The notes beneath the pieces are model-generated. The model saw nothing but the letters and a program-made list of their open reading frames with translations, did not search any database and was not told where the DNA came from. From Candidatus Bathyarchaeota archaeon (GTDB lineage Archaea > Thermoproteota > Bathyarchaeia > 40CM-2-53-6), in NCBI GenBank assembly GCA_963833125.1, contig CAWHWX010000016.1, positions 64,001-128,000 on the forward strand: DNA of 64,000 bases, given 5' to 3'. Both the position numbers and the translations under genes were made by a program. Every line of letters starts with the position of its first letter. Position 1 is the first letter of the stretch. Shown here in pieces: positions 1 through 64,000 of the stretch.

Positions 1-855
1 ATTCGGGCGAAAATCGAGATTTGGCGGAAGCGAGAAACACAACGCCTCTTCAATAGGGGTGCGATGTCTGGACTTCAGCCTAGCCCCCGAAATATTAGGC
101 TCGCTTTACTTGGAGTGCTTTCATTCTTTATCCCATATTCCATTATATTAATAATAATGGTTTCATGGGGAGCTTTGTATCGCGGAGTGCTATTCGTCAC
201 GCTTCTCTGCGCCCCCTACTTATATTTAACGTTACGCGCTTTCGGTGTTTACATGAAATTTATCAGAAATATGCTCACACGCAAAGCCCGTCGATTGATT
301 GACGACAAAATCAGGCAATCCGTCGGCGACGGCGAGCGGGATTTCAAGAAGGTCGAAGACCAGATTGCAAGCTCACTGATCAATGGAACGTCCGGGGTAA
401 CGAACGAATTGATTCGCGAGCGAGTTCAGGCCTACATCGAGGACGAATCCGAGCTTCAGCGAGAGGCTGAGGATGAGGTCATGAATTATCTTCAGCCTTT
501 ACCCAGGCACGCAAAGCGACTTTTGAACCGGCTGCGCCTGCTGTTGTTCGTTGCCCACGAACGAAGAATGTTCGGCGGAGCGCCCGAACTCACTGCCAGG
601 CACATCGGAAAATGGGCTGTTCTCTGCGAACGATGGCCTGAACTCGCACAGGCCCTAATCGATCATCCTGGGGCAACGGCTGAGTTGGAAGGCCGACCCG
701 GGAATGAGTCACCGCAAAAGGATAAGTACCATCGTACCCTCCAAAGCCTCGTGCCTGCTTACACCGACGATCCGGAACTTCAGGCATTCTTCCATAGCGG
801 AACTGAGCTGACCAAAATAATTGAGAGGCTTATCCACTTTGAGCCTGCGACGTGA
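1..855 (+). CDS. KAP-family P-loop NTPase, C-terminal part (5' partial)
   Basis: Frame is open from position 1. Two TM helices are followed by LPRHAKRLLNRLRL, matching the (N/L)PRxxKRxxN motif of KAP NTPases, then a helical tail (KWAVLCERWPE). Confidence 0.7.
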   Translation: MRAKIEIWRKRETQRLFNRGAMSGLQPSPRNIRLALLGVLSFFIPYSIILIIMVSWGALYRGVLFVTLLCAPYLYLTLRAFGVYMKFIRNMLTRKARRLIDDKIRQSVGDGERDFKKVEDQIASSLINGTSGVTNELIRERVQAYIEDESELQREAEDEVMNYLQPLPRHAKRLLNRLRLLLFVAHERRMFGGAPELTARHIGKWAVLCERWPELAQALIDHPGATAELEGRPGNESPQKDKYHRTLQSLVPAYTDDPELQAFFHSGTELTKIIERLIHFEPAT

Positions 856-1365
856 ACAGAACAGCAACCCCGGACTGGTGGCGCTTTTGCCGATCGCCAT
901 TTTCACCGCAATTGCGTGCGCGACGCCTGTTTCGCATTATGCAGTGTGGGCGATCCAAAAGCTTGGAATCAAATTTACGGTGTAACGGAGGGCCCGTGGT
1001 GAGGTCCTGCGAGACTGACAGTAACCGAAGGCGTCGCGCGGGTCGCCGGAAGGGAAGTTTATCGCGGCGTCGAGAATCGCATCGCAGAAGACATAGCTCC
1101 ACTAACTTCGCACCGTGCGATGGAGGGAATTGTGCCGCATCTCGTTGGGTCATCCGCCCTGGTCGCGGGATAGGAAGTGGATTTATATTGATTGCCTCGG
1201 ATGCCCGGATTACAGCTCGATATATCGAGCCTCGCGCCAGTAACATCAAGTTGGGACTCGCGGCCGGTTTGAGAAGTTTGACCCAGCCTAAGGGCGCGTA
1301 GGCGCTTGAGAAATGGCTTCGATCTATGCCATCCTTCAGTCCACCAGGTACAATCCCTCAGCGCA

Positions 1366-2306
1366 ATGCGGATAGAAAATCGAGCTCGATCAATGAGATC
1401 GCTTACATCGCGCGCAGAAGCGCAAGTTAGAGGCGAGGCCGAATGCCAAGCGCGAAAGGTCCCGTGGCCTGTGCTACTTGATGCCCGGAAACATATGTCG
1501 ATTGGGAGGCATTCACTCTTTGGGCGCGCGCCATCACTGAAGCGGAACAACAGATACCTGAATGGCTACGCAAGGTCGTCGAATCCCGATGCCCAGGTAT
1601 CACACCTCAGAAGGGCGAAAAGCTTTGGAAGAGTTTGGACAGATGGAAGCGCGAGATGATCTTCGAAAAACCAACTCGAGAAGGCTGGATGCGAGCCGTC
1701 AGCTTTTATGCTGTTCGAGACCTCACGTACGCACGGAAATGGGCATATTGGGAACACTGCGAGAGACTGTGGTCAGCGCGGCGTTCTTCCTTTTATCCTT
1801 CTTTTGAAGAATGGAAATCCGCGGTGGGAAACTGCGCCGACACGGTAATTGATTCCAGTGGGCTGCGGGAGGAGCGAAAGAAACTCGTGAAGGCAGCTCG
1901 TCTGGTCAGCTGCGAACAATTGCAGCGGGCCGTCGAATCTTATATCGAGCTCGAGGCCATCGCTTACTGGCTCAGGCCGATGGTCGAAGCTCGACTGTCG
2001 CTTCCCAGTAGCTTGGCCGAGGAGTTCAAAGCGCATTCTCCTTCCATCAGAATTAGTTCCGCGCGCGACTGGGATCAACTTTGGGATTGCATGCGACGCG
2101 CGGCTTTTCAGGAAGCTCAATGCGAAGGCTGGTTTGAACCTGTTGTTTACACTGCAGAACTCCACCCGCGGCGAGTGAAGGTTGCCGATTATTGGTCCTT
2201 CTACTGGGTGGATCATTGGCCCAAGGGCAATCCAGAATTGTTTCCTCCGTTCGAGCAGTGGCGTCGCGAGGCAGAGAATTACCTCCCAAACGAAGGTGCA
2301 AGCTGA
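1366..2306 (+). CDS. Trp-rich hypothetical protein with two tandem ~140-aa repeats (frameshift ~1490)
   Basis: Joining frame 1306..1490 to the frame of 1635..2306 gives two alignable halves (ARKVPW..YVDWEAFTLW..EGW..YPSFEEWK and ARLVSC..YIELEAIAYW..EGW..FPPFEQWR). The start is uncertain. Confidence 0.6.
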
Positions 2307-2332
2307 AACCGAAATTCAGCTTGTTCATTCGG

Positions 2333-3064
2333 TCAATACAACTTGCCTTCCCCGGCGCTTCTTTTTCCGGCGACAGACTTCTTGACACAGCTATTCAAGT
2401 GGCGACGGAATGCGTTGCCGTAGATCTTTCGACCGCAGCGATCGCAAACGAACATCTTGAAGCTTTGCTTCCTCTGTGCAAACCACTCGCGCGAGTGGTC
2501 TCCGTTTTCACGTAAACCGAGGTCGCGCAACCACAGCCGCAGGTCGGTTTCGAGTCGCCGGCAATCTATCTCGTCGCTATGACCTTCCAGGAATCGTTCG
2601 AGCGATCGGTCTTTGACCCGACCTTGGTAGAGGATCAGCCAGCCTAATTGAACCCACCGCCGCACCTTGCGAGGCGATACGTGAAGCGCCTGAGCCAGTT
2701 CACCCTGAGTGTAGCCGTCCTGAAACTTGGCGCTCTCGCGAGATCGCCAAAGCACCTGATACACGGCGCCAGGGGTTCGACCCAGACGTTTTGCTATGTC
2801 GGCGACCGAGAACTCGCGCGCGTGGTCCAAGACAAAAGATTTCTCCTCTTCCGTCCACGGGTTCTTCCAGCTGCTTAAGTCTAACTCCGCCGTCCGTCTG
2901 AGGATTTGAATTACATTGAGGTCGGGATCTTGTGCCTTGATTCGTTGAACGGCTATTTGCAACCTGGACGGCCCGCCGGCGGCTCCGGCTTTGAGGATTT
3001 CGTCCAGGTCCGAGTCCCAATTTGACCGGCGCGGGTGATTGGGAAACTGTGGTCCCGTGCTCAA
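2333..3064 (-). CDS. Multi-HTH DNA-binding protein with C-terminal C2HC Zn-finger
   Basis: Myb/HTH-like PWTEEE..IAKRLGRTPGAV; excisionase-like YTQGELAQALHVSPRKVRRWV; CDRC-x11-H-x3-C at the C-terminus. Confidence 0.65.
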   Translation of the reverse strand: MSTGPQFPNHPRRSNWDSDLDEILKAGAAGGPSRLQIAVQRIKAQDPDLNVIQILRRTAELDLSSWKNPWTEEEKSFVLDHAREFSVADIAKRLGRTPGAVYQVLWRSRESAKFQDGYTQGELAQALHVSPRKVRRWVQLGWLILYQGRVKDRSLERFLEGHSDEIDCRRLETDLRLWLRDLGLRENGDHSREWFAQRKQSFKMFVCDRCGRKIYGNAFRRHLNSCVKKSVAGKRSAGEGKLY

Positions 3065-3421
3065 TCGACACTCCTTCCTTGGCGCGAACGCAGGTGTGAT
3101 TTGGCAATCGACACTGCTGCGCGTATTTCCGATGGGCGAAGAGTGGAACCGAAGGACCGTGGGTCAGGAAGGACAAATCAAAAGGAAGCGATGTTGACAA
3201 TTATTATAAGTACGTTCGTCAAAATTCGATGACCCTCAGTGCCGGTTCGTCGTTCAAATGCCCTCATATAAGTTCCATTCTATATAGTTCCCGCATGCCA
3301 CTGAAACGTTAAAGCGAAATGTCAACTTTATTTTTCTTTATTTTTCTTTCACCCTGCGCTGGCAAGGCGTCTTGGCCTGATAATAACGGGTGTTCGCCTT
3401 GCGCCGGACCCGTTATCAGTC

Positions 3422-4126
3422 ATGCGAGAGAAAGACGACAGATCGAATCGAGCTTTCACTTCGCCGCCCGGACAATCGTCCGTCGAGCCAGACGACGAAT
3501 TCCTACTGAAAAATATTCGCACTGGCGACGACGCCAGCTTTGCAAAATTGGTAGCTCGTTATGAGCGCAGCATGATCAGGGTGGCGAGGGCGTACGTAAA
3601 AGATCAGGCCCTGGCCGAAGAGGTTGTACAGGAATCGTGGCTGGCTGTTATTAAGGGAGTGAGAGGATTCAAACACCACTCGTCGCTTAAGACCTGGCTA
3701 TTCAGCATCCTGGTCAACCAAGCCAAGAAGCGCGCGGCTCGGGAAACAAGGGAGTCGCCGGACAGCGTGTCGTATGTTGGCGCAGCCGAAGTGAGTTCAA
3801 ATTCATTCGACGCGTCGGGGGAATGGCGTTTCGAAACTCCATCGTGGGATTTAACGCCGGAAGCAGAGCTTCTCTCGAAAGAAGCTGCCGAGCACATCAG
3901 AAGGGCCATTGATTGTTTGCCGTTCAAGCAGCGGGTTGTGATTACGATGAGGGATCTTGAGGGCTGGACGTCCGACGAAGTGTGTTTGTTAATGCAAATC
4001 ACGAGTACCAATCAGCGAGTGCTCCTGCACCTTGCGCGAACGAAACTGGAACAGATGCTCGATTCCTACTTTTCGGAACGAAGAAAGGCCCCAGCAAGTC
4101 GGGAAACTGAAGGACCAAAGCAATGA
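3422..4126 (+). CDS. ECF sigma-70 family RNA polymerase sigma factor
   Basis: Region 2 (AEEVVQESWL, LKTWLFSILVN) and region 4 (LPFKQRVVITMRDLEG..EVC..NQRVLLH). Confidence 0.9.
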   Translation: MREKDDRSNRAFTSPPGQSSVEPDDEFLLKNIRTGDDASFAKLVARYERSMIRVARAYVKDQALAEEVVQESWLAVIKGVRGFKHHSSLKTWLFSILVNQAKKRAARETRESPDSVSYVGAAEVSSNSFDASGEWRFETPSWDLTPEAELLSKEAAEHIRRAIDCLPFKQRVVITMRDLEGWTSDEVCLLMQITSTNQRVLLHLARTKLEQMLDSYFSERRKAPASRETEGPKQ

Positions 4127-4455
4127 AGTGCATAGAAACTTTCGCCCGCGCGACCGACTATTTCGAGGGTGCCCTCGTACCATTCGAGAAACAGGAGATC
4201 GAGTCGCACCTGGCGACTTGCGAGAAGTGTCGCGGGCATTTCGAACATATTCGGCAAATGATCGCCGCGATGCGTAGCCTGCCGGAACCAACGACTCTAT
4301 CTCCAAAAGCGAAGGAACAAATCTTGGATGCCTTCAGGAAACAGCAATCTCAAATCTTGTTTTTTGGGATAACGAGCGTGCGCAGACTGGCGGTCGCGGC
4401 CGCGATAGGGATCGTACTTCTAGCAACAGTACTTTGGGTCATCAAGACGCGCCGA
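4123..4455 (+). CDS. zf-HC2 anti-sigma factor, truncated after the TM helix
   Basis: ATGA overlap with the sigma gene; HLATCEKC (HxxxCxxC) motif; TM helix ending ~4445. Downstream sequence belongs to an opposite-strand gene. Confidence 0.8.
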
Positions 4456-5109
4456 CTTGTTCAAACGAGCCAATGTTTTCGAGCAGCTGCTTTGTCAAGG
4501 TAATTGGAGTGAAGCGTATGTGCAAATGCTGTTCCAATGCCTCTGTGATGAGATCACGTTCCGCGACTGTGTGACAGCAGACCAGAGCTTTACGGGTGAC
4601 AACATCGATGAATATAAATCCTAGGTTCAGAGTGTAGACATGCTCTAAAACGGCGCTGGTAGACCAGTAGTGGATAATGTGGTGCCAGGTCACCTGCAAT
4701 TCAACAATCCTTGTTGTGGGATTCTCCACGGCAATGACTTGAAAATCCTTCAGTGGCGGCGTTGACAATTTCTTGAGCCTTGTGTTGATCGCGTCAAAAA
4801 ACACCGCTGCCTTTTGCTTTGCCTTCTTCGCGGTCTCCTCACCTTTTCCGTCCAGCGTGGCGACCATGAGATAGAAGCTCGGTTTGAAGGATATCAAGGC
4901 TTCTCCGACTCTCTGGAAAGACTTTCATCTTGGGTCGCGGCAAACGAGAGTTTCTCGGTTAGTGCGCTAGAGGAAGCTGCCGACGGATCGATAGCGAGAT
5001 ACCGGTTTGCTAAATCCCTCAACTGTTCCGCATTTTTTCCCTTAAGAGCGAGACAATGAGCGATTTTCAATCTTTTCTTGGTGCGGTCCCGGGAGCTGTC
5101 AGCCACTGT
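4455..5109 (-). CDS. Hypothetical protein (frameshift ~4897, 3' truncated)
   Basis: ORFs 4894..5148 and 4442..4897 join with a single-base correction (ESEKALISFKPSFYLM). Co-oriented with the 617-aa gene. Confidence 0.5.
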
Positions 5110-5364
5110 GGTACCTCCCGTAAGAAGTAAACGAATTCTTCGAGCCATCCTGCAAGAATTAATGGTAGCATTTCATCATCCTCTTCCCATCCGCCAGCTG
5201 AGACCTAAACTCCTTCAGATTCTCAGACTCTTCCGGCAAGCGCTTCGAAGCACTAAGTTGCCATAACTCTCGTGACACCCCGAACAGCCCCAGGAGGTCT
5301 CGTCGGCGCGAAACTGACGCCGATGAGGATCTGGCGAAGCACAGATACCGCTTCGGCTCGGCTT

Positions 5365-7218
5365 TCACCTATCTTTCGGAACGAAGACCACAAAGTTCGC
5401 TCCCAGCCTGTTGACATCAGCCTTGATTGAATTGAGCAATGCGTGAAGTTGCCGAATTCGAAGGATATCTCTCTCGTCTCTAGAGTTGAGCATATCGCGA
5501 GTTACATGCGGCTGAACAATTATGACTTCTCTTGACAGTTCGCTGTATGGGGCGTTGGCGATCATTTGGGGCAATTTGAACCATTGATTGTTCGGGAGAC
5601 TCTTCCCGTTTTTCCAGGCTCTCCGTATCTTCGCGGCTTCGAGCTTGGGCCGAAGAGCATCTGCGAGCACGGTCCTTTCCAGGTACCGAAGATTCTTGAG
5701 AGCCTGAGAGCAAACCACCTCAAACGGAGCAACTGCTACCTTCCGCATGGATTTGGCACTTCCTGCTGCTTTAACGTGAATCAACCTTAGGACTGACCCT
5801 TTGTCTCTTACGGTATCAAGGTTGATGAAATCTGCCACCTCGCCGGCTCCGTCGTCGCACCAAAGCCAGCCTTTGTTGAACTTGCGCCAGACCCAGGTGA
5901 ACAGGCTCTGATCGTCAGTACGGCCGGTGCGACCGGGATCCTCACCTTCCTTCTTCTGCGGGTTGCGATAGGGCTTTTCTCGGTCGATTTCAATATGTCT
6001 AAAGGGATCGAAGGAGAAATCTCGGAAAGGCATATCATGGACACGCGGCTGGAAGAATGAGCCATCCGAATATGTATGTTGAGATTCGTAATAGACCTTG
6101 AACAAGTCACGCTGCCTGCAGAGCTCGGCGAATTCATCGAGCTTTTCACGGAACTCCGGCTCCACGGAGGACACTTCAACAATTGGATCCCATTCATTCC
6201 GCGATGGCGCAAATGTGACCTTTATGATGCCAATCTTGTTTCTCTGTTGGCTGACCTCGAGTGAGAAGTTGGCACCGTCTGTGTCCACAATAGACCAGGT
6301 TCCTGACAGCCACCATTGTTCCACCAATCGGCTCGTTTCGGGGTCAGTCTCGACAAGCTGCTCCGGTGGAAGCAGGCCGACGTCGAACGCATTATTCACC
6401 TCGTCTAGCGAATCCATCTCATTAGCGATAATTGGTATGGGCGCTTTCTGTTTCTTGCTGTGGGCGACAAGTTCGAGGGTTCTTTGGGTATGCTGGATGA
6501 ACTCCTGCCAGTCGTGGGCAGGCCCAATCCACACCTTGGCTTGATGCGGCGAGACTCCAACCATCTCGGCGCCTATCGTTTGTGCATATCCGCCGGACCT
6601 GGCGGAGGTGAAGTGATAAGTTTGATCGCCTAGGGGATCAAGTCCGTCGCGGAGGTCCCGCCCACCTAAAACCTTGTTATCCGCCTTTACAGATACCGAG
6701 CGGTGCAATCCTGAAAGCCACAGAGTGCGAATAGGCCTTTCGCTCAGCAGTGCGTTCAATGACCCAGCCGAGACCGGGCTCAATGATGACCAAGCTCGAT
6801 AGCCGCCCTTGCTTGTCGCACTCGTGAAACGCTTTCCCAGCCCTTTGTCAGACGTACACAGGGCAAGGAGTCTGCCATTTGCCAAGAGTACAATCAGGTG
6901 GTTAACTTTGTCTCGAGGCCCGTCTGGCCCAAGGAACCAGGCCACTGGCAACTCCAGTTTATAGCTCATCGCTGCCACAGATTCATCCGACTTGCCTGAT
7001 TCGAAAGTGGCAATGGAGAAGGAGCCGGTTTTGCCCTTCAACCTGCGGGCAGCCTGCTTGATGATGAAGCGAGACTCTGTAAGCAATTTGCGAATGAAAA
7101 CTGGCTCAAGTTTGTCTTGGGCTTCGAACACCGTAAAAGACTTATAGGGCCGCAGCGCTTCGAATGAAATCTTGGCCATAAAGCTCTCACAAACGCCGTC
7201 TTCCGAGGAACGGCTCAC
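5365..7218 (-). CDS. 617-aa protein with C-terminal putative PD-(D/E)xK-like nuclease domain
   Basis: Long clean ORF with the motif series CDDGAGEVADF...LIHVK...EVVCSQALKNL. Nuclease function is inferred. Confidence 0.55.
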   Translation of the reverse strand: MSRSSEDGVCESFMAKISFEALRPYKSFTVFEAQDKLEPVFIRKLLTESRFIIKQAARRLKGKTGSFSIATFESGKSDESVAAMSYKLELPVAWFLGPDGPRDKVNHLIVLLANGRLLALCTSDKGLGKRFTSATSKGGYRAWSSLSPVSAGSLNALLSERPIRTLWLSGLHRSVSVKADNKVLGGRDLRDGLDPLGDQTYHFTSARSGGYAQTIGAEMVGVSPHQAKVWIGPAHDWQEFIQHTQRTLELVAHSKKQKAPIPIIANEMDSLDEVNNAFDVGLLPPEQLVETDPETSRLVEQWWLSGTWSIVDTDGANFSLEVSQQRNKIGIIKVTFAPSRNEWDPIVEVSSVEPEFREKLDEFAELCRQRDLFKVYYESQHTYSDGSFFQPRVHDMPFRDFSFDPFRHIEIDREKPYRNPQKKEGEDPGRTGRTDDQSLFTWVWRKFNKGWLWCDDGAGEVADFINLDTVRDKGSVLRLIHVKAAGSAKSMRKVAVAPFEVVCSQALKNLRYLERTVLADALRPKLEAAKIRRAWKNGKSLPNNQWFKLPQMIANAPYSELSREVIIVQPHVTRDMLNSRDERDILRIRQLHALLNSIKADVNRLGANFVVFVPKDR

Positions 7219-7398
7219 TCAGAGATAAGTGCGCACGGCCACTCCGAGTATTACCCGTCTTTGTCGGAAGGAATGCCCACGCCGTCGCGCTACCCTGCCC
7301 GAAGGAACAAAGTTGAGCCCCAGATGTCTCGCCGACAGATATTTAGGGAGGTAGATCACCTCGCGTCGCGAGCGGCCGTTCGCTTGGAATTCGGTCCG

Positions 7399-7990
7399 CT
7401 AGAAGTTCACCTCGGTATCGTGAAAAAACTCCCGGCCCTTCAGGCTTTGCGTAGAAAACAGCGTCAACTGCTGACGAAGCTCGCTGACCAGCGTCTTTCG
7501 TGGGACTTCCGTGTGGCTGGCTTCGGAACCATGTTTGTGTTCCATGGTTGACATCAGCGAAACTAAACGATTCGGCGCGTGCTGGTTCGTGGATTTGTTC
7601 TTAAACATTTTCCAAAGCGACTTTGGGGTCGCATTGCGACTCCCATGGTGCCCCACTTTGTACAAGTTGACGTTGGAGAGCAACGGCTTGAACTTGGCTT
7701 GGCTCAGCGCGAACTGCCAATTCTCGATTTGCGCATCACCCGGAAATAGCAGGCGTTCACGGCCTATCTGAAACAGGAGGATGACGCTCGTGTTGTTCAT
7801 TGCTTTATCAAGCATCCGTACGATCTCAAGTAGCTGTTCGCCGCGCGTCGTACGCGCGTGAAAAATTAGCCATCGAGCGTCTATGGGAAAGTTCGGACCT
7901 CGGCTTCGCAAGTATCGAGGAAAAATCGTTGCTCCTGTCGCCCCGCCGGATGCGGCGAATTGCATAGCATTCGCCTGCAATTGCCAGAAT
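7399..7990 (-). CDS. ComEC/Rec2-like MBL-fold hydrolase, C-terminal part (5' truncated)
   Basis: NNTSVIL, LFPGDAQ and YKVGHHGSRNAT motifs. The N-terminal HxHxDH motif is absent because the ORF is cut at ~7990. Confidence 0.75.
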
Positions 7991-7991
7991 T

Positions 7992-8588
7992 CACCGGCCT
8001 GATGAGGTCAGGTTACAGCTCGAACGCCTCGGATTAGATGTTCCAGCTTTAGAGACAGACGGGAAGTTCAGGATCATAGACTGGTACACGTTCCAACTAG
8101 GCCAAAAATCTAAAGAGCAATACGCGGCGACTTCCTTGAAGGTCGCGGATCTAAGCATACTATACTCCAGAACCATGATTGCAAAAAGCTCCACGCCCAT
8201 CGCAACTTTACCTGGCACATACAGTGGCGCTGGATGGACTGGTTGGAAGGTGGAGTCCAACGTCCTCAGAATCTCGGATGAGGAGTTGGTAATCTTAAGG
8301 TTCAATGATGAGAAAAGCTTCATCGACCTCTGGCGCACGCGAGAACTTCCGAGCGCATCTGCAACGAAGTCCACGCAGATTATTGGCGCTGTTAAGGGAG
8401 CATATTCTGATTACGTCTACAAGTCTATGGAAGCTTCAGTTGATGGCGTAATCGATTTCAAGCTAGATGAAACGACTGACCCTGCTCAAAACCTGCTTCG
8501 GATTAGGAGCCTAAAAAATGTCGGTTTCGACGGGCGGTGGAAACGGCTCAAGATCAACGAGAAATTCGATGTGACCCTAGACCAGTGA
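7992..8588 (+). CDS. RAD55/KaiC-like ATPase, C-terminal part (5' truncated)
   Basis: The frame extends upstream of 8136 (PDEVRLQLERLGLDV..FRIIDWYT..SLKVADLSI); also DGVIDFK and a C-terminal LRIRSLK motif. Confidence 0.75.
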   Translation, partial: HRPDEVRLQLERLGLDVPALETDGKFRIIDWYTFQLGQKSKEQYAATSLKVADLSILYSRTMIAKSSTPIATLPGTYSGAGWTGWKVESNVLRISDEELVILRFNDEKSFIDLWRTRELPSASATKSTQIIGAVKGAYSDYVYKSMEASVDGVIDFKLDETTDPAQNLLRIRSLKNVGFDGRWKRLKINEKFDVTLDQ

Positions 8589-8639
8589 GCGCCCTCTCTG
8601 GCGAAAACGTCGGGAGTGTACACCGTGTAGAGCTGAGAG

Positions 8640-8746
8640 CGCCGGGGGTGGGATTTGAACCCACGAGACCTTGCGGTCATCGGATTAGCAATCCGACGCC
8701 ATACCAGGTTGCCAGATCAGGGTTAGGATCTCTTGGCTACCCCGGC
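8640..8746 (-). tRNA. tRNA-Ser(GCT) with 23-nt non-canonical D-loop intron (8709-8731)
   Basis: Acceptor stem GCCGGGG/CCCCGGC, anticodon stem TCGGA/TCCGA around TTGCTAA, long variable arm GACC-GCAA-GGTC, T-arm GTGGG-TTCAAAT-CCCAC. The intron forms a bulge-helix-bulge. Confidence 0.95.
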
Positions 8747-8882
8747 AGCCGGCCGGTAGAGTCACCTACTATCTCATAAAATAGAGTTCTGTTGTGTGAC
8801 TAGTTGAGTAGAACGCTGATGAGGCGTAATCTGAGGCGATGGCTTTGAATAAACCCCTCTGTACGTATCAAACGAACTCTGC

Positions 8883-11682
8883 ATGCGCCGTACAATCAGA
8901 ACATTGGTTCTAATTGTTGCATTTGCGGCCGTGCTATGTCTGCGCTAATCGTCAACTTCCTATCGCAGAAGCGACGACTTACCCAACTGCGAAAGTGACC
9001 TCGGTTGACTCTCCGCAGCTCGTTTTCCCAGATTCGCCTTTCCAGGTGAATATTCATGCAGAATATTCTGACAAATTCTTGGCCGACGTTGGCATATGGG
9101 ACGCGGACGATGGGCTGATGGTTCAGAGCTTTACGTTAATCAGCCAGTTCACAGGTCCCGGCAACGTAACCTTCAGTCTCTCCCTAACATCCCCAACGAC
9201 ACCTGGCCAGTGGCATCTCATAGCCATGAATCGAGTTTGGTGGCAGAATGCTTGGTACGAGGATCCCAACGGAGCTATGCCCTTCACAGTAACAGTGGAG
9301 AGCCCGTCAAACAATGTGACCCTCACACTGGGTTCAAATGGAGTCGACACGCAAATTTCGGTTGACAACGCATCTTACCAGATTCAAAATGGATCATCCA
9401 TTCCACTCGTCCTACAACGAGGGCCACACTCATTGCAGGTACCACCGATTGTTCAGGGAAATATTGGAGAACGTTACGTCTTCGCCGGTTGGAGTGACGG
9501 TGTTAACTCGGATCCGCATGAAATATTCTTGACACAACCCACCACTATAACCGCTCTGTATAGAACCGAGTATTACCTGTCTGCTCAGTCGGAAATGGGG
9601 CAAGTGGTCGGCCAGGGATGGTACGAAAAAGGTGAACAAGCCACGGTGGCGGTCACCCCAACGATCACCGTCTCCTCTTTTCCCGGTTTGATAGACGAAT
9701 ATCGGTTCAATAGTTGGTCCGGTGGCAGCTATCCACCAAGCAACTTACTGACCCTTACAATGGATAGTCCAAAGCAAATCCGCGCCACTTGGATCAATGA
9801 CGGTACAACGATTGACCAAGGAGTCTTGATCGATCTTATACTCCTAGGCTGCTTGCTGTTGAGCGTTCGGCTCGTCTTTCTCCTCTATCGGAGGCGTGGG
9901 CAACCTCAAGTTCAGGGTCAAGGCGGTGGGCGTACCGTCAGATTGATTTGTATCGTTTTTTGCTTACTTCTTTTATCCGTGGCATTTCCCAACGTTTTCG
10001 CGCAATTGCCTTCACAACCTGGGGCTTCAATCGTAAAGATCGGAGATGCCGAATGGTACTACTGGAATCGACCCGGCAGCGACACCTGTCTTCTTTGGCT
10101 AGGGGGCGGAATCCCTCAAGAAGCTGAGCCGGGATCCTACGGGTATCTCATTAATCCGTTCGATTACGAGTCATTCGGAACAATCCGCTTCATCCAAAGC
10201 CTGGCGAGTTACTACTGCGTCCTAGCTCTGCAACAAGGGTCAACGGAAGGATTCAACCCTGCGGCGAACCGAACCATCAATCAAGAACTCTTCACCCCAC
10301 AGACAAGGTTGATTGAAGAAGTGCACAAGTGGATTAGCGAGCAGGGCTATCCGCATACTTTCGTAGTAGGTTACTCGGTGGGAGGCCAAGCCGCTACCGC
10401 AGAACTTACGCTCACCCATCCACAAGAATGGTCAACTCAAGACGGGCTTATTCTAATCACAGTCCCCTTCGGCCAAGATGTACTCAAGAACGCAAATGAG
10501 TTACGGACGAATCTATTCATAATCTATGGGGGAAATCTACCGGACTACGAGGCCACTGGCATTCAATACTTCAACAGCACCCCTCCGGAGGGACTAGTTG
10601 GGACGGAGTATACTCACAAAGAATTCCACGTGATCGCAGATGCTGGACACGAGGTTTGGACAATCCGTGCCACAGGCGCCTATGACACGCGTGCCCTCAA
10701 CTTGATTGTCGGTTTTATTGAAAGATCGAAAGTGTTGCAACTTAGAACCAGTTTAGAATCAGGTGTAAGCAATTCGACAGCAACCATAATGGCACAGATA
10801 ATTTCGGTGCAAGCACCAAAGAAAGTAGCGCAAGGCGAAACCTTCGTCGTCAACTGCAATCTGACCTTGAATTCTCAAACCGGGCAAAGAATTCTTGCCG
10901 CCTATGACACGGATCAGAGAACGATCTTAACCGAAACCGCGTTAGCAAACAATAGCGCAATGGCCAGCCTGGTGATTCCGCCAATCTTGAACAGCACCGA
11001 ATCATCCATCTCTCTCTTCGTTCTTCAGAACTCTAATGGTAAATGGTCACAAGTCTCCAACGCTTATACGGTAAAAGTAGCGGTTACTAATCTTGTAACC
11101 GTGACCATCAATTCCACTGTCCCAGGCATGGTATTTTCATTCGACGGCTCACAATTCGCCACTAATTCCAGTGGCTTAGCAGAAATTCATACTACGCCGG
11201 GTCAGCACTTGATACAGATCCAACCATTCGTTTATTTGAGCAATGCCTCTAGGTTGCGTTTCACAGGTTGGGAAGACTCAACTAACGCCACGACTAGGCA
11301 GCTAAACCTAGAGAACGACACCACCCTAGACGCAATTTACACGCAACAATACCTCCTACAAGTCAGTTCACAATACGGACAACCCATCGGCTCAGGATGG
11401 TACGATGCAAACTCATTGGCCACAGTCCTAGTTCAGCCACCGATGCTCAACGAGCCACCGGTCTTTTTCTCGAATTGGACAACTGGAATGAACCAATCAG
11501 AAGTGAGAAACTTAATCCCTGTAGACTCACCAACGATGGTTGCGGCGGTGTGGAATAGCACACCCAGCTCCCAAGAACCAACAAGCCCGTCGCAAAATCC
11601 ATGGTTAATTCTTTCCGCACTAGCTTTCATTATTCTACTCGTTCTGAATCTCAAGACCCGCACAAAGCGTGAGAATAGGTGA
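8883..11682 (+). CDS. Large membrane-anchored surface protein with beta-sandwich/InlB-B-like repeats and an alpha/beta-hydrolase-like domain (signal peptide frameshifted ~8940)
   Basis: ATG 8883 gives a signal-like MRRTIRTLVLIVAFAAVL. FAGWSDG/FTGWED and GxGWY repeats, two internal hydrophobic helices, GYSVGG elbow, GHEVW, C-terminal TM plus basic tail. Confidence 0.7.
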
Positions 11683-11709
11683 GTTGAGAAGGATGAGTAA
11701 ACTTGGGCG

Positions 11710-11997
11710 GTGTATTCTTTGAAGAAGCGTGCCCGCGTCGATATTTACGCGGACATTATGGAAGTGCTCAAACATCGACCCGAGGGAGCTCTAGTGACCA
11801 GAATCTCCTACGGTGCAGGTCTTCCGCTCGATCGAGTCAAACCCATGCTCGAATCACTAGCAAACTTCGGGTTGCTTTCCATTCGCATTTCAGGGGAAAG
11901 TCGAGTCTACCACATAACTCGGCGAGGGTTAGAATTCCTTGAGGCTTACCGAAAAGTTCAGGGCTTCATGACATACCTGGGAAGCGACCAGCAATAG
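11710..11997 (+). CDS. Archaeal winged-HTH transcriptional regulator
   Basis: RARVDIYADIMEVL..TRISYGAGL..YHITRRGLEFL is typical of small archaeal wHTH proteins. Confidence 0.85.
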   Translation: MYSLKKRARVDIYADIMEVLKHRPEGALVTRISYGAGLPLDRVKPMLESLANFGLLSIRISGESRVYHITRRGLEFLEAYRKVQGFMTYLGSDQQ

Positions 11998-12024
11998 TCA
12001 CATTGAGTAGTCACATTTTGTGAC
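11995..12024. promoter_or_regulatory. Putative operator: direct repeat TAGTCACATT x2 and palindrome GTCACA-TTT-TGTGAC
   Basis: Repeats start at 11995 and 12008; perfect inverted repeat at 12010-12024. Function is inferred. Confidence 0.4.
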
Positions 12025-12086
12025 CACCCTCTGTCATTACGGAACGTGCCCTGCCCTTTAATGGACGAAAACCTTAGGAATCATCT

Positions 12087-12305
12087 GTGATTGAAATGTT
12101 CCGAACTAAGATATTCGATTGGACAAGAACTCTATGCTACGTTTCGAACGCATGGAATCAAGTCAAAGCACATAACATATACGCCCAACACGCGAAACCC
12201 GCAAGACTCCTTGAGCGCAAGGACCGGGAAGCTCTAAGCCGAATTGAATTTAGCCGCGAAATGGCTATTGCGTACGCACCAAGAATGCAGCAAGCAATTC
12301 ACTAA
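12087..12305 (+). CDS. Small hypothetical protein
   Basis: Fills the gap in a co-oriented run; no recognisable motif. Confidence 0.35.
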   Translation: MIEMFRTKIFDWTRTLCYVSNAWNQVKAHNIYAQHAKPARLLERKDREALSRIEFSREMAIAYAPRMQQAIH

Positions 12306-12325
12306 GGATAAGGAGAATCGAACCA

Positions 12326-13551
12326 CGCCTGATGTCGCAGTCGCCCGAGGGTCAAAGTCGACGCTGAGTCACGTCGATGGTGACCTGGAAGTCGAGAGGA
12401 ATGTCATAGTCTACCGCGGAAGACAAGCTCGTAACCGTAGACGGGCGCGTGGAAACCGAAGGGCCTGTAATCTTCGAGGGCGGACTCAAGGCGTCAGAAC
12501 TAGAGGGCCGCGACGGCGATCTCGATATACGCGGAGACCTAGAGATTCTAGACGGCATCACCATCTCGGACGGCAGCCTACACGTATCTGGATCGCTCTC
12601 AGCGGTAGATGTTGACATCGACCGACACCTTGAGGTGCTCGGGAGCTTAACGGCAGCCCAACTTGAGGCAGGGAGCCGAATTGCAATTCACGGCCAACTA
12701 AAGGCCGAATCTGTCGAGGTAGGTGGATCTTTGGAAGCGTCGGAAGGTGCGGATGTCGATGAAATAGAAGCCGGAGGATCCGTTCGGATTGCAAAGCAAG
12801 TAAACGCCAAATCTATCGACGTTGGTGGCTCGGTCGTCGTCGGCGGGGGTAATGTCACCGAGGACATAGACGTTGGGGGAACCTTCGAATCCACGGGACC
12901 ACTCGAATTCAACGAGATAGATGTAGGTGGGTCGGTTCGGCTGAAAGGAAACGCTTCCGGAAGAAGGATAGACGTTGGTGGCGTTTTCGATGTCTCAGGC
13001 AATTTGAGGTTTGAAGAGATTGACGTTGGCGGTAAGGTTGACATCGAAGGCGATGGCGAGGGCGAAGACATTGATGTTGGCGGCGTCCTCCAAGTAAGCG
13101 GCAATCTAAACTTAACCGGCGGCTTTGGAGGTCGGAGGAAAGTGCAGAATCGACAAGGTTCTGACTGCTGATCGGATAGAAATTGGCGGGTCCCTTGACG
13201 CAGACACAGTGAAGGTCAAAGACATTGAGATCGGCGGCGCCATCTCAACCAAGAATGGAGTAAAGGCAGATTCGATAGTCATTGGTGATCGAGGTCGGGT
13301 TAGAGGGCCACTCGTCGCTGACGATATTAGGATAGGCGAAAGAGCGGACGTTGAGGCTGTCTACGGAAAAACCATAACGTTGGAGGAAAGAAGCAGAGCC
13401 ACTCTAGTTCATGGTGTCGACGTTCGAATCGAACCTGGCTGCAGAATCTTGGGGGAAGTACTGTACTCAGGGCTCCCTAGACGCAGAGGAAGGCGTACTG
13501 TTTACAGTCCAACCTAAGAAAGTAGACTCGTTACCGAAAGAATCGGCATGA
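12326..13551 (+). CDS. Bactofilin-like / polymer-forming beta-helix repeat protein (about 3 frameshifts)
   Basis: Many (I/V)(D/E)VGG repeats spaced 16-19 aa apart across ORFs 12244.., 12449.. and 13125... The corrected C-terminus ends KKVDSLPKESA* at 13551. The start is uncertain. Confidence 0.7.
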
Positions 13552-13555
13552 CTGC

Positions 13556-14212
13556 TCAGCCACTTGGTTGAGCCTGGCCGTCTTTCTTATTCTGCTCTAC
13601 GACAGGCGCCGTGGGTTTTGGCGGTTCCTGCGTTTTCGCCTCTTGTGGGGGCTGAGCTGGCGAAGGCTGCGTTGAAGAAGTCGGTTTCACCGTGTCCGGA
13701 GCCGGAGACGCCACCGGCCGCGGTGCCGTAGGACTTGGCTTGACGGCCGCAGGAACAGCTGGCTTGGCTGGCGTGACAGGTTTTGGTGGTGGGACAGGGG
13801 GTGTGTATTTCAGTCCAAGGTATTCGTAGAGGATTTGAATGCCCTCTTCTTGCGTTGACATGAATATCTGGTAAGGGCCGTGTAAGTCGGTTGCGATCTT
13901 TGCGATTCCGTCTGGCTCAAGCCCAAAGAATGCTGTGAACTTCGTCCAACCACTGATCTTCTTGGTAATGATGTGGCTGACACCGTCCCACAGGATCTCC
14001 GCTATCGGTCGCGGTAACTTCGAGGGGAGGCTTGCGAAGCTTACCATGACGAACCCGTGCTTCTTCGCAACGTCCCCGAATTTTCCGAAATCCAACTTGC
14101 GGTTGAATCTGACCCAAAACTGATCGCCCGTAGGGTAGGGGACATGTTCGACCTTTTCGATGCCCTCAACGAACCTTAGTTCGACCACTCTGCGTTGAAG
14201 GTCATCTACCAA
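13556..14212 (-). CDS. Hypothetical protein with Pro/Ala-rich disordered C-terminal tail
   Basis: 218-aa ORF: ~135-aa globular N-terminus, then low-complexity P/A/K/T tail. Confidence 0.7.
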   Translation of the reverse strand: MVDDLQRRVVELRFVEGIEKVEHVPYPTGDQFWVRFNRKLDFGKFGDVAKKHGFVMVSFASLPSKLPRPIAEILWDGVSHIITKKISGWTKFTAFFGLEPDGIAKIATDLHGPYQIFMSTQEEGIQILYEYLGLKYTPPVPPPKPVTPAKPAVPAAVKPSPTAPRPVASPAPDTVKPTSSTQPSPAQPPQEAKTQEPPKPTAPVVEQNKKDGQAQPSG

Positions 14213-14338
14213 TCGTGTTTCGCCTCGATTTTGTCGAGGCTGAGCGAGCTAGGCTTTAAAAACGGAGCGCTCCGCAAAAATATCGTCTTCGGTTTAGCGT
14301 CGAGTGCCGAATCCTGTGTATTCGGAACGCGTTTCTAC

Positions 14339-17194
14339 CTAGGGCCTGTCCCAGAACTGTCGAGTCGTAATGAACTTCAATTTCGCTTGAAGGAGGTCCT
14401 TGTAGAAAGACTTCTCATCGTCGTGCATTCTGGCTAGGATTCGACTAGCTGTTTGTGGTCCGATTCCGTAGACGCACTGTGCGACGATTGCTCGTCGCCC
14501 ATAAGACAGAACGAGGTCGGCAGACCGGCGAGCCCTCGACAGAGACTCTCGCTCATCATCCTCGAGAGGTTCGGCTTTGCGTTTCTTCTCCAGGATTCTT
14601 GAGAGGTAGTCTGAAGACCATGTTGAAACTGCCAGAAGCGCTGAGCCGCACGACTTACACTGAGGCTTCGCTGAAAGGTTCTTGACGGTTTCTGCCTGGT
14701 TGATTTCGCCGCATTCAAAGCATAGTAAGTCCACGGTCATATTATCGAGACTGAACCGTAACCTTTCGATAGTATCTCTCTCAACCGTCTCAGGCGCTAT
14801 TAATTCCGGGACGTCGATGTGCTTGTTGAGTAGGTGGAATGCGAGGGGAGTGGGCCTGTCTTGGGATTTGAAAACAGCAACCTCCATACCCCCGTTCCGG
14901 ATCTGTCTGTAAATCTCCCTGACTCGTGGAAAATCAACATGAAGCATTAGCGCTTCGCGAATTGTTTCATCGTATATCGGTGTCATCCTGAACCGAAGGC
15001 CGAGTTCCCTCAAATTGTCTCCCGAAAACATTAGGCCGCGCCGAAGAGCACCGAAACGCTCGGCGATAAATTTCATGTAGTATCCGAAAGGGAAGTGCCT
15101 GTGTAGTACGCCTTTGAATATGCCTTCAAGCGTCCCGGGGTCGACGTCGAACAGTTTCGACCGCATTTCTTCTAACGAGATGTCTTGAGTCGTGGTGGTT
15201 AGTTCTAGAAGGATGCGATACCCGTCCGCCCACCATTGTCTAACCAACCCATCTCTTGAGAGCAGCTCTTCATACAGTTCACCGAGGGTGTTATTCACGG
15301 TCTCTCCGAAAGCGGAGTGGATTATCAAGAACCGGTCAAACGCTTCTAGCACCAAGCGCCTATCGGTGGGAACAGGTGACCCCGTCTCTCGGTGGTCGTG
15401 AAGCTCCTCCACGACCTTGCGTACTGCGAAACGTTCAGTAGGCCAACTCTCTGCGACATATTCCACAGAGCCGCTAACGCCATTCTTGTCTAGCACGTCT
15501 GAAATCTGAGATCTGAGTTGGCCAACTCTCTGTGCCAACTCGAATGGGATTGGAAGCATCTCCCCGTCCCACCCAGGAACGGCCGCGGTCGGGTCTTCTA
15601 CCGGTGTAACGTAGACCTTCGCGTCGTCGGATATCTGTTCGATTTGCCAAACCTTGCCTTTCACGATGAAATGTAAGCCCAGCCTAGCCTTGGTCATCAT
15701 GAATTCTTCGCCGAGGATACCTACCGATTGGTGAGTCGAAACATCAATGACCTGATACCGTCGTTCGTCGGGAATCATTGAGAGGTTCTCGAAGTAATAC
15801 TGACGAATTCGACCACCCCGTCGGAGTACGCCGTCATCGTGGTATATGTAACGCATCTTCTCCATGAACGCAACTACCCTCTCGAATTCCTCCTCAGTCA
15901 GCTCTCGGTAAGGATAGGCACGACGAATCAACGCAAGTGCTTCGTCTACTCTGATCTCCCCCTCTGACTCCAAAATTATTCCTGCAATTTGATGGGCTAG
16001 CACATCCAACGCTTTCTCATGGATCGCAATGGGCTCAACAGATTTTTCCATTGCTTTCTGAATAGCCGCTACTGATTCGAGAATGTCTTCAGTTGACACA
16101 GCCATGATTTCGCCTTCGGAGACACGGTCGAGGCTGTGGCCTGAACGGCCCACACGTTGAATGAGTGAGGAGACTTGCCTGGGCGACATGTACTGAATGG
16201 TCAAATCGACGTTTCCAATGTCGATGCCGAGTTCTAGGGTGGAGGTACACACCAGAGCCTTGATTTTTCCGTTCTTGAACTCATTCTCAACGCGTATTCG
16301 TTCCTCCTTCGGAAGAGAGCCGTGATGCACGCCCACGTTGCGCTTCAACTGATGAAATTTTGAACCAAGAGTTTCAGCATTAGTGCGGCTATTAACAAAA
16401 ATCAATGTAGAGTCGTGATTCTCAACCAGTTCCCAGATCCTGTTCAAGCGGGCTGCAGCTTCCGGCGCCGTGTACAGGCTCTGAGCTACGATGTTGTCCT
16501 CATCAGTGGGATGAGGAAACTCAACGAAATACTTCGCTTCCTTAGGCGGAAGAACCTGAATAACCTCACACGGCCTTTCGCCGGAGACAAATCCGGCAAC
16601 TTGTTCGGGGTTTCCAATCGTAGCCGAAAGGCCAATTCTTTGGAAATCTCTGCCGGTAACTTTTCTAAGCCTCTCCAAACCGACGGTTAACTGTACACCA
16701 CGCCTTTCCCCGGCCAATTCATGAACTTCATCAATAATGACCCAACGCACGTGACTCAAATGCGATCGCATCCTTTTTCCAGGCAAGATGGCTTGCAGGG
16801 TTTCGGGTGTAGTGACTAGGAAGTCCGGTGGTTTGAGCGATTGTCTTCGTCTGTCCTTCTGAGGAGTATCTCCGTGACGGATCTCGACTGTGAACCCAAG
16901 CTTAGAATGCCAATAATCTAATCTCTTGAGTAGGTCGCGGTTCAGCGCTCTTAAGGGGGTGATGTAGATGATCGAGATTCCCTGTCGCTTTTCCAATTTC
17001 GTAAGCTGGTCGAGAATAGGTAGCAGAACTGCTTCCGTCTTGCCAGATCCGGTGGGCGCTATGAGTAGGATGTTGCCTCCTGCCATTATCTTGGGAATGG
17101 CGATCGTCTGAGGAGGGGTAGGGGTTCGGATTCCGGACTCGGCGAGTGCAAGCCGAATCGGCTCTGAAAGGCTCTGGAAGACCTGTTGAGACAT
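14339..17194 (-). CDS. lhr: Lhr-family DEAD/DEAH helicase
   Basis: APTGSGKT, TPLRAL, DEVH, SAT, HHGS, TSTLELGID and QRVGRSGH motifs, plus C-terminal CxxC..CxxC. Confidence 0.92.
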   Translation of the reverse strand: MSQQVFQSLSEPIRLALAESGIRTPTPPQTIAIPKIMAGGNILLIAPTGSGKTEAVLLPILDQLTKLEKRQGISIIYITPLRALNRDLLKRLDYWHSKLGFTVEIRHGDTPQKDRRRQSLKPPDFLVTTPETLQAILPGKRMRSHLSHVRWVIIDEVHELAGERRGVQLTVGLERLRKVTGRDFQRIGLSATIGNPEQVAGFVSGERPCEVIQVLPPKEAKYFVEFPHPTDEDNIVAQSLYTAPEAAARLNRIWELVENHDSTLIFVNSRTNAETLGSKFHQLKRNVGVHHGSLPKEERIRVENEFKNGKIKALVCTSTLELGIDIGNVDLTIQYMSPRQVSSLIQRVGRSGHSLDRVSEGEIMAVSTEDILESVAAIQKAMEKSVEPIAIHEKALDVLAHQIAGIILESEGEIRVDEALALIRRAYPYRELTEEEFERVVAFMEKMRYIYHDDGVLRRGGRIRQYYFENLSMIPDERRYQVIDVSTHQSVGILGEEFMMTKARLGLHFIVKGKVWQIEQISDDAKVYVTPVEDPTAAVPGWDGEMLPIPFELAQRVGQLRSQISDVLDKNGVSGSVEYVAESWPTERFAVRKVVEELHDHRETGSPVPTDRRLVLEAFDRFLIIHSAFGETVNNTLGELYEELLSRDGLVRQWWADGYRILLELTTTTQDISLEEMRSKLFDVDPGTLEGIFKGVLHRHFPFGYYMKFIAERFGALRRGLMFSGDNLRELGLRFRMTPIYDETIREALMLHVDFPRVREIYRQIRNGGMEVAVFKSQDRPTPLAFHLLNKHIDVPELIAPETVERDTIERLRFSLDNMTVDLLCFECGEINQAETVKNLSAKPQCKSCGSALLAVSTWSSDYLSRILEKKRKAEPLEDDERESLSRARRSADLVLSYGRRAIVAQCVYGIGPQTASRILARMHDDEKSFYKDLLQAKLKFITTRQFWDRP

Positions 17195-17354
17195 CCTCTA
17201 GCCTCTCGAAACATCCCCTACAAGATAGAGTGGAGAAATGGCATTCAAAAGGATTGGAGATCTTAGCGTCACGATGAGGGTTGTGCACAATGGAGTGCTT
17301 GGAGAGGTATCGTTTTTAAACGAAATTCGCGTCTAGTATTCACTAGATTCGAGT

Positions 17355-18011
17355 ATGTATGAGTACAAAGGCGTTAAGATCACCTGGTTAGGGCATGACG
17401 GGTTCCGAATTCAAAACGGTCAAACGATCTACGTTGACCCGTTTAAGATCGAAGGCGGTGGCAAGAAGGCTGACGTTGTTCTCATTAGTCATGAACATTT
17501 CGACCACCTTAGCCCTGACGATTTGACGAAGATCGTAGGGCCTAACACGACTGTCATTGCTCATCACCAATCGAAAGACGAACTTTCAAAACTGAAACCT
17601 AAGGAGATCAAGATCATGAAACCGGGCGACAAAATCAAAGTCGGCGCGCTTGAAGTTGAAGCTGTCCCGGCATACAACGTCAACAAATTCAGAGAGCCAG
17701 GTAAGGTATTCCACCCCAAGGAGGATGGGAAGTTGGGTTTCGTGTTGACCGTGAACGGGATCCGCATCTACCATGCAGGCGATAGTGATCATATTCCCGA
17801 AATGAAAGCAACACGCGCCGAGATTGCTCTTCTTCCAGTGTCCGGCACATACGTAATGACCGTTCAGGAGGCAGCTGAGGCTACGAACGCAATCAACCCG
17901 AAAGTAGTAATCCCGATGCATTACGGTGCAATTGTTGGCGAACGTAAGGACGCAGAGGCTCTGCAAAAACTCGTAAAATGCGAAGTCAAGATCCTCGAGA
18001 GAGAAAACTAA
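17355..18011 (+). CDS. MBL-fold metallo-hydrolase
   Basis: WLGH, SHEHFDH, YHAGD and IPMHY motifs. Confidence 0.9.
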   Translation: MYEYKGVKITWLGHDGFRIQNGQTIYVDPFKIEGGGKKADVVLISHEHFDHLSPDDLTKIVGPNTTVIAHHQSKDELSKLKPKEIKIMKPGDKIKVGALEVEAVPAYNVNKFREPGKVFHPKEDGKLGFVLTVNGIRIYHAGDSDHIPEMKATRAEIALLPVSGTYVMTVQEAAEATNAINPKVVIPMHYGAIVGERKDAEALQKLVKCEVKILEREN

Positions 18012-18035
18012 CTCCTAGTTTGCAAGGTCCAGCGC

Positions 18036-18602
18036 ATGGATCTTCTGAATTCCGCAATCGGATCCGAACTCAAAGCAGATTACCACACGGCCATTGCGTC
18101 CTACACAAAACTCGCCCAACAAGGTTCTAGTCTAGACCGTGTCGGGATCCATCAGGCAATAGCAAGGTGCTACGAGAAACGCGGTTCAATGAACAAAGCT
18201 GCACAGTGGCACGAGAAAGCTGGGCAGGGCTACATGAGGCTCCCGGGTAGACTCATGGGGCCATCGGAAAGGGCGTACTACAGCATGGTTGAATTTCGCT
18301 GCGCGATACAAGACTACGCACCCAGCATGGCGATGCGAAGGGCGGCGAGGAGCTACCTAAACGCGCTGGGCATCTGCCTGAGGGCGGGTAAGGAAGGCTA
18401 CAGCCACGAGATGCTCTTCGCTGCGCACCTCTGCGCCAAAATTCGAGATTTCACTCGAGCTGCACAGTTTTTCGCAGATACGGCGGAGCAATTCAAAAAG
18501 GAGAAACTTCCGAAACTCGCCAAAGATGCGACCGAATTGGCCTCAAAATACTATGAACGGTCAGGCAACTTTAGGACTGCACGCAAGCTACGCAACGCAT
18601 AG
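18036..18602 (+). CDS. TPR/SNAP-like helical repeat protein
   Basis: Repeated AA..(Y/F/H)..A helices (IARCYEK, AAQWHEKAG, AAQFFADTA, ASKYYERSG). Confidence 0.6.
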   Translation: MDLLNSAIGSELKADYHTAIASYTKLAQQGSSLDRVGIHQAIARCYEKRGSMNKAAQWHEKAGQGYMRLPGRLMGPSERAYYSMVEFRCAIQDYAPSMAMRRAARSYLNALGICLRAGKEGYSHEMLFAAHLCAKIRDFTRAAQFFADTAEQFKKEKLPKLAKDATELASKYYERSGNFRTARKLRNA

Positions 18603-18623
18603 CTCTAAATCCGCTGCGGACTC

Positions 18624-19442
18624 CTATCTTTCCGGAACCGGTTTCTCAGCAGGCCCGGTGTACACAATCTCGTTCCATTTCGCAGATTTGTACGGTTTGT
18701 CGAAGTACATCTGCTCGTAAGCGTGAGCTACCAAGCCGGGAGTGCGGCTCACGATGAAGAATCCCTTCCCCAATCGCCAGTCAAAGCCCATGTCTGAAAT
18801 TATCGCAGCTATGCAACCGTCCACGTTCAAGATCAGGTGTTTGTGAAAGAATTTCTCAGTTAATGATTCGATGATCTCAGCAAGTTCGACATGGGGACCG
18901 CGCAGTCGAGTCTGCTCTGCAATTTCAAGAAGCTTCATCGTGCGAGGGTCCTTAGTGTGAGTGGGATGGCCGTAACCGGGCACCTTCTCCTTACGCTCAC
19001 TGTATCCTTGCAGGATAGCTTCAGCAGTGGCACGTAGCGAACGTTCGATCTCTTTCGAACTTGAAACTCCTTCCTGAAGAAGTTTTGACGCTTGCTCAAT
19101 TGCCCCTCCGTGCCAGTCACCAATCGCCGAAACCCCCGCGGCAACGGCTGACTGCAATGGGACCCCACACGAGGCCACAAATCGGGTAGCGTCCACAGAC
19201 GGAGCGTTGAGGCTATGTTCCAGGCAGACGGTTAAGAGTGCGTCCATCATGCGGGATTGCTCCTCGGTCGGGAGTTGTCCACGCCAAAGCAGGTAAGTTA
19301 AACCTGCGTAGCTGTATTTGCCGATCAAGTCCATTAGGTTGTAACCTCGAACTACAATCTTGTTCGGTTCGACTTTCGAGATGCCTGTTTTCCAAAATGG
19401 TTCCGACAAAATTCTTCCCTTATAATCGAAATGGCGCTCCAA
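18624..19442 (-). CDS. Citryl-CoA lyase (short citrate-synthase family)
   Basis: WKTGIS..VRGY, EHS, HGGA, PGYGHP, DPR, LNVDG motifs in a 272-aa protein. Confidence 0.85.
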   Translation of the reverse strand: MERHFDYKGRILSEPFWKTGISKVEPNKIVVRGYNLMDLIGKYSYAGLTYLLWRGQLPTEEQSRMMDALLTVCLEHSLNAPSVDATRFVASCGVPLQSAVAAGVSAIGDWHGGAIEQASKLLQEGVSSSKEIERSLRATAEAILQGYSERKEKVPGYGHPTHTKDPRTMKLLEIAEQTRLRGPHVELAEIIESLTEKFFHKHLILNVDGCIAAIISDMGFDWRLGKGFFIVSRTPGLVAHAYEQMYFDKPYKSAKWNEIVYTGPAEKPVPER

Positions 19443-19527
19443 ATTTGCGTCGATTGATCTATGCTTTATGAAAGATGGATCATTGACGTTATAGCCTCTT
19501 TTGTTCTATGTAACTTGAGCATGTATC

Positions 19528-19747
19528 ATGTTACCCAGTCTATTCTTGAAATTCGTTGGGGGTTGCTTACTGATTTTCGGTGTCTACGACACAAACGTCT
19601 ACTGGTATGCTCTAGCGAAGGGTGAGGGAACGTTTGATTTCTTTGGAAGAAACCTTCCTGCAACGCACCGTATTGTCAGAGCAGGATTCAGTTTGGTGCT
19701 GAGTATTCTATTATATCGTGGGACTGGTTCTGCTGATTTTCGGTTGA
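19528..19747 (+). CDS. Small two-TM membrane protein (frameshift ~19712)
   Basis: Two hydrophobic segments; the corrected frame ends IVGLVLLIFG* just before the thyX stop. Confidence 0.5.
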
Positions 19748-19752
19748 TTGAA

Positions 19753-20538
19753 TTACACTTTGGAAAACTTCGGCGTGTATTGGAACGTTCCATCAGACAG
19801 CTGCGTTTTTGAAAAGTCGGCATAGAGGATTGGATAGTCCCGTATGCAAATTTCCGCGACTTGGCCGAATACCTTGCGAATTTCGACCTCCGCGCTTGGG
19901 TCAGTGCGCATTTCAATAACCCAACGCAGTGTTCGATGGTTGGCGGTCCAAATCATATTCGTTGCGATCCCGTCGGGGAGAATCCTGCGCAAAGCGGAGG
20001 TAACGCGTTTCTTTTGTTCAAATGGCATCTTGTCCCAGTCGAATTTCGATTCGAGATCATGATATTGCGTTTCAATCTCCTTAACGGCATCTTGGAACTC
20101 CTTCGAGACTGATTCCAGGTCCGGAGGTAACCACAGCGAAATGTCACGGGGACGAACATACCTCAAACTCTCCTGGCTAATCGCTGTTCCTGCCCGGTGT
20201 CGAACAACTTCATGGGTAAACACCCGACTTACATTTAGAAACGCGAAGGTAACCGTCGCATGCTCCAATATGCTTCCATCCCCCTTCTCGAGCACATTTT
20301 TCAAATAGGCACGGGAGTCCTCGCGAATCTTAGTCACATTAGGGTTCAGTCCAACACCGTACGATTTGTAGCACGCCCTGCCCGAGAGTTCGATTAAGAA
20401 TTCGGTATCATTACCCTGTGTTGGCCGCACTCTTTCGAACCAGTCAGTGGCGTTATAGCTTTCTATAAGCTTCTGGACGCCTTCTAAGTCCAGCTTGGTC
20501 TCTGCGAGTTTTACAACGACAGGTTCTATCTTGGTCAT
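19753..20538 (-). CDS. thyX: FAD-dependent thymidylate synthase
   Basis: SILEH, RHRAGTAISQESLRY signature and EIR motif. Probable start MTKIEP. Confidence 0.93.
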   Translation of the reverse strand: MTKIEPVVVKLAETKLDLEGVQKLIESYNATDWFERVRPTQGNDTEFLIELSGRACYKSYGVGLNPNVTKIREDSRAYLKNVLEKGDGSILEHATVTFAFLNVSRVFTHEVVRHRAGTAISQESLRYVRPRDISLWLPPDLESVSKEFQDAVKEIETQYHDLESKFDWDKMPFEQKKRVTSALRRILPDGIATNMIWTANHRTLRWVIEMRTDPSAEVEIRKVFGQVAEICIRDYPILYADFSKTQLSDGTFQYTPKFSKV

Positions 20539-20695
20539 TTGTTCCCCAAATGGTTTCTGAGGTAAACTATCTAAGCGTTGGCTGTGGGGCCTTTCCTCCA
20601 TTTCTTTGCGCACTCATCGAATGTGTGACTTGATGGGAATAAGGCTAAATTGCGGCGGCCGCAGTGGGCGAGATTAGAAAGGTGCTCCTCAGAGT

Positions 20696-21025
20696 TTGTC
20701 TTGGACTGAAGAACGGAACAAGGCTCTGGACGAGATTAAGAAGCTTGAGCCGGCGGATCGGCTTGCCCTGTATGCGTCTTTGATTCGCATGAATTCCGCT
20801 CTGTTCGAGAGTGTGCGCGGTTGGGACAGTTGGCTAAGGAATCCATCATTCATCGATACTTTCACTCAAGATGAGTTGAAGGAGATCTTCAAGCAATTCA
20901 AGGATGTTTGCGTTCGTTTTCTAGAAGAGGATGTTCGTTGGACCGGGAAGAAGGAGAAGAATCTACCTGTTGGATCGAAGACAGCCAAGGGTGAACGCGC
21001 CGAAGCCGAGAGACGATACGCATAA
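20696..21025 (+). CDS. DUF2153-like archaeal conserved protein
   Basis: DRL..SVRGWDSWLRNP..FTQDELKEIF pattern. Confidence 0.7.
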   Translation: MSWTEERNKALDEIKKLEPADRLALYASLIRMNSALFESVRGWDSWLRNPSFIDTFTQDELKEIFKQFKDVCVRFLEEDVRWTGKKEKNLPVGSKTAKGERAEAERRYA

Positions 21026-21065
21026 ATCACACAGCCTCGGACCGCAGTTTTGGAAGCCTCAACCG

Positions 21066-21530
21066 ATGAGTATTGCCCCCTTTGTTCAAACACCGCTCGA
21101 AGTAGCTAAGAAGATGCTCGAACTGTCCCAGGTCAAGGCTGGAGAAAACCTATACGATCTAGGGTGCGGCGACGGTCGGCTGATCATACTTGCTGGGAAG
21201 GATGCGGGCGCGAAGGCAACGGGAGTTGAGTTGAGGGAAGATCTCGTGGAGCGGGCGCGAACGGAGATCAAGCGCCTTAATGTGGAAGACAAAGTGAGGG
21301 TGATTCAAGGGAACTTCTTCGATGTCAACATATCCGACGCAGACGTCGTTACGCTTTACCTCACCTCAAGTGCAAACGACCGACTTAGGCCGAAGCTTGA
21401 ATCGGAACTGAAACAAGGGGCCCGCGTCGTATCGCATGATTTCAAAGTCCCCGGCTGGAAACCAAGCTCAGTCTATGACGAACTCCTGGGCCATACAATC
21501 TACACTTATCGAATCGGGCAACAACTCTAA
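21066..21530 (+). CDS. Class I SAM-dependent methyltransferase
   Basis: APFVQTP, YDLGCGDGR, VVTLYL and RVVSHDF motifs. Confidence 0.9.
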   Translation: MSIAPFVQTPLEVAKKMLELSQVKAGENLYDLGCGDGRLIILAGKDAGAKATGVELREDLVERARTEIKRLNVEDKVRVIQGNFFDVNISDADVVTLYLTSSANDRLRPKLESELKQGARVVSHDFKVPGWKPSSVYDELLGHTIYTYRIGQQL

Positions 21531-21550
21531 CCTCCAGGCGTCGCTCGCAA

Positions 21551-22447
21551 ATGCGGCGCCTAACTTCTCGAATGGAACAGGGCAATAACACAGCGATAGC
21601 ACTACTCGTTATCACCACCATTCTCTGGGGCAGCTCCTTTGTTGCGATAAAGATCGGCCTTACTTTTATCGACCCGTTCGATTTCGCATTCCTGAGACTA
21701 CTCATAGCCGCGGGAACATTGTTAGCTGTTCTCATAATGCGAGGCAGATTCAGATCGAGCGCTTTGAAAGAACCCGCAGTTTGGGCACTCGGCTTGATAA
21801 GTGGAACGGGATATGTGTTTCAGTTTCTTGGACTTGAATACACAACCGCTGCAAAAACCGCCTTACTCATCGACTTGAACGTGATCGTAGTAGCCCTCCT
21901 AAGTTGGAGGATTTTTGCCGAACCATTTGGGTTACGAAAGCAACTTGCAGTAGTTTTGGGGGTTGTTGGGGCCGTACTGATTACTACCAACGGTGATTTA
22001 TCAGGTCTGGCACGGGGGGAGCTAAAGGGAGATTTCTTCGCTCTCATTTCGGGCCTTATCTTCGCGTTGTTCATCGTGATTCACAAACGTCTACAGATGC
22101 AACGCGACAGGAACGTGATTGAGATGTCATCAGTCGTAATGCTCGCTACAGCCATCGTCCTATTTCCCACAGCGCTCTTCTTGGGAGGTCTGAACATACG
22201 AAATGTTCCCGTAGAAGGTTGGGCGTGGGTTGCGTTTACTTCAATCGTTTGCACCATCATACCCTACGCGTTATGGATCTTTGCGTTGAAGTCCGTTACT
22301 GCAACGATCGCGGGCGTGGTAGGGATGTTAGAGATAGTGGCGGCAATGGTGCTCTCGACCCTATTACTTGGCGAAAGCTATGCCACCGCAACACTTCTTG
22401 GCGCGATTCTAGTACTCATTTCTATCTTGGCTGTTGCTGAGGGATGA
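21551..22447 (+). CDS. DMT/EamA family transporter
   Basis: ILWGSSF, about 10 TM helices, duplicated EamA halves. Confidence 0.9.
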   Translation: MRRLTSRMEQGNNTAIALLVITTILWGSSFVAIKIGLTFIDPFDFAFLRLLIAAGTLLAVLIMRGRFRSSALKEPAVWALGLISGTGYVFQFLGLEYTTAAKTALLIDLNVIVVALLSWRIFAEPFGLRKQLAVVLGVVGAVLITTNGDLSGLARGELKGDFFALISGLIFALFIVIHKRLQMQRDRNVIEMSSVVMLATAIVLFPTALFLGGLNIRNVPVEGWAWVAFTSIVCTIIPYALWIFALKSVTATIAGVVGMLEIVAAMVLSTLLLGESYATATLLGAILVLISILAVAEG

Positions 22448-22486
22448 AGAAGTGTTTTATAGCAACGGTCTTCGGTAAGCGTTGCG

Positions 22487-23200
22487 TTGATGTTCAGCTT
22501 GAAGATGGGACGACAAGCCTACGTGGCTGAATTCATCGGGACATTCGCACTAGTCTTCTTCGGTTCAATGTCAGTTATCGTGTTCTTCCCAGCTCTCGGG
22601 TACTCCGTGCCCCAAGCCTCATTCCTTGGAGTCGCGTTCGCACACGGATTAATTCTAATGATTATGGTTTACACGATTGGGTGGATTTCGGGTTGCCACA
22701 TTAACCCCGCAATAACCATCACCGCCGTAGCCCTCAAGAAGATGGAGGCTAGCGATGGCGTGGTGTACTTGGTGGCGCAAGTTTTGGGGGCTATTCTTGC
22801 AGGTGCGGTTGACGGGTTGATCCAGCCTGGGAATGGGTCTCTCATAAAGTTCGGACTACCGTCTCCGTCACCAATAATTGGTCAAAGCGAACTCATCGCG
22901 GTTCTCGTTGAGCTCATCATCACATTCTTCCTAATGTTCTCGGTTTACGCTGTTCTATACTCTGGTAAGGTGCATCCTGCTGCGTCCGGTTTGTTGATTG
23001 GGATGACCTTGGCTGTGGACGTCCTTATCGCTGGCCCTCTGACTGGTGGCGCAGCGAATCCTGCGAGGTGGCTTGGTCCAGCCGTTGCTTCCATGGATTT
23101 TGATAGCTTCTGGGTCTACTGGGTGGGTCCAATTGCAGGCGCCCTTCTCGGAGGGTTCACTTGCGAGTACCTTATGACACCGCAGAAAAGAAAGAGGTAA
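22487..23200 (+). CDS. Aquaporin (MIP family)
   Basis: AEFIGTF, HINPA and ANPAR motifs, WVYWVGP. Confidence 0.95.
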   Translation: MMFSLKMGRQAYVAEFIGTFALVFFGSMSVIVFFPALGYSVPQASFLGVAFAHGLILMIMVYTIGWISGCHINPAITITAVALKKMEASDGVVYLVAQVLGAILAGAVDGLIQPGNGSLIKFGLPSPSPIIGQSELIAVLVELIITFFLMFSVYAVLYSGKVHPAASGLLIGMTLAVDVLIAGPLTGGAANPARWLGPAVASMDFDSFWVYWVGPIAGALLGGFTCEYLMTPQKRKR

Positions 23201-23206
23201 CCCAAA

Positions 23207-24013
23207 CTATTTTCCGAAGGTCTGGTTCACGTCTCCGACCTTGTGAATGACGCGGATTTCTATTCCACTCTTTCTTAGCAATGTCGGCAACTTCCCGACC
23301 CTAGAAATGTGAAACTTAGCGAGGACGCTCTTCGAGGTGCTTGCTAGATCGACATGTTCCGTACTAGCCCGAATCAGAGCTGTTCCGTTCTCCGCAACAA
23401 CATTTGTGCGAATCAGTTTCACCCAGTGTTCCTCTCTCCCCTTCTCGGCTTCTTTTCCCGTAATCTTCCGCTCTAACAGTAACTTGTACGGGTCGAATCC
23501 CTCGTCAAGGAATATCGTTTTCTTTACGCTTGGCGGGCTGATCTCTGGTGGCCTAACTCCGACGAACCTGAATGACTGTTCGAGTTCGCTTGGCTCGAAC
23601 GGCACTCCTTGAAGAAAGAGCGTATGTGGAGCCAGGGATTCAGCTTGGCGTTGGCCACTGTATGCATTATACACGGCGTTCGCAATAAATCGGAAACTCG
23701 ATTGCAGCACGGCAAGCATTTCCATATCCCCCTCAGAATAGACTTGAAGAGTACGCATGGCTTCCCGGTAATTCTTCTCGGAGGGAGAAAACTCGAAGAG
23801 AAGTTCCAACCCTTGCTTTACAATGTCCAGAGCAGAATACTTGGCCAAGTTCTTCTGGGGGACCCTGAATCGCTTAAGGTTTAGTTGCAGAAGCGAGTTA
23901 ACTGCACTTCTCATATCTCGAACGGTAACGCTGTCGAGTGGGCAGCTCTCAGCAATGGCATAAAGCGTCCCCTGCTCGTCCATCTCTTGTGCGTCACCTC
24001 CTGAAGTCGTCAT
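23207..24013 (-). CDS. Hypothetical protein
   Basis: 268-aa ORF filling the region; no recognised motif. Confidence 0.6.
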   Translation of the reverse strand: MTTSGGDAQEMDEQGTLYAIAESCPLDSVTVRDMRSAVNSLLQLNLKRFRVPQKNLAKYSALDIVKQGLELLFEFSPSEKNYREAMRTLQVYSEGDMEMLAVLQSSFRFIANAVYNAYSGQRQAESLAPHTLFLQGVPFEPSELEQSFRFVGVRPPEISPPSVKKTIFLDEGFDPYKLLLERKITGKEAEKGREEHWVKLIRTNVVAENGTALIRASTEHVDLASTSKSVLAKFHISRVGKLPTLLRKSGIEIRVIHKVGDVNQTFGK

Positions 24014-24105
24014 TTAGGGAAGAAATTTAGTCAATAATTTAAGCTGGGGGGATTTCGCGGAACTAAAGTAGTAGGTAGCTGATTTTTACCCCGGATGCAT
24101 CGGAA

Positions 24106-24573
24106 TTGAAGGCGAAACTGGACCATGTTGGTATACTAGTGGAGAAACTCGACGAGCCATTGATCGATTTCTACCGGCAGGTGCTTGGCTGCGAGAAACC
24201 ACGGTTTTTCCGTGTGGACAACGAAGACGAAGAGATGAATTACGTATACCTCCCACTGCCAAAGGGAGACAATTACGTTGAACTCCTTGCCCCAGTAAGA
24301 GGGCCCAGCAAGGAACTCTTGAAGAAGAAGGGCGCAGGCACAATGTTCGAGTTATGCGTGGAAGTAGATAGCATAGAAGAATTCTATGACGAAATGAAGG
24401 GGAGGGGAATTACTCTCTGCGATCCGATGGGTCGGCCTTTGCGAGAGGACAGGAAATGGTGTTCAATTCCTGGTGACGATAACAAATATGCATACCTACC
24501 CGAAGACAAGACATTCGGCACAACGATAGAAATCCTGGAACGGAACACATGGAAACGTAATACATACTGGTAG
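24106..24573 (+). CDS. VOC family protein (methylmalonyl-CoA epimerase-like)
   Basis: LDHVGILV, VELLAP, ELCVEVD and GTTIEILE motifs. Confidence 0.85.
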   Translation: MKAKLDHVGILVEKLDEPLIDFYRQVLGCEKPRFFRVDNEDEEMNYVYLPLPKGDNYVELLAPVRGPSKELLKKKGAGTMFELCVEVDSIEEFYDEMKGRGITLCDPMGRPLREDRKWCSIPGDDNKYAYLPEDKTFGTTIEILERNTWKRNTYW

Positions 24574-24619
24574 CGGACGAGAATTGGGCAAAATCGAAAT
24601 AACTGCAAACCTTGGATCG

Positions 24620-24857
24620 TCTGTGATGTTCGGAGTATCGTGGGCTTGCACCATGTAGTGGAATGCAGGTCGCGGATTATCCGGTCCATCAACTGTGTTG
24701 CAATGGTCAAACTGGTCGGCCAGTACGGACCAGCGTTCGTGGCGGCACCGATGTGGTCTGGTGTGATGCAGTTCAGAGTACTCAACTGGTAGTCTGGGCG
24801 CCATCCGCCCCAGGAAGGAAATTTCTCGAATAACTGGTCGAACTTACCGGTTGTCAT
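24620..24857 (-). pseudogene. Degenerate remnant of a cyclase-family (kynurenine formamidase-like) gene
   Basis: SWGGWRPDYQLSTLNCITPD resembles the family N-terminus NWGRWGxDD(Q/E)xGTLNxITP; another frame reads GPDNPRPAFHYM; the rest is missing. Confidence 0.5.
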
Positions 24858-24900
24858 GTCATGGTTGTTGTTTTCGTCGGTGTGCGCAGGTGTCGGGAAC

Positions 24901-26073
24901 CTACCTAGCGGTTAGTAAGTCTCCGTGTCCAGGTCCTCGGGGGATAATCGGCCAGATGTCGACAACTACCCCCCCCTCGACCACATGGTACGCATCGTAG
25001 AGGTTTACTGTAGTTGGACCATACCCTGGAACGAACTCCATGGTACTTCCAAGTTTGAGGCTACATCGCTTGTCGACATCGAAGAGGGCATGCTCCTCCG
25101 CAAAGTAGCGTGCCGCGTAGAATGGGTAATCCAACATCGTGGGTTGTACAAAGTCGATGCCGACTGACTTACGACCGCAGTCAAATACGATTGTGTCTCC
25201 GTGCTGTATAACCACCGTCCCCAGAACAGTCAGCGATTTCGAGAAACCCGGGACTAGGTTTCCATGGAAATTATCCATAAAAACGTAGGACCCTGCTTGA
25301 ATCTCAGTAACACGTGGATCTGCGCCCGTAATATCATAAGTACCAGTTCCGCCAGCCGAAACTATCTCACATTTGAACCCAGCCTCAGCTAGGCGACTGA
25401 CTACCGTACCGATATGATCCATGGCTTCCCGAGCTTTCTTTACTCTCAATTCATGATCCGGTTCAAGCATACAATGTCCTTCGTAGCCCTGCACGCCTCT
25501 GAACCTGAGGCCAGAAAGCGTAGCCAAATGTTTAGCCAGGTCTACGGCTTCATCTGGAGAACGAACACCCCCCGCCGCCATTCCGACATCTATCTCGATG
25601 ATGACGTCAAGTTTGCTTCCTACCTTAGAAACAGTCTTGGAGATGTCATCGGCATTATTCGCATCATCAACTGTGACCGTGAGGTGTCCATCTTTCGCGA
25701 CTTCGGCAAGCGTTTGGATTTTCTCCTTACCGACCACCTCATTCGCGATTAACACGTCTTCGATACCGCCGCGGCTCATTACGAGGGCTTCCCAGACTGT
25801 GGCTGTGCAAACTCCGATCGCTCCCGCTTCGACTTGCATTTTGGCTAATTCAATGCTTTTCTGGACCTTTATGTGAGGTCTCAGTTTAGCGTGCAGTGAT
25901 TTCAAACGTTGTGTCATGAAATTGATGTTGCGACGAACCACATCCAAGTCCAAGATCAATGCCGGCGTTATGAGCCCACGGCGATGTCTGCCTAACGCTG
26001 AACGGTATGAGTTGCGTACGCGCTTCTGAATTTCATCAATCTCTGGATAGGTTCTCGCACTTCGTTGACTCAA
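24901..26073 (-). CDS. PLP-dependent DSD1/D-threonine aldolase-like enzyme (alanine racemase fold)
   Basis: TPAL, LRPHIK (PLP Lys), QGYEGH, SAGGTGT, EIQAGSY and EEH motifs. Confidence 0.9.
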   Translation of the reverse strand: MSQRSARTYPEIDEIQKRVRNSYRSALGRHRRGLITPALILDLDVVRRNINFMTQRLKSLHAKLRPHIKVQKSIELAKMQVEAGAIGVCTATVWEALVMSRGGIEDVLIANEVVGKEKIQTLAEVAKDGHLTVTVDDANNADDISKTVSKVGSKLDVIIEIDVGMAAGGVRSPDEAVDLAKHLATLSGLRFRGVQGYEGHCMLEPDHELRVKKAREAMDHIGTVVSRLAEAGFKCEIVSAGGTGTYDITGADPRVTEIQAGSYVFMDNFHGNLVPGFSKSLTVLGTVVIQHGDTIVFDCGRKSVGIDFVQPTMLDYPFYAARYFAEEHALFDVDKRCSLKLGSTMEFVPGYGPTTVNLYDAYHVVEGGVVVDIWPIIPRGPGHGDLLTAR

Positions 26074-26500
26074 GCTAAACGGCTCTCAACGTCCATGGGA
26101 AATCTCTGGTAATAAGAACCATGGCTCAGGTTCAGGATTAGACATTCATCTAATGCATTCCGACTTACGGTAGTTAACAATCACCTTGGAACCTTCAACG
26201 GCGAATCTTCGGGTAATGGCGCTGCCGATTCTAGCCCGAACCACCAGTAACGATCGTGACTCTATCTTTCAATTTCATGAGTGAGATCACGAGAAGGAGA
26301 TGAGGTCTTTATTCTAAAATCTTCTTCGAAGATCTAATACCGTAACCTTCCTGATTGACAGATTGTTTTTGCTTCAATGTCCTACGGAAACCGATTATTA
26401 ATCAAGTAGCGAGTCCTCGAACGTTCAATTTGAGGCTTGAAATCGGCCGCCTTCATGCCAAGTGTTAAATATAGTTCGAAGAACCAGTTTTCAGATCCCC

Positions 26501-28075
26501 TTGTCTACACAGAAGGTATTCCTACGGGAAGCAACTGGATTAGTTAGGTCCTTCACATGGTATGATGCGACTATATTGAGCCTGGCCGTAACAGGACCTA
26601 CCCTGTTCGGAATGTCCTCCCAAATCGGCTACGTAGCCCCTAACGGACCTGGAGCCGACTTCACAATTTCCGCGATCATTGGATTCCTGTTCATGATCCC
26701 CCTCGCAGTAGTATACTACATCTTTTCGGTTCAGATGCCAAGATCCGGAGGGGACTATGTGTGGCTTGGGCGAACACTGAACCCAATTTTGGGATTTGTT
26801 GGGGGATGGGCTATGTTCATTTCATTCATTGCGCTTCTAGCAAGCGCATCTGTAACGGAACCCGCAGTCGTTATACCAGACGTAGGCGTAGCCTTAGGAT
26901 ACATCTGGAACAACCCAGGACTAATTTCCTGGGGACAGAACTTCGCGAGTAGTACGACAAATCTATTCGCTGGGACGATCCTCACGATAATTATTGGGAT
27001 TATTATCGCCGCTTGCACGCCAAGGGTTTACAGTCGTATTATGCTCGTTTTAGCTGGAATAATCTTCATTGCCTCTTTCATCTTCATCGGCGCCTTCGCG
27101 ACCCAACAAGTGCCTCATTTGCGACAGGGCTAAGTAACTTAACGAATGGAACCATGACGGTTAATGGAGTTGTATCTCAAGCCGCATCGGCGGGTATGCC
27201 TTTCGTTCCGGTGAATCAGACCGCCACTTTCCTAGCAGTCCCATTTGGGGTCTTGCTATTCAACGGATTCAATTATTCCGTCTACATCTCTGGCGAAGTA
27301 AGGAATGTGAAGAATGGAATGCTATGGGGTGTGATGGTTGCACTATTGATCTGCGGAATTCTCGATATAACGGGACTCTACTTCATAACGAACGCGGAAA
27401 GCTACCCATTCATGCAAGCAGTGTTTGGGTTATTCAACCAGGGTAAGCTCTCCCTAGGAGTTTCCCCATGGTCGCCCGTTTTCATCCCAGCAGTCCTAAG
27501 CAACCCATACCTATCGAGTTTCGTCGAGATCGGATTTCTATTATTCAACTTCTGGTGGGCCGCAGGCCTCGCCATCTGCATCTCGAGGTACGTGTTCGCA
27601 TTCTCATTCGACCGGGTACTTCCAACCGTTTTCGCAGATGTGAACGATAGACTCCACGTCCCGTTGAAAGCGGTCGGGTTGACTTTCGTAATTTCAGTCA
27701 TCCTAACCTACATCGCCATATACACGACATACATCGGACAGCTGCTCAATGTGGTTACGATTTGGGCCGTCGTCTGGATTCTGGTAGGAATATCGGCCAT
27801 TGTCCTTCCATTTTGGAAGAAAGAATTCTCCAAGGGTCTCATTGGCGGTCGTTGGTTACTTCCAATCTTTGGCGTTCTAACAATCATAGGCATGGGAACT
27901 ACCCTCTACTGGTCTGTGACAAACCCTGCAATTGGGCCCTCGACTCCGGCCTCGACCCTCCTGCTGGTCGTGATATTCGGATCCGCTGTCGTCATCTACC
28001 TAGCGGCGATACTTCTACTTCAAGGGCAAAGGTCTTGACCTTATCAAGGGCCAAATGGAGATACCGCCAGAATAA
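26501..28075 (+). CDS. APC-family amino acid permease (frameshifts ~27110, ~28005)
   Basis: FLREATGLVR, MPRSGGDYV, GEVRN and FDRVLP motifs; corrected C-terminus EIPPE*. Confidence 0.88.
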
Positions 28076-28173
28076 GAAGACCAACAGAGCGAACAAATCT
28101 CCAAATACTCTGCCGCCTTAAGGTGCGTCATCGGTCAATGCCGTCGATGCACCGTACGTTATTTTTCGGTCAG

Positions 28174-28649
28174 CTAAGTCTTGGAGAAGGGTGGGCGTTC
28201 TAGGATTTCTCTGATCTCGGACGTAATCTGAACGTCTTTCTCGTATGTAATTCTAAACACCCATCGGAGCAGGTTCGCTGGGATATGATGCCGACCAGTT
28301 TTCCTTTCTCAACCACAGGTAGTCGCCTGACGCCGTGTTTGAGCATTGCAGCCATTGCTTCCTGGTTGGTCGGACGTGCTACCGTAATCAGTGGACCTGA
28401 CATTACGTTCCTAACTGGAGTTTTGAGAGCATTTGTTCGTTTCGCCACGTACCGTGAGATATCACGTTCTGTGACGATCCCCACTGGTGTCCCTTCTTCA
28501 ACGACTACGATGCTTCCAATATTCCGCTTCACCATTTTCTGCAATGCGTACTTCAGCGATCGCTTTGGTTCAACGGTCTCAACCCTAACTGCCATAAGAG
28601 CTTCCACTGAGTCTGAATCAACCACGTCAGGCAAACCCGTCATCAACAC
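28174..28649 (-). CDS. CBS-pair protein (frameshift near the 3' end)
   Basis: IGSIVVV..GIVTERD and VRRLPVV..LVGIIS motifs. Confidence 0.85.
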
Positions 28650-28895
28650 ACTGGCGCTTTCATCGGGATTAAAGGCTTCTTGGGAAAACCAAGTCTACGA
28701 CTACTAGGCTCTTTTTTGCGAGCTGCAAAAAAAAGGCCGTCCGTCCGAGAAACGTCTTACCGAAGCAAATCCAGGAAATCGTGTAACCTAGACCGGAAAT
28801 TTGGATTATAGCAGGTTACGAGGCGTCTTTTATGTTAGGGCCTCTCTCTTGGCCGAGTTGGTGTTGAAAGAGATGCTCCCTGTGGATTCAGCTGG

Positions 28896-29144
28896 GTGGG
28901 TCATAAACGGCAGATCGTTGTTGAGGTTCTAGGATGGTATGGATTGATCGCTATCGTACTTGCCTATGGGACCGTGAGTCTGAGCTTTGCTTCGCCGAAT
29001 AGTTTGGCGTATCAGTTCTTGAATCTAAGCGGAGCCGTAGGGCTTGGCCTAGTAGCGTTCGCTAAGAGGGCGTATCAAAATGGCGTTCTAAATGTGGTTT
29101 GGGGCGCAATAGCTGTCGTGGCTTTGATACATCTAATTCTCTGA
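28896..29144 (+). CDS. CBU_0592-like small membrane protein
   Basis: LGWYG..LAY..YQFLNLSG..LNVVW pattern with three TM helices. Confidence 0.7.
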   Translation: MGHKRQIVVEVLGWYGLIAIVLAYGTVSLSFASPNSLAYQFLNLSGAVGLGLVAFAKRAYQNGVLNVVWGAIAVVALIHLIL

Positions 29145-29183
29145 ACTCTGCCGTCGAAAACAGCTGTATGGTTAAGGGAATTT

Positions 29184-30077
29184 TCAGTATGCGCTGGTCG
29201 GTAAGAACTTCTCTACTCGTTTCCTGAGCTCTATAGCGGCTTTTGACCATTTCCCGTCGCACACATTGTTTAGGTAACTGTCATTCTCAAATTCGAGCGA
29301 GAGATACCCACGGTACCGAGAATTTCGTAGAGCCATGAAGAACTTCTTCCAATCGACTACTCCCTCGCCAAGAAATGGGAAAATGAAGGTTTCTCCAAGG
29401 CCTCCCGGTTTCCCGAAGGCATCCTTCACATGTACATGTCACACTTTATCACCGAGCATTTTCGCCGCCCAAACGGGGTCATTTCCATACACCACAAAGT
29501 GAGATAGATCCAGGTTCACTCCAAGATACTTGGAATCAAAGTAACTCAGAAACTCCTTAACAGTATAGTAATCGTGCACCAACATTCCGAATACAGGTTC
29601 AACCGTAACCACGACATGATTCTTCTCCGCCGACTCGACCAGATTAGAAAATGAATCGACAACAACCTTCCAAGCTTCGCATTCCGAGATTTCCCGACCA
29701 ATCCTCTGAAACTCAGGATTCCAAGTCATCGGTCCCGTGAAGACGTTCATCAAGGGGATGGATAATTCGCTCGCTTCCCCCAACATAGCGGTCAAGACTT
29801 TCAGACTCCTATTCCTAACGCTACGATTCTTCGTTACGAGATCCTGCCAACACATTATGTTCGATACGGCGAGGCCACGTCTTCTCGTTTTGATGACCAG
29901 CTTTCTGAGTTCCCTGGTAGTCCGGAAATGCTGACCTAGCATCCATTCTACACCCAGCAGTACCCTGCTTTCGAGATGACACAGGATGGCTTCGTCAGTT
30001 GACGGCGAAGCCCAAACCGCCGGGGAAGTCATGTAGTAAGGGATCAATGATAACTTCCAGTCGGAGGCTCTTGTCAA
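29184..30077 (-). CDS. Sugar phosphate isomerase/epimerase TIM-barrel protein (in-frame TGA at 29439-29441)
   Basis: VEP, NLDLSH, HVHVKD, GEGVVDW and LSLEFE motifs; the two ORFs are in the same frame. Confidence 0.8.
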
Positions 30078-30081
30078 TTTT

Positions 30082-30925
30082 CTAGTAAGAGCCTCCTATT
30101 TCCTTCACGACGAGGCCTATTTCTGTCAGACATTTTTCATCTTCCGCTTTCTCGCCTAAAGTAAAATGCGTCATCCCAGCGTCCACATACTGTTCAACGT
30201 CTCTCCGAAGAGTCTGGATGTCTGTTCGGTTGATTAAGTTCGTAAATGCAAATTGGTCATGAGGATATTTTCGCTTGCTCAACTCGTCGAGGATTACTTT
30301 TCCCATTTCCGCATATTCGTTAGGTTTGGGGTAGCTATCGTCGAACCATCTCGGGCCTATAGGCATCCATCCATCCGCATACTTTCCCCGCCTACGTGAA
30401 GCGACACTGGTAGATGTCCCCCCCACCAGATTGGTGGATAGGGTTTCTGAATTGGTTTAGGCTCGAGAGCGGCACCCTTTGCGTTACATATTTCCCATGG
30501 GAATCCACCAACACCGGCTCGGTCCATAAGCGTTTCATCAATCGGATTGCTTCAAGGCTAAACCGAGATTCTCTCCTTATTCTCATGCCATTCGGAATAC
30601 CCTTCGAACTCAGGCCGGTACCACCCAAACCCCACTCCAACTATCAGGCGTCCATCAGACAGGTAATCTATAGTTGAGGCCATCTTTGCTAGAATACCCG
30701 GCGGTCGAAATGTGAGGGGTGTAACGGCCGTTCCTAATCTGAGTTTGACGGTTTTCGCGGCGGAGTAAGGGAGGAAGTCCAAACATCGATATGATTGTTT
30801 GAGTTTGGGAGCATGAAATGATCTGTTACAAGAAAATAATCATAACCCACTTTTTCGGCTTCCACTGCGAGTCTTTCGATGAGCTTCGGTTTTGCCCGTC
30901 CAGTGACAGCTATTCCACACTTCAA
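30082..30925 (-). CDS. LLM-class flavin/F420-dependent oxidoreductase (several frameshifts)
   Basis: TDHF, RLGTAVT, RPPGILAKMASTIDYLSDGRLIVGVGFGW and YADGW motifs across four ORF pieces. Confidence 0.85.
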
Positions 30926-30999
30926 TCCACATACCTCGCTGAAGGAGGTCGATGTAGACTAAGGCTAATATACAAAGCGAATCGCCTGTCTTCTACGAG

Positions 31000-31502
31000 A
31001 TGACAACCTATGCCCACACAGTCCCCATCTGGAATGAGGATTACTCAGTCACGGTAGTTGTGAAGGATTTACGGAAAACGATGGAAGCATATCACAAGAT
31101 TCTCGGTTGGGGCCCTGGAGTGTCTACGAACATAAACCCCCAATCCTGCACCACCAAGAACTCCATGGAAAATCGGCTAACTATTCCATGCTTGGCGCGG
31201 AAGTCCACTGTGACCCGATCGACTTCGAGATACTGCAACCTTTGGAAGGACCGAGTATCTACAAGGAGTTCTTAGAAGAGAAAGGTGAAGGACTGCATCA
31301 CGTTTCGGTTGTTAGCCCTGCTGAGGATGTTGAAAAAGCACTCGCCGATTTCAAGAAAAACGGCGTTGACGTAATGATGAGCGGAAGGCTAGGTGAGAAC
31401 ATCAGGTTCTACTACATGGATACTGAGCCAGTTTTGAAGATGGTGGCTGAGACCGTCAGTGGTCACGCGATTTCTATGAAGCCCATCTACACCTACCCTT
31501 GA
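31000..31502 (+). CDS. VOC family protein (frameshifted)
   Basis: VVVKDL, GPW, FEILQPLEGPSIY..GEGLHHV and FYYMDT motifs. Confidence 0.85.
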
Positions 31503-31560
31503 CATTCATCCATCGAAAATAGAAGCAAGCGCCGTAACAGACAAGCCCGAGGAGATCGAG

Positions 31561-32262
31561 ATGTCTGATTTCAGCCTACCAGGCGTTGAACAACGAATCA
31601 TTGATGACTTGGCGAGTAAAACGGTTGAAGTAGCTCGTGGATTGTTTGAGAACCACCTAGTAACCTCCACATTCGGTGTCGTGAGCAATCGAATCCCCAA
31701 CACCGACTATTCACTGATTACTCCGAGCGGGTTCAGCAAACTCACACTCAATACCCGCCATCTGATCATCGTAGACCTAGACGCCAAACTTGTTCAAGGA
31801 AATTTCAGGCCATCCGTAGAAACCGCCATGCATACTTACATACACAAGAATCGGCCCGAAATCAGTACGGTGATTCATACGCACTCACCGATGGCCTGCG
31901 CGTTTGCAGCCGCTAACATGGAGATTCCATGTGTGTCAGCGGAACAAGCATTCTACCTTGGAGGCAGAGTACCTCTGGTAAGGAAATATTCACTTCCCGG
32001 CACAACGGAACGTGCGGAGTTAGCGGCGGTCCTCAAGGCGCTCGAGAAATGTGATGCCGCTCTCCTGAGGAAGCATGGAGTCGTTGTTGTCGGAAGGACC
32101 CCCGAAGAAGGGTTGGAGACCGCGATAGTGCTCGAGGACATTGCCAACATGGCCGTCCACTCAATGATTCTTGCGAAACCTAGGGAGTTCACCAGAAAGG
32201 AACTATCCTACTTGAAGGTCTTCAAACGAACGAGGTATGGACAGCATCCTTCTGCAAAATGA
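31561..32262 (+). CDS. Class II aldolase/adducin family (FucA/AraD/MtnB-like)
   Basis: ITPSG, PSVETAMH, HTHS and KHG metal-binding motifs. Confidence 0.9.
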   Translation: MSDFSLPGVEQRIIDDLASKTVEVARGLFENHLVTSTFGVVSNRIPNTDYSLITPSGFSKLTLNTRHLIIVDLDAKLVQGNFRPSVETAMHTYIHKNRPEISTVIHTHSPMACAFAAANMEIPCVSAEQAFYLGGRVPLVRKYSLPGTTERAELAAVLKALEKCDAALLRKHGVVVVGRTPEEGLETAIVLEDIANMAVHSMILAKPREFTRKELSYLKVFKRTRYGQHPSAK

Positions 32263-32287
32263 CCCTTACCCTAGGGCATGAGTCAGT

Positions 32288-33851
32288 TTGAGCAATGACT
32301 ATCTGGCCGCAATAGACGCGGGAACGGGCAGCGGTAGGTGTGTAATCTTTGACTCGGAGGGCACACAAGTTGCGATTGCTTCGAGGGAGTGGTCGCATCC
32401 TACGATCCCGGCGTATCCTGGAGCTTTTGTGTTTGACACCGTGCGCAATTGGAAGCTTATTTGCGAATCAATTCACGAGGCGATTGATAGGGCTAAGATT
32501 CGGCCCGATGAAATTCGTGGCATAAGCGCGACCAGCATGCGTGAGGGCATGGTGCTCTATGATGAGGTTGGCAGTAGAAATCTGGGCCTGCCCGAACGTC
32601 GATTCGCGCGCGAAGAACGAAGTTGTCCAGATGATTAAGAAGGGTCTCGCTAAGAAGATCTACTTCAAGGCTGGGGACTGGCTCGCGATTACCTCGCCTC
32701 CAAGATTCCTTTGGATAAAGAAACACGAGCCAGAGATCTTCAAGAAAACTGCAAAGATGACTATGATTAGCGACTGGATTCTTTACAGGCTGACAGAGAA
32801 ATTTGCTACCGATCCTTCGATTGGCTCAAGCTCAAATCTGTTTCAACTCGAAAAAAGGACTTGGTCGGACGAAATCATCGACTGGTGTTCCCTACCTAGA
32901 AGTATATTTCCGGACGTAAAGGAACCGGGAACAGTGCTAGGAGATGTCACGGCTGAGGCCGCCGCCGAGACAGGTTTCAAACTGGGAACCCCTGTAGTCG
33001 TAGGTGGGGGCGACACTCAGCTCGGTCTTATCGGTATATCCGCCGTTCAACCCTATGATTCCGCCACAATTGGCGGAACGTTCTGGCAACAAACGGTTGT
33101 CACAGACAAACCGATCATAGACCCGAAGATTCGATTGCGCACTCTTTGCCACGCAGTTCAAGGAATGTGGATGACAGAGGGAATAGGGTTCCTATGTGGA
33201 TTGACAATGAGATGGTTTAGGGACGCGTTTTGCGAACGAGAAAAGGAAATTGCGGCTCGGGAAGGAGTTGATGCATACTCTTTGCTGGAAAAAGAGGCCG
33301 AAAAAGCGGGTGCCTGGTTCGAACGGTGTCATCCCAATTTTCTCAGACATAATGAATGCTAGAAGGTGGATTCATGCCTCCCCTTCCTTTGTGCAATTCG
33401 ACATCAACCGACCCGAGGCATCTGGCAAGAAAGAGTGCGTCAGGGCGATTGAAGAGAGCGCGGCTTATGTGGCGTTGGGCCATCTGCAAATATTGCAAGC
33501 TCTCACCCATAGAAAAATGAAACAAGTTGTATTCTGCGGGGGGCATCGAAAGGCTTCCTGTGGCCCCAAATATTATCAGACGTATTTGGTATCACGGTCA
33601 AGGTTCCGATAATCAAGGAATCTACGGCCCTAGGCGCGGCAATTTGCGCGGGAGTGGGCGTCGGGATATTTCGGAACCTGAAAGAGACTGCGAAGAGCAT
33701 GGTCAAATGGGACCGGACCTTCGAGCCCAATCAGACCACCCATAGAGAATACGTGAAATTTTACGGCCGATGGTGCAAAGTGTACAAGAAGTCGTTAGGG
33801 ATGGTTGAAGAAGGTCTGGTGCAGCCGATGTTCAGGGCCGCCGGAACATAG
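32288..33851 (+). CDS. lsrK: Autoinducer-2 kinase (FGGY family; frameshifts ~32570, ~33310, ~33545)
   Basis: LsrK-type strings DAGTGSGR, TSMREG..IWACPNVDSRA, GGGDTQ, GGTFWQQ, GLTMRWFRDAFC, PIFSD..WIHASPSF. Confidence 0.85.
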
Positions 33852-33960
33852 ATCGAAGATCCTAGAATGAAACTCATACGCGAACTTGAAATTGACTTGG
33901 AATACGAAGCGGAGAATGGCTAAAGAACTAGCCTGCAACTATTGACCAGCTGAGAAAGAA

Positions 33961-34980
33961 ATGGCGACCATAACCGAAGTACAAGAAGTACCGCAAAACG
34001 ACTACGCAAAGTACGGCCTAACGAAGGATCTCTTACGTGAAATGCTCAGGAAGATGCTCATTATCAGAAAGTTCGAGGAGAAAGTCGAGGAACTATTCAT
34101 TGTCAAAGGGTTATTGATAGGCCCATCTCACCTGTACCTAGGCCAAGAGGCGATAGCGACAGGCGCAATGATGGCGCTTCAGCCCAACGATTTAACGGTA
34201 ACCACATATCGCGGCCACGGACACGCTCTTGCCAAAGATGTTCCGTCCAACCTCTGCATGGCGGAACTTTTCGGAAAATCAACGGGTAACTGCAAAGGGC
34301 TAGGCGGCTCCATGCACGTTGCAATCTACCCCAAAACGGGTTCCATTTACGCCACGGCTATAGTTGGTAGCGGAATACCCATCACCGCCGGGGTTGGGCT
34401 AGGCCTCAAACAAAAGAAGACAAAGCAGATTGCCGCCACATTCTTCGGCGACGGTGCTTGCAATACTGGCGCGTTCCATGAGGGTGTAAACCTCATCGCC
34501 CTTTGGAAGCTACCGGTTCTACTATTCTGCGAGAACAATCAGTACGGAATGTCCACCAATGTCAAGATGTCAGTTTCAAGCCCAAGCATCGCTGAGAGAG
34601 CCCGCTCCTACGGAATGGAAACGACGGTTGTCAATGGAAATGATGTTGTAGCGGTATACGCCGCAACCAAATCCGCTGCTGAAAAGGCCCGCAGAGACTC
34701 CACCCCAACGTTCCTTGAATGCCTAACTTACAAGATGAAAGGTCACGGAGTCTATGACAAGGGAGAATATCGTCCCAAGGAAGAAGTCGCGAAATGGCTC
34801 GAACGCGATCCTATTCTTACATTCAAGAAACGGCTCCTAGACCAGAAGATCATGACAAAGGCAGAACTTGAACAACTCGACGCGACAACACAACAAGAAA
34901 TCGAGGACTCGGTTAAATTCGCCATGCAAGGTTCACCTTTACCTTTCGACGAGATCGGAAACTACGTTTACGCAAAGTGA
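33961..34980 (+). CDS. TPP-dependent acetoin/2-oxoacid dehydrogenase E1 alpha
   Basis: HLYLGQEA, YRGHGH, GGSMH and GDG..ENN motifs. Confidence 0.92.
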   Translation: MATITEVQEVPQNDYAKYGLTKDLLREMLRKMLIIRKFEEKVEELFIVKGLLIGPSHLYLGQEAIATGAMMALQPNDLTVTTYRGHGHALAKDVPSNLCMAELFGKSTGNCKGLGGSMHVAIYPKTGSIYATAIVGSGIPITAGVGLGLKQKKTKQIAATFFGDGACNTGAFHEGVNLIALWKLPVLLFCENNQYGMSTNVKMSVSSPSIAERARSYGMETTVVNGNDVVAVYAATKSAAEKARRDSTPTFLECLTYKMKGHGVYDKGEYRPKEEVAKWLERDPILTFKKRLLDQKIMTKAELEQLDATTQQEIEDSVKFAMQGSPLPFDEIGNYVYAK

Positions 34981-34985
34981 TACCA

Positions 34986-35964
34986 ATGAAAGAACTCACT
35001 TATGCTGACGCACTCCGTGAAGCGCTGCGCGAAGAAATGATCCGTGATCCGAACGTGATACTTCTCGGGGAAGAAATCGGCGTCTTCAACGGGGTCTACA
35101 AGGTTACTAGAGGTTTGCTCGACGAATTCGGGCCTGAACGTGTTAGGGATACTCCAATCTCAGAAGCAGCCATCACTGGGGCGGCAGTGGGTTTGGCGTT
35201 GGCTGGCATGAGGCCCGTAGCCGAAATCATGTACATGGATTTCCTCCCCATATGCATGGATCAGTTGTCTACCCAAGCTGCAAAAATGCGCTTCATGAGT
35301 GGAGGCCAACTCCAGGTACCCATGGTCTTGAGAACCCAATACAGCCTCGGCCGACAACATGGATCACAGCACTCACAATTCACGCCCGCTTGGTTTCTGC
35401 AGGCACCAGGATTGAAGGTAGCATTGCCCGCTGATCCAAGCGACGCTAAAGGCCTACTGAAGTCAGCAATACGAGATCCCAACCCAGTCCTCTTCGTAGA
35501 GAGTGGCCTACTCTACCGAACCAAAGGACCAGTACCCGAAGAAGAATACCTAACCCCTCTCGGACAAGCAGCCGTGAAGAAGAAGGGGGACGATGTCACA
35601 ATTGTAGGAGTTTCAAGAATGGTTAATGAATCTCTCGCAGCCGCGAAAAAACTTGAAGATAATGGCGTCTCAGCTGAAGTCATAGATGTGAGAACAATCC
35701 AACCGCTCGACCTTGATACAATCGTCGAGTCAGTTAAACGAACTTCCAGGCTGGTTATCGCATCCGATGATGTAAAGAGAGGTGGCGTGGGAGCCGAGAT
35801 CTCAGCCTCAGTCACAGAGGCGGCCTTCGACTACTTAGACGCACCAATTACACGGGTCGCATGCCCGGACATGCCAATACCATTCTCACCCACCCCTCGA
35901 GCAGCAGTATATGCCCAACGCAGCGAGCGTAGTCCAAGCCGTCCAAACCATATTGGGCAAGTGA
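34986..35964 (+). CDS. Acetoin/2-oxoacid dehydrogenase E1 beta (frameshift ~35895)
   Basis: GEEIG, RVRDTPISE, RPVAEIM, QHSQ and LDAPITRV motifs; corrected end ILGK* at 35964. Confidence 0.92.
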
Positions 35965-35970
35965 TTCATC

Positions 35971-37137
35971 TTGACGCAAGTTGTGATGCCGCGTCTCGAT
36001 CCTGGAATGCAATCAGGCAAGATAGTTGAATGGCTGAAGAAGGAGGGCGAGTTGGTTAGAAAAGGCGAGCCCATACTCGTCGTAGAAGGAGAGAAAACCA
36101 CATTCGAAGTTGAAGCTCCAGACAGCGGCCCCTTAACCAAAATTCTAGCGAGCATCGGGACAGATGTCCAAGTTGCCGAACCAATCGCAATCATCGGAGA
36201 AGCCGGATCGGCAACACCCCAATCAGTACCAAACGAGAAAACTGAGCAAGAGCGACCACAGCAACCTTCTGACTGTCCCTGCCTCCGGAACTCCGTCGGA
36301 TCGGGTAATTGCATCTCCCGCAGCACGGCGTTTAGCCCAAGAATACGGCCTCGACCTAACCTCCCTAAAGGGAACTGGCCCAGGTGGCCGAATAACGCGA
36401 GAAGATATCCTCGCAGCAAAACAAAGCACACCAGCATCGCAGTCTACCCAAATCCTCTCAAAGATGCCTCAACCCGCCGTTCTAAAGAGAACGAAACTCG
36501 CAGGGATCAGAAAGGCTGTAGCCGAAAGACTTTCGTTCAGTGCGCGAACAGTCGTCCCAGTCACGATTACCATCGAAGCAGACGCCACGAAACTATTGGC
36601 GATGAAAGAGCAGAGCCACGTTGGGTTCTCAGCTCTCGGAGTAAAAGCAGCTGCAAAAGCATTGGGTGACCATACCGATGTTAACTCAACAATAGAAGGC
36701 GACGAAATTACAAATTACTCTGACGTAAACGTCGCCGTAGCCATACACACCGAACAAGGCCTAGTTGCACCTGTAATCAGGAATGCAAACAAACTATCTC
36801 TGAAGGAGATTAGCTCAACGATTGAAGAGCTCGCCAAGAAAGCTGCCGAGAATCGCCTAACAATTGAGAACTTGACTGGCGGAACATTCACGGTAACCAA
36901 CCTCGGCGCATTCGACGTCGAATCGTTCGCACCCGTCATCAACCCTCCTCAATGCGCAATTCTTGGTCTGGGCCGAATCGCCTACAAACCATTCGCCAAC
37001 GGAAGTCAGGTATCCGCGCTAGACCATCAACCCTACTAACACTAGTTTTCGATCATCGAATTATCGATGGTGTCCCGGCGGCTAAGTTCCTAAGGGACCT
37101 GAAACGTAATCTTGAGGAACCGGAAGGCCTGCTCTAA
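35971..37137 (+). CDS. Dihydrolipoamide acyltransferase E2 (two frameshifts)
   Basis: Lipoyl domain (EGEKT), peripheral-subunit-binding domain (ASPAARRLA..GTGPGGRIT), GGTFTVTNLG and DHRIIDG. Confidence 0.9.
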
Positions 37138-37177
37138 CTCCAACCTTCGATCGACGGATTATCGAGTATCTAGAAGC

Positions 37178-38237
37178 CTACTTTGTTGGCGGACGCAAGG
37201 CTATCTTCAATGCCTTTCCGCTTCCCATCAACTGAAGAGCTTCCTCAGCCCGATCAAGAGGCATCTCGTGGGAGATTAGCGGTTTTATGGATACCCGCCC
37301 CGACACGATCAATCGGAAGGCCCGTTCAACTGAGGAAGGTGTATGGTGGAACGCTCCTTGAACGTGCAATTCGCCATAGTGTATCCTCTCCGCTTCGAAT
37401 GAAGCCATCGTCCCTGACGGGCATCCGCCAAAGAGGAGGATTGTCCCGCCCTTTCGTGCTAGACCCGGAGCCGCGTCCCAAGTTTCACGTCGGCCGACCG
37501 CTTCCACGACCATATCAGCTCCTCTCCCGTCAGTTAGCTCACGGACCCTTGCTACGAGATCCTCAGTTGACGAGTTTATCGTTACATCCACTCCAACTCC
37601 CTTAGCCTCCTTCAACCGGTCTTCCACGAGATCACACAATGCCACCTGACGTGCACCGTTGAGCCGCGCGAGTTGGGCATGTAACAGACCTATCGGGCCA
37701 CCACCGATGATTACGACAGTTGCTCCGGCAGGTAGGTCCTTAGTAAGGTCCCACCGTGAACGACGCAAGCCAAAGGTTCTAGACTGGCCACAGTCTCGAG
37801 TGGCACGCCCTCCGGCACCTGAAATGTATTCTGCCGAACTATTTTTTCTGGAACTCGAATATATTCAGCGTACGTCCCTGGCCAAGTGAACCCAATTATG
37901 CTGTCATTCAAATGCTCGCACAGATTCGGTTGGTGCAAGAGGCAGTAGAAGCATCGATTGCAAGGGGCTGCGTTCGCAGCAACCACTTTCATCCCAACGC
38001 TAAAGTTTGTGACCTCTTTGCCGAGGGCGGAAACGGTTCCGGCGAATTCATGTCCCATTATCTGGGGCGGTTTTGCGAGTAGGTGCCCGCGTTTGTACAT
38101 CTTAACATCTGTGCCGCATGTCAAAGCGACGGCGCTTTTCACAATCAATTCTCCCGGTTCAGGTTCAGGCACAGAGACTGTTCCACTTTGAGATTACCGG
38201 GTTCGTAGAACCTAACTGCGAGCATTGTGTTTGCCAT
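37178..38237 (-). CDS. Zn-dependent alcohol/polyol dehydrogenase (frameshifted)
   Basis: CGTD, GHE, C-x2-C-x2-C-x7-C, EPLAC and GGGPIG motifs. Confidence 0.88.
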
Positions 38238-38308
38238 GAATTGATTCTTAACCTCCTCTGGTTAGTTGATATTTAGCTCCGCTGCAACTGACTGGGCTTC
38301 GCAGTCTC

Positions 38309-39332
38309 TCATTCGTTCTCAACCATTATCTTAACCGCTTCCCCCGCATTCTCCAAGGCGAAGCGGCTATTGTTCGAGCGAGCGGGAACCTGTCCGTAAT
38401 GACCTCTGATGGTCTAACTCGTTTACTCTCGATCAGTTGCATTGCCATTCGCATTTCAGTTTCGGATGTGGAGTAGCTCGACTGAAACCGTACTTCTCGG
38501 AGAAACATCTTACTCATATCCAGTGACATCGTCGTGCCTCGTGTTGGTGCGCCGAACAGAAGGACTGTTCCTCCTTTACGAACCGTGGCAAACGCTGATT
38601 CTAGCGCTTTCAAGTTGGCGGTTGCGACAATCGTGTAATCAACCCCGAGGCCTCCGGTTAATAGGGAAATTGTCTTAGGGGCGTCGTCGGTTGTTGGATC
38701 GAATGATAAATCGGCGCCTAACTTGGTCGCGAAATGTCTACGTTGCTTAATCACATCAATAGCGTATACGGGTCCGGCCCCGAAGCATTTCAGGAGTTGT
38801 ACATGAGTCAGACCAACTGGACCCAGACCATATATCGCGACACTGTTACCCACAGAAACGCCAACCTTACGAAGTGCTCGGATGCAACATGCTGTGGGCT
38901 CTGCCTGTGAGCCTTCCTCGAAACTCATGGAATCAGGCAACTTGTACACCGTTCCCCCGTTCACTAGCGCCTTTGGAACCCTGAAATATTCCGCGAACCG
39001 CAAGGATCGAGATTGCTTTTCGGATATTCTTCGCAAAGCGTTTCGAGGCCGTTCTTGCAAAAGTAGCAGTGGCGGCATGACACATGATGGTGTACGACGA
39101 CTCGGTCGCCGACAGCAAAGTCTTTGATTTGTGTTCCGGCTTTGTGTATTACTCCAGATACCTCATGTCCAAGGATGGGAGGAGTAATGTGTTCTCCATG
39201 AACCTTCTCCACATCAGTCCCGCAGATCCCACACGCTCGCATAGCCACGAGTATCTCGTCGGGATTAATCTCAGGCGTAGGGAGGTTCTGAATCTGAACC
39301 GTTCCATTCTCTTGGATGATTACGGCTTGCAC
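38309..39332 (-). CDS. Zn-dependent alcohol/polyol dehydrogenase (frameshifted)
   Basis: CGICGTD, GHE, HHHVSCRHCYFC, EPTAC and GLGPVG motifs. Confidence 0.88.
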
Positions 39333-39490
39333 CGCTCAACCCTACCAAACATGTTCAAGACTCTAGGGCTGAGTCTTATGAAGTAGGGACATATTTCAGA
39401 GACTCGATTAGCGATTACTGGTATCGAGCAGCCCAAGTAGTTCCACAAGATTCAAGGGTTAGAGGGACAGGTTGCCGAACTCGTTGCGTC

Positions 39491-39583
39491 GGGCTCGTGG
39501 TCCAGCCTGGTTAAGACGTCGCCCTCACATCTCCTAGGTGAGACCGGCGAAGATCCCCGGTTCAAATCCGGGCGGGCCCACCA
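39491..39583 (+). tRNA. tRNA-Val(CAC) with canonical 15-nt intron at 37/38 (39530-39544) and encoded CCA
   Basis: Acceptor stem GGGCTCG/CGGGCCC, anticodon stem TCGCC/GGCGA, T-arm CCCGG-TTCAAAT-CCGGG. BHB has central helix CTCA/TGAG with bulges CAT and ACC. Confidence 0.95.
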
Positions 39584-39705
39584 CCCCACCACTCAAACAT
39601 TTCATCTATCCTAGCCAGCCACGTCGCATTGTGTTCGCCGGATCGGGTAGCCTCTAAATATGAGCAGGCTATGAAACATGAGTAACCGGTCAAGAGGTAA
39701 AACCA

Positions 39706-39984
39706 TTGAAGTCTAACATGAAAATGCTTGTTTACGCCGTTGTGGCGGGTGTCGTACTCACTCTGTTAACCGGCCTAATTGGTAACACCCCCGAGATCGG
39801 GGGTCAGCCGTTGATGGGGGCGGTTTACTTCGGGTATCCATTCGCCTGGTTGGAGATGCTCGTCGTGGCTCCTCAGTATTTCCCATGGGTCGTCCGTCCC
39901 TTGCGATTAATCCTTGACATCGTCGTCTGGACGGTTGTAGTCTGGGTTATCCTCTTCGTCGTGTCGAAGGCTAAGAAGAAGTAA
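39706..39984 (+). CDS. Small membrane protein
   Basis: N- and C-terminal TM helices around a GYPFAW motif. Confidence 0.7.
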   Translation: MKSNMKMLVYAVVAGVVLTLLTGLIGNTPEIGGQPLMGAVYFGYPFAWLEMLVVAPQYFPWVVRPLRLILDIVVWTVVVWVILFVVSKAKKK

Positions 39985-40010
39985 CCGCCAAGCTATGGAT
40001 TCCTTGCAGT

Positions 40011-42677
40011 TCAGCTTAGCTTAAGCTCTGCAAAAACGTTCTCCTGTTCTCTCCGGATGGAGCAGCCAAGTTTTTCGCAGAGTCGGATCATCCTGAGATT
40101 CTCAGCCATCACTGTACCGTAGATCGATTCAATTCCCTTCTCCTTAGCGAATTCAATTAGCATATCGACTAACTTGACACCGAGACCCTTTCCCTGATAT
40201 TTGTCGGCAACCACGACTGCGAATTCTCCCCGTTTCTTATTGGGTTCGAGAATTAATCGGCTCACTCCGATCTCAAAAGTTCGGTTTCCTTCTCGGGTTT
40301 CGGCGATGATTGCCATCTCCCTGTCGTAGTCGATGTTGCAGAAACGGACGAGGGCCTCATGTGGGAGGTCCTTGATTATTTGGAAAAATCTGAATCGGCT
40401 CGTTTCCGTAGACAAGCCTCTTATGAATTCTAACTCTATGGGTTCGTCTTCCGGTTTTATGGGCCTTAGAGTAACTTCGGTCCCATCTTTCATTCTCCAG
40501 GGCATGACATATTTTGACGGGTAAGGAGTGATTACCAGATGGGGGTAGGGTTCGGTATGGTCGAGAGCGCGGGGATCAATAATCATCCTTGCGTCGAGAA
40601 CGGAGAATTCACCCTTGGAGGCGATGAGTGGGTTGATGTCCATCTCAGCGATTTCAGGGAAGTCAACGATTAGATTGGAGAAGCGTACCATGATCTCTTC
40701 GAGGGGTCGTATGTCGACAGGTTTCTTGTTCCGTAGACCTTTCGTAAGTGCTTTGAATATCTTTGTTTCTTCCATGATGCGATGTGCGAGAATCTGATTT
40801 AGCGGCGCGAGTCCGATCGATACATCGTTAATGAGTTCAACTCCTGTCCCGCCCATTCCAAATAGAATCACAGATCCAAAATCCTTGTCCTTTTTCGCGC
40901 CTAGGATGAGTTCGTAGTCGATCTCAGATGCCATTTTTTGCACATAGATACCGTCGATTTTAGCTTCAGGATACGCTTTGTGGGCTCTATCGATAATGGC
41001 CTTGTACGCATCCTTGACCGCTTGAGCTGACTCCATGCGGATAACGACTCCACCAATGTCCGTTTTGTGAAGAATGTCTTCAGACGAGATTTTCAACGCT
41101 ACTGGGTAACCAATGTCTAACGCGATCATTGCCGCTTGGTCTGCACTTTTACTCAACGCGCCCTTCGCTCTCGGGATTGCATAAGCATCGAGGAATCGGT
41201 CAACTTCAGATTGATTGAGGGCTTTTCGCGTCTTCGCTGCCTTGCGAATCAGTACTTTGAGATGGCTCTTTGGCGGAGAGAAGTCCACGCGTAATTCTTG
41301 TGGGGTTTGGTAGAGCTGATCGAGGTTTCTTCGGTATTGGTACATGTACGTGTAGGTCTTTATCGCTTCTTCAGGCGTTGAGTAAGTCGGTATGTCGTTT
41401 CGGTGGAATATTTCGCGACTTTCCCTAACGCTGCTCTCGCCCATCCAGACCGTAAGCATTGGCTTGCGTCTGTCCGCGGCGATTTTCGTAACGGCTTCGG
41501 CGAGCTGCGTGGGTTGAGTCGTTCCTTGGGGAGTGTAGATTACAAGGAGCCCATCAACATTCGGATCCGCAATGCAGGTCTTCACTGCGAGTTCATACCG
41601 AGAGACGTCAGCGTCCCCTAGTATGTCGAGTGGGTTTCCTCGGCTCCAGTATGGAGGAAGGGCTCCATTCAGTATTTTCATGGACTCGTCAGACAATTGC
41701 GCTAATTGGCCACCATGAGTGACAATTGAATCAGCTGCTAAGACCGCGGGTCCTCCGGCGTTGGTGACGATGGCTAAGTTCGGTCCCGCTGGCAGAAACC
41801 TTGAGTCTAGGACGGTGGCGCAATTGAAGAGGTCTCCAATCTCGTCGACCATCACAACGCCGGCTCTCTTGAAGGCGGCCTCGTAGACTGCGAAGTCACC
41901 CGCCAGTGCGCCTGTATGTGATGATGCTGCCTTTGCGCCCGCAGAGTTTCTTCCCGCCTTGATTACAATAATGGGTTTTGTGCGTGCAAAGCCTCTGGCC
42001 GAACTCATGAACTTCTTAGCATTTCCGACGCCTTCCATGTAGATGATGATGCTCCTAGTGTTTGGGTCCTCGCCAAGATAATCGATCATATCCCCATAAT
42101 CGATGTCTAGGGTCGATCCTAGCGAAGCAAAAATGCTGAAGCCTATGCCCGTGCTTACAGCCCAGTTGACTATCGCTGATCCCAATGCTCCGCTCTGTGA
42201 GATGAATGCAATTTGGCCAGGTTGAGGGTTGTCTCGGAGGAATGTGGCATTGAGGGCTACTTGTGGCCTCGCCACTCCCACACAGTTTGGTCCTAGAATC
42301 CGAATGTCGTGCATCGATTGAATTTGCTTAATCTCGCTCTCTAGTTTGGCGCCTTCAGCTCCGATCTCTCGGAACCCGGCCGAAATGATGACGGTGCCGT
42401 CCACGCCAGCTTTCGCGCACTCCGCTACTATGGACGGTACAGTCCTTGCCGGCGTAGCGATTACAGCCAGATCGACGTGTTCTGGTATCTTGGATATCGA
42501 TGGGTAACACTTCAATCCCAAGACGGTATCCTTGTTTATGTTCACTGGGTAGATTTTCCTGCGATCCTTCCCCAATAGTAGGTTTCTCGTCAGAGATTGA
42601 CCGATCGATCCCTCGCTCTCAGAAGCCCCGATTATAGCAACGACTTTGGGGTTCAGCATTTTCTCGATACTGGCCAT
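40011..42677 (-). CDS. Bifunctional NDP-forming acyl-CoA ligase-like / GNAT protein (Pat-type lysine acetyltransferase)
   Basis: CoA-binding AIIGAS, GPNC, SQSG, SHTG, NPLD, ATP-grasp HKTDIGGV, and a C-terminal GNAT domain (YQGKGLG). Confidence 0.9.
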   Translation of the reverse strand: MASIEKMLNPKVVAIIGASESEGSIGQSLTRNLLLGKDRRKIYPVNINKDTVLGLKCYPSISKIPEHVDLAVIATPARTVPSIVAECAKAGVDGTVIISAGFREIGAEGAKLESEIKQIQSMHDIRILGPNCVGVARPQVALNATFLRDNPQPGQIAFISQSGALGSAIVNWAVSTGIGFSIFASLGSTLDIDYGDMIDYLGEDPNTRSIIIYMEGVGNAKKFMSSARGFARTKPIIVIKAGRNSAGAKAASSHTGALAGDFAVYEAAFKRAGVVMVDEIGDLFNCATVLDSRFLPAGPNLAIVTNAGGPAVLAADSIVTHGGQLAQLSDESMKILNGALPPYWSRGNPLDILGDADVSRYELAVKTCIADPNVDGLLVIYTPQGTTQPTQLAEAVTKIAADRRKPMLTVWMGESSVRESREIFHRNDIPTYSTPEEAIKTYTYMYQYRRNLDQLYQTPQELRVDFSPPKSHLKVLIRKAAKTRKALNQSEVDRFLDAYAIPRAKGALSKSADQAAMIALDIGYPVALKISSEDILHKTDIGGVVIRMESAQAVKDAYKAIIDRAHKAYPEAKIDGIYVQKMASEIDYELILGAKKDKDFGSVILFGMGGTGVELINDVSIGLAPLNQILAHRIMEETKIFKALTKGLRNKKPVDIRPLEEIMVRFSNLIVDFPEIAEMDINPLIASKGEFSVLDARMIIDPRALDHTEPYPHLVITPYPSKYVMPWRMKDGTEVTLRPIKPEDEPIELEFIRGLSTETSRFRFFQIIKDLPHEALVRFCNIDYDREMAIIAETREGNRTFEIGVSRLILEPNKKRGEFAVVVADKYQGKGLGVKLVDMLIEFAKEKGIESIYGTVMAENLRMIRLCEKLGCSIRREQENVFAELKLS

Positions 42678-42817
42678 TGTCAACTCGTCTGATTCTGAGC
42701 TTACGGCTAGTGATAAACGGGTTATCGATGGTTCCTGACTATGACAATTTGAATTGGGGACGATTTGGAACCGAAACTTTCACACATAAGCGAATCCGTG
42801 CCTTTTCTGACATTTGG

Positions 42818-43804
42818 TTAGCGCATCAAAAATGCCAGTACGTATCCCAAGGTCAGCGTCGCTCCAAAGGTCATCTGGAGAAAGGCCGTGCCTCGAACAG
42901 CGCGGCTGAGCGGCTTGCCTTCCACTCCGGAAGCGACAAACCGAGTGAGCCGATACGCTTGTGGAATCGTTAGGAACGCTAAGAGGGTCGACAGAGGCGC
43001 AGAGTTAGTCGCAACAAGCCCTGCTAAGATGATATACGCTCCAGCGATCATCGCGTAAAAGACCAAACGGGAGAAAACCCTACCTCGCTCGATGCCCCAC
43101 GACCTACTTGCCAGTACTGCCCAAGTGATCCGATTTCGCTCCTTGTCTTGTACAATGTCTCGCAGGTTGTTAGCGTGTAGGATGGCCATTACTAGGAGCC
43201 CTACGGGGAGGGAGACAAGCAGGGGGGACCAAGCGAGGCTTCTAGCTTGAACATAGTAGCTGGCAACGACCATGACAGGACCCATGAAGATGAAAACCTC
43301 GAGCTCCCCAAGGCCCCGGTAGCCAAGCGAGACAGGTTTCGCTGTGTAGAACCAAGCTGCCAAAACACTCGTTAGTCCGAGAATTAGGATGATCCATCCA
43401 ACTTGCTTGACTATGTACAAACCGACTATGACACCGAAAGCAAAAGCTACTATTGCAGCCCAGAGCACCTGCCTCGGCCTGAGTTTTCCTTCAAGAATTA
43501 CGCCTGCGGGGCCCAAAGAGTCCGGTTTGTCAACCCCTTGCACATAGTCAAAATACTCGTTAGCCAAGTTTGTTCCTGCCTGCATGGCGACGGACCCGAA
43601 TAGGGTGAGCAGAAAGAGAAACCAGTCCGCATGTCCACCATACCACGCTATAGCGGAACCTACAAGCACGGGGACTATCGACGCTGGATAGGTGAATGGC
43701 CTGAGTGCAATGTACCAGACATGTAACGAATGCCTGTCATTCCGTTGCGGCACAGCCATAACACGTCTTAACCGCGAACCATTCGGGTGCCTGTAATTCA
43801 TCAT
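42818..43804 (-). CDS. menA: 1,4-dihydroxy-2-naphthoate prenyltransferase
   Basis: LRPFT, NEYFDYVQGVD, GYRGLGE and NNLRDIVQD motifs. Confidence 0.9.
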   Translation of the reverse strand: MMNYRHPNGSRLRRVMAVPQRNDRHSLHVWYIALRPFTYPASIVPVLVGSAIAWYGGHADWFLFLLTLFGSVAMQAGTNLANEYFDYVQGVDKPDSLGPAGVILEGKLRPRQVLWAAIVAFAFGVIVGLYIVKQVGWIILILGLTSVLAAWFYTAKPVSLGYRGLGELEVFIFMGPVMVVASYYVQARSLAWSPLLVSLPVGLLVMAILHANNLRDIVQDKERNRITWAVLASRSWGIERGRVFSRLVFYAMIAGAYIILAGLVATNSAPLSTLLAFLTIPQAYRLTRFVASGVEGKPLSRAVRGTAFLQMTFGATLTLGYVLAFLMR

Positions 43805-43822
43805 GTCAGGTTGCTTGGTTAC

Positions 43823-44633
43823 TTACCAAGGAGGTTGATTTCGAAAGCGAGCGTAATTTGGTGCGCGCTTCTCAAGGAAGGCTTTCGTACCTTCCTTGCA
43901 TTCGTCACTCGAGTAGTAAAGCGCCGTAGCTCCGTGTGCGAGGTTTTGGATGCCGTAGACATGATCCGTGTCTGAGTTGAAGGCGTACTTCAGAAAGCGC
44001 AAAGCAGTCGGTGCACGCTGGAGAAGTTCCTTAGCCAAGGACATCACCTCGTTTTCGAGTTGATCAGGTGGAAACACAAAGTTGACGAGCCCCATGTCGA
44101 GAGCTTCTTGGGCAGAGTAACGACGGCACAAATACCAGATCTCTCGAGCTTTCTTTTCGCCAACAATGCGTGCGAGATAAATCGACCCGAAACCACCGTC
44201 GAAGCTACCGTATTTGGGTCCGATTTGTCCGAAGACCGTGCGAGTGGAGGCAACAGTCAGGTCACATAACACATGAAGGACGTGCCCCCCACCAATGGCG
44301 TACCCATCAACCATTGCAATGACGGGTTTCGGTATCTCTCGTATCAACCGGTGGAGGTGGGTAACTTGCAGTCTCGGAGTTCCCGGAATCGTCCTCGTAG
44401 CCGCCCTCACCGCGAATGCTAACGTCGCCCCCTGAACAGAAGTTACCATTTGTCCCGGTGAGAACAACAACTCCAACTTCCCGATCGTACCAAGCGTCTA
44501 AGAAAGCCTGTCGCATCTCATCTATCGTCAGCGGTCGAAAGGCATTGAGCACTTTAGGCCGGTTCATCCGAACGAACGCTACGCCGTCCTTCTTTTCGTA
44601 GAGTATGTCTTGGAACTCCATTTCAAATACCAC
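43823..44633 (-). CDS. menB: 1,4-dihydroxy-2-naphthoyl-CoA synthase (frameshift ~44385)
   Basis: [36 protein letters not shown] and [11 protein letters not shown] motifs. Confidence 0.93.
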
Positions 44634-44677
44634 ATTTCCTAGTTTTAGTCAGCGCTTGCTTCTTAAGACGGTCGTTT

Positions 44678-45919
44678 TCAAACCAAGCCGAGCGATCTCA
44701 GGCGGGCAATCTCATTTCGGGAGTGGCCGAGCATTTCTTGGAGCACTTCATCGGTGTGTTCGCCTAGGTCGGGCGAAGGACCTTGGGGGCCTGAAGAAGC
44801 GCCGTCTACTTTGAAGGGGGTGTTGGCAACTTTCCAGTTTCCCAATCTCTTGTGGGGTATCTCTGCGATCATGCCTCGGTAAAGTACCTGAGAATCCTTG
44901 GCTACGGAGTCAATAGCGTTGACTGGACCGGATGGAATTTCAAGCCTAGAGAATTCTTCAAGCCAGGCTTGAGAAGTTTTCTTGCGCATAGCTTCTTCGA
45001 TCAAGGGCGCGAGAACATCGTAGTTCTGTACTCTAGATGGCGCGTCACTAAAGCGAGGATCTTTCGCGAGTTCAGGGTGCCCGATCGCGGAACAGAAGCG
45101 GTTCCAAGGCTCAGAGCTGTCGGAGATTAGCGCAACCACGATGTATCCGTCTTGTGTGGCAAATGATTGAAAAGGAACTGCGGCTGGGTGGCGTGATCCC
45201 AATGGCCCCGGCACCTTACCCGTGGCAAAGTACCTTGAAAACGCATTCTCCATCATAGTTACTTGACAATCTAACATTGAAATGTCGATATTTCGCCCCT
45301 GTCCGGTGCGTTCCCTTTCCCATAGGGCGACGAGTATTGCTAACGCAGCAAAGAGTCCGGCAACGCTGTCGCCAAGCGAGGCCCCGGGCCGCACAGGCCG
45401 CCCATTGGGTTCCCCGGTCACGCTCATCATGCCCCCCATCGCCTGAACAATGATGTCTAGAGCCGGATAGTGGGTGTAGGGGCCGCTTTGGCCGAAGCCT
45501 GAGATGGATGCGTAAATCAGGCGGGGATTCAGAGCCCTCACACTCGCATAGTCGAGCCCGAATCCCTTCATTGTTCCAGGCACGAAGTTCTCAACCAGAA
45601 CATCAGCGTGCTGGCACAGTTCCCGTGCCATCTTCTGTCCCTCCTCGCGGGAGAGATCTAGGGTGACGCTTTTTTTCCCTCGATTTACGCTCATGAAATA
45701 TGCGCTGTCTCCGCTTACTTGAGGACCCAAGCGCCGCGCTTCATCTCCCAAGCCTGGCCGCTCAACTTTGATCACCTTCGCGCCAAGGTCTGCGAGAAGC
45801 ATCGTGCAGAAGGGACCAGAAAGCAGGTGGCTGATTTCTAGGACCGTTATCCCAGCTAGAGGACTTAACGCAAGGCCTCTCGCGGGAGAGTCTCGATCGA
45901 TCATGAGGCACAAGATCAA
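44678..45919 (-). CDS. Family III (CaiB/BaiF) CoA-transferase
   Basis: PLAGITVLE, GPFCTMLLADLGAKVIKVE, NRGKKS, ENF, SISGFG; catalytic Asp in PGASLGD; PDLGEHTDEVL. Intact ORF. Confidence 0.93.
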   Translation of the reverse strand: MILCLMIDRDSPARGLALSPLAGITVLEISHLLSGPFCTMLLADLGAKVIKVERPGLGDEARRLGPQVSGDSAYFMSVNRGKKSVTLDLSREEGQKMARELCQHADVLVENFVPGTMKGFGLDYASVRALNPRLIYASISGFGQSGPYTHYPALDIIVQAMGGMMSVTGEPNGRPVRPGASLGDSVAGLFAALAILVALWERERTGQGRNIDISMLDCQVTMMENAFSRYFATGKVPGPLGSRHPAAVPFQSFATQDGYIVVALISDSSEPWNRFCSAIGHPELAKDPRFSDAPSRVQNYDVLAPLIEEAMRKKTSQAWLEEFSRLEIPSGPVNAIDSVAKDSQVLYRGMIAEIPHKRLGNWKVANTPFKVDGASSGPQGPSPDLGEHTDEVLQEMLGHSRNEIARLRSLGLV

Positions 45920-45988
45920 GCTCAGCGAAATTATACTCTGCGGTTGGGCTGTTGCTCGCTGAGGCAGGTTCAGCGCTAGAGCGACTAA

Positions 45989-46800
45989 CTACCAGTGCGA
46001 TTCACGGAGGAAGTCGAGTACGACTCTGTTGAACTCTTGAGGCTTCTCTATGTGCGGGGCATGTCCTGCGCCTGCTATAATGGAAAGACGGCCGTTTCGT
46101 AGTTTACTGCACATCTCTTTTGCGATCGCGCTGAACTTGTGGTCGTATTCACCAGCAATGCAGAGGACCGAAATGTTAAGCTTGGAAAGCGATTTGTGGA
46201 AGGATGGTTGGACACCGGAGCCGGCCTGTGCGCAAAGAATTCGCGAGCCCCGTGGGATTGTTTGCGAGCCGTTGGTTTCTGATGTGTTCTTGGACTTTGC
46301 GGGGAAGCAGTTTTTGAGTGGCGAATATTGGTTGTTGCTCCCAGTATTTCGAGAATTTCTCAACGCCTGCTTTCGTGATTAGGCGTGCCAGCGCCTCATC
46401 GCGTTTCTTCCTGCGTGTCCTTTGTTTTGGTTCGATAATTCCTGGGGATGCGCCTTCAAGCACTAGGCACCCGCACTTGTTAGGCATTAACGCAGCCGCT
46501 GCGAGTGCGATTCGGCCTCCAATAGAGTATCCTAACCAGCAAGCACGAGAGACATCTGATTTGTCGAGGACTGCGGCAATATCGACGATGGAGCGTTGAA
46601 TACGATATCTCTTGGGATCATCGGGGGCATCTGAACCACCGTGCCCTAGCAAGTCGACTGTGATGATGGTGTATCCATTCTGTGCCTCTTGTACGAACTG
46701 ACTCCAAGTGGACATGGATCCTGCGAATCCGTGAAGTGCGACGATTGCTGGTCCCGAACCCGCGGACTTTGACATTGAGGTTGATTTCGTTGACCAGCAC
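45989..46800 (-). CDS. menH: SHCHC synthase (alpha/beta hydrolase; frameshifted)
   Basis: LHGF, GYSIGGR (Ser), GEYDHKF (Asp), AGHAPHIE (His); lies directly after menD. Confidence 0.85.
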
Positions 46801-46804
46801 GCCT

Positions 46805-48599
46805 TCAGGTCCGCTCCGTGAGCGTGCTCTCCGCCGCCTCTGTCGAAAGGGACCAAATGCGACGATGAAGCTCAACGTTTCGGTCTCTGTCAGTTTGCAA
46901 TTCCACTACAGCTGTGCCTTTGGATCCGATGTTCCGTGAAACGGCGGTGTGGAATTCTTCCCATGATGTAACCTTGGAATAGGTTAGACCGTAAAGGGAG
47001 GCCGCTGCTTGGAAGGTAAGGCCGTGTGGAGTTGCGAAGTACTTTTCGAAGTAGTCCTCGTACTCTCGCTGGGCAAGAAAAGAGAAAATGCCCCCGCCGT
47101 CATTGTTTGCTAATACGATTGTTGTGTTAGGGTTGTATTTCTTTGCTGCCAGCAGGCCATTCATGTCTTGATAGAACGAAAGGTCGCCGACTACGAGTAC
47201 TGTTGGCTCTTGGGTAACTACGCTGGCTCCTAGGGCGGTTGAGATCACACCATCTATTCCGCTTGCTCCTCGATTGGACAAGAATCGAATCTCTTGAGAG
47301 GTTGACGGATAGAATGAGTCAAGGTCACGCACCGGCATGCTGTTGCCAGCAAACAGCGTCGCTTTGTTCGGAACGAAAGTCGCTAAATTGGTGAAAATCT
47401 TCCCTTCGAACATCTCTTCGATCTTGCTCATCTGGTCATGAATAACCTGGCGAGTTCTCTCAGCAACTCGCATCCACAGTCCGGACCATTCTCCCTTAGG
47501 GCGAGTCGCGGTCTCAGCGGCAAGTTCTCTTGCGAATTGATTGGGGTCCGTCTGAACCATGTCGGTAGCAGTATGCATTGGGTCTTGCCAGTTCCCTTCT
47601 TGGATTAGTATTTGGCGGGCTCGGTGATTTTGCTCAATGTAGTTTTGTAATGCTTTAGACGTGGGTGTCGCACCGAACCGCAGGATAATTTCAGGTTCCA
47701 ATTCCCGAACCATTTTCGTGGAGCGTAGGAAATCGTCGTAGCAGTCAACGTTCAGTCCTCGGTCGTGTATGCCGCATCGAACTTGAGATAGGGGGTCGGC
47801 TAGTATTGGGAAACCTAGGCGGTTGGCTAACGTCGAGACTGCATGTGGGAAGCCTAAATCATCTTGTGGGCCGCAGACAATTATTCCATTCCTCAGAGAC
47901 TGTATCTCACTTCCCAACTCCTTGACTTTCTCTATGTTGGTGGAACGTCGCCCGTTCTGCACATCGGTGTAAGGTCTGCCCTTCTTTCGACCTTCCCAAG
48001 CGTCTTGGACTTCGACGGAAGTTTGCTCAGGGATATCCGAGGGAACGATTTTGGGTACTAATGGTTCTCCGAACGGGAAGTTGATCTGCACAGGACCAGC
48101 GGGCGATTGAATCGCAGTGCTCAATGCGCGGCATGTCATTTCACGCACATACCTCAGCAAATCAAGCTTCATTTCTGGACTAGCCATGTTGACGGACCAT
48201 TTTGTGTGCCCTCCGTACATCCGGGTCTGGTCGATTGTTTGATTCGCACCCCATTCCCACAACTCTGGAGGACGGTCCGCTGTCAAAATCAGGATTGGCA
48301 CATGTGAATAGCACGCCTCGACCACAGCGGGAAAGAAGTTAGCCGCTGCTGTACCAGACGTGCTGACGATGGCGACCGGCTGGTTAAGGGCGCGGCTCAT
48401 CCCAAGCGCGAAATACGCTGCTGAACGCTCATCAGAATGGAGCCCAGACTTTGATGAGCTGCTGCTGCGCCAGGCTCATCACCAAGGGCGTTGATCGCGA
48501 ACCGGGGCAGATGCATGCATGTCGCAGCCCCGAACGGGCCAGTTCATCAACAAATGCTTCGGAGAAAGCGTAGTTGCGATTCGGTGGGAGCGGCATCAT
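46805..48599 (-). CDS. menD: SEPHCHC synthase (frameshift ~48443)
   Basis: CPGSRSTPL, DERSAAYF, TSGTAAAN, ADRP, NSMPVRD, NRGASGIDG and GDLSF..NNDGGGIF motifs; ATGA overlap with menF. Confidence 0.93.
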
Positions 48600-50047
48600 G
48601 CCACTCCCAAGGCGGTCAGGAGCGGCTTGAATTTTATCATGGTTTCCTGATCTTCACGGTCTGGGTCGGAGCCCGAAACAATCCCGGCCCCAGCGTACAG
48701 TAACGCCTCATTGCCGCGCAAGAGTGCACATCGGATTGCGATGGCAAATTCCCCGTTTCCATTCTTGTCAACCCATCCGACAGGTCCCGTGTACCAACCG
48801 CGATCAAACTTCTCAAGCCTCTCGATCATTTCAAGGGCTGGCTCGAGAGGCGTGCCACCTACAGCTGGCGTTGGATGTAAGCCACTCACAAAATCTAGGA
48901 CATTGGAACCTTTCTTTGGTCGACCCGTAAAACGGGTCGCTAGATGCTGAACGTTGCCAAGTCGCATCAAGTGGGGAGCGTCGTCCCACTGAAGTTTAGA
49001 GCAGAGCCTTCCCATTCGTTCAGAAATCCAGTTAACGACAACTTCGTGTTCCATTCGTTCCTTAACATTTCCTAACAGCCATTCCGAAAGCTGTGAGTCC
49101 TCGTTCTCCGAAGTGCCGCGGGGAGCCGAACCTGCTAAACAGGTCGAACTCACTTCTTCTCCATGAATGCTCACCAACTCCTCAGGTGAAGCCCCCACAA
49201 AAGATGTCCCTCGACGACAGAAAGCGAATACGCGACATTCAGGATAATTAGCTGCGAGGCTTCGGAGGACGGCTTCTGGAGGTATTGGTATTCCAGCGCG
49301 TAACTTGAGGGTACGTGCCAAAGTGACTTTGGTTAGCCTTCCATCTTTGACTTCGTCCAGAGCCTGTTCCACACTTCGCCGCCAAAGATCATCAGCCGAT
49401 TGAGATTTTATTGAAGCCGACACAGGTTTAGATGAGTCACCAGGCGAGTCGAAAAGCTCGGCAGCTTGAAGCGTCAGATCCTTTAGTACAGAATCAACGT
49501 CCGTGCGTCCGTTAACGACGACATTGACGGTCAACCAGCGCCGACCGTTCGGTTGGGATGTGATCATCCATCGGGGCAGTGTCAGGAGGCCATCGTGAAA
49601 ATCTTCCCAAAGTCCATCAGCAGGCGGTCGTGGGTTGAATCGGAATCCTCCCATGAAAACCGGTCCGGGACCGCCGTTTTCCTCAACAATCGCCGGGCTC
49701 ATCGTGTCCTGGAGTAAGGTAGCGGCTTGTTGGAATCTCCGAGGGCCCTCAACGACTAGGTCAGCAGCATTACCCGCACCTACTATCCAAGATTCGTCAG
49801 CGGGGAGGGCCCAATAATTCCTAGTATTATCAACTCGCGCTGCAGCGGAAAAGACATGCACCGGATCAATTTCATGTGCAAGGTGCTGGGTGAGCGATAC
49901 AAGTACCGGTCTGTTCACTTCGGTTGAGCGTCGTTTTCCATCAGAAATGAGCCCCAGCACTCTGTCCAAGGAAATCCTATAGGGACGTTGAGGTAAGCGA
50001 TCCATCGCACTGTCTTGCGACCGTATCCCTATGGATCTCTCTCGCAT
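48596..50047 (-). CDS. menF: Isochorismate synthase
   Basis: KVTLAR, GASPE, LAGS, KERMEH, VQHL, LHPTPAV, AIRCA and AGAGIV motifs. Confidence 0.92.
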   Translation of the reverse strand: MRERSIGIRSQDSAMDRLPQRPYRISLDRVLGLISDGKRRSTEVNRPVLVSLTQHLAHEIDPVHVFSAAARVDNTRNYWALPADESWIVGAGNAADLVVEGPRRFQQAATLLQDTMSPAIVEENGGPGPVFMGGFRFNPRPPADGLWEDFHDGLLTLPRWMITSQPNGRRWLTVNVVVNGRTDVDSVLKDLTLQAAELFDSPGDSSKPVSASIKSQSADDLWRRSVEQALDEVKDGRLTKVTLARTLKLRAGIPIPPEAVLRSLAANYPECRVFAFCRRGTSFVGASPEELVSIHGEEVSSTCLAGSAPRGTSENEDSQLSEWLLGNVKERMEHEVVVNWISERMGRLCSKLQWDDAPHLMRLGNVQHLATRFTGRPKKGSNVLDFVSGLHPTPAVGGTPLEPALEMIERLEKFDRGWYTGPVGWVDKNGNGEFAIAIRCALLRGNEALLYAGAGIVSGSDPDREDQETMIKFKPLLTALGVA

Positions 50048-50285
50048 TCTCTCTCGCTTCCTCTTCTTCCCGAAGACAGCCTTTGTCGCTCATAATTTCT
50101 CAGACAGAAGAACCTATCCTAATTCTAAGCTCCAATGACCAACTGCGCAAAGTAGGCACGGTATCGTTGATAAAAGGAGAACTGCAAATAGATGGGGACA
50201 TATGGCGTTACTTAGCCAGAACGCCGTTGGATTCATTTGATGGAGTACGAAAGGCATCATTTAGGCTAGACGGGAGGTTGGCAAA

Positions 50286-51434
50286 ATGAATTCTCCGCAA
50301 CTGACGCCTATCGACTCCCTAGAGTTGCGCATTATCCGGTTGCCGCTTGTTGCTCCGTTCGAGAGCAGTACTAGCGTAGAAACCGTCAAGGAGGCTCTGC
50401 TCGTGCTCGTTGAAAAGGAAGGGGTTGTTGGTTATGGGGAATGCGTTGCTGGGACTGGGCCTTGGTATAGCGAAGAAACGATAGAGTCTGCGGGATACGT
50501 CATAAAGCAATTCCTAGCGCCATTACTCTTTTCAAATGCTTTCACGAATCCTGCACAGTTTCTTGATGGCACTCGACGATTAAGGGGGAACAATATGGCA
50601 GTAGCTTCGGTCGAGATGGCACTTTGGGATCTCATGGGAAAATTAAAGCGACAACCGCTTTCCAAGCTACTGGAAGGTTCCAAGACAGAGGTTGAAGTTG
50701 GAGTAAGCGTAGGGATTCAACCCTCAATTGAAAAACTGGTCGATAAGGTCGCATTGCGTGTTGCAGAAGGATACAAGCGAATAAAGACAAAAATTAAGCC
50801 AGGGTTCGATCTCGAACCCGTGAGAGCTATCAGGAAACGCTTTCCTGATATTCCTCTCCAAGTGGACGCGAACTCGGCCTACACCCTTGAGGATTTGCCT
50901 CTACTGAAACAACTTGACGGGTTCAACCTGTTATTGATTGAGCAGCCACTGGCGCCTGACGATATCATTGATCATTCAAAATTGCAAAAGCACCTTTCGA
51001 CACCGGTTTGCCTTGACGAGAGCATACGTAGCATGGACGACGCGAGGCAGGCGATAGAAATTGATGCGTGCAGGGTGATAAATATCAAACCCGGACGGCT
51101 GAGAGGTCTGAAATGTTCGAGACAATTGCATGATTTCTGTATGGCACGGAAAATTCCAGTATGGTGCGGGGGAATGCTTGAAACTGGCATTGGTAGAGCG
51201 TTTAATGTCGCGTTAGCTTCCTTGCCGGGATTTACTCTTCCAGGTGACACGTCCGCTAGCAGACTGTATTTCAAGAAGGACATAATCACCAAAGAGTTCG
51301 AACTAACTGAGAACGGAACGCTTGAGGTACCGCGTGAACCTGGAATAGGGGTTCAAGTGGACACGAAGTTTCTTGAATCACAGACAATTTCGGAGGAAAG
51401 GATACTGCCACGAGCAATCGGTTTCAAACCGTAA
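50286..51434 (+). CDS. menC: o-succinylbenzoate synthase (OSBS/NSAR-type enolase superfamily)
   Basis: KTKIK, VDAN, IEQP, LDES, WCGGMLE and PGDTS motifs; divergent from menF. Confidence 0.9.
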   Translation: MNSPQLTPIDSLELRIIRLPLVAPFESSTSVETVKEALLVLVEKEGVVGYGECVAGTGPWYSEETIESAGYVIKQFLAPLLFSNAFTNPAQFLDGTRRLRGNNMAVASVEMALWDLMGKLKRQPLSKLLEGSKTEVEVGVSVGIQPSIEKLVDKVALRVAEGYKRIKTKIKPGFDLEPVRAIRKRFPDIPLQVDANSAYTLEDLPLLKQLDGFNLLLIEQPLAPDDIIDHSKLQKHLSTPVCLDESIRSMDDARQAIEIDACRVINIKPGRLRGLKCSRQLHDFCMARKIPVWCGGMLETGIGRAFNVALASLPGFTLPGDTSASRLYFKKDIITKEFELTENGTLEVPREPGIGVQVDTKFLESQTISEERILPRAIGFKP

Positions 51435-51486
51435 AGTCGATCTAAGCAATCCCGCTCGAGTAAAGGCTCAGATCAAAAGTCGACGT

Positions 51487-51762
51487 TTACTGGGTAGGCG
51501 TTATCATGCCGTTACGCGGTAATTTTACCTGAAGAATTCCAGAGTAGTTAACGGCTTGCCCGTTGTCCACTTTAACGTAGTCACCTTTCTGAATTGGTTT
51601 TGCGAGGTTTCTGTAATTGTATCTGACGAACGTTCTACCACTTTCATCATCAAGTACAAGCATGAACTGGTTCATGTCGAAGATCTTTCCTTCTAAATGG
51701 ATGTTCCTCATCCCGTTGCGTATCTCTTCAATTCTCAATCTACATGTTCCTCCCGCATTCAC
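51487..51762 (-). CDS. Small OB-fold (SSB-like) protein
   Basis: IEEIRNGMRNIHLEGKI, LDDESG, GDYVKVDNG and YSGILQV pattern. Confidence 0.65.
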   Translation of the reverse strand: MNAGGTCRLRIEEIRNGMRNIHLEGKIFDMNQFMLVLDDESGRTFVRYNYRNLAKPIQKGDYVKVDNGQAVNYSGILQVKLPRNGMITPTQ

Positions 51763-52026
51763 AAACGGTTAAGGAGCCTAGAGGCTTACCCGCCATCGAC
51801 AGGTTCCGTTGACCTGCCAACATGAAAAACTACCTTTCAGTTCTCCCACCGCGTTTCGTATATGCCACACATAATAAGCGGAGGAGAATGTAACCTTCTC
51901 GGTTTCGTCTCGGGAACTAGATTTTGATCGCATATCCAATCATTGTCGAACTAGCCAATGCGATAGAGGTTTGATAGCGGAATGTAGTATAGCTTTATTT
52001 ACGTTCGGTCGCTTCCTAAGCGTCGG

Positions 52027-52063
52027 TACGCTGCGATTGTACTTCGGTACTATGGTACGCGTA
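52027..52063 (+). promoter_or_regulatory. Putative structured 5' leader hairpin with cUUCGg tetraloop
   Basis: 14 bp of pairing around TTCG (52043-52046), between a TATA-like TTTATTTA (~51995) and ATG 52093. Confidence 0.45.
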
Positions 52064-52092
52064 ACTAAAGCATAGAGTGGTGTTAGTTGAGT

Positions 52093-52236
52093 ATGAGTCA
52101 AGAAGGATATGGCGGCCGAACTATGTACAAGGTTACATGTTCTGACTGCGGTGCTGAGACTGAAGTGCCGTTCAAGCCTACGCAAGGCCGACCAGTCTAT
52201 TGTAGAGCCTGCTACCAGAAACACAGACGATACTAG
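52093..52236 (+). CDS. CxxC-x17-CxxC zinc-ribbon small protein (47 aa; not in the ORF track)
   Basis: Translates as MSQEGYGGRTMYKVTCSDCGAETEVPFKPTQGRPVYCRACYQKHRRY*. Confidence 0.9.
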   Translation: MSQEGYGGRTMYKVTCSDCGAETEVPFKPTQGRPVYCRACYQKHRRY

Positions 52237-52261
52237 TCAATTTCTGGTATAATCCCATTAG

Positions 52262-52291
52262 TTTCCTTTTCTTATCTTTCTGTTCTTCCTT
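52262..52291 (+). terminator. Pyrimidine/oligo-T tract, archaeal-type terminator
   Basis: T-rich tract directly after the small Zn-ribbon gene. Confidence 0.5.
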
Positions 52292-52375
52292 GTACGTCGT
52301 AACTTAGTTCGTTGCCGTTAGAGTCTAGATTGCAATTGTTGAAATTCCCGGCTGTCGATTGTTACTGGGTTACAA

Positions 52376-52969
52376 ATGGAATTTGAGAAAGTAGTTCTGA
52401 AGCGAAGAATGGTCAGAAACTTCCAACCAAAACCTGTACCAAAGGAGATCGTTGACAAAATTCTAACGCTAGCTCTGCATGCGCCGAGCGCCGGATTCAG
52501 TCAAGGCTGGGCGTACATTGTGGTCCGAGATGAGAAGTTAAGGAAACAAATTGGAGAGCTACAGGGGGAGACGGACTTCTATGCTACTCGGCGGTTCCAC
52601 AGGTTCGTGTCAGAGGCCCCCTTGCTAATCGTAGCTTGCGCGAGCGAGAAGATCTACCACGAACGGTACAGAGAGCCAGACAAATTGAACGAAGATGGAA
52701 CTGAGATCGAATGGCCAACTCCATACTGGTACTTCGACATTGGCGCTGCATGTATGCTAATCTTCCTCGCAGCCGTCAACGAGGGCTACGCCTCTGCCTT
52801 CACGGGAGTATTCCGAGTCCAGGAAATGAACAAGCTGCTTGGAATTCCAGATGACTTTCATCCCGTTGGAGTAATCTCGATTGGACTTCGGGCGAAGGAT
52901 GTTACGTCCCCATCACTCAAGCGTGGTCGGAAGTCGTTTGAACAGACTGTACACTACGAACACTGGTAG
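52376..52969 (+). CDS. Nitroreductase family protein
   Basis: RRMVRNF, APSAGFSQ and YWYFDIG motifs. Confidence 0.9.
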   Translation: MEFEKVVLKRRMVRNFQPKPVPKEIVDKILTLALHAPSAGFSQGWAYIVVRDEKLRKQIGELQGETDFYATRRFHRFVSEAPLLIVACASEKIYHERYREPDKLNEDGTEIEWPTPYWYFDIGAACMLIFLAAVNEGYASAFTGVFRVQEMNKLLGIPDDFHPVGVISIGLRAKDVTSPSLKRGRKSFEQTVHYEHW

Positions 52970-53102
52970 GGCAAACTTGGGCTTTTGGCACTAGTCGCCC
53001 TGACTTCCGGTCTCTGCATACGCAGAATGATCTTGAATCGTGTTTTCGCCTTGCGTCACCCCTTTTAATATTCCGATGATATTCATCGACGTGTGAGTCA
53101 AG

Positions 53103-54089
53103 TTGAATTATCGTCGTTCTCGGCAGCGCCGGTTTGAAGCTCAGTGAGTTATCGCTTGGTGCTTGGGTTACGTACGGGGGCCAGGTTGGTGAAGAGGCGG
53201 CTCTGAAGTGTATGTCAACGGCCTATGAGGCAGGGGTTAACTTCTTCGACAACGCTGAAGCATATGCGGGAGGGAACGCAGAAATCGTCATGGGTAACGT
53301 GCTGAAGAAGACTAAATGGCCTCGAGAGAGCTTTGTGGTGTCGAGCAAAGTCTTCTGGGGTGGCGAAGGGCCCAACGACCGAGGGTTATCCGCGTAAACA
53401 CATTTACGAAGCGTGCCGCCGGTCCTTGAAGCGGTTGCAGCTCGATTATCTCGACCTCTTCTTTTGCCATCGTCCCGATCCCACTACACCGATCGAAGAG
53501 ACGGTACGTGCGATGGACGATTTGGTTCACCAGGGCTTGGTGCTCTATTGGGGGACCTCGGAATGGAGCGCGGCCGATTTAATGCGCACTCATGGGATAT
53601 CACGAGAGCTTGGTCTTACTCCACCGCAAATGGAGCAGCCACAATACAACATGCTACACCGAGAAAGGGTTGAGAAAGAGTACTTGCCCCTGTACCGGGA
53701 AATCGGGTTGGGCACAACGATCTGGAGCCCACTAGCGTCAGGGCTTCTTACTGGGAAGTACAACAAGGGCATACCGCAGGGCACTCGGGCTTCGCTCCAG
53801 GGTTACGAATGGTTGAAAGAGTACGTTCTCACGCCAGAGAATATTGAAAAAGTCAAGAAGTTAGAACCGATCGCTGAAGTCGATGAATTGCACTTTGGCT
53901 CAACTGGCTTTGGCCTGGTGCCTCAAGAACCCGAACGTAAGCACCGTAATCACCGGCGCGACCCGTCCAGAACAGGTCACTGAGAACATGAAGGCTGATG
54001 GAGTGGTTGAGAAACTCAGCTCAGACGTTATCGAGGGGATCGATGGCGTTCTCGGGAACAAGCCAGACCTTCGAAGAAGACTAGTTTGA
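53103..54089 (+). CDS. Aldo/keto reductase (Kv-beta-like; frameshifted)
   Basis: [31 protein letters not shown] and WSPLASG motifs. Confidence 0.9.
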
Positions 54090-54662
54090 CCCAGATATCG
54101 AATCCAGAAGCCCACGAAGCTTCTTGAAATCCTCCTCCATAACTTTCCTCAATTGGAATGTGTAGAGGGCCGCGGCAGGATGGTACATGGGAAAGAAGGT
54201 GAGGTGTCCGACCTCAAACGGTATCCCATGCAGATCTGTTACGGATTTTTCAGAATCCATTAACGAGTGAATTGCGGAATTCCCCATCGGGCAGATAATC
54301 CGAGGAGTAATCAATCTGATCTGACGGTCTAGGTATGGCCTACATGCTGTGGACTCATCTTTTCTTGGAGGCCTATTATTCGGAGGCCTACACTTGACGA
54401 TATTCGTAATGTAGACGTCCTCCCGCCTCAAACCCACCGATCCTAAGAGTTCGGTCAACAGTTTTCCCGCAGCCCCGACGAAGGGTCGGCCTTGAACGTC
54501 CTCTTGTTCGCCCGGCGCTTCTCCCACGAAAATGATCCTCGAGCTTTCCAAGCCTTCGCCTGGAACAGCGTTTCTTCTAGTCTCGCAGAGTCTGCATTTG
54601 GTACAGGCGACTACTTCGCTTGAAACCTTGGCAATTGAATCCTGGGATTCCGTCGATATCAA
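54081..54662 (-). CDS. Family-4 uracil-DNA glycosylase
   Basis: CTKCRL, GEAPG, PFVG, KCRPP and HPAA motifs. Confidence 0.93.
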
Positions 54663-54765
54663 CTCTACAATGGACTCGAATCAGGGTGTTATCGATGTTG
54701 GCAACGCACGGTATATATTGCACTTTTCCGTCTCAGAGGGAGAATTCATCTCAAGTGGTTCATCG

Positions 54766-54930
54766 ATGCCTATCACTGATGTCGTGAAGAAGCAACTCGC
54801 ACAGAAGGTCAGGTTGCATTACAAGGTTTGCAGGGACTGTGGGGCGCGGAACCCAGAAGCGTCGAACAGGTGCAGAAAATGCCACGGTCACAACCTGCGC
54901 ACGAAGAAGCGCCAACTCGGAGCGAAGTAA
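54766..54930 (+). CDS. rpl40e: 50S ribosomal protein L40e
   Basis: MPITD..KVCRDCGARNP..CRKC..LRTKK. Confidence 0.93.
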   Translation: MPITDVVKKQLAQKVRLHYKVCRDCGARNPEASNRCRKCHGHNLRTKKRQLGAK

Positions 54931-54969
54931 CTCTCTCACTTCAGTTCAATCGCGAGAAACTACACGCGG

Positions 54970-55541
54970 TTACATAGGCTTCAGCCAATCATCTTTCAAC
55001 AATCCAAAGTAATCTTGGTCAATGAAGTGACCACGGAAGAATACGCGCTGGCGAAGACGCCCTTCATATGTGAAACCCAACTTCAGTAAGAGTCCTCTAG
55101 AGGACTCATTTCCTGCCAACGGATTTGCTTCAGCACGATGGAAACCAAGCTCAGCAAACCCGTAACTCAGAATTGCTGAAACTGATTCCGCCATAATGCC
55201 CCGACGCCAATATCCGCGATGGAGTTCATACCCAACTTCGGCACAACGAAGATCAGGACTGAAATTCCAGAAAGTACACGAACCTATAACCCGATCTTCT
55301 CCTACGAGCGTAATGCACCAGAAGATGCATTCGCGATGATCATAAGAAACGTTTGTAATCGTTGAATCCAAGCAAGCGTATCGTCGAGTGACCGATGAGG
55401 CTCTTGCCCATAGCAGCGCGTAACCTCCTGATCAGACTTGACACCAAAGAATGCTTCCGCATCGGATGGCTGAATTTGACGAAGGCATAATCGGTTTGTG
55501 GTGAGAACTGGAAAGCGGGTATAAGCTAAATCAAGACTCAT
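54970..55541 (-). CDS. RimJ/RimL-type GNAT acetyltransferase (frameshifted)
   Basis: FPVLTTNRLCLR, AEVGYEL..YWRRGIM and KLGFTYEG motifs. Confidence 0.87.
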
Positions 55542-55796
55542 CAGATCGCCTGCCTAACATGGGTTCTCGAGTCATGTAACTGAAAGCACAAGAGTCGTGT
55601 CCAGGCTAAAGAAATTCATGGGTTCTTGTGTGGGGAGGCGGTCAAAACCTTTAACGGAAATGAGACCGCTTGCTTTCGTCAAGGAACTTGATGAGATGTA
55701 GTTGAACCGATCTGACGATGCAAACATTCACGCAAGAGAGTTTGTGGTGAATAGGCGTTACCAGAATTTTGCGGAGGGAATAGGGTGGGAGTGAGG

Positions 55797-56111
55797 CTAA
55801 GAGATTCCCATCTGGGCCTTAGCTTCTTCACTCATCTTGTCCGGGCTCCATGGTGGGTCCCAGACTAGTTCTACCTTAGCATCTTTCACGCCGTTCATCG
55901 CTTTGATTTTGGATTTTACCTCTTCCGCTATCATGCCGCCCATCATACAGCCGGGAGCTGTTAGCGTCATTTTGATGCCAATGTTTCCATCATCGTTGAG
56001 GTCGATTCCATATACTAGTCCGAGGTCCCAGATGTTGATTGGGATTTCCGGGTCGTAGCAGTCTTTGAGCACTGTTATTACTTCATCTTTAGTGATCATT
56101 CTATTAATCAC
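55797..56111 (-). CDS. DUF59/SufT-like Fe-S assembly protein
   Basis: DPEIPINIWDLGLVY, MTLTAPGC and WDPPWS motifs. Confidence 0.9.
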   Translation of the reverse strand: MINRMITKDEVITVLKDCYDPEIPINIWDLGLVYGIDLNDDGNIGIKMTLTAPGCMMGGMIAEEVKSKIKAMNGVKDAKVELVWDPPWSPDKMSEEAKAQMGIS

Positions 56112-56170
56112 CTCTCGTCAAGATGGGACTAGTCGCGTTTCGCTTCCCTATTAATCTTAGTCTGATCCAT

Positions 56171-57337
56171 TCAGCTTGCCTTCTGTTCAGACCATGCAAT
56201 CGGCATAGCCCCGGGTATTGGCTCAAGGAGACTCGTAGCGTTCACTCTGATGGCTCTGGTGACATCTTCGAACAGCGGGTTGCTGTAATCTTCTATCTTA
56301 CCCTCGTCCGCTAACCTTGCGATATCAGGGTCTATTGGGATCGCCCCAAGGAAGGGAATCCCAGCTTTTTTGGCTGCCTCAGGGGCCTTGCTTCTGCCGA
56401 AGATCTCTGTCTTCTCGCCGCAGTGTGGACATATTACGTAGCTCATGTTCTCAATTAGGCCTAGAATCTTCACCGCGTTCAGCTGTTCGCTCAAGGTCTT
56501 GGCCATGTTGATCGCCTTCGCCACCACCATCAGCGCCAAATCCTGAGGTGTCGTAACGACAATTACTCCCTGCAAGGGTAGCGACTGAAAAACCGTCAGC
56601 GGGGCATCAGACGTTCCCGGCGGCAAATCCGTCAGGAGGAAGTGTAATTCTCCCCATTCAATGTCTTGGAACATCTGGCGGATCACGCTGTTGATGATTG
56701 GGCCACGCACGATCACCGGCATTTGGGGTTCTTCGAGAATCAAATTCATCGAAACAACTTTGATGCCAGTCCGCGTAACTGCGGGCAGCACATGCTTGTC
56801 CGCCGTAACGAAGAGTGGGCCCTTCAACCCGAACATCTTAGCTATGCTCGGTCCTGTGATGTCGGCGTCAAGGATGCCTACCTTGTAACCAAGCCTAGTT
56901 AATTGGACCGCTAGGAATGCGGTAACGAATGATTTCCCTACGCCGCCTTTTCCGGACATTATTGCAAGTACGTTTCGGATGCCCTTTCGCTCAAGGCGGT
57001 TGATTCCGGGCGGCATCGTGGAACCGGGCTTCTGTGCTTGGGCCGCCGCCATCTGACCTTGTATCTTGGTGCGTAGCTGTCCGAGTTCTTCCTTGGTCAT
57101 GACGGTGGTCTCGACGTTAACCGTCTTGACGCCTGGGAGTTTGGTCACCGCATTTTCAACGTCTGTCGATATTGTCTTTGAGAGCGGGCATCCGCCAACG
57201 GTAAGTGCGATGAGAACTTTGACCCGGTCTCCTTGAATCTCTACATCCTTGACCATTTGTAAGTTGACTATGGAAATGTGAAGTTCTGGGTCTATGACAT
57301 CCTTCAGCGATCCCATTACTTGGTCCTTTGAAACCAC
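56171..57337 (-). CDS. mrp: Mrp/NBP35 Fe-S carrier ATPase with N-terminal DUF59
   Basis: SGKGGVGKS, DADITGP, DLPPGTSD and ENMS..CPHC motifs. Confidence 0.92.
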   Translation of the reverse strand: MVSKDQVMGSLKDVIDPELHISIVNLQMVKDVEIQGDRVKVLIALTVGGCPLSKTISTDVENAVTKLPGVKTVNVETTVMTKEELGQLRTKIQGQMAAAQAQKPGSTMPPGINRLERKGIRNVLAIMSGKGGVGKSFVTAFLAVQLTRLGYKVGILDADITGPSIAKMFGLKGPLFVTADKHVLPAVTRTGIKVVSMNLILEEPQMPVIVRGPIINSVIRQMFQDIEWGELHFLLTDLPPGTSDAPLTVFQSLPLQGVIVVTTPQDLALMVVAKAINMAKTLSEQLNAVKILGLIENMSYVICPHCGEKTEIFGRSKAPEAAKKAGIPFLGAIPIDPDIARLADEGKIEDYSNPLFEDVTRAIRVNATSLLEPIPGAMPIAWSEQKAS

Positions 57338-57483
57338 GACTATATTCCTCAGAATCCCTTTTCATCATCAGCGAGGAGCGGGCGGATAATAACCGTTGTT
57401 GATTCTTCCGCTCCCTGAATCTTGTCTGTCGGTAACGAGTCCCAACATCGTGGGACCCGCCCAGATTTCCATGTCAGCGGAGA

Positions 57484-58026
57484 TTAGATGTATCCTGCCT
57501 CTCGTAGAATGTCTCTGTGGCCACGGCCAACCTTGATTTGCCGAACGTCCTTGGGTTTAACAAACCGCATTTCGCTCCACCATGGTCTAAGTCTGGGCAG
57601 TTCTTTGGTCCTCATCTCGTAGACAAAACAGATGTCCCAATGCTTGCCCACGTTCCCTTTCTTCAGCCTAGACGCTGGCCGGAGATGCGATTGCACCATG
57701 ACGAAGTTAGGCTTGCCCTTCAGGCCAACCCACTCTCGTGCGATCCTAACTGCCGCATTGCCAGGGGACTCCCACATTTTCAGATGGGTCGCTGGTAAGA
57801 TCCAAGTTCCTTCTTTCTCGAGCTCTGCGGCGTGTCTCTTTGGGAAGCCTCCTTGGGTCGGCCAGGCATCATGAGCATGCGGACGCCCTAGTAGAATCCA
57901 TTCGCCGCGTTGACAGATTACGAACGCTGAAAGGCAGACGCCCGAGTCTGGGACATGAATTAGCCATGAAGGGTCGTTCGGTCCAAGTCGAGCCCAACGC
58001 TTCGTTATCGGAGCGGGTGTTGTCAA
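57484..58026 (-). CDS. NUDIX-like hydrolase
   Basis: Degenerate Nudix box WILPATHLKMWESPGNAAVRIARE and HWDICFVY; probable TTG start at 58026. Confidence 0.65.
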   Translation of the reverse strand: MTTPAPITKRWARLGPNDPSWLIHVPDSGVCLSAFVICQRGEWILLGRPHAHDAWPTQGGFPKRHAAELEKEGTWILPATHLKMWESPGNAAVRIAREWVGLKGKPNFVMVQSHLRPASRLKKGNVGKHWDICFVYEMRTKELPRLRPWWSEMRFVKPKDVRQIKVGRGHRDILREAGYI

Positions 58027-58154
58027 TCCTTCGTCATCCTCATTCTGCGATCTGAGTTCAAGATTGATGTAACGTAGCTCAGTATTTTCACAGAAATAAG
58101 TTACGTTACTTGGACTTCCCATGTTTAATAGATTGAAAAACATTTGGCCACATT

Positions 58155-58541
58155 ATGAATCCCGTAGTCCATTTTGAAATACCCGCAGAGGATAGGAAGC
58201 GCATGGCCAAGTTTTATGGGAGCGTATTTGGTTGGCAGACTCAACAGCTTGGCCCCGAGATGGGAGAGTTCGTTCTCGTTACGACCACCGAATCCGAGAA
58301 CAACATGCCAAAGAAACCAGGCACAATCAATGGTGGCTTTTACCAGAAAACAGGAGATGTAGCCCAAACTACCACTGTGACTATTCAGGTAGATGACGTA
58401 AAAGAGCACATGAAAAAGATTCAAGCAGCGGGCGGCAAATTGTCTGGTGAACCGATGGAGATACCCGGTGTCGGCTGGTTTGTTTCATTCTTTGATACCG
58501 AAGGCAATAGAGTAAACATCATCCAGCCCACTGGCCACTGA
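58155..58541 (+). CDS. VOC/glyoxalase family protein
   Basis: VVHFEIPA, FYGSVFGW, INGG and FFDTEGN motifs. Confidence 0.9.
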   Translation: MNPVVHFEIPAEDRKRMAKFYGSVFGWQTQQLGPEMGEFVLVTTTESENNMPKKPGTINGGFYQKTGDVAQTTTVTIQVDDVKEHMKKIQAAGGKLSGEPMEIPGVGWFVSFFDTEGNRVNIIQPTGH

Positions 58542-58583
58542 GAATATCGACTAGCCCACTTAATCTCAGCTACCCTCAAGTGA

Positions 58584-59897
58584 TCAAGGTAGCAGTCTTT
58601 CCGGGGTTCTTGGAAAGAGCGTTGTTTCCCGGATATTCTCCTTTCCAAGCAACGCCATCGTGAACCTCTCGATTCCGAGACAGAAGCCACCGTGCGGCGG
58701 GACTCCGAACTTGAACGGGTCGGTGAACCACTTCATCCCTTCCGCGTTGATATTCTGCTCTGTTACTTGTGACATGAGTTTGTCGTAGCGGTGTTCTCGC
58801 TGTCCTCCCGACGATTGCTCTATGCCTCCATATACGAAGTCGACGCTTCGCGCCCACTGCGGCTCCTCGTCGACCCGCATTACGTAGAAGGGTTTGACTT
58901 TGGATGGGTATCGGTTGACGAAGAACGCATTCGTCTTATGTTTCTCCTGAACATGTTTTGTAAGTATGCTCTCGCCTTCCTTTCCAACCTCATTGCCGTA
59001 AGGAATCTTCTTCCCGTACTCTTCAAGGATTTCGTAAATCTGAGGGTAACGCATCTCAGGAAACGGCGTCTTTGGGAGTTTCACTTCAACCTTCAACAAT
59101 GCTAGTTCGCGTGAACAGTCCCTTTCAACCTTCTTCAATGCTGCGACTGCAACTTCCTCCTCAACTCTCATCATGTCCGTTTCGTCGTTCATGAAGCCGA
59201 ATTCAACGGCCATGCCTCTATGCTCGCAGAGATGTTGCGTTGTGTGGGATAGCTCCGCTCTCCAATTGGGTCCGAGGTCGTAGATCTTGTCGAGGCCAGC
59301 TGCGATGCACAACTGCCTATGCAATTGAGGATCTTGGCGCAAGAATGCTTCTTTTCCGAAGTAGTCAGTTTTGAAAACCTCAGCCCCACCCTCCGACGTG
59401 CCGCCAAGCAAGCATGGAGTGAAGACTTGGAGGTAGGCATTTTGCTTCAGGTATTCTATCATTCCCTCTACTAGTTTAGATTGAATTTGGAATATTGCGA
59501 AGTTCTCGGGTCTCCTGAGGTCAATGACCCGCCAGTCTAGGCGAACATCAAGGTTCGATTCAATCTTTCCTGACATATCGAGGGGCGCCGCTGCTTGCGC
59601 TTTGACTATTACCTCAATTTTTGAGGGTGTAATCTCCGAGCCTATCTTTGCTATCCGTTGTTGAACAGGAGTACCTTCAACGACGATTACATCCTCCTTG
59701 CTCAATTTCTCTGTAGCCTGGATCAATTCGGGTGGGGCACTCGATTTTGAGATTGTGACCTGTGCAACTCCGCCCCTATCCCTTAGCCAGATGAATCTTA
59801 TCCGTGCAAGTTCCTTGATGTCATGTACCCAGCCCGCTAGAACGACTGTTCCTTTCGTGTTCTCGATCTCGTTTGTGTAGTGCGTGCGTTTGAGCAA
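58584..59897 (-). CDS. aspS: Aspartate-tRNA ligase, archaeal type
   Basis: OB-fold LAGWVH..LRD, RLDWRVIDLR, EGGAE, WRAE, SGGQR and PPHGG..ER motifs. Confidence 0.9.
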   Translation of the reverse strand: MLKRTHYTNEIENTKGTVVLAGWVHDIKELARIRFIWLRDRGGVAQVTISKSSAPPELIQATEKLSKEDVIVVEGTPVQQRIAKIGSEITPSKIEVIVKAQAAAPLDMSGKIESNLDVRLDWRVIDLRRPENFAIFQIQSKLVEGMIEYLKQNAYLQVFTPCLLGGTSEGGAEVFKTDYFGKEAFLRQDPQLHRQLCIAAGLDKIYDLGPNWRAELSHTTQHLCEHRGMAVEFGFMNDETDMMRVEEEVAVAALKKVERDCSRELALLKVEVKLPKTPFPEMRYPQIYEILEEYGKKIPYGNEVGKEGESILTKHVQEKHKTNAFFVNRYPSKVKPFYVMRVDEEPQWARSVDFVYGGIEQSSGGQREHRYDKLMSQVTEQNINAEGMKWFTDPFKFGVPPHGGFCLGIERFTMALLGKENIRETTLFPRTPERLLP

Positions 59898-59940
59898 TAG
59901 AGACTACCCTTCTGAATGCAGTCTCTACTGGTAATACTTG

Positions 59941-60822
59941 TTAATTTAGGATAAGCTTTGGTCGTTTGATGAGTTTTGCAATTTCGCCGGGTTTGAGTGC
60001 GATCCTAACCCCAGCTGCCCTGAGTGCTTCTATCTTGGTCTCAGCGGTTCCGGCCTTACCTGTGATTATTGCACCTGCGTGACCCATTCTTTTTCCTGCT
60101 GGAGCTCCACGCCCGGCGATGTAGGCTACGATGGGTTTGGGATACTTTGTTTTCTTGACATAATCCGCCGCCGTCTCCTCGGCGTTACCGCCGATTTCGC
60201 CAATCATCGCGATGGCTTTTGTTGCAGGGTCCTTCCTGAACATTGTGAATACATCGACAAAACTCATGCCGACTACGGGGTCCCCGCCGACTCCGAGACA
60301 TGTTGATTGGCCCAAGCCGGCGTTGGTGAGGCTTGCTGCAATTTCGTAGGTTAGGGTTCCGCTTCTGGATACTAATCCTACCTCTCCGGGTTTGAAGATG
60401 TGGCTAGGCATGATGCCTAGTTTGCATTGGGCTGGTGTTATGATTCCGGGAGTATTGGGACCGATGATCGTTGTCCCCTTTCGTCGTGCAATTTCCATGA
60501 TCTGGATTTCGTCTTTAACCGGGATTCCTTCGGTGATGACCACGACTGGGTTTAAGTTGGCAGCTATCGCCTCAAGCACTGCATCTTTAGCATGAGGTGC
60601 CGGCACGAAGATGATTGACGCATCTGCTTTCACCTTTTCAAGTGCTTCTTGCGCAGTATCAAACACAGGAACGGTGTGAACTTTTTGGCCGCTTCGTCCG
60701 GGGGTGACTCCGGCGACGATCTTTGTCCCGTATTCGAGCATTAGTTTGGTGTGGAATTGTCCTTGTGAACCGGTTATGCCCCAGACAATTGCCTTTGTTT
60801 TGCGCCCTACCAGAATTGCCAT
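59941..60822 (-). CDS. sucD: Succinyl-CoA synthetase alpha subunit
   Basis: GITG, GVTPG, GPNTPG, SRSGTL, GEIGG and MGHAGA motifs. Confidence 0.93.
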   Translation of the reverse strand: MAILVGRKTKAIVWGITGSQGQFHTKLMLEYGTKIVAGVTPGRSGQKVHTVPVFDTAQEALEKVKADASIIFVPAPHAKDAVLEAIAANLNPVVVITEGIPVKDEIQIMEIARRKGTTIIGPNTPGIITPAQCKLGIMPSHIFKPGEVGLVSRSGTLTYEIAASLTNAGLGQSTCLGVGGDPVVGMSFVDVFTMFRKDPATKAIAMIGEIGGNAEETAADYVKKTKYPKPIVAYIAGRGAPAGKRMGHAGAIITGKAGTAETKIEALRAAGVRIALKPGEIAKLIKRPKLILN

Positions 60823-60823
60823 G

Positions 60824-61969
60824 TTAGGATGCACCCGAAGTTAGGGAGACGGCTTTCTCTGCTGCTTCTTCCATACTGTTCAAGGATGGGATGTGAGCCG
60901 CTGCAAGAATCTTCTGTCCTTCTTTTTCGTTTGTGCCAACGAGTCTTATGACCATGGGTATCGTTATGCCCATTTTCTTCTGAATGTCTAGAATGGCTCG
61001 GGCTACATCGTCGCAACGCGTGATTCCTCCCATGATGTTGATGAGAAGAACCTTCACTCTCGGGTTCGCAAGGACGATCTCCAGTGCGGCCGCAATTCTC
61101 TCTTCACTGGCACCTCCTCCTACATCGCAGAAGTTGGCGGGTTTTCCTTTGTAGTCAATGATCATATCCAAGGTGGCCATTACGAGACCCGCTCCATTTC
61201 CGATTATTCCTACACTTCCTTCTAGTTCAACGAACGCCAGCCCTTTCTCTCGTGCCTTGATTTCGAGGTCAGTCATGTCTGGCTCCATAGTCTTTGAACG
61301 CTCCTGGAATTTCTTCTGTCTGAATAGTGAGTTGTCGTCTACGAGTATTCTGAGGTCTGCGGCAATGATATCGCCCGCTTTTGTTTCGATCAGGGGGTTT
61401 GATTCGATAAGTTCCCCGTCGTATTGCAGCAAGATCTGGTAGAGTTTACCGATAATACTCGCGACTTTGGCCATCTGGCCCCCGGAATAGCCAAGTTGCT
61501 TTGCAACGGTTCTGGCTTCGAATTCCTGTAAACCCAATAGCGGATCAATTCTGTACCGGATGATCTTCTCGGGGTGAGACGAGGCAACCTCCTCGATATC
61601 GACTCCTCCCTCTGGTGAGCAGAGGATTGTGTAACATTTGGATCCTCGATCCACAACTATACTCACATAACGCTCGTATTTGCTCTCAAGTTGTTCCTCT
61701 ACCAGAACTTTTGCAACCTTCTCTCCCTTCACAGTCATGGTAAGGATCGATCGTGCAACTCGTTCTGCTTCTTCAGGACTAGAAGCCGGTTTGATTGCTC
61801 CAGCCTTACCGCGGCCGGCCACGAGGACTTGCGCCTTAATCATCGATGGTCGTCCTAGTTTTGTATAAGCGTCTTTTGCCTCGGCTGAGGTTGATGCGAT
61901 AAATCCGGTTGGAACGGGCAGGCCGTATTGGCGCGCGATCTCCTTGGCCTCATATTCAAACAGCTTCAA
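60824..61969 (-). CDS. sucC: Succinyl-CoA synthetase beta subunit
   Basis: MKLFEYEAK, KAQV..GRGKAG, GNGAGL, PANFCDVGG and RLVGTN motifs. Confidence 0.93.
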   Translation of the reverse strand: MKLFEYEAKEIARQYGLPVPTGFIASTSAEAKDAYTKLGRPSMIKAQVLVAGRGKAGAIKPASSPEEAERVARSILTMTVKGEKVAKVLVEEQLESKYERYVSIVVDRGSKCYTILCSPEGGVDIEEVASSHPEKIIRYRIDPLLGLQEFEARTVAKQLGYSGGQMAKVASIIGKLYQILLQYDGELIESNPLIETKAGDIIAADLRILVDDNSLFRQKKFQERSKTMEPDMTDLEIKAREKGLAFVELEGSVGIIGNGAGLVMATLDMIIDYKGKPANFCDVGGGASEERIAAALEIVLANPRVKVLLINIMGGITRCDDVARAILDIQKKMGITIPMVIRLVGTNEKEGQKILAAAHIPSLNSMEEAAEKAVSLTSGAS

Positions 61970-62196
61970 CTTCGATCACCGCCCCAGACGATATGTCGCC
62001 CTAGACTGAGGGTTTGGTAATAAAATAGACTCAGGTTTTTCAGCCTTGACTAGAAACCCGTTTTGTTAGTCAATCATGGTTTTCATGACCAAATTGTTCA
62101 AATAGGTTGCGCGGTGTCGTGATGTGAGATGACGCTGGTTTCGCAAACGCGGAGCTGGCTGACGAACTGTAGGATTCAGATAATAGTTGAGAGTGA

Positions 62197-62715
62197 ATGG
62201 TAAAGACGATTCTGGATGCATTTTGCGTGAAGTCGGGCATCCTCTGCCGTAGATGTGAGGAGAAGCTTGAGAAAGGGCAGATCACCGACTTAGATCTCAA
62301 GGTTATCCAGCGAATGGTGGAACTGGAGAAGGAGCATCCAGTTCTTCAGGACGTTACTTACCATCGCTCCGTTGAGGCCGATGGAACGATGGCTGTTCTT
62401 GTGGATCGGAAGGATATTCCGAGATTGCTTGGAGGTGGGGCGAAGATCGTCAAAGACCTTGGCGACACTTTCGGCAAGCGCGTTAAGTTGATCAGCTATG
62501 GTGGTGACGACCGTGAGTTCCTCGAGGATCTCTTTAGCCCGCTTTCAATTCTCACAATAAATACGATCTGGATTCCAGACGGTAGCACCGAGACTAAAGT
62601 TATTCTCACCGGACGACAGCCCCGCAGGATGCCGGTGGACGTCGATATAGTGAAGGCGATGGCTCAAGAACTCAAGGGTATGACCCTTAGGGTTGAATTC
62701 GAGCGCGACTACTAG
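62197..62715 (+). CDS. Archaeal NusA-like KH-domain protein
   Basis: N-terminal FCVKSGILCRRC, KH-like LLGGGAKIVK and INTIWIPDGS. Confidence 0.75.
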   Translation: MVKTILDAFCVKSGILCRRCEEKLEKGQITDLDLKVIQRMVELEKEHPVLQDVTYHRSVEADGTMAVLVDRKDIPRLLGGGAKIVKDLGDTFGKRVKLISYGGDDREFLEDLFSPLSILTINTIWIPDGSTETKVILTGRQPRRMPVDVDIVKAMAQELKGMTLRVEFERDY

Positions 62716-64000
62716 TCGGCTATTTGGAATATCTTCCCTCTCGAGGGAGTTTCGATCTTCGCCGTGTCTGCGAGGTACTTGGCGTATAGGCCTGGGTATT
62801 CGGTGTGAATGGGGAATAGCCTACGAGGTTTGACTCTTTCGATACTCTTCTTCAGCTCGCTGGGCATGATGTGGCCTGAGCAATGTATGTGATACATTGG
62901 TAGACCAAAATGGTCTAGCCAATTCCTTAGCCTCTCGAACTCGAACTCTTGCTCCTCGTTGAAGGGTTCGGATGTTGAGAGTACAAATATGCTTCCCGCA
63001 TTCGGCCTGATGTCGACTAGTTCTTTGAAGTCAGGCATCGAGAAAGCTACAACAAACTTTCCCTGATCTCTTCGTAATTCTTCGCTATCGATTGTTCTGG
63101 ATTTCTCCATGACCTTTTCTTCCCAGTCGTAATACCTCTTTTTCGCTCTCCTGAATACCGCGATGTTGTCATCTCTTTCAAGTGGATTGGGTAGGTTCAG
63201 GTTTGAGTCTGTGGATAGTTGATTGAGGAGGTACGCCTGTTTCATCGAGATTGCAAGCACCCTATCATTTTCCTTGACCACTTCGAAGAAGCTGCGAATT
63301 CTATCTACGTCGACATTCGAGAAGTTGGCCAGGGCCAAGTTCTTTGTGTTTGAAACCAACTGGTTTAGTTTCGACTTTACTTCGCCTTCGCTGGTTACTT
63401 CGCCGCCGAGGATGTTAGTTCCTTCAGCGAGAAGGATTCTGGGCTCAGACTTGGCGGCGAGATCGAGAAAGTCGCCGGTCAGTTGTGGTTTTGTTCCATG
63501 CAATCTTAAGTCGGCTGTGTAAGCGACGGTTCCTTGCGAGGTTCTTACGATGAAACCGTAAGCCCCGGGGATGGAGTGGTCTACGTGGCAGGGGGTTACT
63601 TCAATGGTGCCAATTTTAACCGTCCTGCCGGTTCTGAATGTTTCAAAGTGAATCCCTCGAATGTCTGACTCGAAATGCCTAACCCTTGTTGCAGCTACTG
63701 ATTCCAATATTTGTGCACACGTTTCGCCGCAGTAAATTGGGATTTCTCGTTTCAGGAATGAGATGTAGCCCCAGTGGTCGCCGTGGGCATGGGAGAGGAA
63801 TACTGCGTTGATGGACGGTTGAGATTCTTCGAATGCGTAAATTCCCTTTATGTCTGGTAATATCCCGAACTCAAGCAAATCCCTCTCATCGCCAGGGGAC
63901 AGAATTGGGTCAACGAAGAATCGTCGTCGGTCGGCGTAGCTCATTCCGAAATCAAGCATAATTCGAGAACCTTTGTCCTCGACAAGAATCTTGTTTCCAC
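62712..64000 (-). CDS. RNase J-like beta-CASP/MBL hydrolase (5' partial)
   Basis: GNKIL..LDFG, SHAHGDH, VDHSIPG, HCSGH and PIHTE motifs. Confidence 0.88.
   Translation of the reverse strand, partial: GNKILVEDKGSRIMLDFGMSYADRRRFFVDPILSPGDERDLLEFGILPDIKGIYAFEESQPSINAVFLSHAHGDHWGYISFLKREIPIYCGETCAQILESVAATRVRHFESDIRGIHFETFRTGRTVKIGTIEVTPCHVDHSIPGAYGFIVRTSQGTVAYTADLRLHGTKPQLTGDFLDLAAKSEPRILLAEGTNILGGEVTSEGEVKSKLNQLVSNTKNLALANFSNVDVDRIRSFFEVVKENDRVLAISMKQAYLLNQLSTDSNLNLPNPLERDDNIAVFRRAKKRYYDWEEKVMEKSRTIDSEELRRDQGKFVVAFSMPDFKELVDIRPNAGSIFVLSTSEPFNEEQEFEFERLRNWLDHFGLPMYHIHCSGHIMPSELKKSIERVKPRRLFPIHTEYPGLYAKYLADTAKIETPSRGKIFQIAD

Follow-up and report, generated by a model that had tools for sequence, protein, structure and literature searches.

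LsrK, a kinase of bacteria, phosphorylates the signal AI-2 (DPD); in the Lsr branch of E. coli and Salmonella its partners are the isomerase LsrG and the CoA-dependent thiolase LsrF. The stretch of DNA analysed here (64,000 nucleotides, hereafter the window), from the 3.07 Mb assembly of a soil and peat archaeon, carries an LsrK-like gene directly upstream of genes for a TPP/lipoate dehydrogenase (Table 1). Is this kinase a true LsrK, and which enzymes could process its product? The gene content and order given in a preliminary description of the locus were confirmed by Pfam domain matches, which span 31107–31502 for the VOC-fold protein and 34977–36029 for the E1b domains. The lipoyl, E3-binding and 2-oxoacid_dh catalytic domains of E2 matched in three pieces (35971–37137), and both minus-strand Zn-dehydrogenases were each split in two (37178–38172 and 38326–39332).

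Table 1. Features of the locus, with positions in the window
Feature	Position	Strand	State in the window	Basis
APC-family permease (candidate for uptake in the module)	26462..28072	+	two frame changes	G016 orthology
VOC-fold (glyoxalase-like) protein, proposed LsrG-type isomerase	31006..31502	+	frame-shifted near 5' end	Pfam Glyoxalase_4
Divergent class II aldolase-family protein	31561..32262	+	intact	Pfam Aldolase_II, 4e-42
LsrK-clade FGGY kinase	32288..33851	+	three single-base indels relative to G016 (+1 at 32575, +1 at 33315, −1 at 33538)	FGGY_N/FGGY_C in pieces
Conserved TATA-like motif GGCTAAAGAACTAGCC	33918..33933	+		28–43 nt upstream of E1a
E1 alpha (TPP-dependent dehydrogenase)	33961..34980	+	intact	Pfam E1_dh, 5e-78
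E1 beta	34977..35964	+	frame change near 35889	Transket_pyr + Transketolase_C
E2 (lipoyl, E3-binding and acyltransferase domains)	35971..37137	+	frame changes at about 36270 and 37020	
MDR Zn-dehydrogenase B	37178..38237	−	two frame changes	Pfam ADH_N + ADH_zinc_N
MDR Zn-dehydrogenase A	38326..39332	−	one frame change near 38997	Pfam
ADP-forming acyl-CoA synthetase-like region with C-terminal GNAT (ACD-GNAT), 890-aa fusion	40011..42683	−	intact	

The intact kinase orthologue of the relative G016 scored 668.7 bits on the NCBIfam equivalog NF008187 (cut-off 528) and showed 46% identity to E. coli LsrK in a 518-residue alignment. In the tree, the kinase fell into a clade with E. coli LsrK (support 100/98), apart from XylB, GlpK, FucK, AraB and the paralogues. 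Of ten putative DPD-site positions, taken from PMC8016206, nine were identical in each of the five g1 orthologues and in 72 of 74 loci elsewhere, while other FGGY kinases had two to five in common. Judged from its sequence, the kinase is thus a true LsrK, and its earlier placement in the LsrK clade was borne out.

Six of the eight genes described earlier are broken in the window by indels of one or two bases, leaving the aldolase-family gene and E1a as the only intact ORFs among them. With the intact orthologues of G016 as frame reference, the frame changes not only in the kinase gene but also in those for VOC, E1b, E2 (two sites) and both Zn-dehydrogenases. These breaks could mean that the cluster is decaying in this organism by real pseudogenization, and the stretch 31110–35355, including the three lsrK indels, is indeed identical in the bin contig C2. 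However, C2 and a further bin contig, C3, are duplicates of window positions 24605–43231 in which the frameshifts differ, and the sets of frameshifts in the three versions are not nested. The window and C2, at 97.6% identity, differ by 59 scattered indel events of 1–4 bases in 18.6 kb. Frame changes affect 8 of 13 genes within the duplicated segment and also 4 of 25 syntenic genes outside it, and stops lie within the match of the E3 gene. Independent, near-identical public contigs have the reading frame restored at seven sites, including all three in lsrK, and lack one base at 35889 in E1b. The cluster genes of relatives are intact, and amino-acid identity to G016 is 74–97% over the cluster genes, the minimum being the out-of-frame lsrK stretch. 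Real decay appears very unlikely on this evidence; the frameshifts look like consensus errors of metagenome assembly.

LsrF and LsrG, reported as absent from the window, were not found in the whole assembly either. In tblastn searches with E. coli protein queries, no lsrR, lsrB, lsrC, lsrD or lsrG was found in the assembly, the LsrA query matched generic ABC ATPases only and the LsrF query matched ADH-synthase or aldolase paralogues only; LuxS was not found in the genome. LsrF above the cut-off was detected in none of the 23 genomes of the genus, while the positive controls scored 559 bits (E. coli), 484 (a Solirubrobacterales genome) and 383 (a Nitrososphaerota genome). LsrG was detected in E. 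coli alone, and was found neither in G000 nor in two genomes that hold both LsrK and LsrF. A true relative of LsrK without the two usual downstream enzymes suggests that AI-2, or some small keto-sugar like it, may be degraded in this archaeon by another, putative route.

The VOC-fold protein, 96% identical over two frames to the 165-aa protein of G016, was the most constant partner of LsrK over 77 other loci: the numbers of loci where a homologue adjoins LsrK are 49 of 60 for bacteria, 8 of 9 for Nitrososphaeria and 7 of 8 for the g1 type. An alignment of 63 sequences contained 50 positions conserved at 95% or more, including Q14, E75, H99 and E149, in a metal-site-like pattern. In the bacterial and Nitrososphaeria loci LsrK is accompanied by this VOC, by a 2-hydroxyacid dehydrogenase and by a genuine LsrF, so that the VOC probably substitutes for LsrG. 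The 2-hydroxyacid dehydrogenase is present in 55 of the 60 bacterial loci and is not needed in the AI-2 route of E. coli, which may point to a substrate that is not DPD.

This uncharacterized soil cassette, frequent among soil bacteria and Nitrososphaeria, itself lacks LsrG and the Lsr transporter. It has in common with the Bathyarchaeia genus the LsrK clade and the VOC family (39–80% identity) and, in Nitrososphaeria, the APC permease. In contrast, the Bathyarchaeia genus lacks the 2-hydroxyacid dehydrogenase and LsrF, and its module contains the aldolase-like gene and stands in front of E1/E2. The permease of the window is 91–96% identical, over three frames, to a 525-aa protein of G016 that gave weak amino-acid-transporter matches only. 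Permease homologues lie less than 10 kb from LsrK in three of eight g1-type and five of nine Nitrososphaeria loci, one copy (L066) matching Pfam AA_permease.

Next to the VOC gene is that of the class II aldolase-like protein, which scored below the cut-off on every NCBIfam epimerase and aldolase model and whose orthologues of more than 75% identity were found in LsrK-bearing congeners only. An alternative start of the gene is possibly at 31624. Compared with E. coli AraD and FucA, the protein retains the metal-binding His residues and a C-terminal Tyr, and has neither FucA Tyr113 nor the phosphate-site Asn. Its earlier designation as an AraD-like epimerase was not supported, as the AraD catalytic residues Asp76 and Asp120 are replaced by Glu and Phe, and the phosphate-site Asn28 by Val; on the AraD equivalog it scored 99.6 bits (cut-off 389). 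This weakens the route built on that designation, in which a Zn-dehydrogenase reduces phospho-DPD to a 1-deoxy-pentulose-5-phosphate, the AraD-like enzyme epimerizes it and E1/E2 releases acetyl-CoA and glyceraldehyde-3-phosphate. Every required enzyme class is present and linked, and the retained His and Tyr residues would suit it. By stereochemical reasoning, 4-epimerization of (S)-DPD, which is L-configured at C4, would yield the D-xylulose series. The route nevertheless gives no role to the VOC and draws its Zn-dehydrogenases and E1/E2 from a block that exists without LsrK, and we consider it improbable. The aldolase-like protein, perhaps together with E1/E2, probably replaces LsrF here.

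We then asked how closely the kinase is tied to the dehydrogenase. VOC, aldolase and LsrK genes lie directly upstream of E1a, co-directional, intact and in the same order in all six mapped congeners, and LsrK is adjacent to E1a, within about 1.7 kb, in 10 of 10 relatives with an LsrK orthologue, indicating that the cluster is more than chance. In G010, L034 and L092 the VOC gene lies downstream of E2, which places E1/E2 inside the module. However, E1a-E1b-E2, the two Zn-dehydrogenases and ACD-GNAT occur in the same order in four of five LsrK-less congeners (G014, G011, G013 and G015), the fifth (G001) having E1a-E1b-E2 only; ACD-GNAT, the last gene of this genus-wide block, adjoins the Zn-dehydrogenases in LsrK-less congeners too. 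The E1a of the window is 84% identical to that of an LsrK-less species versus 76% to that of an LsrK-bearing one, its similarity thus tracking species and not the presence of LsrK. The motif upstream of E1a matched once in the window against 0.06 matches expected. A CTAAAGAAC or ATAAAGAAC core was found at the same position in three of five other LsrK-bearing congeners and two of the four LsrK-less ones shown, and G010 and G011 carry weaker TAAAG cores; among these congeners, G020 and G015 had no TATA-like core there. This promoter-like motif, common to genomes with and without LsrK, appears to be the block's own, and the adjacency of LsrK and E1a could reflect one inherited insertion rather than coupling. 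These results suggest that the dehydrogenase is not dedicated to LsrK: of the proposed wiring of the two, the linkage is conserved within the genus, but the block and its motif also occur in LsrK-less congeners.

For the E1 genes, the best matches were of the pyruvate dehydrogenase (PDH) type. The G016 E1a orthologue scored 348 bits on TIGR03182, under the cut-off of 393.85, and the nearest solved structure was human PDH E1a (8e-57); the E1b orthologue passed the PDH E1-beta subfamily model NF006667 (384 bits, cut-off 321). The ACD-GNAT orthologue remained below the cut-offs of TIGR02717 (534 bits) and NF045493 (578 bits), as did its Pat GNAT match at residues 725–882. The PDH-type matches of E1a and E1b, the block without the module in four congeners, the species-wise similarity of E1a, its own motif and a MIP channel adjoining the block in one LsrK-less genome would all suit two independent units side by side, with the E1/E2 and Zn-dehydrogenase genes adjoining an insertion site by chance. 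The LsrK module would then be self-contained, kinase, VOC isomerase and aldolase-like cleavage giving DHAP and acetate or acetaldehyde, and E1/E2 would be an unrelated dehydrogenase of the acetoin/butanediol or pyruvate type. Against this stand the VOC genes downstream of E2 and the recurrence of E1ab within 10 kb of LsrK in five of 60 bacterial and two of nine Nitrososphaeria loci, including the LsrF-less, operon-like L102. In addition, the genome has at least four ferredoxin-type 2-oxoacid oxidoreductase loci, so that PDH is not needed for pyruvate. We regard two independent units as a serious rival, somewhat less likely than the joined units favoured below.

Taken together, we favour, with a probability of roughly 0.4, a locus of two joined units that would form an AI-2-like processing route without LsrF, its frameshifts being assembly errors. 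The first unit would be an accessory module of the APC-type permease, the VOC-fold metalloenzyme, the divergent aldolase-family protein and the true LsrK, an LsrF-less derivative of the soil cassette placed in front of the second. The second, genus-wide unit (E1a-E1b-E2, two MDR Zn-dehydrogenases and ACD-GNAT) probably oxidizes a small substrate (an acyloin, a diol or a 2-oxo compound), yielding acetyl-CoA. In the predicted route, LsrK would phosphorylate DPD or a very similar deoxy-keto-pentose, and the VOC would carry out an LsrG-type carbonyl shift, a glyoxalase-I-like isomerization of an alpha-hydroxyketone. Because the genus lacks LsrF, the metal-dependent aldolase-family protein is assigned the cleavage of the C–C bond, which would release a C2 unit and a triose phosphate of the DHAP type, and the neighbouring E1/E2 and Zn-dehydrogenase may convert the C2 or acyloin fragment to acetyl-CoA. 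Both the identity of the substrate as AI-2 or a related deoxy sugar and any passage of its products through E1/E2 are inferred. Besides the free-standing blocks and the species-wise similarity of E1a, which count against coupling, the two joined units must accommodate the residues missing from the aldolase-like protein and another genus (G158), in which a class II aldolase and a Zn-dehydrogenase are linked to E1ab-E2-E3-LplA without LsrK. The earlier observation of the locus is thus confirmed in part, and its interpretation supported in part.

Compared with the Lsr branch, the archaeal locus has an orthologous kinase, above the equivalog cut-off and with nine of the ten putative site residues from that source, and the expected end products, a triose phosphate and an acetyl unit, are alike. 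Unlike that branch, it has the VOC-fold protein in the place of the isomerase and the aldolase-family protein with E1/E2 in the place of LsrF, and no LsrG, LsrF, LsrR, LsrACDB or LuxS was found in locus or genome. The second unit resembles the AcoABC-type acetoin dehydrogenase enzyme system with butanediol dehydrogenase in its heteromeric E1ab, single-lipoyl-domain E2, adjacent MDR Zn-dehydrogenases and E3 from elsewhere; it differs in that the best models and structures for the archaeal E1/E2 are PDH-type, with scores below equivalog cut-offs. In the DHAP shunt for 5-deoxyribose and methylthioribose, a kinase, an isomerase and a class II aldolase act in turn, and a kinase, an isomerase and a PF00596 aldolase-family protein would likewise give DHAP and a C2 aldehyde here. 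In contrast to the shunt, the archaeal kinase is an FGGY kinase of the LsrK type, a VOC would serve as the isomerase, and neither the canonical Tyr nor the phosphate-site Asn is present in the aldolase-like protein. Class II aldolases of a further family, PF01116, accompany LsrK in two LsrF-less variants elsewhere, with DhaKL in L036 and with E1ab in the operon-like run of L102.

Based on ORF listing and Pfam searches, the genes and gene order reported in the preliminary description were borne out, and their positions are collected in the table. Only the aldolase-family gene and E1 alpha were uninterrupted among the eight cluster genes in the window. Compared with the intact orthologue of the relative G016 (locus L013), the kinase ORF carried +1 at 32575, +1 at 33315 and −1 at 33538.

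Positions of features in the window, and gene content of LsrF-less LsrK loci in other genomes
Feature	Position	Strand	Remark
Frame-changed gene	12431-13511		versus G016 orthologue
Xylose-isomerase-like TIM-barrel gene and F420/LLM-class oxidoreductase	29190-30925	−	upstream of VOC; oxidoreductase frame-shifted here
VOC	about 31006-31502	+	Pfam Glyoxalase_4; frame change
Class II aldolase-family gene	31561-32262	+	ORF listing and Pfam; uninterrupted
FGGY kinase	32288-33851	+	pieces matching FGGY_N and FGGY_C; three indels
TATA-like motif	33918-33933		28-43 nt upstream of E1 alpha
E1 alpha	33961-34980	+	Pfam E1_dh; uninterrupted
E1 beta	34977-35964	+	Transket_pyr and Transketolase_C; frame change
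E2	35971-37137	+	lipoyl, E3-binding and catalytic domains; two frame changes
MDR Zn-dehydrogenase B	37178-38237	−	convergent; frame change
MDR Zn-dehydrogenase A	38326-39332	−	convergent; frame change
tRNA	39491-39580	+	Rfam, 90 nt, 50.8 bits
ACD-GNAT	40011-42683	−	890 aa; ADP-forming acyl-CoA synthetase-like region fused to C-terminal GNAT
Frame-changed genes	43826-44621, 46808-48599, 53119-54071		versus G016 orthologues
L036 (another Bathyarchaeia)			VOC, cyclase, LsrK, DhaK, DhaL, PF01116 class II aldolase
L102 (Chloroflexia)	3374-11560		PF01116 class II FBP aldolase, E1a, E1b, SDR, RpiB, TIM, VOC, 2-hydroxyacid dehydrogenase, LsrK
L044 (Chloroflexia)	11579-14396		RuBisCO-like protein and putative cyclase adjoining LsrK
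L047 (Chloroflexia)	11566-14433		as L044
L048			PLP D-serine-dehydratase-like protein; ribulose-phosphate 3-epimerase
L094			PLP D-serine-dehydratase-like protein

The window kinase was scanned as pieces, and the equivalog score is that of the intact G016 orthologue, which reached 668.7 bits with NF008187 (NCBIfam equivalog, autoinducer-2 kinase; cut-off 528), the next family, XylB, giving 220.5 bits. Over its full length, this orthologue shares 46% identity with E. coli LsrK. An ML tree of 31 FGGY sequences placed E. coli LsrK and 22 LsrK-like sequences in a single clade (support 100/98) on a long stem, and E. coli XylB, GlpK, FucK and AraB and four archaeal paralogues outside it. A review of LsrK (PMC8016206) lists ten residues of a putative DPD site in E. 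coli LsrK (T21, S91, M92, R93, D253, V254, F276, Q278, E308 and I310); by that list, the E. coli string TSMRDVFQEI appeared as TSMRDTFQEI in all five orthologues from Bathyarchaeia of the window's kind and in 72 of the 74 other LsrK-like loci, and other FGGY kinases had 2-5 of the ten residues in common with it. Taken together, the equivalog score, alignment, tree and site residues make membership of the LsrK clade, as first proposed, well supported at the level of sequence, and the kinase would be expected to phosphorylate DPD at C5.

The interrupted frames might be read as real pseudogenes in a decaying cluster. The bin comprises 39 contigs (3.07 Mb; 87.8% complete, 7% contaminated), and two of its short contigs, C2 (18.6 kb; 97.6% identical) and C3 (20.3 kb; about 87-92%), cover exactly 24605-43231 of the window, a duplication that looks like an assembly bubble of co-existing strains and contributes to the 7% contamination. 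The frameshift sets of the three copies differed and were non-nested: ACD-GNAT was intact in the window and shifted in both C2 and C3, the aldolase-family gene was shifted in C3 only, and VOC in the window only. The window and C2 were separated by 59 indel events of 1-4 bases each, 29 of which adjoined a same-base repeat. Moreover, public contigs of four runs on sediment and peat, resembling the window at 90-99%, carried the frame-restoring state at all three kinase sites (32574, 33315 and 33537) and at 35889, 36270, 37020 and 38997; with the intact state present there, the kinase frameshift is probably an assembly error. Over 31110-35355, the window and C2 are identical and therefore not independent. 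Relative to G016 orthologues, frame changes affected eight of the 13 genes within the duplicated segment and four of the 25 syntenic genes outside it, the latter implying indel errors or pseudogenes across the whole contig. These observations suggest that the frameshifts are probably consensus errors in a strain-heterogeneous segment, and decay appears very improbable. Consensus indels of long-read bins can thus pass for pseudogenes.

The E. coli-type Lsr operon for uptake and processing contains LsrF, LsrG, LsrACDB and LsrR; in contrast, none of these was found in the window's assembly (G000), which extends to the whole assembly the absence of LsrF and LsrG first seen in the window. By tblastn of the whole assembly with E. 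coli Lsr proteins, LsrR, LsrB, LsrC, LsrD and LsrG were not found, and the LsrA query hit nothing beyond generic ABC ATPases (identity 32% at most). The LsrF model NF006081 scored above its cut-off of 297 bits in none of 23 genomes of the genus; the best matches (up to 195.6 bits) were ADH synthases. The ADH-synthase paralogue at C4:107146-107916, considered as a hidden LsrF, passed ADH-synthase models and failed the LsrF model. The LsrG model NF007791 had no match in G000 or in two genomes with both LsrK and LsrF, and gave 24.9 bits in G016. As the standard 14 control genomes had nothing above cut-off for LsrF or LsrG, they were replaced by the E. coli K-12 record and by two genomes that carry LsrF: LsrF gave 559 bits in E. 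coli, 484 in a Solirubrobacterales genome and 383 in a Nitrososphaerota genome, and LsrG gave 190.7 bits in E. coli. Neither G000 nor G016 had a LuxS match.

A scan of one genome per species, mapped by tblastn and Pfam, yielded 80 loci with an LsrK relative, the closest of which came from Candidatus Bathyarchaeia of soil, peat and sediment according to record titles. True LsrF lay within 10 kb of LsrK in 50 of the 60 bacterial loci (56-63% identity to E. coli), in seven of the nine from Nitrososphaeria and in none of the eight from Bathyarchaeia of the window's kind. The same VOC family was detected in 49, eight and seven of these loci, respectively, and a 2-hydroxyacid dehydrogenase in 55, seven and none; where present, the latter almost always stood immediately upstream of LsrK. 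An APC permease occurred near LsrK in five of the nine Nitrososphaeria loci, and E. coli-type LsrG and LsrB matched in none of the 80. The eight loci of the window's kind, one of which ends 436 bases after LsrK and another of which starts 177 bases before it, carried VOC, the aldolase-like gene and E1a-E1b-E2 in seven cases each. Two of the eight (L033 and L034) bear Acidobacteriota MAG titles (Acidiferrales, Acidoferrum), yet they contain the Bathyarchaeia-type cluster at 70-87% protein identity and are archaeal by kinship. The search tool assigned the genome that contains one of the two to the window's genus, so that their labels look wrong; G010 was assigned to this genus.

Several different enzymes stood beside LsrK in LsrF-less loci (see table), which indicates that a kinase-VOC core is combined with varied downstream enzymes. 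A metal-dependent class II aldolase occurred in three LsrF-less forms (that of the window's kind, L036 and L102), in two of the three together with E1ab, and in L102 LsrK is paired with E1ab a second time, independently. The RuBisCO-like protein and cyclase of L044 and L047 may be another replacement for the downstream step. Homologues of the TIM-barrel gene and F420/LLM-class oxidoreductase (58-67% identity) were located 4-8 kb from LsrK in three Nitrososphaerales loci (L040, L066 and L072) and in L028, and these two genes may therefore belong to the pathway.

The VOC protein matched Pfam Glyoxalase_4, scored 43.9 bits with the MMCE equivalog (cut-off 114.95) and had 3gm5 as its closest solved structure (1e-13). 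Among 63 sequences of both domains, 50 positions were at least 95% identical, and Q14, E75, H99 and E149, which from their positions would be metal ligands, were conserved in 62-63. LsrG shifts a carbonyl along an alpha-hydroxyketone, as glyoxalase I does, and on the basis of this shared chemistry we infer that VOC substitutes for LsrG. A VOC-fold enzyme in place of LsrG is a hypothesis open to testing.

The class II aldolase-family protein had been described as an AraD-like epimerase, an assignment that was not supported. It has Phe at AraD Asp120, Glu at Asp76 and Val at Asn28, which we take to be the catalytic, metal-site and phosphate-site positions, respectively, and it scored 99.6 bits with TIGR00760 against a cut-off of 389. 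Of the presumed functional residues of FucA, it retains the three metal-binding His and a Glu at the Glu73 position, together with a C-terminal Tyr, but has Ala at Tyr113 and Val at Asn29; PSV replaces the PSS of AraD and FucA, and all FucA models, like all other NCBIfam models, stayed below their cut-offs (residue numbers follow the E. coli sequences, on which they were verified). These substitutions suggest that the protein departs from both the canonical 4-epimerase and the canonical fuculose-phosphate aldolase. The preliminary description had phospho-DPD reduced by a Zn-dehydrogenase, epimerized by this protein and cleaved by E1/E2; the required gene families do lie side by side, but with the epimerase residues replaced this route is improbable. 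In some bacterial loci, too, aldolase-family genes adjoin VOC; these are AraD-like (PSSD, YYGQ) and share only some 30% identity with that of the window.

The E1ab-E2 domain set was complete by Pfam. E1 alpha scored 348 bits with a PDH model (cut-off 393.85), its nearest solved structure being human PDH E1 alpha (8e-57), and E1 beta passed a PDH-beta subfamily model; E2, with a single lipoyl domain, fell below the cut-off of every E2 model. The homologues retrieved with E1a were all close relatives of Bathyarchaeia type, annotated with a generic COG name, and no E1a subfamily was common to LsrK-linked loci of different phyla, identities being flat at 31-59%. The sole dihydrolipoyl dehydrogenase (E3) above cut-off in the assembly lies elsewhere, at G000:C1:348109-349473 (521.5 bits), with two TGA and one TAA within the match; a third E1a paralogue lies some 10 kb away. 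The genome also has an LplA/LipB-family (lipoate-ligase-family) gene and at least four loci for ferredoxin-type 2-oxoacid oxidoreductase.

Whether LsrK is wired to the dehydrogenase, as the preliminary description had it, received a divided answer: the neighbourhood is conserved in LsrK-bearing congeners, but the dehydrogenase block also stands without LsrK. LsrK orthologues (72-90% identity) were found in 10 of 22 congeners, every one within about 1.7 kb of E1 alpha, and the LsrK module was co-directional with E1 alpha in all six mapped loci. VOC stands behind E2 in G010, L034 and L092, which places E1/E2 inside the module there, and orthologues of the aldolase-like gene above 75% identity were confined to LsrK-bearing genomes. 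On the other hand, E1 alpha orthologues (73-95%) occurred in about 20 of the 22 congeners, and in four of them (G014, G011, G013 and G015) E1a-E1b-E2, Zn-dehydrogenases B and A and ACD-GNAT kept this gene order, with VOC, aldolase and LsrK all absent. E1 alpha of the window shares 84% identity with its counterpart in LsrK-less G015 versus 76% with that of LsrK-bearing G008, and it has its own TATA-like motif; among the congeners shown, a TATA-like core lay at the equivalent position in three of five other LsrK-bearing and two of four LsrK-less genomes, being weaker in two more and absent in two. G158, from another genus of the order, has a complete lipoate complex (L129:6794-14212) in which E3 and LplA come after E1ab-E2; a Zn-dehydrogenase and a class II aldolase diverge from E1ab-E2, and neither LsrK nor any other kinase is present. 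This aldolase, which keeps the Asn lost in the window's clade, is probably not of the same kind. The LsrK-less blocks, the E1 alpha similarity, the TATA-like motif and the G158 arrangement indicate that the block was there beforehand and has its own function. Inserted as an accessory, the LsrK module may or may not feed the block, and it is a substantial possibility that the two are independent units.

We prefer, at a probability of about 0.4, a working pathway of five steps. The APC permease would import the substrate, and LsrK would phosphorylate DPD or a close deoxy-keto-pentose. VOC would then shift the carbonyl to give a P-HPD-like acyloin or a beta-diketone. LsrF stabilizes the DHAP enediolate via a Schiff base; here, the class II aldolase-family enzyme would take over C-C cleavage, with a metal stabilizing the enediolate. 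Finally, the neighbouring E1/E2 and Zn-dehydrogenase would form acetyl-CoA from the C2 or acyloin fragment. The E. coli AI-2 route needs no 2-hydroxyacid dehydrogenase, and the constancy of this enzyme in the bacterial cassette suggests that the natural substrate may be other than AI-2 itself. The more specific proposal, that soil Bathyarchaeia consume AI-2 without LsrG or LsrF by converting it with LsrK to phospho-DPD, with VOC as a metalloisomerase to P-HPD, and with E1/E2, the divergent class II aldolase-family enzyme and Zn-dehydrogenase to acetyl-CoA and triose phosphate, is unlikely as it stands. If true, it would constitute a new archaeal quorum-quenching and catabolic pathway and the first phosphosugar substrate for an acetoin-dehydrogenase-type complex.

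To our knowledge, AI-2 processing is known only as the enterobacterial-type LsrK-LsrG-LsrF route. A literature search that excluded about 1.7 million PMC articles and all subscription papers returned no paper dealing with LsrK clusters in archaea, with VOC as a partner of LsrK and LsrF, or with a Bathyarchaeia acetoin dehydrogenase. It likewise returned nothing on autoinducer-2 kinase in Bathyarchaeota or LsrK in Nitrososphaera, and, among the papers listed, nothing relevant linking LsrK or LsrF to 5-deoxyribose, 1-deoxy-D-xylulose or apiose. For LsrK with archaea, titles and the opening lines of abstracts offered nothing pertinent, and passages of PMC12781772 were not specific. True LsrK genes occur widely among soil bacteria and in two archaeal lineages, where they stand without LsrG or genes for uptake; lsrK counts in metagenomes are therefore not a safe measure of 'quorum sensing'. 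An archaeal form whose LsrF is likewise replaced may bring to light new chemistry for C-C cleavage of phospho-diketopentoses.

In G008, contig C6 (1-24000; L130 and L014) carries a large catabolic island (E1a', E1b', cupin, two additional VOCs, DUF4432, a second FGGY kinase, DhaK and an APC permease), behind which lies the VOC-aldolase-LsrK-E1/E2 cluster. The architecture of ACD-GNAT in the window is presumably that of bacterial PatZ/Pat protein acetyltransferases; the protein may either produce ATP from acetyl-CoA or acetylate proteins. ARAGORN reported no tRNA anywhere in the window, including the site of the Rfam match, which is probably an intron-bearing archaeal tRNA.

Follow-up and report, generated by a model that had tools for sequence, protein, structure and literature searches.

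We found that a 64-kb stretch of DNA from an archaeal genome (the window; contig C16, 64001–128000) carries a full operon for classical menaquinone (men) synthesis, of a type in which MenE is absent and a dedicated lineage of family III CoA-transferase (CoAT) is encoded directly upstream of menB. CoAT recurs beside men genes, the men-linked copies form one clade, the genomes carrying the cluster have no recognisable MenE, and elsewhere MenE is encoded beside menB; therefore, CoAT is very probably a men-pathway enzyme and, judged from these sequence comparisons, the best candidate for making o-succinylbenzoyl-CoA (OSB-CoA). That it would do so by CoA transfer is a reading that we hold with moderate confidence.

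Results

Organization of the men operon

The genes menF, menD, menH, CoAT, menB and menA lie in this order on the minus strand, with overlaps or intergenic gaps of 18–70 nt, and menC is divergent (Table 1). A preliminary description of this DNA had given the same order, single strand, divergent menC and small gaps or overlaps, and the coordinates and profile matches agree with it. It had also reported an intact CoAT ORF with its catalytic Asp directly before menB, as borne out by the full-length PF02515 match and the conserved D184, and the absence of a MenE-like ligase and a hotdog thioesterase from the 64 kb, where we likewise found neither. The menC and menF of the window showed 82% and 80% identity, respectively, to their orthologues in the same-genus genome G016.

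Table 1. Genes of the men operon and its flank (window positions)
Feature	Position	Strand	Profile matches
menC, o-succinylbenzoate synthase	50286..51434	+	TIGR01928 354.9 bits (cut-off 200.65); Pfam MR_MLE_N + MR_MLE_C
menF, isochorismate synthase, intact	48596..50047	-	TIGR00543 326.9 bits (cut-off 224.75); Pfam Chorismate_bind
menD, SEPHCHC synthase, one frame switch	46805..48599	-	TIGR00173 389.4 bits (cut-off 244.2)
menH, SHCHC synthase, two frame switches	45989..46875	-	TIGR03695 171.9 + 68.5 bits, two pieces (cut-off 208.55)
CoAT, men-linked clade, 413 aa, intact	44678..45919	-	PF02515 (CoA_transf_3) 433.5 bits
menB, DHNA-CoA synthase, one frame switch	43823..44633	-	TIGR01929 257.1 + 90.8 bits, two pieces (cut-off 342.7)
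menA, DHNA polyprenyltransferase, intact	42818..43804	-	TIGR00751 171.5 bits (cut-off 102.15); Pfam UbiA
ADP-forming acyl-CoA synthetase–GNAT fusion (Pat-like), flank	40011..42683	-	Pfam CoA_binding_2, Succ_CoA_lig, ATP-grasp_5, GNAT

As assembled, the operon contains four frame switches, which went unmentioned in the preliminary description: at ~48442–48444 in menD, at ~46750–46768 and 46227 in menH, and at ~44376–44383 in menB. The main part of menD spans 46805–48400, and its residues 1–52 are encoded at 48444–48599 in another frame; tblastn with the G016 proteins, MenD among them, placed the matches in two frames in menD, three in menH and two in menB. All four switches are single extra bases of the window relative to short-read contigs (four runs from three studies) of 95–99% identical populations, which are populations of relatives and may not be the same strain. 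One base fewer was present in the contigs of 4/4 runs at 48442 (menD) and 46227 (menH), and in those of two runs at 46768 (menH) and 44376 (menB). Because the short-read contigs are without the extra base at each site, the frame switches are probably assembly errors. The alternative, that the cluster is decaying into pseudogenes through real frameshifts, would account for four switches none of which lies in a long homopolymer, and for their uneven spread, since no break affects menF, CoAT, menA, menC or the 890-aa gene in the flank. However, the same assembly also splits an ANL ligase on C9, CoAT paralogues on C26 and C38, and additional copies of the acyl-CoA synthetase–GNAT gene on C2 and C3, and the orthologous clusters are intact in G016 and G015 (MenD, MenH and MenB of G016 score 492.5, 263.3 and 365.6 bits); together with the short-read contigs, this makes decay an improbable explanation.

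CoAT is related to dicarboxylate CoA-transferases

CoAT matched PF02515 over its full length (profile positions 1–366 of 366). In the ORF list, CoAT starts at a TTG; conservation sets in near residue 18–20, and translation may therefore begin further downstream. D184, in the sequence GASLGDSVAG, was invariant in 10/10 CoAT orthologues. It aligned with an Asp in SUGCT and, in Frc, with approximately residue 169; Asp169 is the nucleophile of Frc. An invariant stretch, SMLDCQVTMMEN, is distinctive for the men-linked CoATs.

In an NCBIfam profile search, CoAT matched no MenE model and stayed below every equivalog cut-off, the best match being succinate–glutarate CoA-transferase (NF052585, 346 bits versus 750), followed by NF008511 (319 versus 522) and NF041294 (301 versus 700). 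Its nearest structures were SUGCT (PDB 9br6, 292 bits), YfdE and Frc. SUGCT, YfdE (acetyl-CoA:oxalate) and succinyl-CoA:mesaconate CoA-transferase are its closest relatives (288 bits to PDB 4hl6), and they use dicarboxylate acceptors and succinyl- or acetyl-CoA donors. CoAT shares with them the full-length CoA_transf_3 domain and the conserved Asp, but it forms its own clade, carries the distinctive invariant stretch and has another genomic context. Among archaeal copies, dN/dS of CoAT was 0.04–0.10, indicating strong purifying selection after transfer.

CoAT recurs beside men genes in a single clade

In loci from genomes and metagenomes, men genes adjoin the CoAT in 36/43 cases where this protein shares at least 56% of its residues with that of G016, versus 0/98 cases at 55% identity or below. 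CoAT thus recurs in related men clusters, a point that the preliminary description had left to a survey. Five of the seven close loci without men neighbours are short contigs with little flank; another, L137, has no men match in its 3.6 kb of upstream flank, the side covered. L141 is the one real exception, with a clade-member CoAT among unrelated genes. The tree places the men-linked CoATs in a single clade (support 100); 24 of the 33 members adjoin menB and four more adjoin other men genes (28 in total); outside it, none of 72 well-flanked CoATs adjoins menB. The placement of CoAT immediately upstream of menB holds in two domains and among clusters whose MenB identity falls as low as 64%. 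The association goes back to what is essentially a single origin followed by one transfer, so the genomes counted here are not independent of one another.

MenE and other acyl-CoA ligases

No protein scored over the MenE cut-off (TIGR01923) in any of 12 cluster-bearing genomes: the window's own (G000, 87.8% complete), the same-genus G015, G016 and G022 (one of these three is 96% complete in 3 contigs) and the Dehalococcoidia G041–G045, G748, G790 and G853. The best match to the MenE model in the whole window genome reached 105.5 bits versus a cut-off of 330. A tblastn search with 11 ANL proteins gave no match in the window. The 360,810 bases of men-linked loci likewise contained no ANL gene except one in L124, a native archaeal ligase whose orthologues, at 79% identity, occur in men-free genomes. 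The best ANL proteins of the cluster-bearing genomes passed PRK06187 (long-chain fatty-acid ligase) or, in G042, an acetate–CoA ligase model (903.7 bits, cut-off 729; the single ANL match of this genome at E<=1e-20), and none passed a MenE model. PRK06187-type ligases, with 258–290 bits to the MenE model, occur in G041, G043–G045 and G790, and the archaea encode ADP-forming acyl-CoA synthetases; either could activate o-succinylbenzoate (OSB) instead.

Among 301 Dehalococcoidia genomes, 94 were MenB-positive. MenE over the cut-off was found in 34/94, and in 30 of these 34 its gene shared a contig with menB at a distance of no more than 4 kb. In 55/94, both a recognisable MenE and a men-linked CoAT were missing; 34 menB neighbourhoods from such genomes contained no ANL gene, and at a relaxed threshold five of the genomes showed only 270–302-bit ligases far from menB. 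The class may therefore activate OSB by an unrecognised enzyme, which could also serve CoAT-type clusters.

The cluster was transferred from bacteria to an archaeon

MenB was found in five of 401 genomes searched from the window's class, and in none of the 401 genomes searched in the phylum except the window's own (400 others). The archaeal MenB proteins form one clade (support 98) nested within bacterial CoAT-type MenB (support 100). The preliminary description had assumed an ordinary bacterial operon; the MenB tree and the phylum survey instead indicate an interdomain transfer, in which a Bathyarchaeia-like archaeon acquired the operon once from Dehalococcoidia-like bacteria. The operon was passed on as one self-sufficient unit: the recipient lineage was without men genes, yet CoAT was retained. 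The acyl-CoA synthetase–GNAT gene directly after menA had matches in 38/41 relatives at 52–91% identity, including genomes without men genes, and was not found beside bacterial men clusters; it is a native archaeal gene outside the pathway and shows where host DNA borders the insertion.

Discussion

Without CoAT, the men operon would leave a gap, and precisely at a step that depends on CoA. OSB is a dicarboxylate, an aryl-substituted 4-oxobutanoate, and by analogy with the nearest relatives of CoAT, which are dicarboxylate CoA-transferases, the chemistry would fit. Most likely, Asp184 of CoAT would act as the nucleophile that takes CoA from an acyl-CoA donor and activates OSB, and MenB would then cyclise OSB-CoA to DHNA-CoA. 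The donor may be a central acyl-CoA such as succinyl-CoA, in keeping with the characterised enzymes nearest to CoAT, or it may be DHNA-CoA, which the pathway itself makes; both may also serve, in a loop that is primed by a central acyl-CoA. In this proposal, CoAT has the same product and the same operon position beside menB as MenE, the AMP-forming o-succinylbenzoate–CoA ligase (ANL). The two folds are unrelated: MenE adenylates its substrate, whereas CoAT would transfer CoA through an Asp-bound anhydride, spending no ATP at that step and needing an acyl-CoA donor.

A family III enzyme, the succinyl-CoA:(R)-benzylsuccinate CoA-transferase BbsEF, acts on an aryl-substituted succinate-type dicarboxylate. 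CoAT matched the benzylsuccinate CoA-transferase chains of PDB 9fn0 at 157 and 146 bits; BbsEF is a distant, heteromeric relative with a catabolic role (anaerobic toluene degradation), and its context is another. CaiB, FldA and BaiF are pathway-embedded members of the family that move CoA from the outgoing product onto the incoming acid. CoAT is likewise pathway-embedded and is proposed to load an incoming acid with CoA, but it matched L-carnitine CoA-transferase at 125 bits only (cut-off 413), and the operons of these enzymes encode a priming ligase, such as CaiC, whereas the men operon of the window does not.

The preliminary description had suggested a special case, a closed loop in which transfer from DHNA-CoA to OSB replaces both MenE and MenI and CoA is catalytic. 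Product-to-substrate recycling by CaiB, FldA and BaiF is a precedent, the window has no 4HBT or 4HBT_2 hotdog match, and the 2.6-Mb cluster-bearing Dehalococcoidia genome G041 has no match to PF03061 or PF13279 at all. The genome-wide search upheld the expected lack of MenE at the cut-off but not that of thioesterases: the window genome has four hotdog genes outside the window (the nearest at C16:304904), G016 and G015 have four each, and G042 has one. The men clusters of MenE-type Dehalococcoidia likewise lack a hotdog gene, so the absence from the window's cluster says little. The search covered the hotdog families among thioesterases, the loop would need a primer that is not encoded, and the donors of the closest relatives with known function are succinyl- or acetyl-CoA; we regard the closed loop as a possible but rather doubtful form of the pathway.

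CoAT could instead act only at the pathway end, passing CoA from DHNA-CoA to succinate or acetate in the stead of MenI, with OSB-CoA made by an unrecognised ligase. Since 55/94 MenB-positive Dehalococcoidia have neither enzyme, some unrecognised OSB activation must exist in the class, and most CoAT-type genomes encode generic ANL ligases or ADP-forming synthetases. However, the sole ANL match in G042 is the acetate–CoA ligase, the best in G000 is the 105.5-bit protein, CoAT occupies the slot that MenE has in other clusters, and MenI is not normally operon-encoded in Dehalococcoidia, which makes this reading unlikely. Least probable of all is that CoAT is a passenger unrelated to menaquinone, kept through inheritance and transfer inside the operon. 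The single origin of the association and the L141 copy outside any men cluster would be compatible with it, and with tens to more than 200 family III candidates per Dehalococcoidia genome, chance CoAT neighbours are common. Against it stand the fixed position upstream of menB, the purifying selection after transfer, the lack of any menB-adjoining copy among the 72 paralogues, and the gap that the operon would otherwise have.

From these comparisons, we infer that OSB is the substrate of CoAT and that CoAT replaces MenE. A search of the accessible literature returned no paper describing such a CoA-transferase in menaquinone synthesis. The cluster is a candidate ATP-free variant, not described in that literature, of the well-known menaquinone (vitamin K2) pathway, present in an archaeon as a bacterial gene cluster.

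Organization of the men operon and its reading frames

A run of men genes on one strand with a divergent menC had been described for this region, and we found the same order, with the names backed by Pfam and NCBIfam scans. The genes overlap or are separated by gaps of 18-70 nt, and a family III (CaiB/BaiF) CoA-transferase, here called CoAT, lies directly before menB. The NCBIfam equivalog cut-offs were passed in the window by MenF, MenD, MenC and MenA. MenH and MenB were split by frameshifts; their intact orthologues in G016, a genome of the same genus, scored 263.3 bits (cut-off 208.55) and 365.6 bits (cut-off 342.7), respectively, and G016 MenD was also over its cut-off (492.5 bits). With MenH and MenB read through these orthologues, the classical o-succinylbenzoate (OSB) menaquinone cluster was represented by MenF, MenD, MenH, MenC, MenB and MenA.

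Features of the men region and of other genes in the window
Feature	Position	Strand	Length	Remarks
menF-menD-menH-CoAT-menB-menA	42818-51434 (region including menC)	minus		Pfam and NCBIfam scans agree
menC		plus		divergent from the operon
CoAT	44678-45919	minus	413 aa	full-length PF02515
ACS-GNAT	40011-42683	minus	890 aa	after menA; ADP-forming acyl-CoA synthetase plus GNAT domain
Succinyl-CoA synthetase	59941-61969			~10 kb from the operon; beta subunit scanned, neighbouring 297-aa ORF presumed alpha from its position
2-oxoacid dehydrogenase E1 alpha/beta pair	33961-36029			near the operon
Long ORF	5365-7218	minus	617 aa	no Pfam match at E<=1e-5
Long ORF	8914-11682	plus	922 aa	no Pfam match at E<=1e-5

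Comparison with the intact G016 proteins by tblastn located four frame switches in the window: in menD (~48442), menH (~46768 and ~46227) and menB (~44376-44383). These sites were checked in Logan contigs from four runs of three studies, which were 90-99% identical to the window. All four runs lacked one base, relative to the window, at 46227 and 48442, and two runs did so at 44376 and 46768. The deficit was exactly one base at each site, so that each of the four breaks comes down to a single surplus base that only this assembly has. The orthologous men clusters of G016 and of G015, another genome of the genus, were intact. The assembly of the host genome (G000) contained further split genes, namely an ANL ligase on contig C9 and CoAT paralogues on C26 and C38. 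It also held two extra copies of ACS-GNAT (C2:15437-17844 and C3:17088-19735, 97-98% identical), both split or with stops, which points to redundancy among contigs of co-assembled strains and to a consensus prone to error overall. The four breaks are thus very probably assembly errors, the Logan contigs coming from relatives that are not provably the same strain. At window position 48013, within menD, three bases were missing in the contigs of all four runs, an in-frame length difference from related populations.

The CoA-transferase and its nearest relatives

The CoAT matched PF02515 alone (433.5 bits; cut-off 23.3), with residues 21-389 covering profile positions 1-366 of 366, and gave no match to the AMP-binding domain of MenE and other ANL ligases. 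No named family III equivalog cut-off was reached. The best score was to NF052585, succinate--glutarate CoA-transferase (346.3 bits against a cut-off of 750), and lower ones were obtained with NF008511 (318.6 against 522), NF041294 (301.3 against 700), TIGR03253 (281.4 against 504) and NF002914 (125 against 413). Human SUGCT (9br6, 292 bits) and YfdE (288 bits) were the nearest solved structures, followed by formyl-CoA transferases; a benzylsuccinate CoA-transferase structure was a more distant match (157 bits). Dicarboxylates are the acceptors of these enzymes, with succinyl-, acetyl- or formyl-CoA as the CoA donor.

The catalytic Asp, reported as kept in the preliminary description, is D184 in the motif GASLGDSVAG; in this family it carries the acyl-anhydride intermediate. 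It was invariant in 10 of 10 orthologues, aligned with an Asp of SUGCT, and fell by alignment offsets at about residue 169 of Frc, whose nucleophile is Asp169. The ten orthologues had a mean column identity of 72% and shared a distinctive invariant stretch, SMLDCQVTMMEN. Among the archaeal copies, dN/dS was 0.04-0.10 (dN 0.064 and dS 0.78 for the pair formed by the window and G016, the other pairs being near dS saturation).

Association of the CoAT with men genes

We collected 61 CoAT loci from species genomes and 80 from metagenome contigs, and located men neighbours by tblastn with the G016 men proteins. Among the 43 loci with a CoAT identity of 56% or more to the G016 protein, 36 had men genes directly adjoining the CoAT; among the 98 with 55% or less, none did. 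Five of the seven other close loci were on contigs too short for a verdict on their flanks, and in L137 the contig stops at the CoAT, with 3.6 kb upstream that held no men sequence. L141 was a real exception: its CoAT (L141:819-1976), 60% identical and within the men-linked clade, had no men gene in 10 kb and was surrounded by genes for a 6PGDH-type dehydrogenase, alpha/beta hydrolases, and MFS and ABC transporters. In a tree of 145 CoAT proteins, the men-linked copies formed one clade (33 rows, support 100), in which 24 of 33 adjoined menB and 4 more adjoined other men genes. None of the 72 CoATs outside this clade with good flanks adjoined menB. The transferase thus recurs in related men clusters.

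The sister clade of the men-linked CoATs includes locus L084 (L084:997-2951), at which the gene immediately upstream of the CoAT is of the crotonase family, with 33% identity to MenB. This neighbourhood possibly reflects the one from which the CoAT was recruited.

Distribution of MenE and other candidate activators

The absence of a MenE-like ligase, first noticed within the 64 kb, held for the whole genome assembly: the best TIGR01923 (MenE) match in G000 scored 105.5 bits against a cut-off of 330.15. No protein was over this cut-off in 41 close relatives or in the Dehalococcoidia genomes with a CoAT-type men cluster (G041-G045, G748, G790 and G853). MenE was absent at the cut-off from 12 of 12 genomes linked to the CoAT-type cluster, which represent one lineage and are not independent (completeness 87.8% for G000 and 96% for G016). 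The best ANL proteins of the CoAT-type genomes were below every MenE model. They passed the model of the long-chain fatty-acid ligase subfamily (487-538 bits against 476), and that of G042 was an acetate--CoA ligase (904 bits against 729); the best one of G016 was equalled in score by counterparts in members of the genus that lack men genes. When 360,810 bases of men-linked loci and the window were searched by tblastn with 11 ANL proteins, there was no match in the window and a single match elsewhere, at locus L124, where the ligase has 79% identity to its orthologue in genomes that lack men genes.

When genomes of the window's own class and phylum were cross-tabulated, the cluster proved to be rare. 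They provided no set of MenE-type genomes for comparison, since MenB is almost absent around this archaeal host. A sample of 301 genomes was therefore taken from Dehalococcoidia, the class to which G041 belongs, and 94 of them had MenB over the cut-off. MenE was over the cut-off in 34 of these 94; in 30 of these it shared a contig with menB and lay no more than 4 kb away. A sub-cut-off MenE stood beside menB in two more genomes. The CoAT profile gave 672-707 bits for orthologues (G041, G748, G790 and G853) versus at most 597 bits for paralogues, and the orthologue abutted menB in all three of these genomes that had both genes on one contig. MenE, where present, therefore takes the slot held here by the CoAT. 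The anti-correlation between CoAT and MenE that had been proposed for examination was not demonstrable, with MenE in 0 of 3 CoAT-type MenB-positive genomes versus 34 of 91 others.

Neither MenE nor a CoAT of the men clade was present in 55 of the 94 MenB-positive Dehalococcoidia, many of which keep just menB and menA together. In 34 of these genomes there was no ANL gene within 20 kb around menB; the same search showed the ligase in six of six MenE-type controls. In five of the 55, with a relaxed threshold and all candidates scored, only ligases of 270-302 bits far from menB were found. Much of the class may thus activate OSB by some other enzyme, which makes the question wider than one operon. 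Such an unrecognised activator could conceivably act for the CoAT-type clusters as well. ACS-GNAT, despite its place beside menA, was rejected both as a member of the module and as the OSB activator: it is native to the archaeal host, with matches in 38 of 41 relatives, mostly without men genes, and it is absent from the bacterial clusters.

Another family III enzyme was found in 11 Dehalococcoidia genomes of one lineage (L208-L216, L218 and L223), where a Frc-like CoAT (e.g. L208:2001-3206 and L223:739-1971; 408-423 bits against a subfamily cut-off of 442) lay 1.4-2.9 kb upstream of tetR-menF. TPR-repeat genes followed it, then tetR-menF-menD-menH-menC-menB-menA, with no CoAT before menB; MenB of this operon type grouped with CoAT-type MenB, weakly supported (SH-aLRT 82). 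We did not adopt this gene as a second recruitment, since TPR genes intervene, the arrangement belongs to one lineage, and there are ~70-85 CoAT candidates per genome (29 in G829).

As for the thioesterase MenI, no hotdog gene occurred in the window, as the preliminary description had stated, or in any men locus. General hotdog family searches gave four PF03061 matches each in G000 (all outside the window), G016 and G015, one in G042 and none in G041, where PF13279 had no match either. A hotdog gene near the men cluster was equally absent in five of five MenE-type Dehalococcoidia examined, so its absence from the cluster does not discriminate between the types and is no evidence for a replacement of MenI.

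An archaeal host for a bacterial-type cluster

G000 is a 3.07-Mb MAG of 39 contigs, 87.8% complete and 7% contaminated; the public record of its relative G015 bears the label Bathyarchaeia. The possibility that the men cluster came from a mis-binned bacterial contig was ruled out, since the G016 cluster sits on a 1.57-Mb contig and the flanking ACS-GNAT gene is native to archaea; in addition, archaeal ribosomal protein L19e was encoded in G000, G016 and G015 and not in the Dehalococcoidia G041 and G042. MenB was over the cut-off in three of 41 close relatives (G015, G016 and G022), besides the split gene of G000. The men cluster was present in 4 of the 23 genomes searched from the host genus (G000 included). 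Sampling of the class gave MenB matches at E<=1e-70 in 5 of 401 genomes, each of them a member of the window's family; for the phylum, G000 alone had MenB among the 401 genomes searched.

In a MenB tree of 57 rows, rooted at the midpoint only, the archaeal proteins formed one clade (SH-aLRT 98) nested inside the bacterial CoAT-type MenB (support 100). This nesting, together with the rarity of MenB in archaea, points to one transfer of the cluster from Dehalococcoidia-like bacteria. The bacterial operons had the order tetR-menF-menD-menH-(menC reversed)-CoAT-menB-menA, and the archaeal ones were without tetR.

The futalosine pathway was rejected as an ancestral quinone route in the genus, because its MqnA/D family (PF02621) had no match in five of five genomes. 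A UbiE/MenG-like methyltransferase was uninformative, being found in genomes with and without men genes alike. One public label looks wrong: L114 (G022 contig C57) is named 'Candidatus Acidiferrales bacterium', yet its genome is grouped in the genus of G000, G015 and G016 and carries archaeal-type men genes.

Discussion

The dicarboxylate OSB has a succinyl-type side chain, and in OSB-CoA the thioester is formed at the aliphatic carboxyl. Because the nearest structures act on dicarboxylates and OSB is one of this kind, we commit to the reaction OSB + acyl-CoA -> OSB-CoA + acid. From the comparative sequence data, we think it reasonably likely that the CoAT makes OSB-CoA from an acyl-CoA donor through Asp184 and that this OSB-CoA feeds MenB. 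Succinyl-CoA would be the default donor by homology. The interdomain transfer is the strongest single argument for an essential role of the CoAT, since a lineage without men genes gained, and kept under selection, seven genes that include the CoAT and no MenE.

The preliminary description had also allowed for DHNA-CoA as the donor. CaiB-, FldA- and BaiF-type systems are precedents for a CoA loop from product to substrate; by analogy DHNA-CoA might close such a loop here, which we regard as possible and rather unlikely. The full scheme, which we hold equally tentatively, would be OSB + DHNA-CoA -> OSB-CoA + DHNA, with one CoAT replacing both MenE and MenI in a self-contained seven-gene module that crossed from Dehalococcoidia to Bathyarchaeia-like archaea. 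If so, the segment from OSB to DHNA would be ATP-free, CoA would be catalytic, and the module, being self-contained, could give menaquinone to a quinone-less archaeal lineage.

The classical route to menaquinone is regarded as completely understood; MenE counts as one of its obligatory steps and as a drug target. In the openly accessible literature searched, neither an OSB CoA-transferase nor any other CoA-transferase of menaquinone biosynthesis was described; PMC6189191 offers only speculation on unspecific peroxisomal CoA-transferases in early algae. What appears to be new is the putative use of a familiar enzyme family in a familiar pathway, for which the comparative evidence is strong. If OSB is indeed activated by CoA transfer, a textbook enzyme would have been displaced by a non-orthologous one, at a saving of two ATP equivalents per quinone. 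This would also explain why automated reconstruction calls the menaquinone pathway incomplete in these genomes. The presence of a complete, selected men operon of bacterial origin in some Bathyarchaeia-like archaea bears on the question whether members of this group, which is abundant in sediment and soil, use quinones in respiration.
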